From an uncultured Candidatus Saccharibacteria bacterium (GTDB taxonomy: Bacteria > Patescibacteriota > Minisyncoccia > Phycocordibacterales > JAACPR01), in assembly GCA_964401885.1 (NCBI GenBank), contig CAYOAC010000003.1, positions 1 through 42,516 on the forward strand: a DNA stretch of 42,516 bases, in the 5' to 3' direction. Position numbers and translations under genes: made by a program. Shown piece by piece: positions 1 through 42,516 of this stretch; the stretch's first letter is position 1, and each line of letters begins with the position of its first letter. The notes under the pieces were generated by a model. The model was not told the origin of the DNA and searched no databases. It saw only the letters and a program-made list of their open reading frames with translations.

Positions 1-60
1 TAGTCATTAGTTGCTAATCTATCAAAAGGGCCATATGTGTGTACACATTACCTCTTATTA

Positions 61-88
61 TTGACATAACATCTTGTCGTGTTAAAAT
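61..88 (+). promoter_or_regulatory. candidate sigma70-type promoter of a short transcription unit upstream of the ABC exporter
   Basis: TTGACA at 61-66 and TAAAAT at 83-88 with a 16-nt spacer. A hairpin terminator follows at 226-254. Confidence 0.35.
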
Positions 89-225
89 GCAACCACATGA
101 ATTACAACATGATACAACCAAATACTTCAATAAACGCATCACTTAATGGTGTGGGTATTCCTTTTGGATATATTAATTTTAGTGTTGTGGCGTCATAAGT
201 ATTTAACTCTTATTTTTGAATATTT

Positions 226-254
226 AAAACGCCATACCACAAGTATGGCGTTTT
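226..254. terminator. intrinsic terminator hairpin, bidirectional shape
   Basis: AAAACGCCATAC-cacaa-GTATGGCGTTTT: an 8-bp GC-containing stem flanked by an A-run and a T-run. Confidence 0.6.
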
Positions 255-303
255 AAATTATTAGTTCTTTACAATTCACAACCAACCCGTAGAAAACACG
301 CAT

Positions 304-2169
304 ATGAAAGAAGAAGTGGAAAGAAAAGCACCGCAGAATCTCGGAGAATATCTCCAAGGGACCAAAGAGTCCTTGGCAGTATTCAAGTGGATTTATGTGC
401 ATGTCGTTACACCTCAGAGTTTGAGGTTCATGAAATGGATGATGGTCAGTATCGTATTCATGATTATCATGCAAACGGTACAACCCATTGCTGTAAGTTA
501 TATCTTCAATGGTCTTGCAGGACACAATGCTGATATGACCAAATGGGGCCTAGGAATATTTTTCCTTGCTCTAATGGCTCAGAAGATTACACAGCGAAAG
601 TATGATCGTTCACGAGAATATGCTTTTGGTCTGCATTGGGAAGAACTCGACAGAATCGTGACCAAGCTGTTTTGTGAGAAATCACTTGCACAGCATTCGA
701 GTGAGTCGAGTCTCCTTTCGCCCACGACGATTGAAAAGGGAAGAGTGAAAGCAATGGATCTGCAACGGATTTTATTTTTCGATGCATTTCCTACTCTTCT
801 TCATCTTCTTTTTTCATTCGTATTTCTCTGTATCCTTAGTTGGGTTGCAGGTCTGATTATGCTATGCGTCATTATTATGTACGCCGGCTGGTCACTGTAT
901 CTCAATAGTCAGGTAAGTAGAACATGTACTCCTCTCGATAAGCGATTTCGCAGATTGAGTAGGAGAAAAATCGAACGCATGGAGCACATTGAACGAGTGA
1001 AAGTTTCTGCCAAGGAGAATCGTGAAGTCCAAGAGCTTGCTTCTGAATTTTCAGGCATACTTAAGGATGATCGTAATTTCTGGTTGTACTTCATCGATGT
1101 TGCATTCTTGCGTTCGATGGTAAACATTCTGGGACTGGTTCTCATAATGGTTTGGGGTGCCTGGCTCGTATGGAAAGGAAGTCTGAACATTGGACTATTG
1201 TACCCACTCTATGCTTGGGCGATGAGGGTTTCTGAAAATGTCTGGAGGTTTGGTGATATCGAATTACAGATAAATTGGAATATTCCCGCCGTCCAATCAA
1301 TGATCAAAGGAATATCTTTAGTGCCATCCATCGTGGATCATGAGAATGCTGTAGAGATAAACTCTGCTCCGCATTTGATTGAATTCATCGATGTTTCTCA
1401 TACTTATCCTGTTAGTACAAACGAGATTGAGTCTCCTCCTGCAATTCAAAAAGTGAGTTTCACTATTGAGAAAGGGGAAATAGTTGCATTGCTTGGGCCT
1501 TCGGGTGCAGGTAAATCAACTATTATGAATGCGCTTCTTCGTTCGGATGATCCGACCGAAGGGGTTATCAGGATAAAGGGCATAGATCTTCGCAATCGTA
1601 CACAAGCATCTTGGAAGTCACTCATTGGATATATACCTCAACAGGCTAAGATTTTTACAGGGACTATCAGGTACAACCTGACGTTCGCGTTGTCTGATGT
1701 CGAGAGGGAAACTATTACTGATGAACAGTTATGGGAATTGATGCGATTACTTCAGATTGATTTTGGTGAACGTCTTACCGACGGACTCAATACTCTCGTT
1801 GGTAAAAATGGCATTAAACTCTCAGGTGGACAGGCTCAACGTCTCATGATTGGAGCTGCGGTGATCAAAAAACCACAGCTTCTGATTATCGACGAAGCAA
1901 CATCAAGTCTCGACTCTACGACTGAAAAGCTTGTACAACAAGGGCTTGAAACTGTTCTTTCTAAAGGAGATACAAGTGCTCTTATCGTTGCTCATCGTCT
2001 CAGTACGGTTCGCAATATGTGTGATAAGTTTGTAGTGCTTAAGCCAATGAGTCTTGTACAACCAGATGAATCTCAGGTCGAAGCCGTTGCCCGATCGTTC
2101 GAGGAGCTGTATAAGCTTTCTCCGACTTTCAGACAATTGGCAGATGATCAAGGTTTAGTCATTGGTTAG
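304..2169 (+). CDS. ABC exporter, fused permease and ATP-binding domains (MsbA/type I exporter-like)
   Basis: 621-aa ORF. Walker A GPSGAGKST, ABC signature LSGGQAQR, Walker B LLIIDEATSSLD. The N-terminal half has multiple hydrophobic helices. Confidence 0.9.
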   Translation: MKEEVERKAPQNLGEYLQGTKESLAVFKWIYVHVVTPQSLRFMKWMMVSIVFMIIMQTVQPIAVSYIFNGLAGHNADMTKWGLGIFFLALMAQKITQRKYDRSREYAFGLHWEELDRIVTKLFCEKSLAQHSSESSLLSPTTIEKGRVKAMDLQRILFFDAFPTLLHLLFSFVFLCILSWVAGLIMLCVIIMYAGWSLYLNSQVSRTCTPLDKRFRRLSRRKIERMEHIERVKVSAKENREVQELASEFSGILKDDRNFWLYFIDVAFLRSMVNILGLVLIMVWGAWLVWKGSLNIGLLYPLYAWAMRVSENVWRFGDIELQINWNIPAVQSMIKGISLVPSIVDHENAVEINSAPHLIEFIDVSHTYPVSTNEIESPPAIQKVSFTIEKGEIVALLGPSGAGKSTIMNALLRSDDPTEGVIRIKGIDLRNRTQASWKSLIGYIPQQAKIFTGTIRYNLTFALSDVERETITDEQLWELMRLLQIDFGERLTDGLNTLVGKNGIKLSGGQAQRLMIGAAVIKKPQLLIIDEATSSLDSTTEKLVQQGLETVLSKGDTSALIVAHRLSTVRNMCDKFVVLKPMSLVQPDESQVEAVARSFEELYKLSPTFRQLADDQGLVIG

Positions 2170-2197
2170 ATTGAATTGGTGGTGTGAATATATATGG

Positions 2198-2228
2198 CCG
2201 ACGAATCCAAAGGATTCGTCGGTTTTTT
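2198..2228 (+). terminator. intrinsic terminator after the ABC exporter
   Basis: CCGACGAATCC-aaa-GGATTCGTCGG followed by TTTTTT. Confidence 0.8.
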
Positions 2229-2268
2229 ATTTGTAATTTGCGCTACGCCATACTCAAAAATATAAATT

Positions 2269-2277
2269 TGGTATACT
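2269..2277 (+). promoter_or_regulatory. extended -10 box (TGgTATACT) 6 nt upstream of the ATG; leaderless-type promoter
   Basis: TG at 2269-2270, TATACT at 2272-2277, ATG at 2284. Confidence 0.45.
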
Positions 2278-2283
2278 TTATTT

Positions 2284-2559
2284 ATGAAAACAATAGAGAA
2301 AAAAGTGTGGCCAGAATACTTTCAACAAATTTTAGATGGTAGCAAGACATTTGAATTAAGACTTAATGATTTTGATATTGAAGAAGGAGATACTCTGGTT
2401 TTGAAAGAATGGAGTCCTGATACTAAAGATTATACTGGGCGTATTTTAGAGAAAAAAGTTGGATATGTAGGAAAATGGAAAATTGATGATCTTACTGTCT
2501 TTTGGTCTAGAGATAGTATTGAAGAGAAAGGATTACAAATTATTTCTTTAAAAGATTAG
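2284..2559 (+). CDS. ASCH/DUF3850-like small protein
   Basis: 91-aa ORF. The N-terminal KKVWPEYFQQILDGSKTFELRLNDFDIEEGDTLVLKE matches the ASCH/DUF3850 pattern as I recall it. Confidence 0.55.
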   Translation: MKTIEKKVWPEYFQQILDGSKTFELRLNDFDIEEGDTLVLKEWSPDTKDYTGRILEKKVGYVGKWKIDDLTVFWSRDSIEEKGLQIISLKD

Positions 2560-2583
2560 ATTATAAAAAATATTTAAATATTA

Positions 2584-3012
2584 ATGTCATATAATTACAA
2601 AAAAAATAAAATCGTAGCCATAATTGCCGATGGAATCGAACATTGGCAAACATTAAATGTGCTTGGGCATATGTCTATTTCTCTAGGTGCGAATAAAGAC
2701 GAAGATTTAATGGGAAGAGAAATACTAACTGATAAATCTGGTTTTAATCATAAAGGAATTGCTCGTTTCGGTTTTATTATCAAAAAAGGGACATTTGAAG
2801 AAATTAATCAACTTGTCGAAAAGTTGAAAAACTCTCCGGGGATAACATTAATCGATTTTCCTCAAGAAATGCTTGATACAAGACATGATGATGACTTGCA
2901 CGAATCTATGCAATTAAAAGAAACAAAAGATTTTAAATATCTCGGGTGTTTACTATATGGTTCAACTCAAGAGATTGATGAGCTTACAAAACAATATAAA
3001 CTATGGGGTTAA
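2584..3012 (+). CDS. DUF2000-like protein (PTH2-like fold family)
   Basis: 142-aa ORF. The pattern KIVAIIADGIEHWQTLNVLGHMSISLG...D..G..H.GI resembles DUF2000. Recognition is from memory only. Confidence 0.4.
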   Translation: MSYNYKKNKIVAIIADGIEHWQTLNVLGHMSISLGANKDEDLMGREILTDKSGFNHKGIARFGFIIKKGTFEEINQLVEKLKNSPGITLIDFPQEMLDTRHDDDLHESMQLKETKDFKYLGCLLYGSTQEIDELTKQYKLWG

Positions 3013-3027
3013 ACGATTGAGAATATT

Positions 3028-3036
3028 TGATATACT
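3028..3036 (+). promoter_or_regulatory. extended -10 box (TGaTATACT) 6 nt upstream of the ATG
   Basis: TG at 3028-3029, TATACT at 3031-3036, ATG at 3043. Confidence 0.45.
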
Positions 3037-3042
3037 TTATAT

Positions 3043-3444
3043 ATGAATAAATTCTTTACTTATTTCTTTGTTACATTGGGTGTTATATTTTCTTTAATAC
3101 TTTTATTTGTTGTTTATTTTTTTATCGTTGATCCATTTAATATAAGACCTTTTATATTTGGTGGAGAAAAAATTAATACTAAACAAGATGTTAATGTTGA
3201 AAAAAACACAAATACAAACACAAGTACGAGTACTGGTACAACATCTAGCAAGCCTTTCTTGACTGATGATCAGAAAAAAACTCTAGCAGGTTTTGGAGTT
3301 GATCCTGCATCATTACCTTCATCAATTACTCCAACTCAAGAAGCGTGTTTCAAAACAAAATTAGGTCCATCTCGTTTTGCTGAAATATCAGCTGGTGCTT
3401 CACCTTCAATTGCAGAATTCCTGAACGCAAAATCGTGTTTGTAG
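3043..3444 (+). CDS. membrane-anchored hypothetical protein with a Thr/Ser/Asn-rich linker
   Basis: 133-aa ORF with an N-terminal hydrophobic helix (FFTYFFVTLGVIFSLILLFVVYFFIV) followed by NTNTNTSTSTGTTSS. Confidence 0.55.
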   Translation: MNKFFTYFFVTLGVIFSLILLFVVYFFIVDPFNIRPFIFGGEKINTKQDVNVEKNTNTNTSTSTGTTSSKPFLTDDQKKTLAGFGVDPASLPSSITPTQEACFKTKLGPSRFAEISAGASPSIAEFLNAKSCL

Positions 3445-3461
3445 TATGGTATTATTGTTGT

Positions 3462-3815
3462 ATGTCAGAAGAATATAAAATACCAGATCCAAAATATTTG
3501 GATTCTGCAAATGGGGCAGAGAATATCGATACTGTTGAGCTTATGGCGGAATGGGTAAAAGATTTCAATGATCTTAAAAAATTAGGTGCAGTTGGTCTTG
3601 GTACTGGTCAAATAGTAAGTTTCCAACCATATGGACGTTATGAAGAAGGTAGACAGACAGGTAATGTTAGGATTTGGGAAGAAGATCCAGATCTTATAAC
3701 TATAAACTTTATGGGAAGTAAAGTGGGAATCCCATATCCAGACAATGAAAGAATTACTCGTGGAAATTTTGATACAAGGAAAGATGTTTTAAAGATTAAA
3801 AAAGATACCAACTAG
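3462..3815 (+). CDS. hypothetical protein
   Basis: The ORF is open from a GTG at 3435. The first ATG at 3462 (MSEEYK...) is preferred. No motif recognised. Confidence 0.45.
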   Translation: MSEEYKIPDPKYLDSANGAENIDTVELMAEWVKDFNDLKKLGAVGLGTGQIVSFQPYGRYEEGRQTGNVRIWEEDPDLITINFMGSKVGIPYPDNERITRGNFDTRKDVLKIKKDTN

Positions 3816-3889
3816 TCTTTGAGTTTGGATTATCTTGCATCATAAAAACTTTAATCTAATTAATTGTCTTTATATAATAAAATTTTTTT

Positions 3890-4606
3890 ATGAAAGAATC
3901 ATACGAATTTAATTTGGCTGAAAGAGAGAGTGCAATTGCAAGCTCTCAAATCTTAGAAGAAAAAGAAAACGTGACAACAGAAAAAACTGAATGTCCTTAT
4001 GATTTAAATAAACCCTATCAGGTTACCAACCCTGATACTATAATTGCGGGTAGTCAAGAAGCTTACGAAAATTTTTTTGATGCATTAAAAAATAAATATT
4101 TTGATTTCATGTATGAAGCTGAAATGATACTTCAAGATTTTCAACCTTTACCTAGAGATTTTTTTGATGATCAGGTAGTTCATGTTATGAGTTTGGAAAA
4201 TTACAGAATACTGGAAGATGACGACTATTTCGGCGATAACAAAAATAACGGCGGTGTTTATCTACAAACAAAAGATTCCGTTGTATTACCAAATGATGAT
4301 ACTTTCAGCGAAGGTAAAATGATCGTAAGACTATTTATAGATACTGATACTTTGTTTGGTAAAGGTAGAAAAATTTTTATTGATGAAGAAAGTATTACTG
4401 AGATGCCAGAAGAATATAAAAAATCATTTTTCATGTATGGTGGTATCCCAAGATCTGCGATTAAGAAAATTCAAATTATCAAAATGGGTAAACCAAAATT
4501 TGTTCAAGAACAAATTTGGGGTAATTATAAACAAAGAGAAAAAGAATATTTTCGTAGACTACAATCGGTAAGAGATAGGTTGAATAAAGTTGCTCATACA
4601 TCTTAA
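3890..4606 (+). CDS. hypothetical protein
   Basis: 238-aa ORF. TATAAT at 3873-3878 lies 11 nt upstream of the ATG. No motif recognised. Confidence 0.5.
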   Translation: MKESYEFNLAERESAIASSQILEEKENVTTEKTECPYDLNKPYQVTNPDTIIAGSQEAYENFFDALKNKYFDFMYEAEMILQDFQPLPRDFFDDQVVHVMSLENYRILEDDDYFGDNKNNGGVYLQTKDSVVLPNDDTFSEGKMIVRLFIDTDTLFGKGRKIFIDEESITEMPEEYKKSFFMYGGIPRSAIKKIQIIKMGKPKFVQEQIWGNYKQREKEYFRRLQSVRDRLNKVAHTS

Positions 4607-4629
4607 GAGAGTTAAGCGTTGAAACTTTT

Positions 4630-4638
4630 TGATATAAT
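4630..4638 (+). promoter_or_regulatory. extended -10 box (TGaTATAAT) 7 nt upstream of the ATG at 4646
   Basis: TG at 4630-4631, TATAAT at 4633-4638. This argues for the ATG at 4646 rather than the TTG at 4619 as the start. Confidence 0.5.
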
Positions 4639-4645
4639 CAAATTT

Positions 4646-5170
4646 ATGAAATTAGAAAATAAAATAGCGCTTATAACTGGTGGCTCAAGCGGAATAGAAA
4701 AAGCTATTTCTCTTTGTTATATAAAAGAAAAGATTAACAATGTAAAAATTTACATAAAAATACATTTCTCGGGTAGTTATGTTGATTTTATTTTATTGAT
4801 AATATCTGCATTTTATATATTTAGGAATCCTTTGTATACTTTTGAATATATTTTTTGCCTTTCTATTTGGATTTTTGGTGTAATTTTTTGGTTGTGGTCA
4901 CGTATTCAATTAGGAAATTCATTCTCTATTGTGCCTAAAGCAATTAATCTCATTCAATATGGAATATATTCAAAAATAAGAAATCCTATGTATTTTTTTT
5001 CTTTTATAGCTGTATTGGGAATGGCTTTTTATTTAAATAACTTTATTGGTTATATTTTTCTAATGGCATTATTTGTTGTTCAATTTTTAAGATCTAAACA
5101 AGAAGAAAAAATTCTTAAAAAAAAATTTGGTGTTGATTATAATAATTATAAAAAACAAACTTGGTTTTGA
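4646..5170 (+). CDS. ICMT/PEMT-family membrane methyltransferase-like protein carrying an SDR-type N-terminal remnant
   Basis: The C-terminal half has IQLGNSF...YGIYSKIRNPMYFFSFIAVLG (ICMT/phospholipid methyltransferase pattern). The first 22 aa, MKLENKIALITGGSSGIEKAIS, copy the TGxxxGIG start of short-chain dehydrogenases with G changed to E. Confidence 0.6.
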   Translation: MKLENKIALITGGSSGIEKAISLCYIKEKINNVKIYIKIHFSGSYVDFILLIISAFYIFRNPLYTFEYIFCLSIWIFGVIFWLWSRIQLGNSFSIVPKAINLIQYGIYSKIRNPMYFFSFIAVLGMAFYLNNFIGYIFLMALFVVQFLRSKQEEKILKKKFGVDYNNYKKQTWF

Positions 5171-5180
5171 TTATTTAAAT

Positions 5181-5726
5181 ATGTCTTATTGTCACTTCAC
5201 CAAAAATAATACAGACCCCAAAAAGATTATTCATAATATATATCATGATACCCAATATGGTTTTCCTATTCATGATGATAATGAAATATTTGCAAGATTA
5301 ATACTCGAGATAAATCAAGCAGGATTGAGTTGGGAAACTATTCTTAAAAAAGAAAAAAATTTTAGAAAAGCTTATGACAATTTTGATATTAAAAAAGTCG
5401 CAAAATATTCAGAGAAAGATAGACAAAGACTTATGAATGATATTGGAATTATTCGTAATAGATTAAAAATAAATGCTGCAATAGAAAATGCTAAAACAAT
5501 TATTCAAATACAAAAAGAATTTGGAAGTTTTGAAAAATGGCTAGAATCTCACCATCCAAAATCAAAAGAAGAATGGGTTAAACTTTTTAAAAAGAATTTT
5601 AAATTTACCGGTGGTGAAATTGTAAATGAATTTTTGATGAGTATTGGATATCTCGAAGGGGCACATATTAAAGAATGTTCAGTATATTCTAAGGTTTTAA
5701 AAAAGAAGCCCACGTGGATGAGATGA
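5181..5726 (+). CDS. tag: DNA-3-methyladenine glycosylase I
   Basis: YHDTQYGFPIHDDNEIFARLILEINQAGLSWETILKKEKNFRKAYDNFD and IIRNRLKINAAIENAK match the Tag family. The start is taken at ATG 5181, after the upstream stop. Confidence 0.85.
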   Translation: MSYCHFTKNNTDPKKIIHNIYHDTQYGFPIHDDNEIFARLILEINQAGLSWETILKKEKNFRKAYDNFDIKKVAKYSEKDRQRLMNDIGIIRNRLKINAAIENAKTIIQIQKEFGSFEKWLESHHPKSKEEWVKLFKKNFKFTGGEIVNEFLMSIGYLEGAHIKECSVYSKVLKKKPTWMR

Positions 5727-5741
5727 ACGAAACTTATTTTT

Positions 5742-5750
5742 TGCTATAAT
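5742..5750 (+). promoter_or_regulatory. extended -10 box (TGcTATAAT) 8 nt upstream of the ATG
   Basis: TG at 5742-5743, TATAAT at 5745-5750, ATG at 5759. Confidence 0.5.
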
Positions 5751-5758
5751 AAAAATAT

Positions 5759-6271
5759 ATGAAAAAGATACCTTTCTTGTTAGCTTTGTTTATTGTTGCG
5801 GCTTTTACAATTATATTTGGTTGGTTAATTATTAATTCTTCAAAACAACTATTTGTTGAAATGCCTATTTTTGTAAAAACAAAAGAAATAATAAAAGATA
5901 ATTCTGTTAATAATAAATATGTGAGTGGGTGTCAGAATTCTGATAATGAAGACATGTCTAATGACCTTGATCTTATTGTGGAGGAGATTGGCAAAAAACA
6001 ATATTGTTTTCAGGCTGTAGATTTGGCTGAAGATTGTGCTTGGGGTGCTGCTGCTGATATGCAAATTACTTCGGTTGCTTCGACCATTTGTATGAAAGAA
6101 TTTGAAAAAAATAAACCTTCAGAAAAATTAAATTCTCAACTTAAGAACATGCAATCTTTATGTGATGAAAATTATAATAAACTTGAAGGAACAATGTATC
6201 TATCTGCTAACGCTTTTTGTTGTTTGAATGCTTTGGAGTGGGTAAATAATATTTCATCGATATCAGAATAA
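5759..6271 (+). CDS. signal-anchored Cys-containing protein, possibly LprI/DUF1311-like
   Basis: 170-aa ORF with an N-terminal hydrophobic segment. The spaced Cys residues in the C-terminal helical part give a weak resemblance only. Confidence 0.4.
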   Translation: MKKIPFLLALFIVAAFTIIFGWLIINSSKQLFVEMPIFVKTKEIIKDNSVNNKYVSGCQNSDNEDMSNDLDLIVEEIGKKQYCFQAVDLAEDCAWGAAADMQITSVASTICMKEFEKNKPSEKLNSQLKNMQSLCDENYNKLEGTMYLSANAFCCLNALEWVNNISSISE

Positions 6272-6295
6272 TATAAGATTTAAATTTCATTTTTT

Positions 6296-6304
6296 TGCTA
6301 TAAT
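6296..6304 (+). promoter_or_regulatory. extended -10 box (TGcTATAAT) 6 nt upstream of the ATG
   Basis: TG at 6296-6297, TATAAT at 6299-6304, ATG at 6311. Confidence 0.5.
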
Positions 6305-6310
6305 TAATAA

Positions 6311-7330
6311 ATGAAAATAAGTAATTCAATCTTTTTGGGATTATTGTTGCTAATCGTACTGGTGGGTGGTGGTTTATATTTATATATAGAAAAGAATTCA
6401 ATAGGTATTTATAATTTTGATAGTCCAAATATTGAGAAGAGGATTGTTGTCGATAATAAAACAGATTCTTTAAATCCTGTAATTGGCAAAGATATGGATG
6501 AAGATATGGCCGGTTATCATGCGATAAAAATGTTTATAAATACAGGTAATACAAAAATTCCAGAAGTATGTTTAAAATATGAAGTTCGAGAAAAATTTAG
6601 TCATTCTATTGTTTTTGATATTCTAGGAGTCTATGATAATTATTTTTGTAAAGATATTTCAAATAAAGATAAGCTAATTGGAAAAGTTAAAGTCGACACT
6701 TTGAATGCTAAAACTTACTTATTTGATAATTTTACTCAAGAATTTAATGTCCTAAAACTTGAAAATTTTCCTCCAATGTTTGATAAAATATTTTGTGAAA
6801 ATTTAATTAACAAGACACCAACTGAAAGTTTTATCTTATTAGGAAACAAAAATAATTCAGGATATTGTCCAGTAAATGTGAGTTCTGATGTGACCCTGTT
6901 GTTTTCATTTGAAAACATATCTTCAAGTTCTACCGACCCTGCTTTTGTTTTGAATATTTATGATTCAAATAAAGTTTTATTGCAAACTTTACCTATAGAA
7001 TATAATTGGGAGATTTCTCCAATTACGATGAATATACATGACGATATAAATTTTGATGGATATAGGGATTTATTGTTGAGGGTTATGGGTATACGTTCAT
7101 CACAATTTACATACTATAGATATAATCCATCTTTAAAAATTTTTGAAGAAGACGAGGTTTTATTTAGTATTTTTCTTCCTACATTTGATATTAATAAAAA
7201 AACGATTTCTTCGACGGCTGATACTCCAAATTATTATTGGGATGATGAAGGGAATCAAAAATATTACACTCCAGAGGAACAAACTACAGTATTTAAATTT
7301 GAAAATGGTGAATATAAGATTTTAGATTAA
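6311..7330 (+). CDS. secreted or membrane-anchored hypothetical protein
   Basis: 339-aa ORF with an N-terminal hydrophobic segment (IFLGLLLLIVLVGGGLYLYI). It contains a DINFDGYRDLLL element reminiscent of FG-GAP-type Ca-binding loops. Confidence 0.5.
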   Translation: MKISNSIFLGLLLLIVLVGGGLYLYIEKNSIGIYNFDSPNIEKRIVVDNKTDSLNPVIGKDMDEDMAGYHAIKMFINTGNTKIPEVCLKYEVREKFSHSIVFDILGVYDNYFCKDISNKDKLIGKVKVDTLNAKTYLFDNFTQEFNVLKLENFPPMFDKIFCENLINKTPTESFILLGNKNNSGYCPVNVSSDVTLLFSFENISSSSTDPAFVLNIYDSNKVLLQTLPIEYNWEISPITMNIHDDINFDGYRDLLLRVMGIRSSQFTYYRYNPSLKIFEEDEVLFSIFLPTFDINKKTISSTADTPNYYWDDEGNQKYYTPEEQTTVFKFENGEYKILD

Positions 7331-7374
7331 ATAGTATAGATATCTCTTAAGCTATTTTGAAAGTAAATTATGTT

Positions 7375-7403
7375 TTGACAAATTATGTTTTTAATGTTAT
7401 TAA
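7375..7403 (+). promoter_or_regulatory. sigma70-type promoter, TTGACA-17-TATTAA
   Basis: TTGACA at 7375-7380 and TATTAA at 7398-7403. The leader to the ATG at 7463 is about 55 nt. Confidence 0.5.
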
Positions 7404-7462
7404 CATATCTGAATACATTGAAATAATAGGTAAAAACAAACAAATAGAAAGACAAAAACGAC

Positions 7463-9241
7463 ATGTCAAAATACGTTGGTACTGAAGTTGCTGAACAAAT
7501 TCAACAACTTATGTTTGCAGAATTTGCAGATGATCCAAGGGAGCGTTTTTTACAGCAGGAACTTTCTCGCTATGTCCCTCAACTAGTTGGCTGGAATGAA
7601 CGGAAGGTTGCTGATTTTGTGAAATATCAAAGGGGTGTTTATCTCGAAAGAAGACTTCCGAATATGGGACGCCCCATTGCATCTTTGAATCCAACTTTTG
7701 TGGATTCGATTGATTCCATTCGTTTTGATTTGGAAGAAGGCAATTCTTATATTCGAGCATCTTTAAAGGAAAACGGATATCGCATGCAGCTTCATGTTGG
7801 AATTAGGGGTTCGACAGCATTTACACGTCAATTTACTCGATATGATTTGCGGATGTTTCCGGAACTCAAAAAGACATTGAGGAAATTGCCTGCCATGATT
7901 GGCGATGCTGAATTGGTGAATCGATATCATCCCCATCTTGCTGGTTTTAATCGAGTCCAATTGAGAATTCCAAATCAAAGCTATTGGCCTAAGCCTGGAA
8001 GCACAAAGTTGGAAGAGGATTTCCTTGCCGGATATCTGTCGAGTCCAACTTTATTTAATAACGGGCAATCTTTGAAAGACACTGAACTCACTTTGGTTTT
8101 TCATGGAATTTTTGCAATCGCACACCCGAGTACTTGGAATAAGTCCAGGAAGGTGCAGAAGGAAAATATGATTTCTTTTTGCAGACTTCCTATTGATTAT
8201 GAAAAAGTGGATGAAATTTTGGATCAACTTCATGATTTTATTCTAAAACATTCTTTGAACGCACGAGTTGTTGAAAGGGTGGTGGTCTCTACTCATGATC
8301 AATTGCAAATTTATGTTCAGCGCAATGAAGATTGTGGATATGAAGGAACTTGTGTTGTTCAGACGATTTGGGACAAGTCAGGAAATTTGATTGTCGGCCC
8401 TCGAAGTATCAAAATTAAAAGGTACGAAACTGTCGATTGTGCACTTCTTGGTTTGATTCTTGATCGAAGTGATGGAGGATTGGTAGAAGAAAATATCACC
8501 GGGGCTGTAGTTGGTCTTTACGATGAGATGCTTGGAGTTTATCTGCCTGTCGCAAAAGTTAATCTAGATCCTAACGGAGTTCAGATCAAAACTGCTGGGC
8601 AAAAAGAAAGACTCACAAAATTGCGATCTGAACTTGCTCTGATTGTTGGTACATGTGTTGATCCAGACAGAAAGATCTACACTCTCTTGGATGCATTTTT
8701 GATGCAAGGGAAACTCGTAGTCAAGTATATTTTTGGAGATGCTAAAGCCAAGGAGTTGGGTATTGATAAGGTTCTTGAAACAATGCCAGCTCGATCAAAT
8801 CTGATCGAGTTATGCGAGTTGTTTGATTCTGAAGAAGCTGCTTTTTGTGACGGTACAGCAAAACTGACAACTGTTCCCAAAAAGTTTGTTGCCGAGAATC
8901 TATCTTTTTTCCAAGCTGTAAAAGGTTTGGACAAAAAGGGAAAGAGAAGATTTTTCGGATACTTTTCTAAGATCAAACAAATCAAGATTACTTCGGCTAA
9001 ATTTGTTAAACCGCAAGTTGTGGTTGATACTACACAGCCAATTATTCTTGAGACTCAAGTCTTCGATATCAAATGGGGAGCATCTCCATTTGCGGCTGGA
9101 TTTCATTCGTGGTTTGCCAATTCTTTCCGTTTTAACAATTGTTTTGCTGAAAGAACTCGTCCAGACAAAAGTATTACAACCGATTATGCGACTGTGCATT
9201 CTCTCGCAAGAGTGAATTCGGTTAGAGTGGCTACTGTTTGA
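7463..9241 (+). CDS. ATP-dependent DNA/RNA ligase-like nucleotidyltransferase (divergent)
   Basis: Ordered covalent-nucleotidyltransferase motifs: I LKENGYRMQLH (KxNG in place of KxDG), III IGDAELV, IIIa LVFHGIFAI, IV EGTCVVQ, V SIKIKRY. Confidence 0.55.
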   Translation: MSKYVGTEVAEQIQQLMFAEFADDPRERFLQQELSRYVPQLVGWNERKVADFVKYQRGVYLERRLPNMGRPIASLNPTFVDSIDSIRFDLEEGNSYIRASLKENGYRMQLHVGIRGSTAFTRQFTRYDLRMFPELKKTLRKLPAMIGDAELVNRYHPHLAGFNRVQLRIPNQSYWPKPGSTKLEEDFLAGYLSSPTLFNNGQSLKDTELTLVFHGIFAIAHPSTWNKSRKVQKENMISFCRLPIDYEKVDEILDQLHDFILKHSLNARVVERVVVSTHDQLQIYVQRNEDCGYEGTCVVQTIWDKSGNLIVGPRSIKIKRYETVDCALLGLILDRSDGGLVEENITGAVVGLYDEMLGVYLPVAKVNLDPNGVQIKTAGQKERLTKLRSELALIVGTCVDPDRKIYTLLDAFLMQGKLVVKYIFGDAKAKELGIDKVLETMPARSNLIELCELFDSEEAAFCDGTAKLTTVPKKFVAENLSFFQAVKGLDKKGKRRFFGYFSKIKQIKITSAKFVKPQVVVDTTQPIILETQVFDIKWGASPFAAGFHSWFANSFRFNNCFAERTRPDKSITTDYATVHSLARVNSVRVATV

Positions 9242-9257
9242 AATTTGTTTTAAGCTG

Positions 9258-9286
9258 AGCCGGACCCAAAGGGTCCGGCTTTTTTA
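9258..9286 (+). terminator. intrinsic terminator
   Basis: AGCCGGACCC-aaa-GGGTCCGGCT followed by TTTTT. Confidence 0.85.
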
Positions 9287-9295
9287 TATATAAAA

Positions 9296-9323
9296 TTGAC
9301 ATTTATCATAAAAATGTTATTTT
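9296..9323 (+). promoter_or_regulatory. sigma70-type promoter, TTGACA-16-TATTTT with an upstream TG
   Basis: TTGACA at 9296-9301 and TGtTATTTT at 9315-9323. Confidence 0.5.
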
Positions 9324-9345
9324 CAAATTAAGAGAGATCTATAAA

Positions 9346-9960
9346 ATGAAATACGAATATCCGTTTTTGAGCGATGCAGAAAATCGCGAAAGTTTTTTTG
9401 CTAGAATAGCAAGGTATTATCCGAGGTCCGACTTTCGATATCAGTTGATTGAAAAAGCATACAATTGTGTCAAAGATGCTTTTAGAGGAAAGGAACGCGA
9501 AGGTGGCGAGAGATACTTTGAACACATTCGGGCGGTTGCACTTTTTCTGATTGTTTATTTGAGGGTAAAAGATTATCGACTTATTATCGCAGCTTTGTTG
9601 CATGATATTGTTGAAGACATTCCTTCTTGGACAATCGAACGCGTGAGATTGGAGTTTGGTTCCTATGTTGCGATGCTTGTTGAATATCTTAGCAAGCCAT
9701 CCGAAAAGGAATTTCCTGACAAGAAGGAAAGAAATCATGTCTATCATGGAAGATTCAAGTTTGCACCAAGAGATTTTTTCCTTGTCAAACTTTGTGACAG
9801 ACTTCACAACATTTTGACTCTTGTTTTTTGTTCCAAAGAGAAAAGAGATCGTAAAATCGAGGAGACTCGAATTCATTATCTTCCATATGCCGAAGAACAT
9901 CTTATCTTGTTGCATGAAATTGAAAGTGCAGTATCTGAGATTGAAAAACTGGTTGCTTGA
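9346..9960 (+). CDS. stand-alone RelA/SpoT-type HD hydrolase (small alarmone hydrolase/Mesh1-like)
   Basis: 204-aa ORF. GERYFEHIRAVALFL...AALLHDIVEDI is the HD motif of the (p)ppGpp hydrolase domain. There is no synthetase domain. Confidence 0.75.
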   Translation: MKYEYPFLSDAENRESFFARIARYYPRSDFRYQLIEKAYNCVKDAFRGKEREGGERYFEHIRAVALFLIVYLRVKDYRLIIAALLHDIVEDIPSWTIERVRLEFGSYVAMLVEYLSKPSEKEFPDKKERNHVYHGRFKFAPRDFFLVKLCDRLHNILTLVFCSKEKRDRKIEETRIHYLPYAEEHLILLHEIESAVSEIEKLVA

Positions 9961-9967
9961 GATTCAG

Positions 9968-9998
9968 CTGACGAACTATTTGGTTCGTCAGTTTTTTT
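9968..9998 (+). terminator. intrinsic terminator
   Basis: CTGACGAAC-tatttg-GTTCGTCAG followed by TTTTTTT. Confidence 0.8.
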
Positions 9999-10005
9999 AT
10001 TATAA

Positions 10006-10034
10006 TTGACATTTTTCAATTCAAAGACTAATCT
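10006..10034 (+). promoter_or_regulatory. sigma70-type promoter, TTGACA-17-TAATCT
   Basis: TTGACA at 10006-10011 and TAATCT at 10029-10034. Confidence 0.45.
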
Positions 10035-10069
10035 AGGTTTAGATTCAAAATCAAACAAGAAAGAAACCA

Positions 10070-10894
10070 ATGTACACACCAAAATCGCAACGTCCGTATA
10101 TCGGAATTACTGATTTTATGAGTAATGAACAGGTGCGTTTAATGCTCGAAATGTTTAGACGAAGTCGTCAACCTAATTCTGTTAGACGTCTTCATGTCGG
10201 TGTTATGATGAGTTTTAATACTCTTTATGCATGTGAAACCAAATGGTCAATGGCGTTTCCTACGAGAGAAAATGTCGTAGATATTTTTCAACCAGTTGAT
10301 GATACTCGATCTGATAAGTATCGTGATCTCATTGATGATATTATGTTTACTTTACATTATGTTGATTATCATGATCGACCGACTCTTTTTCAAGATTTGA
10401 TGCTTGCATTACAATATTCCGGTCCATTTGTCGATGCTTTGCAACTTGATATGACTTGGCCGGATCCTGCTGCGATATCAAATGCTTTACACGCTTCTAG
10501 AAAGAATTTGGAAATTATTCTCCAAATTGGAACACGCGCTTTTGATTTGGCAGATAATGACCCTGATAGAGTAGTTGAAAATCTTTATCCATATCAAACA
10601 TTCGTTACACATGTTTTACTCGATAAAAGTATGGGTAAAGGTCTTGGGATGGATGCGGAGGGTTTACTTCCATTTGCTCGGGCGATTCGTAAAGAATATC
10701 CAAATATGGGAATCGTTGTTGCCGGAGGATTAGGTCCAAATACTATATGTCTTGCAGAACCGTTCCTTGATGAATTTCCTGATATTAGTATCGATGCGCA
10801 GGGGAGACTTCGACCCAGCGGAAATCTGATGGACCCAATTGACTGGGAAATGGCCGGCGAATATCTGACCAAAGCCCTGATAATGTTTCGATGA
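10070..10894 (+). CDS. TIM-barrel protein resembling phosphoribosylanthranilate isomerase (TrpF-like)
   Basis: 274-aa ORF. HVLLDKSMGKGLGMDAEGLL...GIVVAGGLGPNTI...ISIDAQGRLR parallels the TrpF pattern LLD..GGTG..FDW..L...ILAGGL.P.NV...GVDVSSGVE. The N-terminus has YIGITD. Confidence 0.4.
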   Translation: MYTPKSQRPYIGITDFMSNEQVRLMLEMFRRSRQPNSVRRLHVGVMMSFNTLYACETKWSMAFPTRENVVDIFQPVDDTRSDKYRDLIDDIMFTLHYVDYHDRPTLFQDLMLALQYSGPFVDALQLDMTWPDPAAISNALHASRKNLEIILQIGTRAFDLADNDPDRVVENLYPYQTFVTHVLLDKSMGKGLGMDAEGLLPFARAIRKEYPNMGIVVAGGLGPNTICLAEPFLDEFPDISIDAQGRLRPSGNLMDPIDWEMAGEYLTKALIMFR

Positions 10895-10901
10895 TTTTAA
10901 C

Positions 10902-10941
10902 AAATCCTGTTTTGTAGCATTTGCTACGGAACAGGATTTTT
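10902..10941 (+). terminator. intrinsic terminator
   Basis: AAATCCTGTT...AACAGGATTT with an inner GTAGCA/TGCTAC pairing, followed by a T-run. Confidence 0.75.
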
Positions 10942-10994
10942 ATATTTAATTAACAGATAATTGACCAAAATTTTTTTTCGATATAGACTTCGAA

Positions 10995-11000
10995 TATAAT
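10995..11000 (+). promoter_or_regulatory. -10 box TATAAT 8 nt upstream of the ATG
   Basis: TATAAT at 10995-11000, ATG at 11009. Confidence 0.4.
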
Positions 11001-11008
11001 ACATCTTT

Positions 11009-11857
11009 ATGAAAATGAACTATAAAATATATGCACTTGGACCCGCTGGATCGAATGGTCATCAAGTAGCTACAATTGCACAAAAGTTAGATTTCAAGTC
11101 ACGCAATGTTGAAATTATTTTTTTACCTTCTCATGAACAAATTTTTAAAATGGTGATTGAGGGTGATGATTTGTGTTATGGATTAGTTCCAATTGAAAAC
11201 TCTACGAGCGGTCTTGTCTCAGATGTTATTGATTTTTGGTTAAACGATGAGAGAGCAAAATATCTAACAATTTTTCAAGAATATGAACTTCCTATTGATC
11301 ACAATTTATTGGCTAGAACTGGAGTAAGTATTGATGACTGTAAATATGCGTTATCGCATACACAAGCATTATCACAGTGTAGAAAAACTCTTCTTAAACT
11401 GAATCTCAAAACCAAAATTATGCCGAGCACTTCTTATGCTGCAAGATTTGTTTCTAAGAGTAAAAGTAAATTGACTGCGGTAGGTTCTAAATTTTTAGCT
11501 AAACAATATGATTTAAATATTTTAATTCCAAATATTTCTGACTATCCTTCAAATTCAACTAGATTTAATTTGATTTCAAAAAAACATAATTTTAAAAAAG
11601 GAAAAGGAAAAACATCTATAATTTTTAGATTAAAAAATAATTCAGGTAGTTTGGCTGAAGTATTGCTTCCACTTAAAAAATATAAAATTAATATGACTTC
11701 GATTCATTCTCTGTCTCTCGGCAAAATGGGGGAATTTGCTTTTTATTGTGAGATCGATATTAATATTAACGATAAATTTTATCCCGTAGCTTTAAAAGAA
11801 ATGAAATCTAAATGCTTGGAGTTGCGAGTTGTTGGTTCATTCTCTTGTATACACTAA
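11009..11857 (+). CDS. pheA: prephenate dehydratase (PDT plus ACT domains, no chorismate mutase domain)
   Basis: YALGPAGSNGHQVA, VPIENSTSGLV and NSTRF motifs. The C-terminal ACT-like segment is TSIIFRLKNNSGSLAEVLLPLKKYKINMTSIHS. Confidence 0.8.
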   Translation: MKMNYKIYALGPAGSNGHQVATIAQKLDFKSRNVEIIFLPSHEQIFKMVIEGDDLCYGLVPIENSTSGLVSDVIDFWLNDERAKYLTIFQEYELPIDHNLLARTGVSIDDCKYALSHTQALSQCRKTLLKLNLKTKIMPSTSYAARFVSKSKSKLTAVGSKFLAKQYDLNILIPNISDYPSNSTRFNLISKKHNFKKGKGKTSIIFRLKNNSGSLAEVLLPLKKYKINMTSIHSLSLGKMGEFAFYCEIDININDKFYPVALKEMKSKCLELRVVGSFSCIH

Positions 11858-11938
11858 AATAAGTCTAAATAAAAGATCTTTTTTATTTTAAATATCTTTT
11901 AATTACAAAAAAGGATCGTTTTGAGCCAATCACATAAT

Positions 11939-11948
11939 TGAGTATAAT
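11939..11948 (+). promoter_or_regulatory. -10 box TATAAT (TG two nt upstream) 8 nt upstream of the ATG
   Basis: TGagTATAAT at 11939-11948, ATG at 11957. Confidence 0.4.
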
Positions 11949-11956
11949 GAATCTTT

Positions 11957-12976
11957 ATGAAAGACATAAACTACAATAAAGTGAAAACAGCCAAAGACTG
12001 CTTGTCTGATATTGCTGTGCATACTTCAACTCGAAGAAATGAACAAACCATTAGAGCAAGTCAATTGCTTGATGAATATGTAAGAGATGAAACAAAGATA
12101 CTTCAATCAAGATCTTTTAGACGTCTTTCAAAGAAAGCTCAAATTGTTTCAAGAACACTAAATGCAAATATTAGAAATAGAGAAGTTCATACCTTAGAGG
12201 TTACAAGTATAGCTATTAGAATAGCTTATTATCTTGGTTTAAATGTAAATTTAACAAGAGCCATGTCTCTTGGTCATGATCTCGGGCATGTTCCTTTTGG
12301 TCATCAAGGAGAAAATTTTTTGGCAAAAAGAAGTGGAAGAGAATTTAATCATAGGATTATGGGTATTATAATTTGTCAAAAAATTGAAAGAGATGGAGAG
12401 GGATTGAATTTATGTAAAGAAACTCTTGATGGTATGTACTATCATTCTGGTCCAGAAAAAAATAATTCTATGACACAAGAAGCAAAGGTTCTTCATTATG
12501 CAGATAGAATTGCAAATGTTTTTGCTGATGCGAATGATTTTATAAGGTTAGGATACAAAGCCGAGGATTCTTTACAGGAAGCATTGGATTATTTTGGAGA
12601 GAAACAAAGAGATAGAGTCGATAGCGCAGTAGCTTCACTTTGTGAAGAATCCCAAAAAGAACATAAAGTAATTTTTGAAAATTCAGAAGATGCTAAAAAG
12701 TTTTTTGAATTAGAATCTTTAATGTATAAAGTATATCCAAATATTTCTCAACAAGATGTGAGTCCTTTACTTAATCCGATATATGATTTTTTTGAATCAA
12801 CAAAAGAAATTGATCCAATATTAGCAATTTCTCTTATGACCGATGATGACATTTTATTTCTATTATCAAAAGATAAGATGTCTTGGGAAGACATTAAACA
12901 AACTTCTCTAGGTGAGATATTACATGTAATAAAAGGATTAGAAATTGACTTGGACGACCCTGATTTAGATTGGTAA
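11957..12976 (+). CDS. dGTPase-like HD-domain dNTP triphosphohydrolase (short form)
   Basis: RSFRRLSKKAQIV...NREVHTLEVTSIAIRIA...LGHDLGHVPFGHQGE is the Dgt-family signature. Length is 339 aa. Confidence 0.75.
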   Translation: MKDINYNKVKTAKDCLSDIAVHTSTRRNEQTIRASQLLDEYVRDETKILQSRSFRRLSKKAQIVSRTLNANIRNREVHTLEVTSIAIRIAYYLGLNVNLTRAMSLGHDLGHVPFGHQGENFLAKRSGREFNHRIMGIIICQKIERDGEGLNLCKETLDGMYYHSGPEKNNSMTQEAKVLHYADRIANVFADANDFIRLGYKAEDSLQEALDYFGEKQRDRVDSAVASLCEESQKEHKVIFENSEDAKKFFELESLMYKVYPNISQQDVSPLLNPIYDFFESTKEIDPILAISLMTDDDILFLLSKDKMSWEDIKQTSLGEILHVIKGLEIDLDDPDLDW

Positions 12977-13021
12977 AACAATAAGATGGTTTTTAGATAG
13001 ATGGTACATAGCTTTGTTTTT

Positions 13022-13030
13022 TGTTAATAT
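13022..13030 (+). promoter_or_regulatory. extended -10 box (TGtTAATAT) 11 nt upstream of the ATG at 13042
   Basis: TG at 13022-13023 and TAATAT at 13025-13030. Confidence 0.35.
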
Positions 13031-13041
13031 TTATATATAAA

Positions 13042-15909
13042 ATGGAAGCAATGCCAAAAAATAATGAAAGAAACATTCCTAAATTAAAATTTGAAGATAT
13101 TTTTAGGGATAAAAACAAGGATTTCAAATCTGAAAATTTAGATTGGTCTTGGTTAGATAATCTATCGCCAGAACAGTTGGAAGAAGTTGAAATAAATTTA
13201 AGATTACTTTCGTATCTTAATGGTCATAAGGGTGCTGATTTGCGTAATATTTCTCAAAAAAGTTCTACTCCAGAAGCAAATCATTTGAACAGATTACTTG
13301 CCTGGTCCAAAGCAATGTCTTCTCAAGGATCTATTAGTGTTGAAATATTAAAACCTGCACCTGAATCTATTAGAAATATTGGAGAAAATGAACTGTATGA
13401 AAGAATATATTTTTTGGATAAAAATCCTGATACTTCAAGAGAAAATATTTCCAATCAGGTACAGGCAAAATTTGCTGAAGTTTTAAGGATTAAAAGTGAA
13501 AAGTGGATTGATTTGATAGATCCATTATTTGATAATCCAAAATTATTAAAAGATATAATCAATAATTTTGGACTTATACCTGAAGAAATTTTTACAAAGA
13601 AAAAATTCAAAAGCGTTGAACCTAATAAAATAATTTTCTTGATAAATGAATTGAGAAAGTTAGAAGATACAAATTTTAAAAATGAATCTTTAAGAGCAAG
13701 AGCACGATTAATTAATCATCTTTTTATTTCTAAAAGAGCTGAGACAATTAGATCAAAAGATAAAAAAAATGTTTCATTAGATACAAACGGAATTATTATC
13801 AGTATGCATAATTTTCATTCTCATTTACCTTACGGTTTGATTGACGATCTTATGATTGATGAATTGACTGTCGGTAATTGGTTAGATCAAAAAAGTGCTG
13901 ATGAAATAAAAATAATGCGGGCCTCTTCTAATAATTTACAAAGTGAAGTTCTAGATATTGTTTCTCAACAAGATAAAACTTTTTCAGAAGCTCTTAATTG
14001 TAAAAAAGAAGAATTCTTCACTCTTTTGAAAAACAAAGGTTCTAGAATTGTGGCAAGAAAGATTATCGAACAAGATTTAATCATTCCAATTAGTTGGCTT
14101 GATTCAGTACGGACATCAGAGGATTCTTTTTTAACTATTTCACTTGCCGAAGAAATCACTTCTGTATTAAGTGATGCCGAACCAAGATCTAGCTATAATC
14201 TTTCAGACTATTCTACAAGTGCTGTTGTATCTAAAGTTTTTGATGCCCAATCAAAAATAGTAAATAGTAAACATTATTACAATGTTTCAAGACTTATGAA
14301 TTGTTTCTTTTTAAATACTCCTGAATCATCTGTCGAAAATAAATACGCAGTTGTAAAAAGTGAATATAAAGTTTCAAATAAAGGAGATACTCAATCTTTT
14401 GTCGCTGCTATCCATGAAGATAAAATTGCTAGAGTTTTGATTAATGAAAGAAAACATGTTTCACCACAAATAAAAGATTCTTTCGGTAAAATACCTAGTT
14501 ATTCTAGGACAAATTATGAAAACTTAGAAGCATCTATGAATGTTTTTGACTCATTTGTTAATTCCTTGAACGCTATATCGTCTTTTTCAGAAACGAGTAC
14601 AGAGGGAATAGATGATAATTTAAGTACAACAAAAGAAGAACTATTAAAATATATTGAAAACTGTCTGCACTTTGTTCTCAATAATGTTTCTGATTATTAC
14701 AATCAGTCACTTGGAATTTATGAATCTATAAGATTAAGTCAAGAAGTCTCTTTAGATAAAGTTAATGAATTGACAACAATTTTATTAAAAGTAAAAGAAG
14801 TTTATTCTCAATTTCTATATAAAAATATTTTGGAACAAGATACATTTGAAAATCATTTTTCACCAGAAATAACTAAAGGTGAAATAAAATTTGGAGATGA
14901 ATTTTTGGCTGAAGTGCAAAAAGTATGCCCAGGTAATTTTGACGAAGGTTTAAGTGGTGCAGATTTTTCTGTTCGAGTGGTAAGTTTGAATTATAAATTA
15001 GAGGATCCTAGTCAGACTATTCCATTTCATATTGAAGAGAGTTGTTTGGATGCTCTAAGAATAAATAGACAACGCCCACTTTTAAATATTATTGGTGGAT
15101 GTAAACATCTTGATGGAGGGAAAAATCCGCTTGAGGTATTCAGTGATTCTGTGATGAATGTTGCTCACAAATATAAAGCTAATGTTGGAATACCTCAAAC
15201 TCAATCGGGAATAGGTATAAATTTTGGTTCAAAAAATATTGAATATGAAAGAAGGTTCGGTAGTTTGCCATTTGCAGAAAAAGCTCATTTTTTTACTATA
15301 AGTCCTGGCGGGAGTGTTTATTTTCCTGAAAATAAATTTTTAGAAAAAGATGGTAAGTCTTCTGTATATGCAAATACAACAGTAGATACTTTTATGACAC
15401 CTATTCCTGCAGAATGGAATAAAAAAGGTCGTGATAAATATACCTCTAAATACATAACTCATATCGCTTATATGGAAGCTTTGTATTCCAAGATGAGTAT
15501 TAATCAAAAACATATTATGGTAGTTGGTAATGGGGGACTATTTAGTATTATGGAAATTAACGAATCTCTTAAAAGAGGTGTTGAACTTCTATTGGTAAAA
15601 AATACCGGAAGATTTGCAGAAGCTGCTAGTATTCTAGTAGGTCATATTGATGAAATATTAAATTCTGAAACGATGGATCGCGAGATTTTAAATATTTTAA
15701 AAGAAAAAATGAACTCACAAAGTTTTGAAGAATTTTGTAAAAAAGATTTTGGATATGAAGAATCTCCTGAGAATGAAGATTACGAAGTTTATAGGGATTA
15801 CTTCAGAAATTTTTTATTGTTAGCTCAAAAAAATATAAAAGTGGTAAGAAGTACGGAATTGGAAAATTTGGAGCAGTCTTTGGATGATTTGTTGAAAGAA
15901 AAAAAGTAA
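13042..15909 (+). CDS. large protein with an uncharacterised ~650-aa helical N-terminal region and a C-terminal SLOG/LSDAT-like (TRPM-SLOG type) domain
   Basis: The C-terminal ~300 aa carry the SLOG Gly-rich series: LLNIIGGCKH, PQTQSGIGINFG, IMVVGNGGLFSIMEINE, LLLVKNTGRFAEAASIL (compare the VVxxGSGRxAD pattern of TRPM/LSDAT SLOG domains). Start is taken at the first ATG. Confidence 0.55.
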   Translation: MEAMPKNNERNIPKLKFEDIFRDKNKDFKSENLDWSWLDNLSPEQLEEVEINLRLLSYLNGHKGADLRNISQKSSTPEANHLNRLLAWSKAMSSQGSISVEILKPAPESIRNIGENELYERIYFLDKNPDTSRENISNQVQAKFAEVLRIKSEKWIDLIDPLFDNPKLLKDIINNFGLIPEEIFTKKKFKSVEPNKIIFLINELRKLEDTNFKNESLRARARLINHLFISKRAETIRSKDKKNVSLDTNGIIISMHNFHSHLPYGLIDDLMIDELTVGNWLDQKSADEIKIMRASSNNLQSEVLDIVSQQDKTFSEALNCKKEEFFTLLKNKGSRIVARKIIEQDLIIPISWLDSVRTSEDSFLTISLAEEITSVLSDAEPRSSYNLSDYSTSAVVSKVFDAQSKIVNSKHYYNVSRLMNCFFLNTPESSVENKYAVVKSEYKVSNKGDTQSFVAAIHEDKIARVLINERKHVSPQIKDSFGKIPSYSRTNYENLEASMNVFDSFVNSLNAISSFSETSTEGIDDNLSTTKEELLKYIENCLHFVLNNVSDYYNQSLGIYESIRLSQEVSLDKVNELTTILLKVKEVYSQFLYKNILEQDTFENHFSPEITKGEIKFGDEFLAEVQKVCPGNFDEGLSGADFSVRVVSLNYKLEDPSQTIPFHIEESCLDALRINRQRPLLNIIGGCKHLDGGKNPLEVFSDSVMNVAHKYKANVGIPQTQSGIGINFGSKNIEYERRFGSLPFAEKAHFFTISPGGSVYFPENKFLEKDGKSSVYANTTVDTFMTPIPAEWNKKGRDKYTSKYITHIAYMEALYSKMSINQKHIMVVGNGGLFSIMEINESLKRGVELLLVKNTGRFAEAASILVGHIDEILNSETMDREILNILKEKMNSQSFEEFCKKDFGYEESPENEDYEVYRDYFRNFLLLAQKNIKVVRSTELENLEQSLDDLLKEKK

Positions 15910-15917
15910 AAGTGAAA

Positions 15918-15954
15918 ACCGCTATACATCTGGTGTGATGCATAGCGGTGTTTA
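15918..15954 (+). terminator. intrinsic terminator after the SLOG-domain gene
   Basis: ACCGCTATaCATC-tggtgt-GATGcATAGCGGT followed by GTTTAT. Confidence 0.6.
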
Positions 15955-16016
15955 TCTGCTTGGGGCAGACAGTCTCACTCTCACCGAAAGCTAGTTCGGT
16001 AAAAATATGACTTTGC

Positions 16017-16042
16017 TTTTGTCTGCCCGTGGGCGGACAAAA
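16017..16042 (-). terminator. hairpin immediately downstream of the minus-strand gene 16045-16524
   Basis: TTTTGTCTGCC-cgtg-GGCGGACAAAA with one G-U pair. It begins 3 nt after the stop codon. Confidence 0.5.
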
Positions 16043-16044
16043 GC

Positions 16045-16524
16045 TTACGTGTTTTGGAGTTGTTCGATGCAGTACTCCACTGCTTCTTTTTCGGTTTTGA
16101 AAACCGGGGTTTCATGGCGTTTGGCCAACTCGAGCAGATATTCTCGAGCCCGATTGAGGTCTTTCAATTCACCTTTGGTGACGACGCTCCCTGCGATTTC
16201 GGCTCCGTCAGGAATATTATTGATGACGAGCACCACCTTTCGGCCTTTGATCACGTATTCCGTGACCTCGATCATCGCGGCAATTGCTCGGGTCTGTCCG
16301 TCAATGACGAACAAGAGCATTTCCGAAGCTTCCTTTTCGATGGCTTCGAATTCAGTCATACCCCCGACAATCCCTTGTCCCTTGAGTTCTTCGTCACGGA
16401 CGTTCCAATCTTCGACCTGGGGGTTGAAGAATTCGACGCCAGCAGCAATGAGCAGGGGAATGGCGACGATTTGGCGCCAGGTGGTGGGATTACAGGAACC
16501 TCCGAGGAACAGTTGTTTCTTCAT
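16045..16524 (-). CDS. nucleoside 2-deoxyribosyltransferase-like protein (Nuc_deoxyri_tr2-type N-glycosidase fold)
   Basis: 159-aa ORF. MKKQLFLGGSCNPTTWRQ...FFNPQVEDW and EASEMLLFVIDGQTRAIAAMIEVTEYVIKGRKVVLVI match the family pattern (GG...WR...NP...W, then a Glu-containing strand-helix). It is clearly GC-richer than its neighbours. Confidence 0.6.
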   Translation of the reverse strand: MKKQLFLGGSCNPTTWRQIVAIPLLIAAGVEFFNPQVEDWNVRDEELKGQGIVGGMTEFEAIEKEASEMLLFVIDGQTRAIAAMIEVTEYVIKGRKVVLVINNIPDGAEIAGSVVTKGELKDLNRAREYLLELAKRHETPVFKTEKEAVEYCIEQLQNT

Positions 16525-16712
16525 TTGACTTCAGTCTTTCTTTCTTTTTTCGATTTGATGTACTTTGTTAACACTCCGACGTAGGTCTGAGCGTGTCCCG
16601 ATAATATACATAATAAATTAAATTTGTCAATATTTTTATAAATTATAAAAATATAATTATTGACTTTAATGAATAACGTGGTAACGTTGTGATTGAACAT
16701 TTGATCATATTT

Positions 16713-17369
16713 ATGAAAAAAACATACGTGATGTTGTTGTCTGTTGTTGGATTTTTTACATTTCTTGCTGCCTGTAGCCCAGAAAATTCTGAAAAGGCTA
16801 ATATCCCAGATTGGCCAGAACAAGAGAGTGTCGATACGTCTATCCCAAATAAGCGTGCCATGGTCATCGTTTTTGATGGATCAGGTTCTATGAAAGGAGA
16901 CAAAATCAAACAAGCTAAGACTGCGGTCAAAACTTATGTTGATGCTCTGCCAAAGGACGTTGAATTGGGTGTTGTGGCTTTTGATGCGAATGGAATTCGT
17001 ACATTGTCCGAAATTTCTTCTGATCGTCAAAAGGCTACGTCTCAAATTTCAAATATCAAAGCGGATGGATCTACTCCTCTTGCCAGAGCTGTAGCTATGT
17101 CTTACGAAATGCTTATTTCTTGGGCCAAAACCCAAAAAGGATTCTGCGAGTATCATCTTGTTGTGATTACTGATGGGGAAGCTCAAAACAAAGTTCTTCT
17201 CAAAAATCACGTTGATAAGATTATAAAAACTCCTGTTAGGATTTTTACGATTGGGTTCCAGATTGGAACTGATCATTCTCTCAATCAAGCAGGTGTTCGT
17301 TATGTTTCGGCGGATAATACTGCTGAACTCTCTAAGGGGCTTGCTCAAGTTCTTGCTGAGAAAGAGTAA
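16713..17369 (+). CDS. vWA-domain lipoprotein
   Basis: Signal peptide with lipobox FLAAC. MIDAS motif VIVFDGSGSM. The vWA pattern continues through DGSTPL and VVITDGEA. Start is taken at ATG 16713. Confidence 0.8.
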   Translation: MKKTYVMLLSVVGFFTFLAACSPENSEKANIPDWPEQESVDTSIPNKRAMVIVFDGSGSMKGDKIKQAKTAVKTYVDALPKDVELGVVAFDANGIRTLSEISSDRQKATSQISNIKADGSTPLARAVAMSYEMLISWAKTQKGFCEYHLVVITDGEAQNKVLLKNHVDKIIKTPVRIFTIGFQIGTDHSLNQAGVRYVSADNTAELSKGLAQVLAEKE

Positions 17370-17390
17370 CTGGATTGAATTGACTTTTTA

Positions 17391-17422
17391 AACCGTGTAC
17401 ACGCAAGTGAACACGGTTTTTT
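17391..17422 (+). terminator. intrinsic terminator
   Basis: AACCGTGTaCAC...GTGaACACGGTT followed by TTTT. Confidence 0.75.
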
Positions 17423-17451
17423 ATTATCTTGTACAATGACTCAATATTATT

Positions 17452-17457
17452 TATACT
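17452..17457 (+). promoter_or_regulatory. -10 box TATACT 6 nt upstream of the ATG at 17464
   Basis: TATACT at 17452-17457. Confidence 0.4.
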
Positions 17458-17463
17458 TTGCTA

Positions 17464-19134
17464 ATGGCATATTTACTGTTCCCAGGTAGACATTTATTAA
17501 ATACAAAATTCCAAGAAGAATACCTTTGGGATGTTTTAAGACTTCCAATTAAAAAACTTGATCTATATGGCGACTGCCAATTGAATCCAGAAGATAAAAT
17601 TGAAAATATTATCTTTGCGGTAACATCTTCAAATCAAGCACATTCAAGATATAATCCTATTTCTTTTTTTGAAAGAGCAATTGGTCTTGATCGTTTTGCA
17701 CAAAATTATAAAAAAACTTTAGGAATAAATTATAAAATTATTGGTATTCCACATTTTAATCCAAATGAAAAATTTGCTGGGTTTACTTTAAAAGAAATTA
17801 ATGAAAACACAGAAGGAGAAATTATCCTTACACCCCAAAACACAATTGTACTTTGCTCTACTCCGGCAATTATTGAGCAATATAGTAAATTAGGTTTTTG
17901 TATTTTACCTGCAGAATATGATTTAGAAGAAAAAAAGTATCAAGCCATTACACCAATTGATATTTTAAAAAAAGTTGTAGAAAAGGGAGTTGATTGGTCG
18001 GTTGACAATGATATTAAGAATTTGATGTCAAAATCTTCTTTTGAACTTTGGAAAGATTTTTCTGAAATACCAAAAACAGTTTTGAGATTATGGAATGACC
18101 CATTGTTAACTGATACTGGAAGTCTTACTCTTGATAGAAATTATAGTATTTATGCTTACGGTATGAATAATAATTCTTTGATGGAATTAAAATATAAAGA
18201 CATTAAAGATTCTATTAAACAGGGAAAGATTGTTGATGAGGGATGTGCCGATGGTGCATTACTAGTTAGGATATCTGAAGATTTTCCTGATTCTGATTTG
18301 ATAGGAATTGAACTTACAACAGAATTCACTGCAAGATGTGAAGAAAGATTGCGTGCAGGGGAATTTGGTGGATCATTCGTTCATTTTCATCAAAGGAATT
18401 TGCTGGATAAAATTTTTCAAGACAATACAATTGATACAACTATTTGTAATTCAACAACTCATGAACTTTGGTCATATGCAGATCAAAAAGAAAGCTTAAT
18501 TGGTTATTTGCAAAAGAAATATAATCAAACATCTTTTGGTGGAAGATTGGTGATTCGTGATGTGGTTGGTCCAGAGAATAAAGACGAAGAAATTTATATG
18601 AAACTTAATGATACTGATGGATCAAATGAAGATATTTTTAAAGAATTTGAATCTAAAGATGACCTGAGCTCACATTTATCAGGTCTTTCAACTTCCGCAA
18701 GATTTTTAAGATTTGCCGAAGAATATTTAAAAGATATGAGGACAAAAGGTAAGAGAACAATAGAGTCTAAAATTGTATATAGAGAAGAAAATATTAATGG
18801 AGAAAAATATTTTGTTCTTAGATTAAAAGATGCTATTGAGTTTATTACAAAAAAAGATTACACCAATAATTGGAATAGTGAGTTAAATGAAGAATTTGCA
18901 TATTGGAGTTTTTCAGAATGGAAAAATATTTTAACTGAAGTTGGTTTTAAAGTTTTAGAAAATCCGAACGATCCAAAGAATGGTTCAAGAGAATATACTA
19001 ATCCTTGGATTGTAGAAAATAGATGGATTAATAAAGTTGAATTTTTTAGAAAAAAAGATTCTGGCTTAGAAACAATTCCATTTCCTGCAACAAACATGGT
19101 TCTGGTGGCAGAAAAAGATAAGAAAATAGAATAA
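17464..19134 (+). CDS. two-domain protein: N-terminal domain of unknown function plus C-terminal class I SAM-dependent methyltransferase
   Basis: Methyltransferase motif I is IVDEGCADGALLV, followed by LIGIELT. The N-terminal LLFPGRHLLNTKFQ loosely resembles the F-x-P-x-H-x-G-H nucleotidyltransferase loop but is degenerate. Confidence 0.55.
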   Translation: MAYLLFPGRHLLNTKFQEEYLWDVLRLPIKKLDLYGDCQLNPEDKIENIIFAVTSSNQAHSRYNPISFFERAIGLDRFAQNYKKTLGINYKIIGIPHFNPNEKFAGFTLKEINENTEGEIILTPQNTIVLCSTPAIIEQYSKLGFCILPAEYDLEEKKYQAITPIDILKKVVEKGVDWSVDNDIKNLMSKSSFELWKDFSEIPKTVLRLWNDPLLTDTGSLTLDRNYSIYAYGMNNNSLMELKYKDIKDSIKQGKIVDEGCADGALLVRISEDFPDSDLIGIELTTEFTARCEERLRAGEFGGSFVHFHQRNLLDKIFQDNTIDTTICNSTTHELWSYADQKESLIGYLQKKYNQTSFGGRLVIRDVVGPENKDEEIYMKLNDTDGSNEDIFKEFESKDDLSSHLSGLSTSARFLRFAEEYLKDMRTKGKRTIESKIVYREENINGEKYFVLRLKDAIEFITKKDYTNNWNSELNEEFAYWSFSEWKNILTEVGFKVLENPNDPKNGSREYTNPWIVENRWINKVEFFRKKDSGLETIPFPATNMVLVAEKDKKIE

Positions 19135-19136
19135 TA

Positions 19137-19169
19137 AAAACGCCATAAGAGAGTATCTCGTGGCGTTTT
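19137..19169 (+). terminator. intrinsic terminator
   Basis: AAAACGCCA...TGGCGTTTT with an inner GAGA/TCTC pairing. Confidence 0.6.
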
Positions 19170-19211
19170 AAGTCGGTTTCAACTTCAAGTATTATGCTTT
19201 TTCTTTTTTGA

Positions 19212-19250
19212 GAAAAGAAAAAGCTGAGCACCGCATGACGATGCTCAGCT
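19212..19250 (-). terminator. intrinsic terminator of pncB
   Basis: On the minus strand: AGCTGAGCA-tcgtcatgcgg-TGCTCAGCT followed by TTTTTCTTTT. Confidence 0.75.
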
Positions 19251-19264
19251 TTGGATTGAACCAA

Positions 19265-20518
19265 TCAGTAAACTGGTACAGATGAAAACGTGTTGTGATA
19301 ATCAAAGATTGTCACGTATCGTTCTTTTTCTGCATTTGGACCGGTTGATTTTTCAAGGTTGTCACTCAGTTTTACCAGAGGACGACCACAAGCTGTGATG
19401 GCTTTGGTTACCAAAGATAATGTCGTGAACCCAAGATCATTTGTGAGATTGGTACCCCAACCAAATGTAACGTTGATTCGTCCCTTGAACTGTTTGTAAA
19501 GCGCAAGGATAACTTCAATGTCCAGACCATCACTAAAGACAATCAGTTTTTTTCGTGGATCAATGCCAAGGCTTTTATAAAAAGCAATGACTTTTTCTCC
19601 GAAATGGAACGGATTACCAGAATCATGACGGAAACCTTTCCAAGATTCTGCCATTTCTCGTGGCATGGTTCTGAAAACAAAGTCACTGCCAAAGGTGTCA
19701 GGAAGAACAATAGAAAGCCCTTCCCCATACATATTCCACCAATGCTTCAAAACTTCGTATTGTGAATTACGAAGCTCATCATCAGTCCTCTGCATTGTTC
19801 CTGCAAGAACCATGGCGAGTTCATGAGCATTTGTACCCATTGGGAGTAACCCGTGTTTCATTGCGAGATTCACATTGGAGGTACCGCGAAATTGTGTCTC
19901 GGGTAATTCGGATGCGAGTGTTCCGACAACAAAGTCTTGCCAATCTCGGCTGAATCTGCGCCTCGTACCAAATTCACTGAAAGTGATTCCAGGATTTTGC
20001 TTGAGGATCTCGATTTTTGCCATGAGACGCTTTTCTCCTTCTGCAAATACTTGTTTGCGCTTAGCAGGGGAGAGCTTCTCGAGTTCGGCCCAGAAATACA
20101 ATTCGTTCACAATCGAAAGGGAAATTGTTTCCCAATAGGTTGCTTCACTCCAGATACCCGGGAATTCCAATTCGAAATCATCACCGGTATGATGAAGCTC
20201 ATATGGGGGCAAACTGAAATTCCTAAGGAAATCCAAATACGGTTCTTTGAACATTCTTGCGGAATATTCATTTGTCCCACGTAGGTAGTGAAGATTCGTG
20301 TTATTGAATCTCAGAGTCCTTGCGTGGTCGAGCTCTCGACGAAGATCTGCTTCAGGAATCGATTTGCCAATCCGTACCGATTTGGTTCGATTTTTGAAAC
20401 CGAAGGTTACTGGAACATCCGGAAAATCTTTCTGAATGAGTTGCCCCATAGCGAACTTGTAGAAATCAATGTCATCAAGGCTATTGAGGACAAACGGTTT
20501 ACTGGTCGGTGTTTTCAT
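19265..20518 (-). CDS. pncB: nicotinate phosphoribosyltransferase
   Basis: 417-aa ORF with DFYKFAMGQ near the N-terminus and SEFGTRRRFS, both typical of PncB. Confidence 0.85.
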   Translation of the reverse strand: MKTPTSKPFVLNSLDDIDFYKFAMGQLIQKDFPDVPVTFGFKNRTKSVRIGKSIPEADLRRELDHARTLRFNNTNLHYLRGTNEYSARMFKEPYLDFLRNFSLPPYELHHTGDDFELEFPGIWSEATYWETISLSIVNELYFWAELEKLSPAKRKQVFAEGEKRLMAKIEILKQNPGITFSEFGTRRRFSRDWQDFVVGTLASELPETQFRGTSNVNLAMKHGLLPMGTNAHELAMVLAGTMQRTDDELRNSQYEVLKHWWNMYGEGLSIVLPDTFGSDFVFRTMPREMAESWKGFRHDSGNPFHFGEKVIAFYKSLGIDPRKKLIVFSDGLDIEVILALYKQFKGRINVTFGWGTNLTNDLGFTTLSLVTKAITACGRPLVKLSDNLEKSTGPNAEKERYVTIFDYHNTFSSVPVY

Positions 20519-20553
20519 GCTTTTAGTCGTTGTTTGATTTTGAAGAGCTTAAT

Positions 20554-20572
20554 TAGTGTATAAGATACACTA
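20554..20572. promoter_or_regulatory. NrtR-type operator, box 1 (TAGTGT-ataagat-ACACTA)
   Basis: Perfect 6+7+6 palindrome between the pncB promoter and the pncB start codon. Confidence 0.7.
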
Positions 20573-20600
20573 TATGATTATAACAATCAAGCCGTTTAAT

Positions 20601-20629
20601 ATATTAAAACACTTTGTGTATTTTGTCAA
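20601..20629 (-). promoter_or_regulatory. pncB promoter, TTGACA-17-TAATAT (minus strand)
   Basis: The reverse complement gives TTGACA (20629-20624) and TAATAT (20606-20601). Confidence 0.55.
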
Positions 20630-20631
20630 AT

Positions 20632-20667
20632 AAAAAATTCCGCATAACCGTGAAAGGTTATGCGGAA
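20632..20667 (-). terminator. intrinsic terminator of gene 20681-20977
   Basis: On the minus strand: TTCCGCATAACC-tttcac-GGTTATGCGGAA followed by TTTTTT. Confidence 0.8.
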
Positions 20668-20680
20668 TCGTGAAAGATGT

Positions 20681-20977
20681 TTAAGGAGCGACCGTCTGTT
20701 GCAGATAGAATTCCCAGGCCCCTTCAATGTATTCGAGGCAAAACAAGTTGATCGTAAAGTCCTTGTCTGCGTAGATTCGCTTGCTCAATTGATAAAGACA
20801 ATTTTGGATTGGGTTGTTTTGTTCTGGAAAGTGTAATCCATATGACTTTGCAATAGCCTCATTCGTTGGCCAGCCATTTGCTGGTGCATCGACCGAGAGC
20901 TTGTTTCTCTTTGAATTAACAGACACGATATCGTCAACAGCCTGGCGGATTTTGTTCAAGAATTCTGACTTTTTCAT
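20681..20977 (-). CDS. hypothetical protein
   Basis: 98-aa ORF with its own TTGACA-17-TATTGT promoter (minus strand, about 21025-21053) and its own terminator. No motif recognised. Confidence 0.5.
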   Translation of the reverse strand: MKKSEFLNKIRQAVDDIVSVNSKRNKLSVDAPANGWPTNEAIAKSYGLHFPEQNNPIQNCLYQLSKRIYADKDFTINLFCLEYIEGAWEFYLQQTVAP

Positions 20978-21178
20978 TTTAACAGTGGTGTTGGTTTGTT
21001 TGAGATGTTGAAGGATTCATATAATACAATACCATAATATAAATAATATGTCAATTATTATAATCCGTATCTCAAAAATAGGGGATAGTAAGAATTTTAA
21101 AGCAAGGTTATTTGTCAGTACATTAATCGGCGCATGTTCTGTATTTTCATTGTTAATAAAAATAAAAATGTTATTATT

Positions 21179-21207
21179 TTGACAAATTTAAAGGTATGGT
21201 ATATAGT
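21179..21207 (+). promoter_or_regulatory. pnuC-nadR promoter, TTGACA-17-TATAGT
   Basis: TTGACA at 21179-21184 and TATAGT at 21202-21207. The -10 overlaps NrtR box 2. Confidence 0.6.
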
Positions 21208-21222
21208 GTATGTATAACACTA
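21204..21222. promoter_or_regulatory. NrtR-type operator, box 2 (TAGTGT-atgtata-ACACTA)
   Basis: Perfect half-sites that overlap the -10 hexamer of the pnuC promoter. Confidence 0.7.
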
Positions 21223-21238
21223 TTTAATAATAAAAAAT

Positions 21239-21988
21239 ATGAACTACATAATAAAGGTTGGAAGATTATTTGGAATAAAAGAAGAGAGTTGGGTAAAGGT
21301 TAAAATTAGTAGATTGTGGGGAACAAAAAAAGAAAATATTGAGCAAATAAAAATTGCTTTCGCGATGATTATTATCACTGCAATTTATGAACTTGTTTCT
21401 AAATATGTTTTTCCTGAATATACTTTAAACATCTATGAATTCATTGGAACTTGGACAGGTCTTGTTTGTGTTTGGCTTTCACGTACCAGGAATATTCTTT
21501 GTTGGCCTTGGGGTATTGTTAGTTCATTGGCTCTAGGAATGTTCTTTAGTCAAATTGGCTTGCCAGGACAACAATATTTAAATTGGGTATATTTTGTAAT
21601 CATTCAATTGTGGGCATGGCCATTTTGGGCTTTTGGTGGAGAAGAAAATACTGAGTTGCCAGTTACTTGGCTTTCACTAAAAGGAAAAATAGGTGCTGTT
21701 TTGAGTATTGTTGGTGGAACAGTTATTCTTTATTTTTTAATTGATTACTTTGTTCCAGGATCTCTTTACCCATGGCTTGATGCATTGGTTGTTGCTTCTA
21801 GTGTTGTTGCTCAATTTTTACTTGGTAGAAAAAAAGTTGAAAGTTGGATGCTATGGTTGGGTCCGGTAAATCTAATATCCATTGCACTATTCTTCATGGC
21901 TGGTGCATATACTCTAACTGCGCTTTATATTGCATTCTTTATTCATGCGGTATTTGCTCTCAATTCTTGGATAAAAATAAATAAATAA
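21239..21988 (+). CDS. pnuC: nicotinamide riboside transporter PnuC
   Basis: Polytopic membrane protein. LVCVWLSRTRNILCWPWGIVSS and the Trp-rich helices match PnuC. It lies directly upstream of nadR. An alternative later start is possible. Confidence 0.75.
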   Translation: MNYIIKVGRLFGIKEESWVKVKISRLWGTKKENIEQIKIAFAMIIITAIYELVSKYVFPEYTLNIYEFIGTWTGLVCVWLSRTRNILCWPWGIVSSLALGMFFSQIGLPGQQYLNWVYFVIIQLWAWPFWAFGGEENTELPVTWLSLKGKIGAVLSIVGGTVILYFLIDYFVPGSLYPWLDALVVASSVVAQFLLGRKKVESWMLWLGPVNLISIALFFMAGAYTLTALYIAFFIHAVFALNSWIKINK

Positions 21989-21993
21989 ATTAT

Positions 21994-22956
21994 ATGTTTA
22001 ATAAAGGATTAGTAATTGGTAAATTTTACCCACCACATTTAGGACATAAGTATCTTATTGATACTGCTAAGTCTCAATGTGAACATCTGACTGTTATTAT
22101 ATGTTGGAAAAAGAATCAAGAAATCTCTGGTGTTACTCGTGCCAAATGGTTACAAAGAATTCATCCTGATGTTGAAATTAAATTAATTGATGATGACAGA
22201 CTTGCTGATGATGATTCTGAAGCTTGGGCAAAATCTACTATTGATATATTAGGTTATGTTCCTGATGCTGTTTTTACATCAGAATCATATGGTGATCCAT
22301 ATGCAAAATTTATGGGTTCTGTACATGTGCTTGTAGACAAAGAAAGGACTTATATGCCTATTTCAGGAACAATGGTGCGCGATAAACCAAGAGAATGTTC
22401 ACAATTTCTCACTCCGTATGTGAGAGCATATTTTGCTCATAGAGTTTGTGTAATAGGTGCAGAATCTACAGGTACAACAACTCTTGCTCAAGATTTGGCA
22501 AAATACTATAAAACAGTTTGGGTTCCCGAATACGGAAGATTGTACTCTGAAGCAAAACTTTTTGGAGATATTGATGCACAATGGCGAAGTGAAGAGTTCG
22601 AATATATTGCTAAAGCACAAAGTGTGCTTGAAGATACTATTGCAGAATCATCAAATGGACTTGTTATTTGTGATACAGATCCATTTGCAACAAGTGTTTG
22701 GCATGAAAGATATATGGAAAAACCTTCTGATAAGGTTTTAGAAATTGCTAATAGAAGAAAATATAATTTATATATTTTAACTGGAGATGAAATCCCTTTT
22801 ATCCAAGATGGCACAAGAGATGGCGAACATATTAGACATGATATGCACAAGAGATTCATTGAAAGATTAGAAGAAACAGGAAGAAAATATATTTTAGTTA
22901 CAGGAAATAGGGAAGAAAGATTAAAGAAAGCAATTGAAGCTATTGATTTAATCTAA
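21994..22956 (+). CDS. nadR: NadR-type bifunctional NMN adenylyltransferase / ribosylnicotinamide kinase (no HTH domain)
   Basis: GKFYPPHLGHKYLID is the HxGH nucleotidyltransferase motif. The second-domain P-loop is VIGAESTGTTTL, where Thr replaces the canonical Lys. Confidence 0.8.
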   Translation: MFNKGLVIGKFYPPHLGHKYLIDTAKSQCEHLTVIICWKKNQEISGVTRAKWLQRIHPDVEIKLIDDDRLADDDSEAWAKSTIDILGYVPDAVFTSESYGDPYAKFMGSVHVLVDKERTYMPISGTMVRDKPRECSQFLTPYVRAYFAHRVCVIGAESTGTTTLAQDLAKYYKTVWVPEYGRLYSEAKLFGDIDAQWRSEEFEYIAKAQSVLEDTIAESSNGLVICDTDPFATSVWHERYMEKPSDKVLEIANRRKYNLYILTGDEIPFIQDGTRDGEHIRHDMHKRFIERLEETGRKYILVTGNREERLKKAIEAIDLI

Positions 22957-22960
22957 TAAA

Positions 22961-23380
22961 TTAAAGTCGAAACTTTTTATTTCTCTTTGTATCTTTACTG
23001 TAATATCTAGCGTAGGGAGTTTTGAAAAAGTAATTATAAATATCTGAATCATCAAAATGAATATCTATTTTTTGTTTTTTACAATACTCAGCTTTTGTCT
23101 TATCCCATAAATATGTTTCTAAATGTGGATCATTTTTCTCATCCCAAATTATTTTGGTACCTTTTTCAATATGATGATCAGTAATAGAAAAAAGATGAGT
23201 ATAAGAAATACTATTCTTTTTTAGAAATGGAAGTTCTTTTTCGATTCTTGCTCCAGTTATAATATGAACTTCATGTCCATTATCTACTAGAAGTTTTGTT
23301 AAAGTTTTAAAGAAAATCAAATTAGAATCAACGACTCCGTGTATATCTAATCCGATTTTTATTTTATTTGTTGAAGCCAT
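22961..23380 (-). CDS. small HAD-like protein, last gene of the nadE-nadD operon
   Basis: 139-aa ORF that overlaps the nadD stop by 17 nt. The N-terminal IGLDIHGVVD resembles HAD motif I (DxDxT/V) with the second Asp replaced by His. HIITGA follows. Confidence 0.45.
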   Translation of the reverse strand: MASTNKIKIGLDIHGVVDSNLIFFKTLTKLLVDNGHEVHIITGARIEKELPFLKKNSISYTHLFSITDHHIEKGTKIIWDEKNDPHLETYLWDKTKAEYCKKQKIDIHFDDSDIYNYFFKTPYARYYSKDTKRNKKFRL

Positions 23381-23969
23381 ATAGTTTGTTGTTAATAATA
23401 TAATCTGCTAATTTTGTATCTAACCATTTATATAATTCATCTGGAGTATCTATTTCTCTAATTTTACTGCTCGAAATTTCGGGAATTATTTCTTTTTGTT
23501 TTATAGATATTGAATGGGGAGGAATTTCTATATCTTCAATTTTCATATAACCCAATCTTTCAATAATTATAAAATTTCCACGATTAAAAATTTCTTCACC
23601 TCTTACCCAGAATTTTTTTATATCTGGAACAAGTTCGGTACTTATAACAAAATGAAATTCATTATTAGGATATTCTTTTTCAAGTTCTTCCAATGTTTCT
23701 ATTGTAGAGGTTGATTTATCTTTATTGATTTCTATTTCAGATATTTTTATTTTTGGTCCAGATTCTTTTTCTAATTCTTTCGTTAATAAATTTGCCATTA
23801 TAATTCGATCATTATTATTTGCATTAATTGCTTTATCTTTTCTTTGACCTGAAGGTATTAACCAAATTTCATCGCAAGGAAAATACTCTTGAATTATTTC
23901 AATAACTTTTTTATGACCAATATGAGGTGGGTTAAAAGACCCGCCGAATATAGCAATTTTTTTCTTCAT
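23364..23969 (-). CDS. nadD: nicotinate-nucleotide adenylyltransferase
   Basis: IAIFGGSFNPPHIGHKKVIE motif. Length is 201 aa. It lies 8 nt downstream of nadE. Confidence 0.85.
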   Translation of the reverse strand: MKKKIAIFGGSFNPPHIGHKKVIEIIQEYFPCDEIWLIPSGQRKDKAINANNNDRIIMANLLTKELEKESGPKIKISEIEINKDKSTSTIETLEELEKEYPNNEFHFVISTELVPDIKKFWVRGEEIFNRGNFIIIERLGYMKIEDIEIPPHSISIKQKEIIPEISSSKIREIDTPDELYKWLDTKLADYIINNKLYGFNK

Positions 23970-23977
23970 GTTACTAA

Positions 23978-25927
23978 TTAGTTAAGGTCTTCTATCCAAG
24001 TATTTAGTTCTGCATCTGATGGCATTCTCCAATCTCCTCGTGGTGAAAGGGCAATAGAACCAATCTTAGGACCATCTGGCATTACTGATCTTTTCCATTG
24101 ATTTCGGAAAAATCTTGTAATGAAAACAGAAAGCCATTTTTTGATTACGTCTTCATCATAATTTGAAAAGGCTTTTGTTGCTTGCCAAAGAATCTTTTTT
24201 GGATTGCTTCCCCAACGAATGAAGTGATAAAGGAAGAAATCATGAAGTTCATATGGACCGATGATATCTTCTGTCACTTGTCCAATTTCACCGTCTTTAA
24301 CAGTTTTAAGTTCTGGAGAAATAGGTGTGTCGACAATATCAATTAATACTTCTTCAAGATTTTTATCACCGTCTGTTTGAGCAAAGTGTCGAACTAGGTG
24401 ACGAACCAAAGTTTTTGGAACACCGGCGTTGATATTGTAATGTGAAAGGTGGTCACCACTGAATGTGCACCATCCAAGTGCAATCTCAGAAAGATCTCCA
24501 GTACCCAAAACAATCCCTCCTATTTGATTTGCTTTATTCATTAGAATCATCGTTCTATATCGTGCTTGAGTATTTTCGTATGTAATATCTTCTGTCTTGC
24601 TGTCGTGACCGATATCTATAAAATGTTGCTCAACTCCTTTACTAATTGGAATTTCTTCAATTGAAACTTTACATGCTTGAGCAAGTTTCCAAGCGTTTGA
24701 TTTGGTTCTGTCTGAAGTTGCAAGACCTGGCATTGTATAGCAGTGAATGTTTTCTGTTGGAATATTTAGAAGTTCAAAAACTCTTTTTGCAACAAGAAGG
24801 GTGAGTGTAGAATCTAATCCACCAGAAAGTCCAAGAGCAGCTTTTTTGATACCAGTTTGTTCAAGTCTTTTGGCTAATCCTGCAACTTGAATATTAATTA
24901 TTTCTTCTGCTGATTCTGCACGAGCTTTTAGATCTGAAGGAATAAAAACATTTGGAATTATTGTTCGTGTAAATGTTTCCGTTGCAGAGTCTGATAATTC
25001 TACTTCTATAGTTCTAAAACTATTAATGTTTGATGATTTAGCGCTTTCTCCGAAACTTGTTGTTTTAATTCTATCTAATTGAAGAATGTCCAAATCAATG
25101 TCGGCATAAATTATTTGTCCTTCTCTTTCAAATCTTTTTGATTCTGAAAGGAGAGTACCGTTTTCGGCAATAATTGCATGACCACCAAAAACAACATCAG
25201 TAGTTGATTCATGAATACCTGAAGATGTATAAATATATCCACATACATTTCTTGATGATTGAGTTGAAACTAATTCTCTTCTGTATTTTGCTTTTCCAAC
25301 AAGTTCATTAGAAGCAGAAAGATTAACAATTACATTTGCACCAGCAACGGCATAAAAAGAACTTGGAGGTAGAGGAGTCCAAAGATCTTCACAAATTTCT
25401 GCGGCAACAATACAATTTGGATTGTTTAAATTTTTGAAAAGCATATCGGTTCCGACTGGAACTTTGTTTCCCAAAATATTAACTTCTTTTGTTGTTAAGT
25501 CTCTAGAAGAAGAAAACCATCTTTCTTCATAGAATTCTTTATATCCAGGAATACTTGTTTTGGGTACAATTCCAACAATTTTTCCTTTATTAAGAACAGC
25601 TGCAATATTAAAAATCATACTATCAATAATAAGAGGGAGACCTACAAATATAAGAGCATCTAATTTTCTAGTTTCATCTAAAATATTTTCTAAAGCCAAA
25701 AGAGAATTCTTTAAAAGAACCTTTTGATGAAAAAGATCACCAGCTGTATATCCTGTGATGGATAGTTCGGGGAAGGTGATTATTCGGGCACCATTATCAA
25801 AAGCTGTTAATGTTTCTTTAATAATTTCTTTTGCATTATAAAACGGGTCAGCTACTTTTAATTTGGGAACCGCCGCAGCTACTTTTACATAACCGAAATC
25901 GGATAATTTGTTTGTTTTTGATGTCAT
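23978..25927 (-). CDS. nadE: glutamine-dependent NAD+ synthetase (CN-hydrolase plus NAD synthase domains)
   Basis: 649-aa ORF. The N-terminal nitrilase-like domain has FPELSITGY and a Cys-containing AAEICEDLW. The PP-loop is GLSGGLDSTL. Confidence 0.9.
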   Translation of the reverse strand: MTSKTNKLSDFGYVKVAAAVPKLKVADPFYNAKEIIKETLTAFDNGARIITFPELSITGYTAGDLFHQKVLLKNSLLALENILDETRKLDALIFVGLPLIIDSMIFNIAAVLNKGKIVGIVPKTSIPGYKEFYEERWFSSSRDLTTKEVNILGNKVPVGTDMLFKNLNNPNCIVAAEICEDLWTPLPPSSFYAVAGANVIVNLSASNELVGKAKYRRELVSTQSSRNVCGYIYTSSGIHESTTDVVFGGHAIIAENGTLLSESKRFEREGQIIYADIDLDILQLDRIKTTSFGESAKSSNINSFRTIEVELSDSATETFTRTIIPNVFIPSDLKARAESAEEIINIQVAGLAKRLEQTGIKKAALGLSGGLDSTLTLLVAKRVFELLNIPTENIHCYTMPGLATSDRTKSNAWKLAQACKVSIEEIPISKGVEQHFIDIGHDSKTEDITYENTQARYRTMILMNKANQIGGIVLGTGDLSEIALGWCTFSGDHLSHYNINAGVPKTLVRHLVRHFAQTDGDKNLEEVLIDIVDTPISPELKTVKDGEIGQVTEDIIGPYELHDFFLYHFIRWGSNPKKILWQATKAFSNYDEDVIKKWLSVFITRFFRNQWKRSVMPDGPKIGSIALSPRGDWRMPSDAELNTWIEDLN

Positions 25928-25936
25928 ATATTTATA

Positions 25937-25955
25937 TAGTGTTAACTATACACTA
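25937..25955. promoter_or_regulatory. NrtR-type operator, box 3 (TAGTGT-taactat-ACACTA)
   Basis: Perfect half-sites that abut the -10 of the nadE promoter. Confidence 0.7.
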
Positions 25956-25983
25956 ATAATACTTATTTAAAATTTTTTGTCAA
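25955..25983 (-). promoter_or_regulatory. nadE operon promoter, TTGACA-17-ATTATT (minus strand)
   Basis: The reverse complement gives TTGACA (25983-25978) and ATTATT (25960-25955). Confidence 0.5.
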
Positions 25984-25985
25984 AT

Positions 25986-26717
25986 CTAGGAAAAGAATTT
26001 CCTAAGTTCTTGAGTTTTTTTAACTTTGAATTTATATAGACGTGCAGGTCTTTGTCTTCCACCTTTTGAAAGTTTTTTGGTATCTTCAAGAATTCCTAAT
26101 TGTAGAAATTTCTTTCGAAAATTACGTTTATCGATAAGTTTATCAAAAACAGCTTCATAAATATTTTGGAGTTCTGTAAGCGTAAAGGTTGGTGCAAGTA
26201 ATGAGTAAGAGACATTAGTATATTCAAGTTTTGAAATTAATCTTTCTAAGGCATATTCGACTATTTTTTTGTGATCAAAAGCTAGATTTTTGATTGAACG
26301 AGCAGGAATAAATTTTGGACTTTCTGTTTGGTCTGATTCCAAAATATTTATTTGTTCAATCGGGGCAATAGCAAAATAGGCGATACTAATAACAGGGCCC
26401 CTAGGATCTCTCTTTAACTCATCAAAAGTATACAACTGTTCTGTGAAAATATTCTCAAGCCCAGCTTTGTCTTTTAATATTCTTTTTACCGTATCAATGC
26501 TGGTTTCTCCTTCTTTGAGGAATCCACCAGGTAGGGCAGAACAATCTTTGAATGGTTCTTTTTTTCTATTAATTGTCAGTATTTTTAAGACACCTTTTTC
26601 TATGGTGAAAAGTATTACATCAACGGTTATTGATGGTTTGTAATATCTATTTGAGTCAATTGACATATCATTATCGTACTCGTTTGAATCAATATATGCA
26701 AGAGTTTTTGTGTTCAT
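25986..26717 (-). CDS. nrtR: Nudix-related transcriptional regulator of NAD metabolism (NrtR-like)
   Basis: The N-terminal Nudix fold has a degenerate Nudix box, GGFLKEGETSIDTVKRILKDKAG (REUXEE reduced to RILKDK). The C-terminal ~90 aa look winged-helix-like (FRKKFLQLGILEDT...RPARLYKF). The gene sits among NAD genes and beside the palindromic boxes. Confidence 0.75.
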   Translation of the reverse strand: MNTKTLAYIDSNEYDNDMSIDSNRYYKPSITVDVILFTIEKGVLKILTINRKKEPFKDCSALPGGFLKEGETSIDTVKRILKDKAGLENIFTEQLYTFDELKRDPRGPVISIAYFAIAPIEQINILESDQTESPKFIPARSIKNLAFDHKKIVEYALERLISKLEYTNVSYSLLAPTFTLTELQNIYEAVFDKLIDKRNFRKKFLQLGILEDTKKLSKGGRQRPARLYKFKVKKTQELRKFFS

Positions 26718-26736
26718 TTTTAGTTTTTATTATTTG

Positions 26737-26765
26737 ATAATAGTGTACACTTGACACTAAATCAA
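26737..26765 (-). promoter_or_regulatory. nrtR promoter, TTGATT-17-TATTAT (minus strand), with box 4 in the spacer
   Basis: The reverse complement gives TTGATT (26765-26760) and TATTAT (26742-26737). Confidence 0.5.
26741..26759. promoter_or_regulatory. NrtR-type operator, box 4 (TAGTGT-acacttg-ACACTA)
   Basis: Perfect half-sites. It lies in the spacer of the nrtR promoter and covers the -35 of the divergent PP2C-operon promoter. Confidence 0.7.
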
Positions 26766-26779
26766 GTTGGGTATATACT
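26751..26779 (+). promoter_or_regulatory. promoter of the PP2C-kinase-nicotinamidase-vWA operon, TTGACA-17-TATACT
   Basis: TTGACA at 26751-26756 (inside box 4) and TATACT at 26774-26779. Confidence 0.55.
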
Positions 26780-26794
26780 CTCAAATGAATCAGA

Positions 26795-26813
26795 TAGTGT
26801 CAAGTTCACACAA
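26795..26813. promoter_or_regulatory. NrtR-type operator, box 5, one mismatch (TAGTGT-caagttc-ACACAA)
   Basis: It starts 15 nt downstream of the TATACT -10, in the leader of the PP2C operon. Confidence 0.5.
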
Positions 26814-26890
26814 AATTATGGATAATCCTATTGACTAATCTATTATATTGTGATACTTTGGTGCTCAACGCTCTTTGAAAATTAAATCAA

Positions 26891-27763
26891 ATGAAAACAG
26901 ACCCTGTTAGACATATTTTTGGTATTGCTGGAGGATCCGTAATTGGATCCGAACATGCAATGCTTGGTAGACCCGGTTCTAGGAACAATCAGGATGCCCT
27001 TAATTGGGTATACGGTCGTAACTGCATATTTGCAGTTGTGTGTGATGGTTGCTCAAAAGGTGCCCATAGCGAAATCGGTTCACAACTTATTTCACGTATT
27101 CTTTCTAGGATTGTAATTAATCTTGCAGATGCTGCTTTGGATGCAAATCCTGCGGCTAATCTTGGGGTTGGTTCTGAATTCTGGAAACGTGTGGAACAAT
27201 TTTTGCTGAACGATGTTTTGACTATTACTCGCATGATTGGAGGTAGTTTGAGTCAAACAATCACTGATTTTTGGCTCTCTACAATCGTTGGGGTGCTTAT
27301 TACTCCGGATTTGACGTACATTGTTGCTGTCGGTGATGGTTTTTATGCAGTTAATGGAGAAGAGATTGTCCTCAAACCTGAGGCTGGAAATTCGCCTGCT
27401 TATATTGCATATCAAATTTCAGGCACAACCTTGACCGTAGAAAATCCTGAAATCCTTCACTTACGAGTTCATGATACTTTCGCCACTGATAGTGTTGAGA
27501 GTATTATTCTTGCTAGTGATGGTGTCCAAGATTTGATTGACAATGCTGAAAATAATTTACCTGGAAAGGCAGAAAAAATAGGCAGTGTTCATCAATTTTC
27601 GGACAGAAGGTTTTTTACTAATCCTGACAATGTCAGAAGGAGACTGGCTCTTACTGGGCTAGAAACTGTTTCTGAAAATCGTATCGCCTCGTCACCGCTT
27701 AAGGATGACACAACGGTAATAACCATCCTCAGAAAAGGTTCGACTTCTCAGACTTCTGAATAA
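26891..27763 (+). CDS. PP2C-family (PP2C_2-type) protein phosphatase
   Basis: GSEHAMLGRPGSRNNQDAL...FAVVCDGCSKGAHSEIGSQ...IILASDGVQDL. Confidence 0.75.
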   Translation: MKTDPVRHIFGIAGGSVIGSEHAMLGRPGSRNNQDALNWVYGRNCIFAVVCDGCSKGAHSEIGSQLISRILSRIVINLADAALDANPAANLGVGSEFWKRVEQFLLNDVLTITRMIGGSLSQTITDFWLSTIVGVLITPDLTYIVAVGDGFYAVNGEEIVLKPEAGNSPAYIAYQISGTTLTVENPEILHLRVHDTFATDSVESIILASDGVQDLIDNAENNLPGKAEKIGSVHQFSDRRFFTNPDNVRRRLALTGLETVSENRIASSPLKDDTTVITILRKGSTSQTSE

Positions 27764-27769
27764 ACGCTT

Positions 27770-29629
27770 ATGAAAGTAACAATTTCTGGCAAAACATTTA
27801 CAATTGCTCCGTCTAAGATGATCGGAGAAGGTGGGGAGGCGGAAATCTATGATATTGGTGGCGGAAAGGTTGCAAAAATCTTTAAGACCGCTAGTCATAT
27901 CAGTTTTCGAGATTCCCAATCTTCACAAGAAGCTGCTCGCAAAAAAATTGCTGAGCATCAAAGAAAGCTACCCGCGTTTCCGAAGGGTATGCCCTCAAGG
28001 ATTATTGGGCCATCCGAATTGGTTTTGGATCCTGCTACAGGTAAAATTGTAGGATTTACAATGCCCTTTATTCGTGATTGTGAATCATTGTTTTCGCTGT
28101 CTCAAAGATCGTTTCGAGAATCTTCTTTCGATGATTCAAAAGTCGTAAGAGCTTTTATAGATCTTCACGGTACGGTGATTAATGCTCATCAAAAGAAATT
28201 TATTTTTGGAGATTTCAATGATCTTAACGGATTGGTGAAACCTGATGGAAGTGAAGTTCTTATGCTTGATGCAGACAGCGCTCAGTTCGGAGGTTATGAT
28301 TGTCTTTTGTTTACAACCAAATTTATTGATCCTCTGTGTGCAAAAATTAATCCAGAAGGAAATGCTCCTGTGCTGTGCAAACGGCATAATGAACTTTCTG
28401 ATTGGTATGCATTTGCGCTTATGGTTATGCAAAGTTGGCTGTATGTTGGACCCTTTGGCGGTGTATATCGACCAACGGGTGGTAGAAAAAAAATACCTCA
28501 CGACGCAAGATCATTGAGTCGTATAACAGTTTGGGATGCAGATGTTATCTACCCCAAACCAGCTCGTCCTCTTTCTGATCTGCCTTCGGATGTCCTTGGA
28601 TATTTTGAAGCAGTTTTTCGAAAGGATAAACGAGAGCCATTTCCACTAAGCTTGCTTGAGTCACTTGACCGAAAGGCAAAAGGACTCATTCCGGAAAAAG
28701 TGGGACCGATTCAACCTGGCCTTATTCATCAAACTGTTCATGGCATGAAAGCAGATAGAATATTTCAGACTTCTGGAAAAATCTTGTATGCAACATGTCA
28801 AAGTGGAAAGTTGGTGTGGCTGTATGCGTGGGACGGTGGTATTCTTCGTGAAAACGGAAAAAAAGTTATCGCTGGTGAACCCGATAGAAAAATTCGATAT
28901 AGAATTTCTGGTGACAGAACCATACTTGCAAAAGATGAGACTGTTATCGTTCTTGATGCGGATGGTTCAATCGATCGTTCAATGACTGATGTTGTTTCAA
29001 ATCGACCAATGGTCGATGCAAATAGTAAAAGTATTTTCGTGATTCCAAACGGAGAACTGTCTCGACGGAGCTTAAGTGCTCATGGCCCAGTTCAAGAAAC
29101 CCATGGAAGGTTTATCGAAAATCAAACTATTTTTTGGGTCGGAGAGGACCTAGGATTCGGCTTTTATAGAGCGGGGAACTTGTGTATGTATTTTATTTTC
29201 AAACCTCAGGGTGTAGGAATAAATGATTCACTAGCTCTTCCGCCCATCAAAGGACAATTGATCGATGCGACAGTCGCTTTTGGCACTGACCGTATTTGGT
29301 TTTTTGTAGCTACTCAAGAAAATGCTCAACGTATAAATCGTTGTTATGCTCTTGATGGATCCGGCAACATCCTTGGAAGTGCCGAAACGACAGAAGGTGA
29401 TGGATCGTGGCTCTCAACCATTCGTGGTAAAAGTGCTGCAGGAAAAAACTTATTTGTTGCTACCGATGATGGAATTGTGAGAGTTGAACTGAGTGGTTCG
29501 ACTCTTGCTGTAACCAAGGAATTTCCAGAAACGGCTCGGTTTGTCGATTCTGGTTCGACGATTATCGTCCACAAGGGCGGAATCGCGGTTGTGAGATCTG
29601 GAGAAATCTGGAATCTCACAATGTCTTGA
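27770..29629 (+). CDS. atypical Ser/Thr protein kinase-like protein (YegI-like) with an uncharacterised ~330-aa C-terminal region
   Basis: Gly-rich loop IGEGGEAEIY, VAKIFK (VAIK-type Lys), FIFGDFNDLNGLV (catalytic-loop D..N), LMLDADSAQFGG (DFG-equivalent). Confidence 0.65.
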   Translation: MKVTISGKTFTIAPSKMIGEGGEAEIYDIGGGKVAKIFKTASHISFRDSQSSQEAARKKIAEHQRKLPAFPKGMPSRIIGPSELVLDPATGKIVGFTMPFIRDCESLFSLSQRSFRESSFDDSKVVRAFIDLHGTVINAHQKKFIFGDFNDLNGLVKPDGSEVLMLDADSAQFGGYDCLLFTTKFIDPLCAKINPEGNAPVLCKRHNELSDWYAFALMVMQSWLYVGPFGGVYRPTGGRKKIPHDARSLSRITVWDADVIYPKPARPLSDLPSDVLGYFEAVFRKDKREPFPLSLLESLDRKAKGLIPEKVGPIQPGLIHQTVHGMKADRIFQTSGKILYATCQSGKLVWLYAWDGGILRENGKKVIAGEPDRKIRYRISGDRTILAKDETVIVLDADGSIDRSMTDVVSNRPMVDANSKSIFVIPNGELSRRSLSAHGPVQETHGRFIENQTIFWVGEDLGFGFYRAGNLCMYFIFKPQGVGINDSLALPPIKGQLIDATVAFGTDRIWFFVATQENAQRINRCYALDGSGNILGSAETTEGDGSWLSTIRGKSAAGKNLFVATDDGIVRVELSGSTLAVTKEFPETARFVDSGSTIIVHKGGIAVVRSGEIWNLTMS

Positions 29630-29668
29630 TGTCTCAATATCCAAACAAAAACAGAAAGCACTCTTGAA

Positions 29669-30733
29669 ATGAAAAACAAAACGTTTACATCTAATCCTGG
29701 ATTCTTCAATCCCGCCAATGCAGCTTCATTCGCATATTCACCCAATCAGGGTGATGTTCGGGTTGCAGCTCAACAATTCGTTCGGCAACACGGGATCAAT
29801 CCCGTAAAGCCAACGGACTTCAAAGTTGAATTGGCCATCATTGATGGTCAAAAAGACTTCTGTTTTCCGGAAGGGTCGTTGTTCGTCGCTGGACGTAGTG
29901 GTCGCGGTGCAATTGATGACAGTGTTCGTATTGCGGAATTTATTTATCGCAACGTCGATATCATTACGGGAATTACTACAACTTTGGATACGCACTTTGC
30001 GTTCCAGATTTTCTTCCCGTCTTTCTGGACTACCTCTGATGGTGGGCCAGTGATGCCTCACACTGTCATTAGTGCTGATGACGTGGCCAGTGGAAAGTAT
30101 AAGCCGAACATCAACATGATGTCGGCACTTCCTGAACTCAAAGGGAATTACGGTTGGTTGTGCAAACAAGTTTTGCACTATTGCCGTGAACTCGAAAAGA
30201 CCGGGAAGCTGATGCTTTACATTTGGCCTGAACATTGCATTCTGGGTTCTGACGGACATCCACTCGTTGGTGTCATTCATGAAGCTCGCATGTTCCATGC
30301 TTATGTCAAAGGAGTTCAGAGTATTTCTGAAATCAAGGGTGGGTTAACTCTTACGGAAAACTATTCTGTTTTCTCGCCGGAAGTTCTCACTCGTCACGAC
30401 GGTGGGTCACCCATTGCACATAAAAACCATGGTTTGATTAAGCGACTCATTACAAATGACCGTCTGGTCTTCCTTGGTCAAGCATCGTCTCATTGTGTTG
30501 CTTCCAGTATTCGGGATTTCTTGGGCGCGATTGCTCATGACCCGGATCTAGTGAAAAAGGTGTACGTGGTTGAGGACTGTATGTCCGCAGTCACTGTGCC
30601 TGATGGTAAGGGTGGTTTTGTTCTCGATTGTACCGACATTGCAAATAAAGCGCTGGATGAATTCCGTGCCGCTGGTATGTATGTCGTAAAATCGACCGAC
30701 CCCGTCGAAACTTGGCCAAACTTCTTCAATTGA
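29669..30733 (+). CDS. pncA: isochorismatase-family hydrolase, long nicotinamidase (PncA)-like
   Basis: LAIIDGQKDFCFPEGSLFV (catalytic Asp region), TLDTHF (metal-site-like) and GQASSHCVASS (nucleophile Cys). Substrate is inferred from context. Confidence 0.55.
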   Translation: MKNKTFTSNPGFFNPANAASFAYSPNQGDVRVAAQQFVRQHGINPVKPTDFKVELAIIDGQKDFCFPEGSLFVAGRSGRGAIDDSVRIAEFIYRNVDIITGITTTLDTHFAFQIFFPSFWTTSDGGPVMPHTVISADDVASGKYKPNINMMSALPELKGNYGWLCKQVLHYCRELEKTGKLMLYIWPEHCILGSDGHPLVGVIHEARMFHAYVKGVQSISEIKGGLTLTENYSVFSPEVLTRHDGGSPIAHKNHGLIKRLITNDRLVFLGQASSHCVASSIRDFLGAIAHDPDLVKKVYVVEDCMSAVTVPDGKGGFVLDCTDIANKALDEFRAAGMYVVKSTDPVETWPNFFN

Positions 30734-30746
30734 TCTTGGTCTCTTC

Positions 30747-30767
30747 CTGAAAACTGAAAACTGAAAA
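30747..30767. repeat. three perfect tandem CTGAAAA heptamers in the pncA-like/vWA intergenic spacer
   Basis: CTGAAAA at 30747-30753, 30754-30760 and 30761-30767. Confidence 0.9.
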
Positions 30768-30784
30768 ACAAAAATACGAAAAAT

Positions 30785-31603
30785 ATGAATCCTCCTAACA
30801 ATGTTTCTTCTGCTGCCGACCTCACTGGGATTTTCGGTTCCGCCGCTCAAACAGGTGCTGTATCAAATGCTACACTTCAACAGATCGGTGTTGTCGATCT
30901 TGGAGAACAAATTCAAGCTGGATTTGGAATCAGTGTGGATGATGTTCAGGCAACTGAAGTCGTTCTCGTTGGTGTCCTCATCGATGATTCGGGGTCCATT
31001 CGATTTGCCGGTAATACGGAAAATGTTCGTAGTGGACACAATCTTGTTATCGATTCGTTGAGTGGTTCTGGCTCGAAAACTCGCGACGGAATCCTTATGA
31101 TGACAAGATATTTGAACGGAAAAGTTCTTTTTCCGTTTGTGTCGATTGATCAAGCAACCAAAATGGATTCTAGAAATTATAATCCGGATGGTGGTACTCC
31201 ATTGTTCGATCAGACGGTCGTATTCCTTGCTACAATGTTGGCAAAGGCACAGGAATTCTTGGATGCAGGTGTACCATGCAGGACAATCTCCCTGATTGTT
31301 ACTGACGGTGCCGATATTCATTCTGTCAAGCAAAATGCTGCATCAGCAGCTAAGCTTGTTGGTGACATGTATCGTGCTGAAAACCACATCATTGCCGCAA
31401 TGGGTATCGAAGATCCGTCAGCAGGAGGTGTTGATTTTAAAGACATCTTTAAACAGATGGGAATCGATGACAGATGGATTTTAACTCCTGCGAACTCCCA
31501 AAAGGAAATCCGGGATGCCTTCCATACCTTCAGTCAATCTGCTGTTCGTGCTTCACAAAATGCGGCAGCTTTCAGCCAGGCTGCTGGTGGGTTTGGAAAT
31601 TGA
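30785..31603 (+). CDS. TerY-like vWA-domain protein
   Basis: MIDAS motif VLIDDSGSI, then GGTPL and SLIVTDGAD. There is no signal peptide. Confidence 0.75.
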   Translation: MNPPNNVSSAADLTGIFGSAAQTGAVSNATLQQIGVVDLGEQIQAGFGISVDDVQATEVVLVGVLIDDSGSIRFAGNTENVRSGHNLVIDSLSGSGSKTRDGILMMTRYLNGKVLFPFVSIDQATKMDSRNYNPDGGTPLFDQTVVFLATMLAKAQEFLDAGVPCRTISLIVTDGADIHSVKQNAASAAKLVGDMYRAENHIIAAMGIEDPSAGGVDFKDIFKQMGIDDRWILTPANSQKEIRDAFHTFSQSAVRASQNAAAFSQAAGGFGN

Positions 31604-31638
31604 GTCTCGGTATTATTCATTTGATTTTTTGAATACAA

Positions 31639-31674
31639 ACGCTAACTAGTCTTGTACTAGTTAGCGTTTTTTTA
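31639..31674. terminator. bidirectional intrinsic terminator between convergent genes
   Basis: ACGCTAACTAGT-cttgt-ACTAGTTAGCGT: a 12-bp stem followed by TTTTTTT. Confidence 0.85.
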
Positions 31675-31681
31675 TTTTTTA

Positions 31682-32494
31682 TTATTCAATAATTCTTTCA
31701 ATACGTTCTACACGTTTTAATAATTCTTCATTATTGTAACGTGAACGTTCAATAGGATTCCATTTATTTTTTCCATCAACTTCATTTCTCCAAGGACAAA
31801 TTGATTTCATCCAACCGAGATAAGGTGTAGGTGTTTGATCTTCGACATTAGGATTAATTCTTGTGTAGTGAAGGATCTGACAATTATGAATACGATCAGC
31901 AGGATCTTTTGAACTATCGAGATGGTGAAAAGTTTCTTGAGACATTCTTTCTAATCTAACTCGAAAAGCCCACATCACTTCACCATGACAAACTATCACA
32001 ACATTTTTTCCATCACATTCTCGATGCAAGGTATCAATTATTCTATCTATTCTTAAACAAAGTTCGGCGATAGATTCTCCATTTGGGGGAGTCCAATAAA
32101 AAGGATCAATGTTTCTTTCTATTAATGATTCTGAATATTTTTCTTCGCGTTCTTGAACAGAAATTCTATCCATGTTGCCCCAATTACGTTCACGTAAATA
32201 AAATTCAGTAAACCAAGATGCGTTTTCTAATTTTAAATTAGCAGCAGTTTCCATGGCTCTCAAATATTCTGATGAATAAAATCTATCAAATTTGATATTC
32301 ATGTTTTGTCTAATCCATTCACCAGTTACCTGTGCTTGTTTTACCCCTTCATCTGAAAGTCTCCAAAGTGAACTGTGGCGATTTCTAAAATCATCACTAT
32401 ATGCACTATGATCTCCTTGTTTTGAACGATTAGTTGCTATGTTTCCTTCTGACTCTCCGTGACGTATTAAAATTAAATTATTAGGCATTCCCAT
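31682..32494 (-). CDS. histidine phosphatase (phosphoglycerate mutase-like) family protein
   Basis: LILIRHGESEGN (RHG motif), SSEYLRAMETA, VIVCHGEVM. Start is moved to ATG 32494 (or 32488) because the longer ORF runs through a hairpin at 32551-32576. Confidence 0.75.
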   Translation of the reverse strand: MGMPNNLILIRHGESEGNIATNRSKQGDHSAYSDDFRNRHSSLWRLSDEGVKQAQVTGEWIRQNMNIKFDRFYSSEYLRAMETAANLKLENASWFTEFYLRERNWGNMDRISVQEREEKYSESLIERNIDPFYWTPPNGESIAELCLRIDRIIDTLHRECDGKNVVIVCHGEVMWAFRVRLERMSQETFHHLDSSKDPADRIHNCQILHYTRINPNVEDQTPTPYLGWMKSICPWRNEVDGKNKWNPIERSRYNNEELLKRVERIERIIE

Positions 32495-32550
32495 ATGTAT
32501 AAAAGTAGCACTTAAAGGTGTTTTTGTAAAAAGAGATTTCTGTTTTCTGT

Positions 32551-32576
32551 AACCCACACGATTGTGTGGGTTTTTT
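32551..32576. terminator. GC-rich hairpin with a T-run (second of two tandem hairpins)
   Basis: AACCCACAC-gatt-GTGTGGGTT followed by TTTT on the plus strand. Confidence 0.45.
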
Positions 32577-32580
32577 AATT

Positions 32581-32611
32581 AAAAAAGGACTTCGTAAAAA
32601 AAACGAAGTCC
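32581..32611 (-). terminator. intrinsic terminator of gene 32633-33793
   Basis: On the minus strand: GGACTTCG-(U-rich loop)-CGAAGTCC followed by TTTTTT. Confidence 0.6.
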
Positions 32612-32632
32612 AAAATTGAAACTGATCTGTAT

Positions 32633-33793
32633 TTAGAAAATAATCTGTCTGTAACCAGATTGGTCGCTCGAACTCACGACCCAACGATTATCATATGGTG
32701 CCAAAATAATTGTTCCACGAAGTCTGCTTGGATTGGGCATCCTTAAAAGCCAACTTGTATCAACAAAAATTTTATCCCCGTATTCTCTAAAGATACTGTA
32801 GGTTGGCGGAGGCGCCATTAAGATACCTTCTTTTGTAAACGGACGATCTTGAAATATCTCATAGAGAATCAAAGCTGGTTGACTATCATCTTCCTGACTT
32901 TTTGCGAATCTCAAAAAAGGTAACCAATGAATCCATTCACCAATCTTTTCTCCATTCGACAAGACAAAACCTAATGTCTTATGTTGGGTCTGAAGTGTCG
33001 ATAAGTACAATGCTCTTGAAGGTCCACCGGGTTTGGGATAATGAAGAAATTCATTTAATTGAGGATCGGTCATAAAACCGCTTCCAAGTAAATTTTCTTT
33101 ATAACCGACCTTGCCTTCGTCGCCTAGGAATGTTACAAATTTTCGCATGGATTCCATTTGCCCTTCGATGGCTGGAAATATAATTGGATCACCAAACTTG
33201 CAAATATATTCTAGAGTCATGTCTTGAACTTTTTCACTTGTAAGTTTGAGAATTCTATTTCCAGCAGCACAGGATATCGATACTTCTTGAGTGATATAGT
33301 TTACAATCACTGAAAAGATGGGGACACCTCTTCTGATGCAGCTAATTGCTGATGTTGCTCCAGTTATTGAGGCCGGTGAACCAAAATCTTTTTCCCATTG
33401 TTCTGGCGTTTTGCTATCTGTTAGAATATCACCAACTTTTGCATCTTTTGGGAAATTCCTTAAGAAGCTTTTTAGTTGATTGGATCTGTCAGTTGGATCA
33501 CAGATAAAAACTGTTCTGAAAGTACTTGGATCATTTGGACGAAAAGTATCATCAAAATTGTACTTTTCCTTTCGTCCTACTTCTTCCGTTATTACCACTG
33601 CGCCAGAGTCATACTTGTTGAGTTCATGACCAATTGTAATTTCGGGACCCGAATCCATTCCTAAAGTATCAGTTTTTCCGTAAAGGTTGACTGGCTGCAA
33701 AGCATCACCGACCGTCGAATGATATAGGTCGTAAAATGCTTTTACTATAGCTCGCAGAGAGGCATTCAAATGCGCTTTTTCAACACCTTGCAT
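32633..33793 (-). CDS. divergent IMPase/FBPase (FIG) superfamily-like phosphatase
   Basis: 386-aa ORF. VVITEEVG plus VFICDPTDRSNQ resemble the EE and DPxDG[ST] metal-binding motifs. SAISCIRRGVPIFSVIVNY...AAGN parallels the IMPase core. A good SD (AAGGAG) lies 8 nt upstream. Confidence 0.35.
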   Translation of the reverse strand: MQGVEKAHLNASLRAIVKAFYDLYHSTVGDALQPVNLYGKTDTLGMDSGPEITIGHELNKYDSGAVVITEEVGRKEKYNFDDTFRPNDPSTFRTVFICDPTDRSNQLKSFLRNFPKDAKVGDILTDSKTPEQWEKDFGSPASITGATSAISCIRRGVPIFSVIVNYITQEVSISCAAGNRILKLTSEKVQDMTLEYICKFGDPIIFPAIEGQMESMRKFVTFLGDEGKVGYKENLLGSGFMTDPQLNEFLHYPKPGGPSRALYLSTLQTQHKTLGFVLSNGEKIGEWIHWLPFLRFAKSQEDDSQPALILYEIFQDRPFTKEGILMAPPPTYSIFREYGDKIFVDTSWLLRMPNPSRLRGTIILAPYDNRWVVSSSDQSGYRQIIF

Positions 33794-33915
33794 AATTTTC
33801 TCCTTTTGGTTTATTGTTGTAGAACCATTGTTCCAATATCACATTAAGATTTTAAATACTTTTGTCAAATATTAAAACATATCTACTTTATTTAATTTGG
33901 AAAAATATTTTAAAC

Positions 33916-33924
33916 TGATAGAAT
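33916..33924 (+). promoter_or_regulatory. extended -10 box (TGaTAGAAT) 6 nt upstream of the purF ATG
   Basis: TG at 33916-33917, TAGAAT at 33919-33924, ATG at 33931. Confidence 0.45.
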
Positions 33925-33930
33925 GAGGTT

Positions 33931-35289
33931 ATGGAAAAAAAGGGTGAAAAATGCGGCGTCTTTGGAATTTATGGCAAAGGTCTAGACGTAAGCCGACTTT
34001 CATTCTTTGGCTTATATGCTTTACAGCATCGGGGACAAGAGAGTTCTGGAATATCTTGTAGTGACGGAGAGAATATTTTTTGTCACAAAAATACAGGACT
34101 TGTATCTCAGGTTTTTAATGAAGAAATTATAAAAAGTTTGAAAGGGCATATTGCGATAGGTCATAATCGTTATTCAACATCTTCTGGTTCAGGAATGGAG
34201 AATACTCAACCTGTTGAAGTTTCTGATAATTCTATAACTTTAGCTCACAATGGTAATGTTCCGAATGTTTCTAAATTACTTGAAATATTAAAACAAAAAG
34301 GAATTACATTATCTGATGTTTCTGATTCTGTTGTTATAACTGAAATTATTCATTCTCTAGTTAAAGAAGGAAAGACAATAGAAAAAGCCGTAGAAGAAAT
34401 TTATCCGATGATAGTCGGATCTTTTTCTATACTTATAATGACTAAAAATAAATTAATTGCTATTAGAGATAGTTATGGAATCAGGCCGCTTTCAATTGCA
34501 AAATTAAATGGTGGTTATGTTTTTGCTTCTGAGACATGTGCTTTTCATCCGATTGGAGCAACTCATATAAGAGATGTTCTTCCTGGAGAAATGGTTGTCG
34601 TAGATGAAACTGGATTAAAGGTAAAACAATTAGCTAAAGGAAATCAAAAATTAGACATTTTTGAATTTGTATATTTTTCAAGGCCCGATAGTGAACTATT
34701 GGGTCAATCTGTTTATGAAGTTATAAAAAGATTTGGTGAAAGATTGGCAGAAGAACATTTAATTGATGCTGACGTAATTATTCCTGTTCCAGAAACAGCT
34801 ATACCTGTTGCTATTGGACTTTCGAATGCATCTGGAATTCCATTTGAAATGGGATTAATTAAAAGTAGATATATTCACAGAACTTTTATTGAGCCAGAAC
34901 AACATATTAGAGATCAAGGCGTAAAATTGAAACTTGCTCCATTAAAAGATGTAATCGCAAATAAAAAAGTCATCATTGTTGATGATTCAATTGTTAGAGG
35001 AACAACATCTAAGCAATTAGTAAAAATACTTTTTGAAACAGGTGCCAAAGAAGTTCATTTCATGGTTAGTTCTCCGCCCGTAAAATTTCCTGATTATTAT
35101 GGAATTGATTTGCCACATCATAGTCATTTGCTTGCTACAGATAAAACAATAGAGGAGATGAGAGATTTTCTTGGTTGTACTTCGCTTAATTTTCTTTCAT
35201 TTGAAGGTATGATTGAAGCAACTCATCTTAAAAAAGAAAATTTTAATACATCTTGTTTTACAGGAGAATATCCTATTAGTATTGAATAA
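33931..35289 (+). CDS. purF: amidophosphoribosyltransferase
   Basis: Nucleophile Cys in the N-terminal MEKKGEKCGVFGIYG, ALQHRGQESSGI, and the PRPP-binding loop VIIVDDSIVRGTTS. Confidence 0.9.
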   Translation: MEKKGEKCGVFGIYGKGLDVSRLSFFGLYALQHRGQESSGISCSDGENIFCHKNTGLVSQVFNEEIIKSLKGHIAIGHNRYSTSSGSGMENTQPVEVSDNSITLAHNGNVPNVSKLLEILKQKGITLSDVSDSVVITEIIHSLVKEGKTIEKAVEEIYPMIVGSFSILIMTKNKLIAIRDSYGIRPLSIAKLNGGYVFASETCAFHPIGATHIRDVLPGEMVVVDETGLKVKQLAKGNQKLDIFEFVYFSRPDSELLGQSVYEVIKRFGERLAEEHLIDADVIIPVPETAIPVAIGLSNASGIPFEMGLIKSRYIHRTFIEPEQHIRDQGVKLKLAPLKDVIANKKVIIVDDSIVRGTTSKQLVKILFETGAKEVHFMVSSPPVKFPDYYGIDLPHHSHLLATDKTIEEMRDFLGCTSLNFLSFEGMIEATHLKKENFNTSCFTGEYPISIE

Positions 35290-35367
35290 TATATAAATAT
35301 AGAAATTATTTTGAAAGTATTTCTTTGGGTCCTGTATTCGTTAAAGAAGTTAAATAATTATATAAAT

Positions 35368-35394
35368 AAAAAAAGAGCTGGTCAGGCTCTTTAG
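35368..35394. terminator. short bidirectional hairpin between purF and the BI-1 gene
   Basis: AAAGAGC-tggtcag-GCTCTTT flanked by an A-run. Confidence 0.5.
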
Positions 35395-35423
35395 GTGTTA
35401 TTTATTTATGACCGTTGTTTGTG

Positions 35424-36122
35424 TCAATCTTTTTTCCCCATGATTCTCAAAAGGGTTAAGAAAAGATTGACAATATCGAGATACAATTCGATTGAAATAT
35501 CAATCGCATTGTCGAATGTCTTGGAAATTTCACTTGCACGATACATATCGTATCCGATGTACAAAGAGAAAATCCCAGCGGCGATGTAATCAATCCAACC
35601 GAAATTGAGTCCGGGGATAAAGATTTGAGCAATCCTCACAATAACGAGACAACTTAATGCCACGAAAAGAGGTGTTCCCAAATTTTTGAATAGGCTAGGG
35701 AACAAAACCCCTGCACCACCCATTACGAAAGTGATTCCAGCAGTTATGCCGAAAGCGTTTCTGATTACATCAGGACTATATTGATTAACTGCTGGTCCAA
35801 GTATGATCCCGAAAGGAACCACCAGCATGTTGTATCCAACGAAGGAAATGACGTAGTTGTCGCTTTTCATTGCAACAATGATACCCACAATAGGTATCAC
35901 AAGCCCGATAATCAAGATTTCTGCCAAGCCCGGCATATACTCGATATCGATGACCTTCTTTGCAATTAAAGCTGTAATAACCAATCCCCAAAGGAGAGAG
36001 GCTGTTAAAGCTGCATAGAAAGAAGATTCACTGATTTCATCTCCTCCTGTTCGATCAAAAACTCCAGTACTGATATCGCTCATTTGTCGTTGTGTCGTTG
36101 TTCTTTTTTTGTTTTGCTTCAC
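35424..36122 (-). CDS. Bax inhibitor-1/YccA family membrane protein
   Basis: Seven hydrophobic segments. The C-terminal IFSLYIGYDMYRA...DIVNLFLTLLRIMG is typical of BI-1/YccA. The GTG start at 36122 is uncertain; an alternative ATG lies at 36083. Confidence 0.75.
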   Translation of the reverse strand: MKQNKKRTTTQRQMSDISTGVFDRTGGDEISESSFYAALTASLLWGLVITALIAKKVIDIEYMPGLAEILIIGLVIPIVGIIVAMKSDNYVISFVGYNMLVVPFGIILGPAVNQYSPDVIRNAFGITAGITFVMGGAGVLFPSLFKNLGTPLFVALSCLVIVRIAQIFIPGLNFGWIDYIAAGIFSLYIGYDMYRASEISKTFDNAIDISIELYLDIVNLFLTLLRIMGKKD

Positions 36123-36165
36123 AAGAAGCAGAATGGGTACTTATTAAAAACACATTCTGCTTCTT
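36123..36165 (-). promoter_or_regulatory. perfect 13-bp hairpin abutting the annotated GTG start of the BI-1 gene
   Basis: AAGAAGCAGAATG (36123-36135) pairs with CATTCTGCTTCTT (36153-36165), with a 17-nt loop. Confidence 0.4.
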
Positions 36166-36270
36166 ACGAAGTCACTTTTAAAGAACAATTTATTATGCAG
36201 TATATTAACATTATATATTGATATTGTCAATATAAGTGAATTTAATTTTTTATTACCCAAAAAAATAATA

Positions 36271-36279
36271 TGGTGTAAT
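36271..36279 (+). promoter_or_regulatory. extended -10-like box (TGgTGTAAT) 11 nt upstream of the ATG
   Basis: TG at 36271-36272 and TGTAAT at 36274-36279. Confidence 0.3.
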
Positions 36280-36290
36280 ATTGAAGTAAC

Positions 36291-39200
36291 ATGGAAAATA
36301 TAAATAAACGCAAGATAATTGCGCTTTCAATACTGGTTTTATTAGTAATATCATTTTCAGTTTATTATTTAATAGTTTATAAAACGAAAATTTCTGATTT
36401 TGATTTGCGTGCAAGTATTGCAGATGCAGCTGGTGTTACTGAAGATAGTCATTTTATTTTAAAAACTACTGAATCTCTTTCTACTCAAGTAATTGAAAAA
36501 TATTTAAAAACATCTCCTCAATTTGATTTTAAGGTTAAAAAAGTTTCTGGTGAAGAAAATACTTATGAAATTATTCCAGAACAAAAACTTCAAATCGATA
36601 AGATATATAGTCTTGAAATAGACAAGGGTCCTATTGCTGCAAAAACTTTTAGTTGGGCATATCAAATAAAAGCACCTTTTCAATTAATTTCATCAATACC
36701 TGCCGATAAAGGCGTAGATGTTCCATCTAATACTGGTATAGAACTTTATTTTAATCGTGACGATATAATTGATCCAGAAAATGATATAGAAATTTATCCC
36801 AAAGTATCTGGTAAATTTGAAGTTGTAGAAAACGGAGTCAAATTCATTCCTAAGAATCCTCTACAAGAAAAGAAAATTTATACTATTAAAATAAAGTCGG
36901 GTCTTAAAGCAAAAGATACAAAAGATACTTTATCTGAAGACAAGATTATTAAATTTCAAACTGGAAGAAATGGTAATTACAATAATCCTTATGCATACTT
37001 TTCTAGGACTTTTTCCGAAATAAAGAATGATTCAGAAGTCTTATTGGGTGTTGATAGTAGTAGTAATGTTAAAACCTCAAATGTTTCTATTTATAAATTA
37101 GATTCAGTAAATGAATTTATAGATTCTGTTTCAAAGATTCAAGGTGATACTCCTTGGGCAACATATTATGATAATACTAATATTGTTTTACCAGAAAATA
37201 AGAATGTGTTTAATGGCTCTTTACCTTTAGAAGAAAATAATTATTCAAATCTGATTCGATTACCACAAAAATTAGATCAAGGATATTATGTTGCTGTTAT
37301 TGAAAATAATGGAGATAAAGATGTGTCTTGGTTTCAAATAAATCCTAATGCTAGTTTCTCGGCTTTTGCTGGTACAAAATCTCTAATATGGTTAAAAAAT
37401 ATTAATAGTGCACAGAATATTTCTGGAGTTCCAATTTTATTTAATAATAAACAAGTTGGGCAAACAAATTCTGACGGAGTAGCGATTGTTGATACACCAT
37501 CAGAATTGATTTCGGATTCTTATTATAATTATGAGAATAATGGAAAAAAGTTTTTTGTCGCTCAAATTCAAAATTCTGAATTAGCTATTCCTATTGAAAA
37601 TGAATATGGTCAAACTGCAAATATAAGTAAAACTGATAAATGGTGGGACTATGTTTCTTTAAATAAAAATATTTATTTACCAACAGATACTATAAACTTT
37701 TGGTCAATTGCAAAAAGTAGAAGTGATGAATTAATCAAAGAAGATATAACAGTAAAACTAACAAGTCAGTATTGGTATTCAGAACAAGATAATATAATCA
37801 CTTACGCTCAAACTAATGTAAAGGTTTCTGATTTTAATGCCATGACGGGCGAATTGTCATTTTCGAATTTAAATCCCGGAACTTATCAATTAACTTTTTC
37901 AAAAGGCGAGGAAGTTTTATCACAACAAACTGTTACTGTTAGTGCTTATGTAAAACCTGCTTATAAAATAATTCTGTCACCAGATAAAAATTCAATTTTT
38001 GCTGGAGAGAATGTAAATTTTAAAGTGAAAGCTGAATTTTTTGATGGTACTCCTGTTTCAAATGTTAAATTAGAATATGATGCATATAGTAATTTTGTTG
38101 AAGATGATAAGGGTTATTTCAATTTAGATTTGAATGGTGAAGGGTCATTTACTATAAAAACTAAAAATCAAAACTTAGGATATAATTATTGGCCAGATTA
38201 TTTGAGTGTTATCATCAAACCACAAGGCTCCGAAGAAGCTCAAATAGAAACAAATTCTTCGGTCTATGTTTTTGGTCCTAAAATAAATAATTCTATTGAA
38301 CAAAAACAAAATGAAAATGGTTTTACTTTCGACATAAAAACCAGAGAAGTTGTTTTGAGAGACAGAACAAAAGCTTCACCATATTGGAATACTGAAGATT
38401 ATCTAGGTGGACCTGTAAGCGGTATTTCTACAAAAGTTGATATATATGAAATTGAATATGTTAAAGAGCAAACTGACACTGGTTATGATCCAATAAATAA
38501 ACTTACTTACCCTATTTATTATTGGAAACAAGAAGATAAATTAAAGGATACTAAATTTTTAATTTCAGATTCAAATGGTAATTCCCAAGTTTCTATTGAG
38601 GGTCAAAAAGGAAAGACTTATAAAGTTGAGTTTGTTTCATGGGATAAAGATGGTTTTGAAATTAAAGAAACGAGATATGCTTACTTCAGTTCATATGTTG
38701 ATTTATTTGATTATGACTATGGTTCTTATTATTATCTCGATAATATTGATAAAAATAAAAGTTATAAAATAGGCGAAACTATCAGACTTCAAATTCAAAA
38801 TCAACAGGGTATAAATTTAAAAGACAGTCAAAATAATTTCTTGTTTATGACTGTAAATAATGGAAATATAGAATATAAAATTCAAAATTCTCCTAAGTTT
38901 AATTCAATATTTCAATATAAGGATATTCCAAATATTGTTATTTGGTCTGGTTGGTTTAAAGATGGAGCATTCTTCAATGCGTATGGTGAAAATATTTCCT
39001 TTGATTCAAATGAAAAAAGATTAAATATATCTATTGTAAAGGATAAACAATCTTATAAACCAGGAGAAAATGTAATTCTTAATTTGAAAGTTACTGATAA
39101 AAATAATAAACCTGTGAAAGCTGAAGTGAATCTTTCGGCATTAGATGAAGCGGTATTTTCTATAAGTCCATCTGATATTGATATTACAAATGATCTTTAT

Positions 39201-39470
39201 AGAGATATATATTCTCAAATTGTAATAAGGACTTCAAACGAGCCTCCTTATGGCGGTGGAGGAGCAGAAAAAGGTGGAGGAGGTGATGGTGGCCCAAGAT
39301 CTGATATTAAAGAAATGGCTATTTTCAAATCAGTTGAAACTGACAGTAATGGTAGTGCACAAGTTGAAATTAAATTGCCAGATAATATAACTTCTTGGAG
39401 ATTAACTACACAAGCGGTAACAAAAGATTTATTTGCTGGAAAAAATATTTCCTTTATACCTGTTTCATGA
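36291..39470 (+). CDS. alpha-2-macroglobulin family protein, N-terminal 1059 aa (reading frame continues beyond a TGA)
   Basis: N-terminal membrane anchor, then a long run of beta-rich MG-like repeats. LPDNITSWRLTTQAVTKD is the conserved A2M element. The ORF ends at TGA 39468-39470. Confidence 0.7.
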   Translation: MENINKRKIIALSILVLLVISFSVYYLIVYKTKISDFDLRASIADAAGVTEDSHFILKTTESLSTQVIEKYLKTSPQFDFKVKKVSGEENTYEIIPEQKLQIDKIYSLEIDKGPIAAKTFSWAYQIKAPFQLISSIPADKGVDVPSNTGIELYFNRDDIIDPENDIEIYPKVSGKFEVVENGVKFIPKNPLQEKKIYTIKIKSGLKAKDTKDTLSEDKIIKFQTGRNGNYNNPYAYFSRTFSEIKNDSEVLLGVDSSSNVKTSNVSIYKLDSVNEFIDSVSKIQGDTPWATYYDNTNIVLPENKNVFNGSLPLEENNYSNLIRLPQKLDQGYYVAVIENNGDKDVSWFQINPNASFSAFAGTKSLIWLKNINSAQNISGVPILFNNKQVGQTNSDGVAIVDTPSELISDSYYNYENNGKKFFVAQIQNSELAIPIENEYGQTANISKTDKWWDYVSLNKNIYLPTDTINFWSIAKSRSDELIKEDITVKLTSQYWYSEQDNIITYAQTNVKVSDFNAMTGELSFSNLNPGTYQLTFSKGEEVLSQQTVTVSAYVKPAYKIILSPDKNSIFAGENVNFKVKAEFFDGTPVSNVKLEYDAYSNFVEDDKGYFNLDLNGEGSFTIKTKNQNLGYNYWPDYLSVIIKPQGSEEAQIETNSSVYVFGPKINNSIEQKQNENGFTFDIKTREVVLRDRTKASPYWNTEDYLGGPVSGISTKVDIYEIEYVKEQTDTGYDPINKLTYPIYYWKQEDKLKDTKFLISDSNGNSQVSIEGQKGKTYKVEFVSWDKDGFEIKETRYAYFSSYVDLFDYDYGSYYYLDNIDKNKSYKIGETIRLQIQNQQGINLKDSQNNFLFMTVNNGNIEYKIQNSPKFNSIFQYKDIPNIVIWSGWFKDGAFFNAYGENISFDSNEKRLNISIVKDKQSYKPGENVILNLKVTDKNNKPVKAEVNLSALDEAVFSISPSDIDITNDLYRDIYSQIVIRTSNEPPYGGGGAEKGGGGDGGPRSDIKEMAIFKSVETDSNGSAQVEIKLPDNITSWRLTTQAVTKDLFAGKNISFIPVS

Positions 39471-39596
39471 CCTTTTTTTGTTGATTCTATTTTTAATCAA
39501 AAATATCTTGTCGTCGACAGTATAAATTTTACATTTAGAACTTTTGGACAAGAATCAAATAAGTGAAATGTAAAATATTCTGTTGAGAGTTTAACT

Positions 39597-41138
39597 TTGC
39601 CATTTCAAAAAATAGAAAAAACAGGAGGAAATAATTTGGAAATGTTGCTAGGTGTGTTAACTTCTGGAATTCATCAATTAACCATAAAGGCTGATAATAG
39701 TTCTTATCAAGATACTGTAATTAGGCCGTTGAATGTTTTGAATAGTTATTTTGAAAAAGATATTTCAAAGTTTTATGAAGGTCAGATTGGTATAAATATT
39801 GGCAACAACTCCAAAGGTTATACAAAATTAACTTTCAATTCTTATGGAAAAGGAAAATTCTATAATGAATTAAAATCCATGAGTTATCAATGGGGTTCAA
39901 GAATTGATCAAAAAGGTACAAAAGTTATTGCAACAAAACTCTTAAACGAAAATTTTGCTGAACAAAATGAGATTCCAGAATTTCAAGCAGAAAAATATCA
40001 ATCATATACTGGCGGTATAAAATTGCTTCCATATAGTACTGAAGAATTGGAAATTTCTTCAATCAGCGCCAATTTATTTGGAGAGGGAATATTCAACAAA
40101 GATTCTCTTAAGGGATATTTCTATTCTTCAATGAGTGATGAAAAATCCGATGTCTCAAGGATTGTTAGATCTTTATATGGTCTTTCGGCATATCATGAGC
40201 CAATCTTAATTAAACTTCAAAAAATAAAAGATGACGCTAATCTTAATTTGAAAGATAAAATATTTGTAGCCCTTGCACTAGATGTGCTCGGAGCAAAGGA
40301 GGATGCAAGAGCATACTATGACGATAAGATTAAGAATTCTATAGAAATAAAATCAGAATATGCTTATATCAAAGGATTAAAAGGCGACGAAGTTATTACT
40401 ACTACAGCGTTAGTTGCAGCATTAGCAGCAAGCCTTGAAAAGCCAGAAGCAAATCAACTATATTCTTACGTTGAGCAAAATTATCCAAAAGAAACATTGA
40501 TAAATTTTGAAAAATTATTGTATGTAAAAAATTCTTTATCAAAATTAGATAATGAAAAGATTAGTTTCGAATATAATTATGGAAATAAAAAAGAAAAGAA
40601 AACACTTGATAATGGAGAAATATTTTCAATAACATTATCTCCTGATGAATTAAAGACATTCAGTCTCTCTTCTGTTAAAGGTAAATTGGGGGTTGTTGCT
40701 GAATACAAAGAAGAATTTTCTCCAGATTTAATAGTTAAAGATGAGAACTTATCTATTAATCGTTCTTATGAAGTCGAAGGTATTGTTACTAAAGAATTTA
40801 AAGAGGGAGACAAGGTGTTGGTGAGATTAATGCCACAATTTAATACAAATGCATTGAATGGTTCATATCAAATTGTTGATTATCTTCCAAGCGGTTTGAG
40901 ACCAATAGATCAAGATTGGGAATCTTATGTTTATGGTGGAAAATATAGAGAATATCCTGTAGAAATAAATGATCAGAAAGTTACTTTTGTAGTTGATAAG
41001 GGTAATCCGTATCAAATTTATTACTACGCGAGAGTAGTTTCCAAAGGAACTTATCGAGCTGATCCAGCTATTCTACAGTCATTAAAAAGTCTTGAAAGTA
41101 TAACAATATCAAATGAAGATTCGGTCATTATTAAATAA
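39597..41138 (+). CDS. alpha-2-macroglobulin family protein, C-terminal part (same frame as 36291-39470; no CxEQ thioester motif seen)
   Basis: Same reading frame as the upstream ORF and open from 39567. The ORF-track start is a TTG. The helical thioester-domain-like region lacks Cys. The C-terminal receptor-binding-like domain is beta-rich. Confidence 0.6.
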   Translation: MPFQKIEKTGGNNLEMLLGVLTSGIHQLTIKADNSSYQDTVIRPLNVLNSYFEKDISKFYEGQIGINIGNNSKGYTKLTFNSYGKGKFYNELKSMSYQWGSRIDQKGTKVIATKLLNENFAEQNEIPEFQAEKYQSYTGGIKLLPYSTEELEISSISANLFGEGIFNKDSLKGYFYSSMSDEKSDVSRIVRSLYGLSAYHEPILIKLQKIKDDANLNLKDKIFVALALDVLGAKEDARAYYDDKIKNSIEIKSEYAYIKGLKGDEVITTTALVAALAASLEKPEANQLYSYVEQNYPKETLINFEKLLYVKNSLSKLDNEKISFEYNYGNKKEKKTLDNGEIFSITLSPDELKTFSLSSVKGKLGVVAEYKEEFSPDLIVKDENLSINRSYEVEGIVTKEFKEGDKVLVRLMPQFNTNALNGSYQIVDYLPSGLRPIDQDWESYVYGGKYREYPVEINDQKVTFVVDKGNPYQIYYYARVVSKGTYRADPAILQSLKSLESITISNEDSVIIK

Positions 41139-42006
41139 TAAAAAAATAAAAATTATTACATTGTTAATTTTATTATTAATAGGGTGTATTTTATTTTTAA
41201 AATTGTTGCCAGATAAAGATATAGTTTCTGTTTATCATCAGACTAAATGGAGTGAGTATAATCCAGAAATAGAAAGGTCTATTAAAAAATATAAATATTC
41301 TGAAAAAATAAATTTAAGAACTGTTTATGGAGGAATTGCCTCTCATCATATTCCAACTACAATTCCTAATTTGGTTAATTTTTATTCTGATTTAAAAAAT
41401 AATCAATCAGTAAGAAAAATAATTATTATTGGCCCAGATCATAATGATGCTGGAAAATCTTCCATATCTGCTTCAAATGTTAGTTTTTTTACATCATATG
41501 GTGAAGTTAAACCAATAGAAAATCTATCCATTGAATTAGAGAAATCAGGTTTGGTAAGTATTGAAGAATCTCCATTTGATTTTGAACACTCAATCGGATC
41601 TCAAATTTTGGTTATTAGCAAAATTTTTCCAGGCGTTCAAGTAACCCCGATAATTTTTAGATCAGATATACCAAAGGGTCAAGCAAAAGCTCTGGGTGAA
41701 AAATTAGCTTCCTTAATGGATGAGGAAACAGTTTTGATTGCGAGCGTAGATTTTTCTCATTATCTTTCAACAAATCAATCGGCACCAATTGATAATAAAT
41801 CTGCTGATGTTATTAGAAATCTTGATCTTGAGTCGATACATTTAATTGAAGCAGATTCGAATGAGACATTAGAAACCTTTATGATTGTTATGAACAATAA
41901 AAAAGCTTTCGATAATGATAAAGTTGAAGTTCTGAATACAAATGATTTGATGCAAAACTTTGACTATACAACAGGGTACGTTTTTGGTTTTTGGGGTATT
42001 AAATAA
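41113..42006 (+). CDS. Memo-like / AmmeMemoRadiSam system protein B-like protein, possible lipoprotein
   Basis: GGIASHHIP, IIIIGPDHN and ASVDFSHYL motifs. The N-terminal LLLIGC is lipobox-like. It overlaps the A2M 3' end by 26 nt. Confidence 0.5.
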   Translation: MKIRSLLNNKKIKIITLLILLLIGCILFLKLLPDKDIVSVYHQTKWSEYNPEIERSIKKYKYSEKINLRTVYGGIASHHIPTTIPNLVNFYSDLKNNQSVRKIIIIGPDHNDAGKSSISASNVSFFTSYGEVKPIENLSIELEKSGLVSIEESPFDFEHSIGSQILVISKIFPGVQVTPIIFRSDIPKGQAKALGEKLASLMDEETVLIASVDFSHYLSTNQSAPIDNKSADVIRNLDLESIHLIEADSNETLETFMIVMNNKKAFDNDKVEVLNTNDLMQNFDYTTGYVFGFWGIK

Positions 42007-42086
42007 TCTATTATGATTTCAATAAAGATAGTATACTGCCATTGAATTGTCTGTTTGATTTTGATTTATTAAAATAATTTATAATT

Positions 42087-42516
42087 ATGCAATTTCCACT
42101 TAAAACTAGGTATGATGGTCGTTCAGGCGAAGTTTATTTTTTTGAATATTATGATGCAGATACTTTGGAAGGATTGCCAAAAGAAAATTTTAATCAGGTT
42201 GGTGTTTTGGCTTTTTATAAAGGTAGATTACTAATTGTTGATAATGTTTCAAAGCCAGGTACTTATGGGCCTGTAATGGGTAGTATCGAAAAGGGTGAAA
42301 CTCCAGAAGAGGCTTTGATTAGAGAATTAATTGAAGAATCAAACATGAAGATTTTGGATTTTAAATTAATTGGATATCAGATATGTAAAAACGGCAACAA
42401 GCCAGAAGATCCAGAACAATATCAAATTAGATACTTTGCTAATGTGGAACCTTACGGACCTTTTGAAGGTGATCCTGATGGTGTCTTCGGGCAGCCCCTT
42501 TGCGCCCCACTTCTTC
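42087..42516 (+). CDS. Nudix hydrolase, 3' end outside the window
   Basis: Open from ATG 42087 to the window edge. It has an intact Nudix box, GSIEKGETPEEALIRELIEESN. Confidence 0.7.
   Translation, partial: MQFPLKTRYDGRSGEVYFFEYYDADTLEGLPKENFNQVGVLAFYKGRLLIVDNVSKPGTYGPVMGSIEKGETPEEALIRELIEESNMKILDFKLIGYQICKNGNKPEDPEQYQIRYFANVEPYGPFEGDPDGVFGQPLCAPLL

Follow-up and report, generated by a model that had tools for sequence, protein, structure and literature searches.

What does a 955-aa protein with a SLOG-like C-terminus do, and which of the features around its gene belong together with it? The question is raised by a locus in the 42,516-nt stretch of DNA analysed here (hereafter the window, i.e. 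the whole stretch, with positions counted from its first letter), for which an earlier note had suggested a four-gene module comprising the large gene, a dGTPase-like HD gene, a nucleoside 2-deoxyribosyltransferase-like (NDT-like) gene and a vWA lipoprotein gene. The features described there are all present in their places. The conserved unit is composed differently: it consists of the large gene, a convergent, GC3-rich ORF of ~160 aa, and a structured RNA of ~130 nt with a shared terminator.

The large gene (13042..15909, plus strand) encodes a protein of the LSDAT family, the C-terminal domain of which is a SLOG/LSDAT Rossmannoid with intact pocket motifs. The Pfam model PF18171 (LSDAT_prok) matches aa 678-872 (15073..15657, plus strand) with an E-value of 2.3e-6 and 27.4 bits (gathering score 25.4), homologues of the protein likewise bear PF18171, and the motifs IIGG, SGIG, VVGNGG..E and KNTGRFAEAA, in which a domain of the TRPM/LSDAT type had already been recognised, are readable in the translation. 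Structure prediction agrees with this assignment: in an AlphaFold2 model containing the domain (pLDDT 82.4) the fold is that of a SLOG Rossmannoid, and 49 of the 50 best matches listed by Foldseek against the PDB are MHR1/2 regions of TRPM2, TRPM3, TRPM5, TRPM7 or TRPM8 (best E 6.9e-7, probability 1.00). These matches span ~320-370 columns, the SLOG fold reaching beyond the Pfam limits on either side. Residues conserved in at least 88% of the 45 full-length members comprise G685 and G686, T720, Q721, S722, G723 and G725, N830, G831, G832 and E838, and G856 and R857. When the domain is aligned by HMMER to TRPM2 of zebrafish, the motifs IGG, GTQSGIG, NGG and GR line up, and R857 comes to lie opposite R334 in a stretch scoring just 1.0 bit. 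The zebrafish residue presumably corresponds to R358 of human TRPM2, which would make R857 the equivalent of a phosphate-contacting arginine. In the human channel, R358 contacts the phosphates of ADPR (PMC6759353). TRPM2 MHR1/2, the best structural match, nevertheless differs in several respects, since the bacterial domain is C-terminal in a soluble protein with neither a channel nor a NUDT9H domain, and the two share only 10-16% identity. Moreover, the bacterial family has an invariant glutamate (E838) within GGxxSxxE, whereas zebrafish TRPM2 has a threonine at the aligned position. This is presumably the place of the catalytic glutamate of LOG enzymes (motif PGGxGTxxE), and with E838 the SLOG domain may possibly act as an enzyme and not as a sensor.

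The remainder of the protein has no such relatives. Outside PF18171, no match was obtained in Pfam, NCBIfam, PADLOC or PHROGs, and the region of aa 1-612 yielded zero Pfam matches across eight homologues as well. The AlphaFold2 model of this N-terminal module (13042..14877, plus strand) is confident (pLDDT 84.5, pTM 0.81) and displays an alpha-helical architecture plus two three-stranded beta units, for which Foldseek found no significant fold relatives in the PDB (best E 0.17) or BFVD (best E 0.18). The earlier impression that nothing is recognisable in the first ~650 aa hence stands for some 610 aa at the levels of both Pfam profiles and structure. Several polar residues of the module are conserved family-wide (R68, R220, D247, H261, E288, E370, R464 and E496), and a sub-region of about aa 154-384 is found also in proteins devoid of a SLOG domain (P0231 and others). 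A search of 1.84 billion representatives retrieved 128 clusters (50% identity) of the large protein; for 79 the E-value lies below 1e-30, and the majority are full length (~950-1050 aa). Where relatives are named, their source is a MAG with the label Candidatus Parcubacteria or Saccharibacteria, and plasmids and phages, also searched, gave zero matches. The family is thus rare and seen mainly in CPR/Parcubacteria-type genomes.

Comparison of the neighbourhoods separates the genes previously grouped together. The dGTPase-like HD gene (11957-12976), located directly upstream of the large gene on the same strand, and the vWA lipoprotein gene (16689-17369), located beyond the NDT-like gene, are both what they had been taken for (Pfam HD with E 8.8e-14, a short dGTPase-family protein; PF00092 with E 8.6e-17, lipobox FLAAC readable). 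The HD gene adjoins the large gene only in the window, lies ~5 kb away in L006, the closest relative, and does not occur in the flanks elsewhere among the loci; the vWA lipoprotein gene, too, is adjacent only in the window, and one other locus has an unrelated 584-aa vWA protein. From the four-gene module, the linkage of the NDT-like gene survives (it recurs in six loci), while the dGTPase-like HD gene and the vWA lipoprotein gene, being unconserved, are bystanders outside the unit. An identification of the HD protein as an anti-phage dGTPase was considered and rejected, as it reaches 77 bits against the NF041026 cut-off of 400 and its match to the PADLOC dGTPase (6.8e-34) covers just model positions 27-168 of 395. 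Its matches to NCBIfam dGTPase models (up to 3.5e-52) are below the cut-offs, including those to the closest models, the short housekeeping-type PRK01286 dGTPases. The partial dGTPase match is the sole one returned by PADLOC for the locus, so the suggested search for a known defence system ended without one being recognised. The loci lie among housekeeping genes whose synteny is conserved in part (PDF-FMT, DEAD helicase, His_Phos_1), with His_Phos_1 phosphatases adjacent in L005, L012 and L017; upstream of the large gene in L001 are genes for DUF4238 and SHOCT proteins, presumably of kinds often found in variable regions. The full NAD salvage set reported beside the cluster in the window is indeed there, comprising genes for PncB, PnuC, a NadR-like protein, NadD, NadE and NrtR.

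The gene convergent with the large gene (16045..16524, minus strand) encodes a 159-aa NDT-like protein of the DrHyd superfamily, its earlier annotation being borne out by PF15891 (Nuc_deoxyri_tr2; E 1.9e-16; 60.7 bits, the cut-off being 30). At least 296 homologues exist, many standalone and some eukaryotic; no solved structure related to the protein by sequence was found in the PDB. Invariant in the family are FLGGSC.PT.WR, K64, T78, R79, E86, D122, N124 and R127. E86, which follows T78-R79 and is invariant in 34 homologues, presumably occupies the place of the nucleophilic glutamate of the fold, as judged by its segment rather than by alignment to a characterised enzyme. The protein resembles nucleoside 2-deoxyribosyltransferases and DNPH1, but those members that accompany the large gene form a subfamily with a 12-aa insertion, and the genomic contexts of the family indicate NAD/ADPR rather than deoxynucleoside metabolism. 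In Nomurabacteria the NDT gene adjoins those for NAD kinase, PncB, NadE and an ADP-ribosylglycohydrolase; in L019 it is three genes away from an ADP-ribosylglycohydrolase, and 2.7 kb separate it from PncB in the window.

Linkage of the NDT-like gene to the large gene is supported by its position as the convergent downstream neighbour in the window, L001, L003, L006, L009 and L017, six independent loci with differing other flanks on both sides, and by L016, where a divergent NDT-like gene lies 27 nt upstream of a distant family member and is co-directional with it. The pairwise identities of the NDT-like and large proteins order the loci in much the same way, which fits co-inheritance. The association has its exceptions, with L005 and L022 harbouring family members without either the RNA or a small partner, and L018 having the RNA behind an NDT gene but no adjacent large gene. 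As the NDT-like family is far more widespread than that of the large protein, its members may possibly be housekeeping salvage enzymes. The convergent arrangement of the large gene and the small ORF excludes an operon, and a promoter-like site in front of the NDT-like gene (16601..16630, minus strand; TTGACA-16-TATATT, 11 of 12 positions, from a consensus scan) is weak evidence, given that such sites are no more numerous in this region than expected by chance.

In other clades, the slot of the NDT-like gene is occupied by ORFs X and Y, each of ~160 aa and unrelated, for which we found no recognisable enzyme identity. This weakens the notion of the small partner as a signal-making enzyme. In L024, X adjoins a protein that lacks a SLOG domain and has just a portion of the N-terminal module, which ties the small partner to this module. 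All small ORFs of the slot are strikingly rich in GC at third positions: in the window, the NDT-like gene has a GC content of 0.51 and GC3 of 0.59, as opposed to 0.29 and 0.17 for the large gene. The clearly higher GC of the NDT-like gene had been pointed out before; what the earlier note missed is that it is a family-wide trait of the partner slot and not a local oddity.

Between the two genes lies a previously undescribed structured RNA, absent from Rfam and likewise missed before. It is encoded on the strand of the NDT-like gene (15898..16047, minus strand), was delimited from an intergenic alignment, RNAalifold and a covariance model, and comprises four hairpins. P1 (16044-16015) starts directly behind the NDT stop codon and contains a CC-YAHG-GG unit that is fixed in ten loci, P2 (16012-15971) has the loop ACUAGCUU, identical in the seven best-matching loci, and P3 (15970-15954) is followed by P4 (15949-15918), which abuts the stop codon of the large gene. 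P4 fits an intrinsic terminator (GC-rich hairpin and U-run) when read on the minus strand, and its sequence fits one on the plus strand too. The back-to-back terminators reported earlier are therefore real as two stem-loops, yet they form part of the larger conserved RNA; P1-P3 have no U-runs behind them. The region folds in the window with an MFE of -66.9 kcal/mol (z = -12.0), and RNAalifold gives -50.6 kcal/mol on the NDT strand versus -30.8 on the opposite one, with G-U pairs being strand-specific. In the alignment, which was fitted to the model, 93.6% of cells are paired, versus ~41% in slid controls, and double (compensatory) changes are seen in 37 of the 49 pairs, some loop sequences remaining fixed while the stems covary. 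The covariance model (R1), built from five loci, recovers four loci outside its training set (33-56 bits, E 1e-10 to 1e-20). The RNA is present in nine of the 11 loci whose sequence can be read beyond the 3' end of the large gene, whichever small ORF is there, and it always starts exactly at the stop codon of that ORF, be it NDT, X or Y, three unrelated ORFs. With nucleotide identities of 67-89% compared to 57-79% in coding regions, it is more conserved than either coding gene; synonymous sites are saturated between the loci, with the exception of the window versus L006. Rfam 15 gave no match in the window at gathering thresholds, and at E up to 10 just chance-level miRNA and snoRNA matches in 15850-16100. 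The RNA is similar to bacterial 3' UTR elements and terminators in its canonical P4 and its location on the strand of the upstream ORF, and dissimilar in its three additional covarying hairpins, partly fixed loops, start at the stop codon, and association with three unrelated ORFs.

How, then, may these components work? TIR, DrHyd and SLOG domains belong to one Rossmannoid clade employed in NAD/ADPR signalling (PMC9503650), and our preferred reading, to which we assign a probability of about one half, is that of a predicted unit that senses a nucleotide ligand (probably of the NAD/ADPR type), whose small partner is exchangeable and whose two genes are coupled by an RNA. The SLOG pocket would bind a ribosyl-nucleotide ligand, most plausibly of the ADP-ribose type and derived from NAD+, and ligand binding would control the N-terminal output module. 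The small partner, in the clade of the window a predicted DrHyd/nucleoside 2-deoxyribosyltransferase-like N-glycosidase, would set the ligand level by making or clearing the ligand. As for the RNA, it would form the structured 3' portion of the small-ORF transcript and may stabilise or regulate this transcript; it may also insulate or couple the two convergent genes. Somewhat more tentatively, the sensor with its new-fold 610-aa module, the GC3-biased small protein (DrHyd, X or Y) and the dedicated RNA class could work together as an undescribed three-part system of CPR bacteria, one conceivable division of labour being control of the ligand level by the small protein and gating of the expression of both convergent genes by the RNA.

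The simplest alternative, that there is no functional unit and that inherited synteny has merely left terminators or insulators between convergent genes, draws on the convergence itself, the promoter-like site of the NDT-like gene, the typical bidirectional terminator P4 and the synteny persisting among some loci. We regard it as very improbable, considering that the pair is kept while the flanks change on both sides, that a distant lineage has an NDT-like gene co-directional with the large gene, that P1-P3 are not terminators and are conserved above coding sequence against a background of saturated synonymous sites, and that the same RNA follows three unrelated ORFs. The latter fact, together with the co-occurrence of the RNA and the large gene and the fixed loops amid covarying stems, could instead point to a ribonucleoprotein, in which the RNA would serve the large protein as a trans-acting partner or as a substrate, through binding to the N-terminal module or through an action of the SLOG domain on it; certain SLOG families do bind DNA or act on tRNA (PMC9503650). 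This, too, seems decidedly improbable: the large protein is acidic throughout (every segment net negative, median pI 4.8-6.2 across 45 members), the RNA has the look of a 3' UTR, as its invariable start at the stop codon implies, and in L018 it occurs behind the NDT gene with the large gene not adjacent.

A Thoeris-like anti-phage or conflict system, in which the DrHyd protein would play the role of ThsB and produce a nucleotide signal on infection, with the large protein, like ThsA, sensing through its C-terminal SLOG domain and arresting the cell by an N-terminal effector, is an unlikely explanation. The layout has its parallel in ThsA (a large protein with the output module at its N-terminus and SLOG at its C-terminus, and a small standalone partner from the TIR/DrHyd/SLOG clade; PMC9503650), and a nucleotide-derived small ligand is predicted here too. 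The rare and patchy distribution of the family, the exchangeable small-ORF slot with atypical GC, a feature common in conflict loci, and the DUF4238 and SHOCT genes of L001 would fit as well. However, ThsB is a TIR protein, whereas the partner here is DrHyd/NDT-like with no TIR match in Pfam or PADLOC, and ThsA combines SIR2 with SLOG, whereas the N-terminal module here is neither SIR2 nor transmembrane; with neither a ThsB-type TIR partner nor a ThsA-type effector found, membership in Thoeris was rejected. The SLOG domain belongs with TRPM/LSDAT and not with the YpsA-like clade, the one linked to cADPR sensing (PMC9503650). PADLOC matches neither protein, phages and plasmids lack the family in our searches, and the loci sit amid housekeeping genes. 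The convergent arrangement around a conserved RNA, the slot taken by unrelated proteins of which X and Y are not recognisable enzymes, the apparent co-inheritance of the NDT-like and large proteins, and the occurrence of the NDT family alone beside NAD salvage genes are further departures from Thoeris or from what a system of its kind would lead one to expect. These last associations, along with the salvage set adjoining the cluster in the window and the His_Phos_1 neighbours, are what a role in nucleotide or NAD salvage would predict, the SLOG domain being catalytic like LOG/PpnN and, with the NDT-like enzyme, recycling bases and ribose phosphate in an organism unable to make nucleotides. CPR bacteria depend on salvage, the superfamily is shared with LOG/PpnN, the LOG-like glutamate E838 is retained where zebrafish TRPM2 has a threonine, and PpnN likewise carries extra regulatory domains. 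We nevertheless consider this role quite unlikely: Pfam and the fold search place the domain with LSDAT and the non-catalytic TRPM MHR1/2 rather than with LOG, the extra module is far larger than and unrelated to that of PpnN, and the family is too rare for a core salvage step. Salvage would also leave the 610-aa module, the dedicated RNA and the swap of NDT for the non-enzyme-like X and Y unexplained.

The SLOG domain ties the large protein to NAD/ADP-ribose sensing and is of the type that gates animal TRPM2 channels; as a prokaryotic relative, it would allow ligand recognition to be examined in a soluble protein. The module of 610 aa devoid of relatives, the RNA motif absent from Rfam and the GC3 excess of the partner slot are three separate oddities, each testable on its own; if module, RNA and GC3-rich partner do belong together, they would represent a new kind of nucleotide-sensing unit. 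CPR bacteria, whose genomes are tiny, invest heavily in this conserved 955-aa protein and its dedicated RNA, and the unit, if real, could show how NAD and nucleotide economy or defence is regulated in episymbiotic bacteria.

When DNA gathered around other members of the large-protein family was compared with the window, only part of the neighbourhood proved to be conserved. The earlier note had proposed a four-gene module consisting of a dGTPase-like HD protein, the 955-aa LSDAT-family protein (13042-15909, + strand), the convergent 159-aa NDT-like protein (here NDT; 16045-16524, - strand) and a vWA lipoprotein. The pairing of the large gene with NDT stands: by a six-frame phmmer search, six loci (the window, L001, L003, L006, L009 and L017) have NDT as the next gene downstream, in convergent orientation. 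In L003 the public gene call at this position is on the wrong strand. The other half of the proposal does not hold: the HD gene adjoins the large gene only in the window, lies about 5 kb off in L006 (the closest relative of the window, with 69% identity) and is absent from the flanks of the remaining loci, and the vWA lipoprotein stands beside the large gene in the window only. Both were excluded from the unit because their linkage to the large gene is not conserved. The predicted identities of these neighbours were nevertheless borne out. The upstream HD protein is of the dGTPase type (NCBIfam PRK01286, E = 3.5e-52, though below the cut-off), reaching only 77 bits with an anti-phage dGTPase model that requires 400; the 159-aa protein matches PF15891 (Nuc_deoxyri_tr2) with E = 1.9e-16; the vWA protein beyond the NDT gene carries a lipobox; and the NAD salvage genes reported nearby (PncB, PnuC, a NadR-like gene, NadD, NadE and NrtR) are found just past the NDT/vWA cluster.

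The remaining flanks vary among the six NDT loci: HD, HIT, RNase R, Metallophos, DUF4238 or His_Phos_1 genes precede the pair, and vWA, SMC or CAP genes follow it. The loci are ranked much alike by NDT and by large-protein pairwise identity. Contig L016, which is GC-rich, carries an NDT-like gene of divergent sequence (hhalign probability 94.5%) 27 nt upstream of a distant large-family member and co-directional with it. The conserved unit thus consists of the LSDAT-family gene, a small GC-rich ORF convergent with it and a structured RNA between the two. A His_Phos_1 histidine phosphatase gene adjoins the LSDAT-family gene in L005 (5600-6421) and L017 (8977-9747), and is one gene away from it, beyond the small ORF, in L012 (11817-12527); the copy in the window (31682-32557) is a remote relative at a distance of 16 kb. 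The phosphatase may represent an additional, looser partner.

The C-terminus of the large protein had been described as a SLOG/LSDAT domain, and both sequence and structure searches agree with this. Its sole Pfam match is LSDAT_prok (PF18171; aa 678-872, 27.4 bits against a gathering score of 25.4), and NCBIfam, PADLOC and PHROGs gave no match at all. In a Foldseek search of the PDB with an AlphaFold2 model built on an eight-member alignment (A1; pLDDT 82.4), the MHR1/2 region of TRPM channels accounted for 49 of the 50 best matches listed (best E = 6.9e-7, probability 1.00, about 320-370 columns), which identifies the C-terminal third as a SLOG domain of the TRPM type. A profile search of PDB sequences aligns zebrafish TRPM2 with the family's LINVIGG, GTQSGIG, VVGNGG and TGRFAE motifs; R857 of the family falls opposite zebrafish R334, the second aligned stretch alone contributing only 1.0 bit, and E838 is replaced by Thr. 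Zebrafish R334 is presumably the counterpart of human R358. The latter contacts the ADP-ribose phosphates in the MHR1/2 cleft (PMC6759353). The SLOG motifs and E838 are conserved at 88% or more in 45 full-length members with identity down to 23%. An exhaustive HMMER search delimits the family to 128 clusters at 50% identity (79 with E < 1e-30), most of which retain the full-length architecture unchanged, while a few proteins match solely around aa 154-384. Relatives with names belong to MAGs that bear the label Candidatus Parcubacteria or Saccharibacteria; all members of the family have the annotation "hypothetical".

The N-terminal module (aa 1-612) is a different case. Modelled separately, it yields a confident structure (pLDDT 84.5, pTM 0.81), with which Foldseek retrieved nothing significant from the PDB (best E = 0.17) or BFVD (best E = 0.18) and only a weak resemblance (probability about 0.2) to the cytosolic domain of CorA. 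Pfam searches with eight members at E up to 10 gave no match in any of them, nor did HMMER profile comparisons with the PDB, PHROGs, NCBIfam and PADLOC, in keeping with the earlier description of the first ~650 residues as motif-free. Conserved polar residues (R68, R220, D247, H261, E288, E370, R464, E496) are scattered along the module. Because the protein is acidic, including the whole of this module, general RNA binding is disfavoured as its role.

The small ORF facing the large gene is not always NDT. In L012 (11071-11595), L023 (4328-4810) and the syntenic locus of protein P0005, the ORF ending at the first hairpin of the RNA encodes X, a protein of about 160 aa unrelated to NDT that belongs to a rare orphan family (11 clusters, motif NPDWYSP...W/SGAGQ, no Pfam match above threshold). 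In L014 (4391-4873) the ORF upstream of the RNA encodes Y, a third unrelated 160-aa protein and likewise an orphan. The possibility that NDT, X and Y are distant relatives of one another was rejected by hhalign and BLASTP. Whichever ORF precedes the RNA, its stop codon (UAA or UAG) abuts the first hairpin. In L024 the X gene (9539-10054) lies directly downstream of that for P0231, a protein corresponding to part of the N-terminal module and devoid of a SLOG domain, with no RNA present beside this pair; the small partner is thereby tied to the N-terminal module.

Occupants of the slot also share an unusual base composition, their GC3 being 0.44-0.97 compared with 0.17-0.55 in their neighbours. 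The higher GC noted for the NDT gene of the window, itself an AT-rich stretch (GC 0.34) of mosaic composition, corresponds to a GC3 of 0.59 as opposed to 0.17 in the large gene. In L001, L003, L006 and L017 the respective values are 0.67-0.76 and 0.18-0.46, and even a ribosomal protein gene of L003 reaches only 0.40. The X genes of L012 and L023 show 0.83 and 0.44 next to large genes with 0.28 and 0.23, that of L024 shows 0.97 next to 0.55 in the P0231 gene, and Y in L014 shows 0.73 next to 0.24. NDT in L007, where there is no LSDAT gene nearby, is similarly GC3-rich (0.64 versus 0.42-0.53). The excess persists across genomes of differing base composition with synonymous sites saturated, and may be due either to strong selection, acting on expression or on mRNA stability, or to foreign genes having been imported repeatedly.

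The convergent genes had been thought to be separated by back-to-back terminators. One terminator hairpin with a U-run is indeed there, but the region as a whole (15898-16047, - strand) is a conserved RNA of four hairpins, first seen by aligning the ~135-nt intergenic regions of NDT-containing loci. On the NDT strand, P1 follows directly after the stop codon, P2 bears the loop ACUAGCUU (identical in the seven best-matching loci and slightly varied in L017, L018 and L023), P3 is a short hairpin, and P4 is the terminator, abutting the stop codon of the large gene. Nucleotide identity is 67-89% in the intergenic region and 74-93% in P1-P3, compared with 57-79% in the flanking coding sequences, the synonymous sites of which are saturated except between the window and L006. 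RNAalifold gave -50.6 kcal/mol for the NDT strand against -30.8 for the opposite one, and the window sequence folds with -66.9 kcal/mol (z = -12.0). A covariance model built from five loci recovered the element in four loci unseen in training (L012, L014, L023 and L017; 33-56 bits, E from 1e-10 to 1e-20), each time just 3' of the large gene on the opposite strand. In the nine-sequence alignment, which was fitted to the model, 93.6% of cells are paired compared with about 41% with slid partners, both sides have changed in 37 of 49 pairs, and the covariation score is 0.72 against 0.12-0.16, none of 500 shuffles matching the observed values. A second model found a match (42 bits) after the NDT gene of L018, which no large gene adjoins; the motif is absent from L005 and L022, both of which have the large gene. 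Rfam 15 contains no matching family. In the 3' region of the relatively GC-rich PncB gene (window 19119-19252, - strand), an AGCU-flanked hairpin, a second hairpin and a terminator score 34 bits with the RNA model R2 and lack the ACUAGCUU loop; these could be distantly related to the motif or simply generic hairpins.

Several other explanations of this element were considered. About 30 G-U wobble cells would become A-C mismatches on the opposite strand, which orients the RNA on the NDT strand and favours a single-stranded fold over a palindromic operator acting as double-stranded DNA. A signal for stop-codon readthrough or recoding was rejected because the alignment shows no conservation of the reading frame past the stop between loci. 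A cassette site resembling integron attC is unsupported because there is no adjacent integrase, four hairpins stand in place of one long imperfect hairpin, no GTTRRRY core was seen in the intergenic sequence, and NDT is co-inherited with the large gene. Origin from a mobile element was likewise rejected, as searches of plasmids and phages returned no relatives of the large protein, the RNA pattern occurs in none of the viral contigs, and jumbo phages have only weak NDT matches.

The NDT family, with at least 296 homologues, is much larger than its pairing with the large gene, and the paired copies share a 12-aa insertion. Some homologues (P0059, P0060, P0091) are fused to EF-hand calcium-binding domains, eukaryotic fusions being among those found, and at least one standalone homologue (P0069) is from a eukaryote collection, so the family may have calcium-linked versions outside bacteria too. 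A Nomurabacteria NDT adjoins NAD kinase, PncB, NadE and ADP-ribosylglycohydrolase with no LSDAT gene nearby, and in L019 NDT and ADP-ribosylglycohydrolase are three genes apart. The NDT gene of L009 has an in-frame TAG (8036-8038) replacing TGG at a nearly invariant Trp (NPQ..DW), beside an intact RNA and large gene; either the copy is a pseudogene, or the TAG reflects recoding or an error in sequencing.

Some other genes encountered deserve mention. In L006 (11973-14612, - strand), an 879-aa protein encoded between an HD_4 gene and the HIT/LSDAT genes has domains of the major vault protein (MVP_shoulder and, faintly, Vault_3 in Pfam); for a CPR-type bacterium to possess a vault-like protein would be unusual. 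Adjoining the NAD salvage genes of the window (26891-31603) are genes for a PP2C phosphatase and three uncharacterised proteins (619, 354 and 272 aa), and homologues of three of the four (PP2C, 619 aa, 354 aa) adjoin NDT and NAD salvage genes in Nomurabacteria (L007, 6651-11000), making this a conserved uncharacterised operon linked to NAD genes. Window ORFs of 592, 274, 133, 126, 238, 170 and 339 aa have no Pfam match (Pfam-negative regions being 7463-9241, 10070-10894, 3043-4606 and 5759-7330), and the first two have no NCBIfam match either.

How might the unit work? In the favoured model, the SLOG pocket would sense a ribosyl-nucleotide, most likely an NAD-derived ligand of the ADP-ribose type. 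This choice is based on the parallel with TRPM2, on the occurrence of the NDT family near NAD and ADP-ribosylglycohydrolase genes, and on the established role that the TIR/DrHyd/SLOG clade plays in NAD/ADPR signalling (PMC9503650). The sensor would govern the N-terminal module, and the small partner would produce or remove the ligand, NDT enzymatically and X and Y, purely conjecturally, perhaps by binding it. The RNA would act as a structured 3' UTR stabilising or regulating the small-ORF transcript, and would link both convergent genes via the shared terminator. The domain assignments are ordinary, the family being covered by an existing Pfam model; going by Rfam, Pfam, PDB, BFVD, PADLOC and the literature searched, the novel features are the N-terminal module, the RNA motif, the conserved pairing of the genes and the GC3 rule that the slot follows. 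We group the unit as a SLOG-based nucleotide-sensing two-gene system, with a substantial chance that it is something more distinct.

As to its biological purpose, the unit may serve defence or conflict with a Thoeris-like logic, as the rarity of the large family, the exchangeable partner and the atypical GC of the slot would suggest, but its surroundings are housekeeping genes with partial synteny, NDT and the large gene are apparently co-inherited, PADLOC gives no match and mobile elements carry no relatives. It may instead contribute to the NAD or nucleotide economy of the cell, or it may serve a purpose specific to the episymbiotic lifestyle.

Follow-up and report, generated by a model that had tools for sequence, protein, structure and literature searches.

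A predicted long-form nicotinamidase encoded with a kinase, a PP2C phosphatase and a vWA protein under NrtR boxes in a Candidatus Saccharibacteria contig and in other phyla

Results

Organization of the four-gene operon

The window, a stretch of 42,516 nucleotides of contig CAYOAC010000003.1 from an uncultured Candidatus Saccharibacteria bacterium, was found to contain four co-directional genes on the + strand, whose ORFs are separated by 6, 39 and 51 nt. The gene of a PP2C-type Ser/Thr phosphatase related to PphC/YegK (26891-27763, 290 aa) was followed by a YegI-like kinase-propeller gene (27770-29629, 619 aa), the gene of a predicted long-form PncA-type nicotinamidase (29669-30733, 354 aa) and the gene of a cytoplasmic vWA protein (30785-31603, 272 aa). 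The predicted sigma-70-type promoter, TTGACA-17-TATACT (26751-26779, + strand), matched at 11 of 12 hexamer positions; among the sites listed in 25900-32700 it shared the best rank with the predicted promoter of nadE. A predicted intrinsic terminator (31637-31679, + strand) was found after the last gene and contained a 14-bp stem (31637-31669), a 5-nt loop and a T run. An earlier note on this DNA had read the locus as four closely spaced co-directional genes with one promoter and one strong terminator, and this layout agreed with the coordinates. The GC content of the cassette was 0.40-0.45 against 0.29-0.36 in its flanks.

NrtR and its boxes in the window

The nrtR gene of a Nudix-related transcriptional repressor (25986-26717, - strand) was found to be divergent from the cassette. 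Its product contained an N-terminal Nudix-like domain (Pfam NUDIX, 2.8e-09) followed by a C-terminal NrtR winged-helix domain (Pfam NrtR_WHD, 2.7e-23; 82 bits, cutoff 27), the domain combination by which an NrtR regulon is recognised. The NCBIfam NrtR model was matched at 2.5e-49, which lies below that model's equivalog cutoff. Because the Nudix box read from the translation was degenerate, with RILKDK instead of REUxEE, the protein is probably a sensor rather than a hydrolase.

NrtR box 1, TAGTGTACACTTGACACTA (26741-26759), was found to be a perfect TAGTGT-N7-ACACTA palindrome which encloses the cassette promoter's -35 hexamer and is located upstream of nrtR, 24 nt from its start codon. NrtR box 2 (26795-26813) contained one mismatch and was located in the 5' leader, beginning 15 nt downstream of the -10 hexamer. 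The window contained five boxes with at most one mismatch against 0.06 expected, and none of 100 shuffles reached five. Perfect boxes were present at 20554-20572 for pncB, the nicotinate phosphoribosyltransferase gene (19265-20518, - strand), at 21204-21222 before pnuC (21239-21988) and nadR (21994-22956) on the + strand, and at 25937-25955 for nadE (23978-25927) and nadD (23364-23969) on the - strand, the last box lying just downstream of a TTGACA-16-TATTAT promoter. These genes are predicted from their boxes to belong to the same regulon as the cassette, in which pncB would use the product of the nicotinamidase. Both boxes at the cassette promoter, and the same palindrome at the three NAD loci, had been described in the earlier note and were all located. 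The GT-N7-AC core in the promoter region, kept upstream of orthologous cassettes, marks these boxes as predicted NrtR operators; in characterised regulons this is the operator core, and the binding of NrtR to DNA is suppressed by ADP-ribose (PMC2330246).

Phosphatase and kinase

The 26891-27763 product was found to match Pfam PP2C_2 (E 2.6e-14) in a profile search, as had been proposed, and E. coli PphC by BLASTP (4e-5). The NQD, CDG, GDG, SDG and DDTT motifs were kept across 76 orthologues, and the protein is predicted to be an active-looking phosphatase.

The 27770-29629 product was found to contain a kinase domain (residues 1-305) followed by a 7-bladed beta-propeller (residues 318-619). 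Its AlphaFold2 model (pLDDT 87) was matched by Foldseek to BRAF, Aurora B and PknB, and to DDB1 for the propeller, and the family was aligned with YegI by hhalign at 98% (E 1e-13), Zn-ribbon region included. Invariant residues were G19 and G21 of the G-loop, K36, D148, N153, D167 and D169. Most orthologues had a CxxC...CxxC Zn ribbon between kinase and propeller, which the window protein and its nearest relatives lacked; judged from this alignment, it is lost in the window protein. The earlier assignment as a kinase-like protein is thus upheld by fold and by YegI homology, whereas the approximately 330 C-terminal residues that had been called uncharacterised form, in the model, a propeller specific to this kinase. 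The propeller was nearly confined to the ~620-aa kinase architecture (541 representatives among 1.84 billion).

Long-form nicotinamidase

The 29669-30733 product scored 18.8 bits against the Pfam isochorismatase family PF00857, below the gathering cutoff of 27, and many of its orthologues carried a precomputed PF00857 match. The family profile matched solved PDB nicotinamidases and was aligned with M. tuberculosis PncA by hhalign at 95% (E 4e-8), and homologues were named 'nicotinamidase' in their sources. The residues D59, K223 and C276 (predicted catalytic triad) and D107, H109 and H189 (predicted metal ligands) were found to be invariant in the family. The D and C catalytic motifs aligned with those of the M. 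tuberculosis and Leishmania enzymes. Because hhalign paired K96 of M. tuberculosis PncA with the non-conserved K213 and not with the invariant K223, the catalytic lysine was assigned to K223 by invariance and motif spacing. The WPEHC motif aligned with WPPHC of 3r2j and 3pl1; the D-x-H correspondence was made by eye.

The D-x-H...WPxHC metal signature is taken by us to separate nicotinamidases from other isochorismatase-like hydrolases. Compared with PncA, the protein of ~350 aa was extended by ~50 aa at its N-terminus and contained a large insert separating D-x-H from WPxHC, and some versions contained an additional conserved N-terminal domain of ~230 aa without known function. The product is predicted to be a long-form nicotinamidase of the PncA type; in its profile matches and the invariant signature it resembled nicotinamidases, as the first reading of the gene had suggested.

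vWA protein

The vWA protein was found to contain a complete MIDAS (D67, S69, S71, T138 and D174), and the DxSxS...T...D pattern was invariant in 24 sequences. Its AlphaFold2 model (pLDDT 85) was matched by Foldseek to integrin I-domains and vWA domains, and a Ser-rich C-terminal tail was conserved, ending in GGFG. A Pfam profile search gave no match to the VWA or TerY model, and the hhalign comparison with YegL reached 21% (E 1e-3) over 75 columns. The vWA fold and MIDAS given in the earlier note therefore stood, and the similarity to YegL in sequence was weak. The protein is predicted to be a metal-binding adaptor.

Conservation of the cassette and its operator

A kinase-seeded survey covered the best 80 genome loci, from species-level genomes, of which 75 could be evaluated for boxes. 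The order PP2C-kinase-PncA-vWA was found to be conserved in ~75 of the 80 loci, which came from at least a dozen phyla, including Patescibacteria, Cyanobacteria, Planctomycetota, Acidobacteriota, Chloroflexota, Gemmatimonadota and others. Loci seeded with PncA contained the full triad in 7/7 cases and added a Minicystis (Myxococcota) MAG and an Elusimicrobia MAG. Outside the cassette, the long PncA family was not found in either set of loci. Two Spirulina loci contained PP2C and kinase genes with neither PncA nor vWA nearby, so the PP2C-kinase pair can exist without the enzyme. The nicotinamidase, which had been regarded as inserted into one version of the triad, is instead a constant part of an ancient cassette of four genes.

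The TAGTGT-N7-ACACTA box with at most one mismatch was present upstream of PP2C in 48/75 loci, and at least two boxes were present in 22/75. Within 1.12 Mb of loci, 36 of the 42 perfect boxes were located upstream of PP2C, a region that makes up 2.9% of the sequence; the other boxes with at most one mismatch nearly all preceded nrtR, nadE, pncB, nadD or a His_Phos homologue, and four had no assigned gene. No recognisable box was found within 400 nt of PP2C in 27/75 loci, some of which contained a box upstream of a co-directional nrtR instead. Boxes were present on the promoter of the Elusimicrobia and Minicystis cassettes too.

The 8-kb flanks of the cassettes were found to contain nrtR in 43 loci, pncB in ~25 and nadD-like genes, with NAD kinase fusions among them, in 15. 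A Nudix gene was present in 7 loci and nadE in 7-10, and housekeeping genes, e.g. for ribosomal proteins and ATP synthase, were also neighbours. The co-occurrence of such triads with NAD genes and palindromes, which the earlier note had drawn from the window, was thus seen across the survey. One or two ADP-ribosylglycohydrolase genes were located inside the cassette in eight cyanobacterial loci, and others adjoined CPR cassettes. The vWA and PncA proteins were 56-60% identical between phyla, and both appear to be under strong constraint. The high cross-phylum identity, the identical operator sequence and the cassette's raised GC would fit a horizontal spread of one package, in which case the independent observations would be fewer than they appear.

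Discussion

Comparison with known systems

The TerY-P triad is defined by a vWA protein, a PP2C and an STK-Zn ribbon protein (PMC11090510). The cassette shares with TerY-P and with E. coli yegL-pphC(yegK)-yegI a MIDAS vWA, a PP2C and a Ser/Thr kinase in one operon, and most cassettes share the Zn ribbon after the kinase, which is missing in the window protein. Only the cassette contains a nicotinamidase gene between the kinase and vWA genes. In YegI the C-terminus passes through the membrane twice, whereas that of the cassette kinase is a family-specific 7-bladed beta-propeller, and YegL is only weakly similar to the cassette vWA protein. YegI autophosphorylates and is dephosphorylated by PphC (bioRxiv 10.1101/819920, 10.1101/303594). 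TerY-P genes lie in tellurite, DNA-processing or defence surroundings; around the cassette no such association was seen, and an NrtR operator with NAD-salvage and housekeeping neighbours was found.

The classical NrtR regulons of Pseudomonas, Clostridium and Lactobacillus (Rodionov et al. 2008, PMC2330246) share with the window the Nudix-wHTH repressor, the palindromic GT-N7-AC operator overlapping promoters, and the targets pncA, pncB, nadD, nadE and pnuC-nadR. Their pncA is of the classical form, whereas here a ~350-aa family is found inside a kinase/phosphatase/vWA operon, and the targets given in that work include no kinase, phosphatase or vWA gene. With M. tuberculosis PncA, yeast Pnc1 and Leishmania PNC1 the long PncA shares the Asp-Lys-Cys motifs and the D-x-H...WPxHC metal site; it differs in being ~160 residues larger, with its extension and insert, in its strict linkage to the triad and, for the window protein, in its sub-threshold Pfam score.

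Proposed role of the cassette

The locus is best read, with a probability of roughly 0.55, as an NrtR-repressed NAD-salvage operon in which a long nicotinamidase is permanently coupled to a kinase-PP2C-vWA module of the YegI/PphC/YegL type (TerY-P type). NAD consumption would release ADP-ribose and nicotinamide, and ADP-ribose would lift NrtR off the two boxes which cover the -35 hexamer and the leader. The four proteins would then be co-produced and work as one unit, in which phosphorylation by the kinase against the PP2C, together with MIDAS-mediated binding by the vWA protein, would set the nicotinamidase on or off. The nicotinamidase, an enzyme of vitamin B3 recycling, would convert nicotinamide to nicotinate, which would enter the pathway of the nearby pncB, nadD and nadE under the same operator, and the result would be control over nicotinamide clearance and over the flux back to NAD. 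We infer this gating by a phospho-switch, with either the nicotinamidase or the vWA protein as the target of the triad; the dedicated beta-propeller may be a docking or ligand-sensing domain of the kinase. The module may in this way manage NAD breakdown.

Alternative explanations

The triad could instead be an apparatus that assembles the long nicotinamidase, loads it with metal or scaffolds it, with phosphorylation driving a maturation cycle and no relay of a signal. This explanation is drawn by analogy with the vWA-MIDAS partners of metalloenzyme maturation systems, and we consider it fairly improbable. The PncA metal site (D107/H109/H189) and the vWA MIDAS are both invariant, and none of the kinase- and PncA-seeded loci contained the long PncA without the triad. 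The cassette was also kept in very small Patescibacteria genomes, which suggests that the accessory genes are needed and do more than modulate. However, the vWA maturation factors known so far have AAA+ ATPases as partners and not kinases, classical nicotinamidases of ~190-220 aa require no such factor, and no chaperone-like domain was found in profile searches of the cassette proteins.

It is about equally doubtful that the substrate of the enzyme is not free nicotinamide but another amide of this kind, such as a modified pyridine, nicotinamide riboside or NMN, or that the cassette serves a protein ADP-ribosylation cycle whose ADP-ribosylated targets are handled by the kinase, PP2C and vWA protein. 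In favour are the ADP-ribosylglycohydrolase genes inside cyanobacterial cassettes and beside CPR ones, the N-terminal extension, the large insert and the extra domain of some versions. Yet all metal- and nicotinamide-binding residues of characterised nicotinamidases are kept, the commonest metabolic neighbour is pncB, a consumer of nicotinate, and no ADP-ribosyltransferase was seen in the cassette.

A role in anti-phage or NADase-stress defence of the TerY-P kind, by which infection would be sensed and answered through NAD metabolism, is less likely again. The vWA, PP2C and kinase composition is that of the TerY-P-like anti-phage defence system (Gao et al. 2020; PADLOC models), and such triads reportedly act on their own in defence (Gao et al. 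2020, as cited in PMC11090510); moreover, NADase action yields ADP-ribose, to which NrtR responds (PMC2330246). The cassette was also present on four putatively viral IMG/VR contigs, and its GC exceeds that of its flanks. However, the kinase of the anti-phage system ends in an OB fold, whereas the cassette kinase has its propeller and a metabolic context, and none of the four cassette proteins matched a PADLOC family at E <= 0.01. The flanks of the IMG/VR contigs gave no Pfam match above the family cut-off and no PHROG match, no close plasmid copies of the cassette were found, its neighbours were NAD-salvage and housekeeping genes, and no toxic effector is present. The NADase-type defence role put forward in the earlier note is not supported by this context.

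Chance adjacency of a nicotinamidase gene within an unrelated kinase/phosphatase/vWA operon, which the earlier note had tied to triads never occurring near NAD genes, is extremely improbable and is contradicted by the order and content kept in ~75/80 loci of at least a dozen phyla and in 7/7 nicotinamidase-seeded loci, and by the NAD genes that flank the cassettes.

Significance

No paper describing a link between such triads and NAD metabolism was found in the literature, and the four-gene nicotinamidase cassette appears to be undescribed. Read as an NrtR-repressed NAD-salvage operon, the cassette would supply a concrete metabolic partner for an enigmatic class of bacterial signalling triads.

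Organization of the operon and its NrtR boxes

The cassette was found to contain four co-directional genes on the forward strand, encoding a PP2C phosphatase (26891-27763), a kinase-propeller protein (27770-29629), a predicted nicotinamidase, PncA (29669-30733), and a vWA protein (30785-31603), separated by gaps of 6, 39, and 51 nt. The genes were preceded by one promoter (TTGACA-17-TATACT, 26751-26779) that matched 11 of the 12 consensus positions, and the operon was closed by one terminator with a 14-bp stem and a T run (31637-31669). The ORF, promoter, and terminator analysis bore out this layout as described in the earlier note, and the palindrome search did the same for the NrtR boxes. 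A perfect TAGTGT-N7-ACACTA box (26741-26759) was found to enclose the -35 hexamer, followed by a second box with one mismatch (26795-26813) beginning 15 nt past the -10 hexamer. The perfect palindrome was also present, as claimed before, at 20554 preceding pncB, at 21204 preceding pnuC-nadR, and at 25937 preceding nadE-nadD, the gene identities being given by Pfam. Five boxes with at most one mismatch were thus observed in the window against 0.06 expected, and none of 100 shuffles gave five.

The regulator gene nrtR (25986-26717, reverse strand) was found to be divergent from the cassette and to encode NUDIX and NrtR winged-helix domains. The box at 26741-26759 is placed 24 nt ahead of the nrtR start codon, from where it can act on both divergent promoters. 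The Nudix box of the translated protein has RILKDK in place of the expected REUxEE, and because of this degeneracy the protein probably acts as a sensor rather than a hydrolase. Rfam and tRNA scans gave no match anywhere in the window, with no riboswitch at the Rfam gathering thresholds. The GC content of the cassette region (26000-31500) was 0.40-0.45 against 0.29-0.36 in the flanks, about 10 points higher, which fits horizontal acquisition or strong amino-acid constraint.

Conservation of the four-gene cassette

A kinase-profile scan of one genome per species returned at least 354 relatives, and the best 80 loci were analysed for cassette content by searching six-frame ORFs with the window proteins. 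These best 80 were distributed among many Patescibacteria lineages, Cyanobacteria, Planctomycetota, Acidobacteriota, Chloroflexota, Gemmatimonadota, Binatia, Desulfomonile, and others. The order PP2C, kinase, PncA, vWA was found in essentially all of them with sufficient flank; the vWA gene preceded PncA in one locus, and two Spirulina loci (L070:1565-6491 and L073) contained PP2C and kinase with no PncA or vWA nearby. A PncA-seeded sample (three arbitrarily picked homologues, two of them from a Minicystis MAG and an Elusimicrobia MAG, and four IMG/VR matches) was found to contain the cassette in 7/7 loci. Since both searches find the same cassette, the family of long PncA proteins and that of this kinase are, as far as these loci represent them, mutually faithful partners. 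The earlier description of the nicotinamidase as inserted into the triad was not upheld; a local insertion was rejected, the four genes forming one conserved cassette in nearly all of the best 80 kinase loci and in the PncA-seeded ones. The vWA and PncA proteins were 56-60% identical between phyla, which indicates strong constraint, horizontal transfer of the cassette, or both.

Degenerate boxes were found in front of the Spirulina PP2C-kinase pairs, and dtd and a gene for an HSP70-like protein follow the pairs; yegD, the HSP70-family gene of E. coli, likewise adjoins yegI. The four IMG/VR contigs (L085-L088; UViGs of 81-266 kb, classed as viral) contained the complete PP2C-kinase-PncA-vWA cassette, and in two of them a perfect NrtR box immediately precedes PncA. 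Their flanking ORFs gave no Pfam match above the family cut-off and no PHROG match, and the contigs may be huge phages or misclassified cellular DNA.

NrtR boxes and NAD genes across the loci

The related loci (1.12 Mb) contained 42 perfect NrtR boxes, 36 of which were located within -400 to +60 of a PP2C start, an interval making up 2.9% of the sequence. Among the 75 evaluable loci, a box with at most one mismatch was present in 48, a perfect box in 34, and two or more boxes in 22, neighbouring boxes usually being 23-29 nt apart. The remaining boxes were nearly all upstream of nrtR, nadE, pncB, nadD, or a His_Phos homologue, and four had no assigned gene. Boxes were also found on the cassette promoter in the Elusimicrobia and Minicystis loci and where nrtR was not adjacent. 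Among the genes recurring beside the cassettes, nrtR was found in 43 loci, pncB in about 25, a nadD-like gene (in some cases a fusion with NAD kinase) in 15, nadE in 7-10, and a small Nudix gene in 7; defence genes did not recur. The proposed control by the NAD-salvage operator is thereby supported at the level of conserved boxes and gene context around the orthologous cassettes, and on every feature that can be tested in sequence the operon belongs to an NrtR regulon.

In eight cyanobacterial loci (L055, L066, L067, L068, L071, L072, L075, and L079; for example L075:6434-7216 and 7210-7983), the interval between PP2C and kinase contained one or two ADP-ribosylglycohydrolase genes (PF03747, E 1e-36 to 1e-40), and a further such gene was found at L031:4409-5266. 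These embedded genes are a second link to ADP-ribose, independent of NrtR. In L075 an OGFr_N-family ORF lies between PncA and vWA, and several Pseudanabaena loci contained a ~200-aa ORF of no named family between kinase and PncA.

Other genes of the NAD neighbourhood were also recorded. Next to pncB, a gene on the forward strand (window 17458-19134) encodes a 558-aa protein whose central part is a methyltransferase domain. Its homologues recur near cassette or NAD genes in 11/80 loci (34% identity, E 3e-106 to L059:2345-3796), and the protein may belong to the NAD/NrtR neighbourhood without having been recognised as such. A 139-aa ORF (22961-23380, reverse strand) without a Pfam match overlaps the end of nadD, has homologues in L035 and L044, and apparently completes the nadE-nadD operon. 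Downstream of the cassette, a convergent His_Phos_1 phosphatase gene (31682-32557, reverse strand) has no box in the window; close homologues occur near other cassettes (L027:15483-16334, L031:3517-4425, L032:3244-4068, and L054:4504-5364) and are preceded by NrtR boxes in L031 and L054. Farther upstream, at about 11 kb from the NAD cluster, a 962-aa protein (13021-15909, forward strand) contains a domain of the prokaryotic LSDAT/SLOG type (PF18171); for SLOG domains, binding of ligands derived from nucleotides is predicted.

Phosphatase, kinase, and vWA proteins

The identification of the first product as a PP2C_2-like phosphatase was confirmed by Pfam (PP2C_2, E 2.6e-14). The protein is related to E. 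coli PphC (BLASTP 4e-5), and its Asp motifs NQD, CDG, GDG, SDG, and DDTT were kept across 76 orthologues. Single-sequence Pfam, NCBIfam, and PDB searches with the kinase-like and vWA proteins were without match, so structure prediction and profile comparison were needed.

Residues 1-305 of the kinase-like protein adopted a protein-kinase fold in the AlphaFold2 model (pLDDT 87), with Foldseek matches to BRAF, Aurora B, and PknB, and the family profile matched E. coli YegI over 303 aligned columns (98%, E 1e-13); the kinase assignment is thereby sustained. The G-loop, K36, D148, N153, and D167/D169 were invariant in the family. The C-terminal ~330 residues, previously called uncharacterised, were modelled over 318-619 as a seven-bladed beta-propeller (28 strands in four-stranded blades, with a Foldseek match to the DDB1 propeller) containing six invariant arginines. 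A propeller-only search of 1.84 billion representatives gave 541 relatives, and because nearly all were ~620 aa with the propeller at 320-620, the domain is by this search specific to the cassette kinase. A CxxC...CxxC Zn ribbon was present between kinase and propeller in most orthologues and missing (residues ~300-318) from the window kinase and its nearest relatives; it was lost independently in a second orthologue subgroup.

The PDB profile search with the vWA protein gave noise only. Its AlphaFold2 model (pLDDT 85) matched integrin I-domains and other vWA domains by Foldseek, and the MIDAS residues D67, S69, S71, T138, and D174 were invariant, in agreement with the vWA and MIDAS assignment made from the sequence. 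The C-terminal tail FSQSAVRASQ...FSQ...GGFG, including the three invariant serines S250, S252, and S257 as candidate phosphosites, was also found to be invariant.

The long predicted nicotinamidase

The window PncA gave a sub-threshold Pfam isochorismatase match (18.8 bits), and homologues ~57% identical to it are annotated as nicotinamidase in the source databases. The best PDB matches of the family profile were the nicotinamidases of Leishmania, M. tuberculosis, and yeast, aligned at the D-Q-x-D-F, WPxHC, and xHCV motifs, and hhalign against M. tuberculosis PncA gave 95% and E 4e-8 (the M. tuberculosis sequence used is consistent with the 3pl1 segments in the profile search). The invariant residues were D59, K223, and C276, corresponding to the triad, and D107, H109, and H189, corresponding to the metal site. 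K223 was assigned as the putative catalytic lysine because of its invariance and the KG...YS spacing, hhalign having paired K96 of the M. tuberculosis enzyme with the non-conserved K213. Despite the sub-threshold domain match, the predicted enzyme carries the triad and metal-site signatures of nicotinamidases, and the nicotinamidase-like claim held.

Some cassettes contained a ~590-aa PncA (L019:9911-11653, L021:9898-11658, L032:9862-11730, L038:9867-11645, and L077:10123-11856) with a conserved ~230-aa N-terminal domain (GRIIRGK...LTDDP...FLYFTVHLRELFSGDGYTYT) that gave no match in Pfam and PDB searches and was also free-standing at L021:12732-13421 and L077:16144-16911. The nearest genes in the phage-record search were shorter PncA-like ones, ~31% identical to the window enzyme, in uncultured phages of 460-595 kb (LR756511.1, LR756500.1, and LR745208.1) and in a 6.5-kb phage record (MT837596.1).

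Comparison with known systems and proposed mechanism

Triads of vWA, PP2C, and kinase are widespread. The TerY-P/YegIKL class is defined as vWA, PP2C, and kinase-Zn ribbon (PMC11090510), and the cassette triad works like this class and is partly a member. The kinase and PP2C agree with the definition, and the Zn ribbon is present in the kinase family although lost in the window protein; the vWA protein agrees in fold and MIDAS but shows little sequence similarity to YegL, and the cassette differs in being without defence, tellurite, or DNA-processing context. In E. coli, YegI autophosphorylates and is dephosphorylated by PphC (bioRxiv 10.1101/819920, 10.1101/303594); neither a signal nor a substrate or phenotype is known for the triad there, and the authors of that work call its role 'mysterious'. 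NrtR operators have a GT-N7-AC core in common, and NrtR-DNA binding is suppressed by ADP-ribose in vitro (PMC2330246).

The cassette is read as an NrtR-derepressed NAD-salvage operon whose nicotinamidase is gated by the kinase, PP2C, and vWA proteins (probability about 0.55), the transcriptional and metabolic part being much more certain than the gating. The basis observed is an operator that covers the -35 hexamer and recurs in the leader, four conserved active sites, and four inseparable genes. NAD consumption would raise ADP-ribose and derepress the cassette together with pncB, nadD/nadE, and pnuC-nadR, and the nicotinamidase would furnish nicotinate to PncB. The kinase, PP2C, and vWA proteins may act on the nicotinamidase, or on a vWA adaptor bound to it, and the propeller with its six arginines may be a docking or anionic-ligand-sensing domain. 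More tentatively, at somewhat below even odds, the four proteins may form an obligate complex in which the kinase, with a ligand- or partner-sensing propeller, the PP2C, and the MIDAS adaptor switch a specialised nicotinamidase and set nicotinamide and NAD-recycling flux upon NAD consumption or ADP-ribosylation.

It is unlikely that the triad is instead a maturation or scaffolding apparatus, and about equally doubtful that the substrate is other than free nicotinamide or that the cassette has a role in an ADP-ribosylation cycle. A defence module, in line with the NADase-stress or defence role suggested earlier, has a still smaller chance and is disfavoured by the lack of PADLOC matches for the cassette proteins, by housekeeping neighbours, and by the plasmid search, which returned just distant kinases (21-26% identity) and no copies. 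Chance adjacency of the nicotinamidase was rejected, its probability being negligible given the conservation of the cassette.

Novelty and biological meaning

In full-text literature searches nothing was found to link nicotinamidase or NrtR to a kinase/PP2C/vWA operon; an earlier mention is possible in the TerY-P paper of 2012, the cyanobacterial NAD paper of 2006, or the supplements to the NrtR paper. The NrtR regulon paper of 2008 names no kinase, PP2C, or vWA genes, leaves nrtX-nrtY only as unexplained, and reports pncB without pncA in several cyanobacteria (PMC2330246). New here are the fixed coupling of the triad with the NrtR/nicotinamidase system, the propeller specific to this kinase family, and the long form of PncA.

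Together with its own repressor and operator, the cassette is conserved across a dozen or more phyla, the minimal genomes of Patescibacteria among them, and the retention of ~4.7 kb in very small genomes suggests that it matters to the cell. One triad branch is tied to a single, simply assayed enzyme and to a known transcriptional input (ADP-ribose via NrtR), which makes the question of the output of the orphan triads testable. If the proposal is true, a triad of the TerY-P/YegIKL class would for the first time have a defined physiological output, and the enzyme would be the first phospho-regulated nicotinamidase in bacteria. Nicotinamide inhibits sirtuins and ADP-ribosyltransferases, and NAD control would gain a post-translational layer over nicotinamide clearance; the long PncA would account for the nicotinamidase reaction in the NrtR regulons of Cyanobacteria and Patescibacteria.
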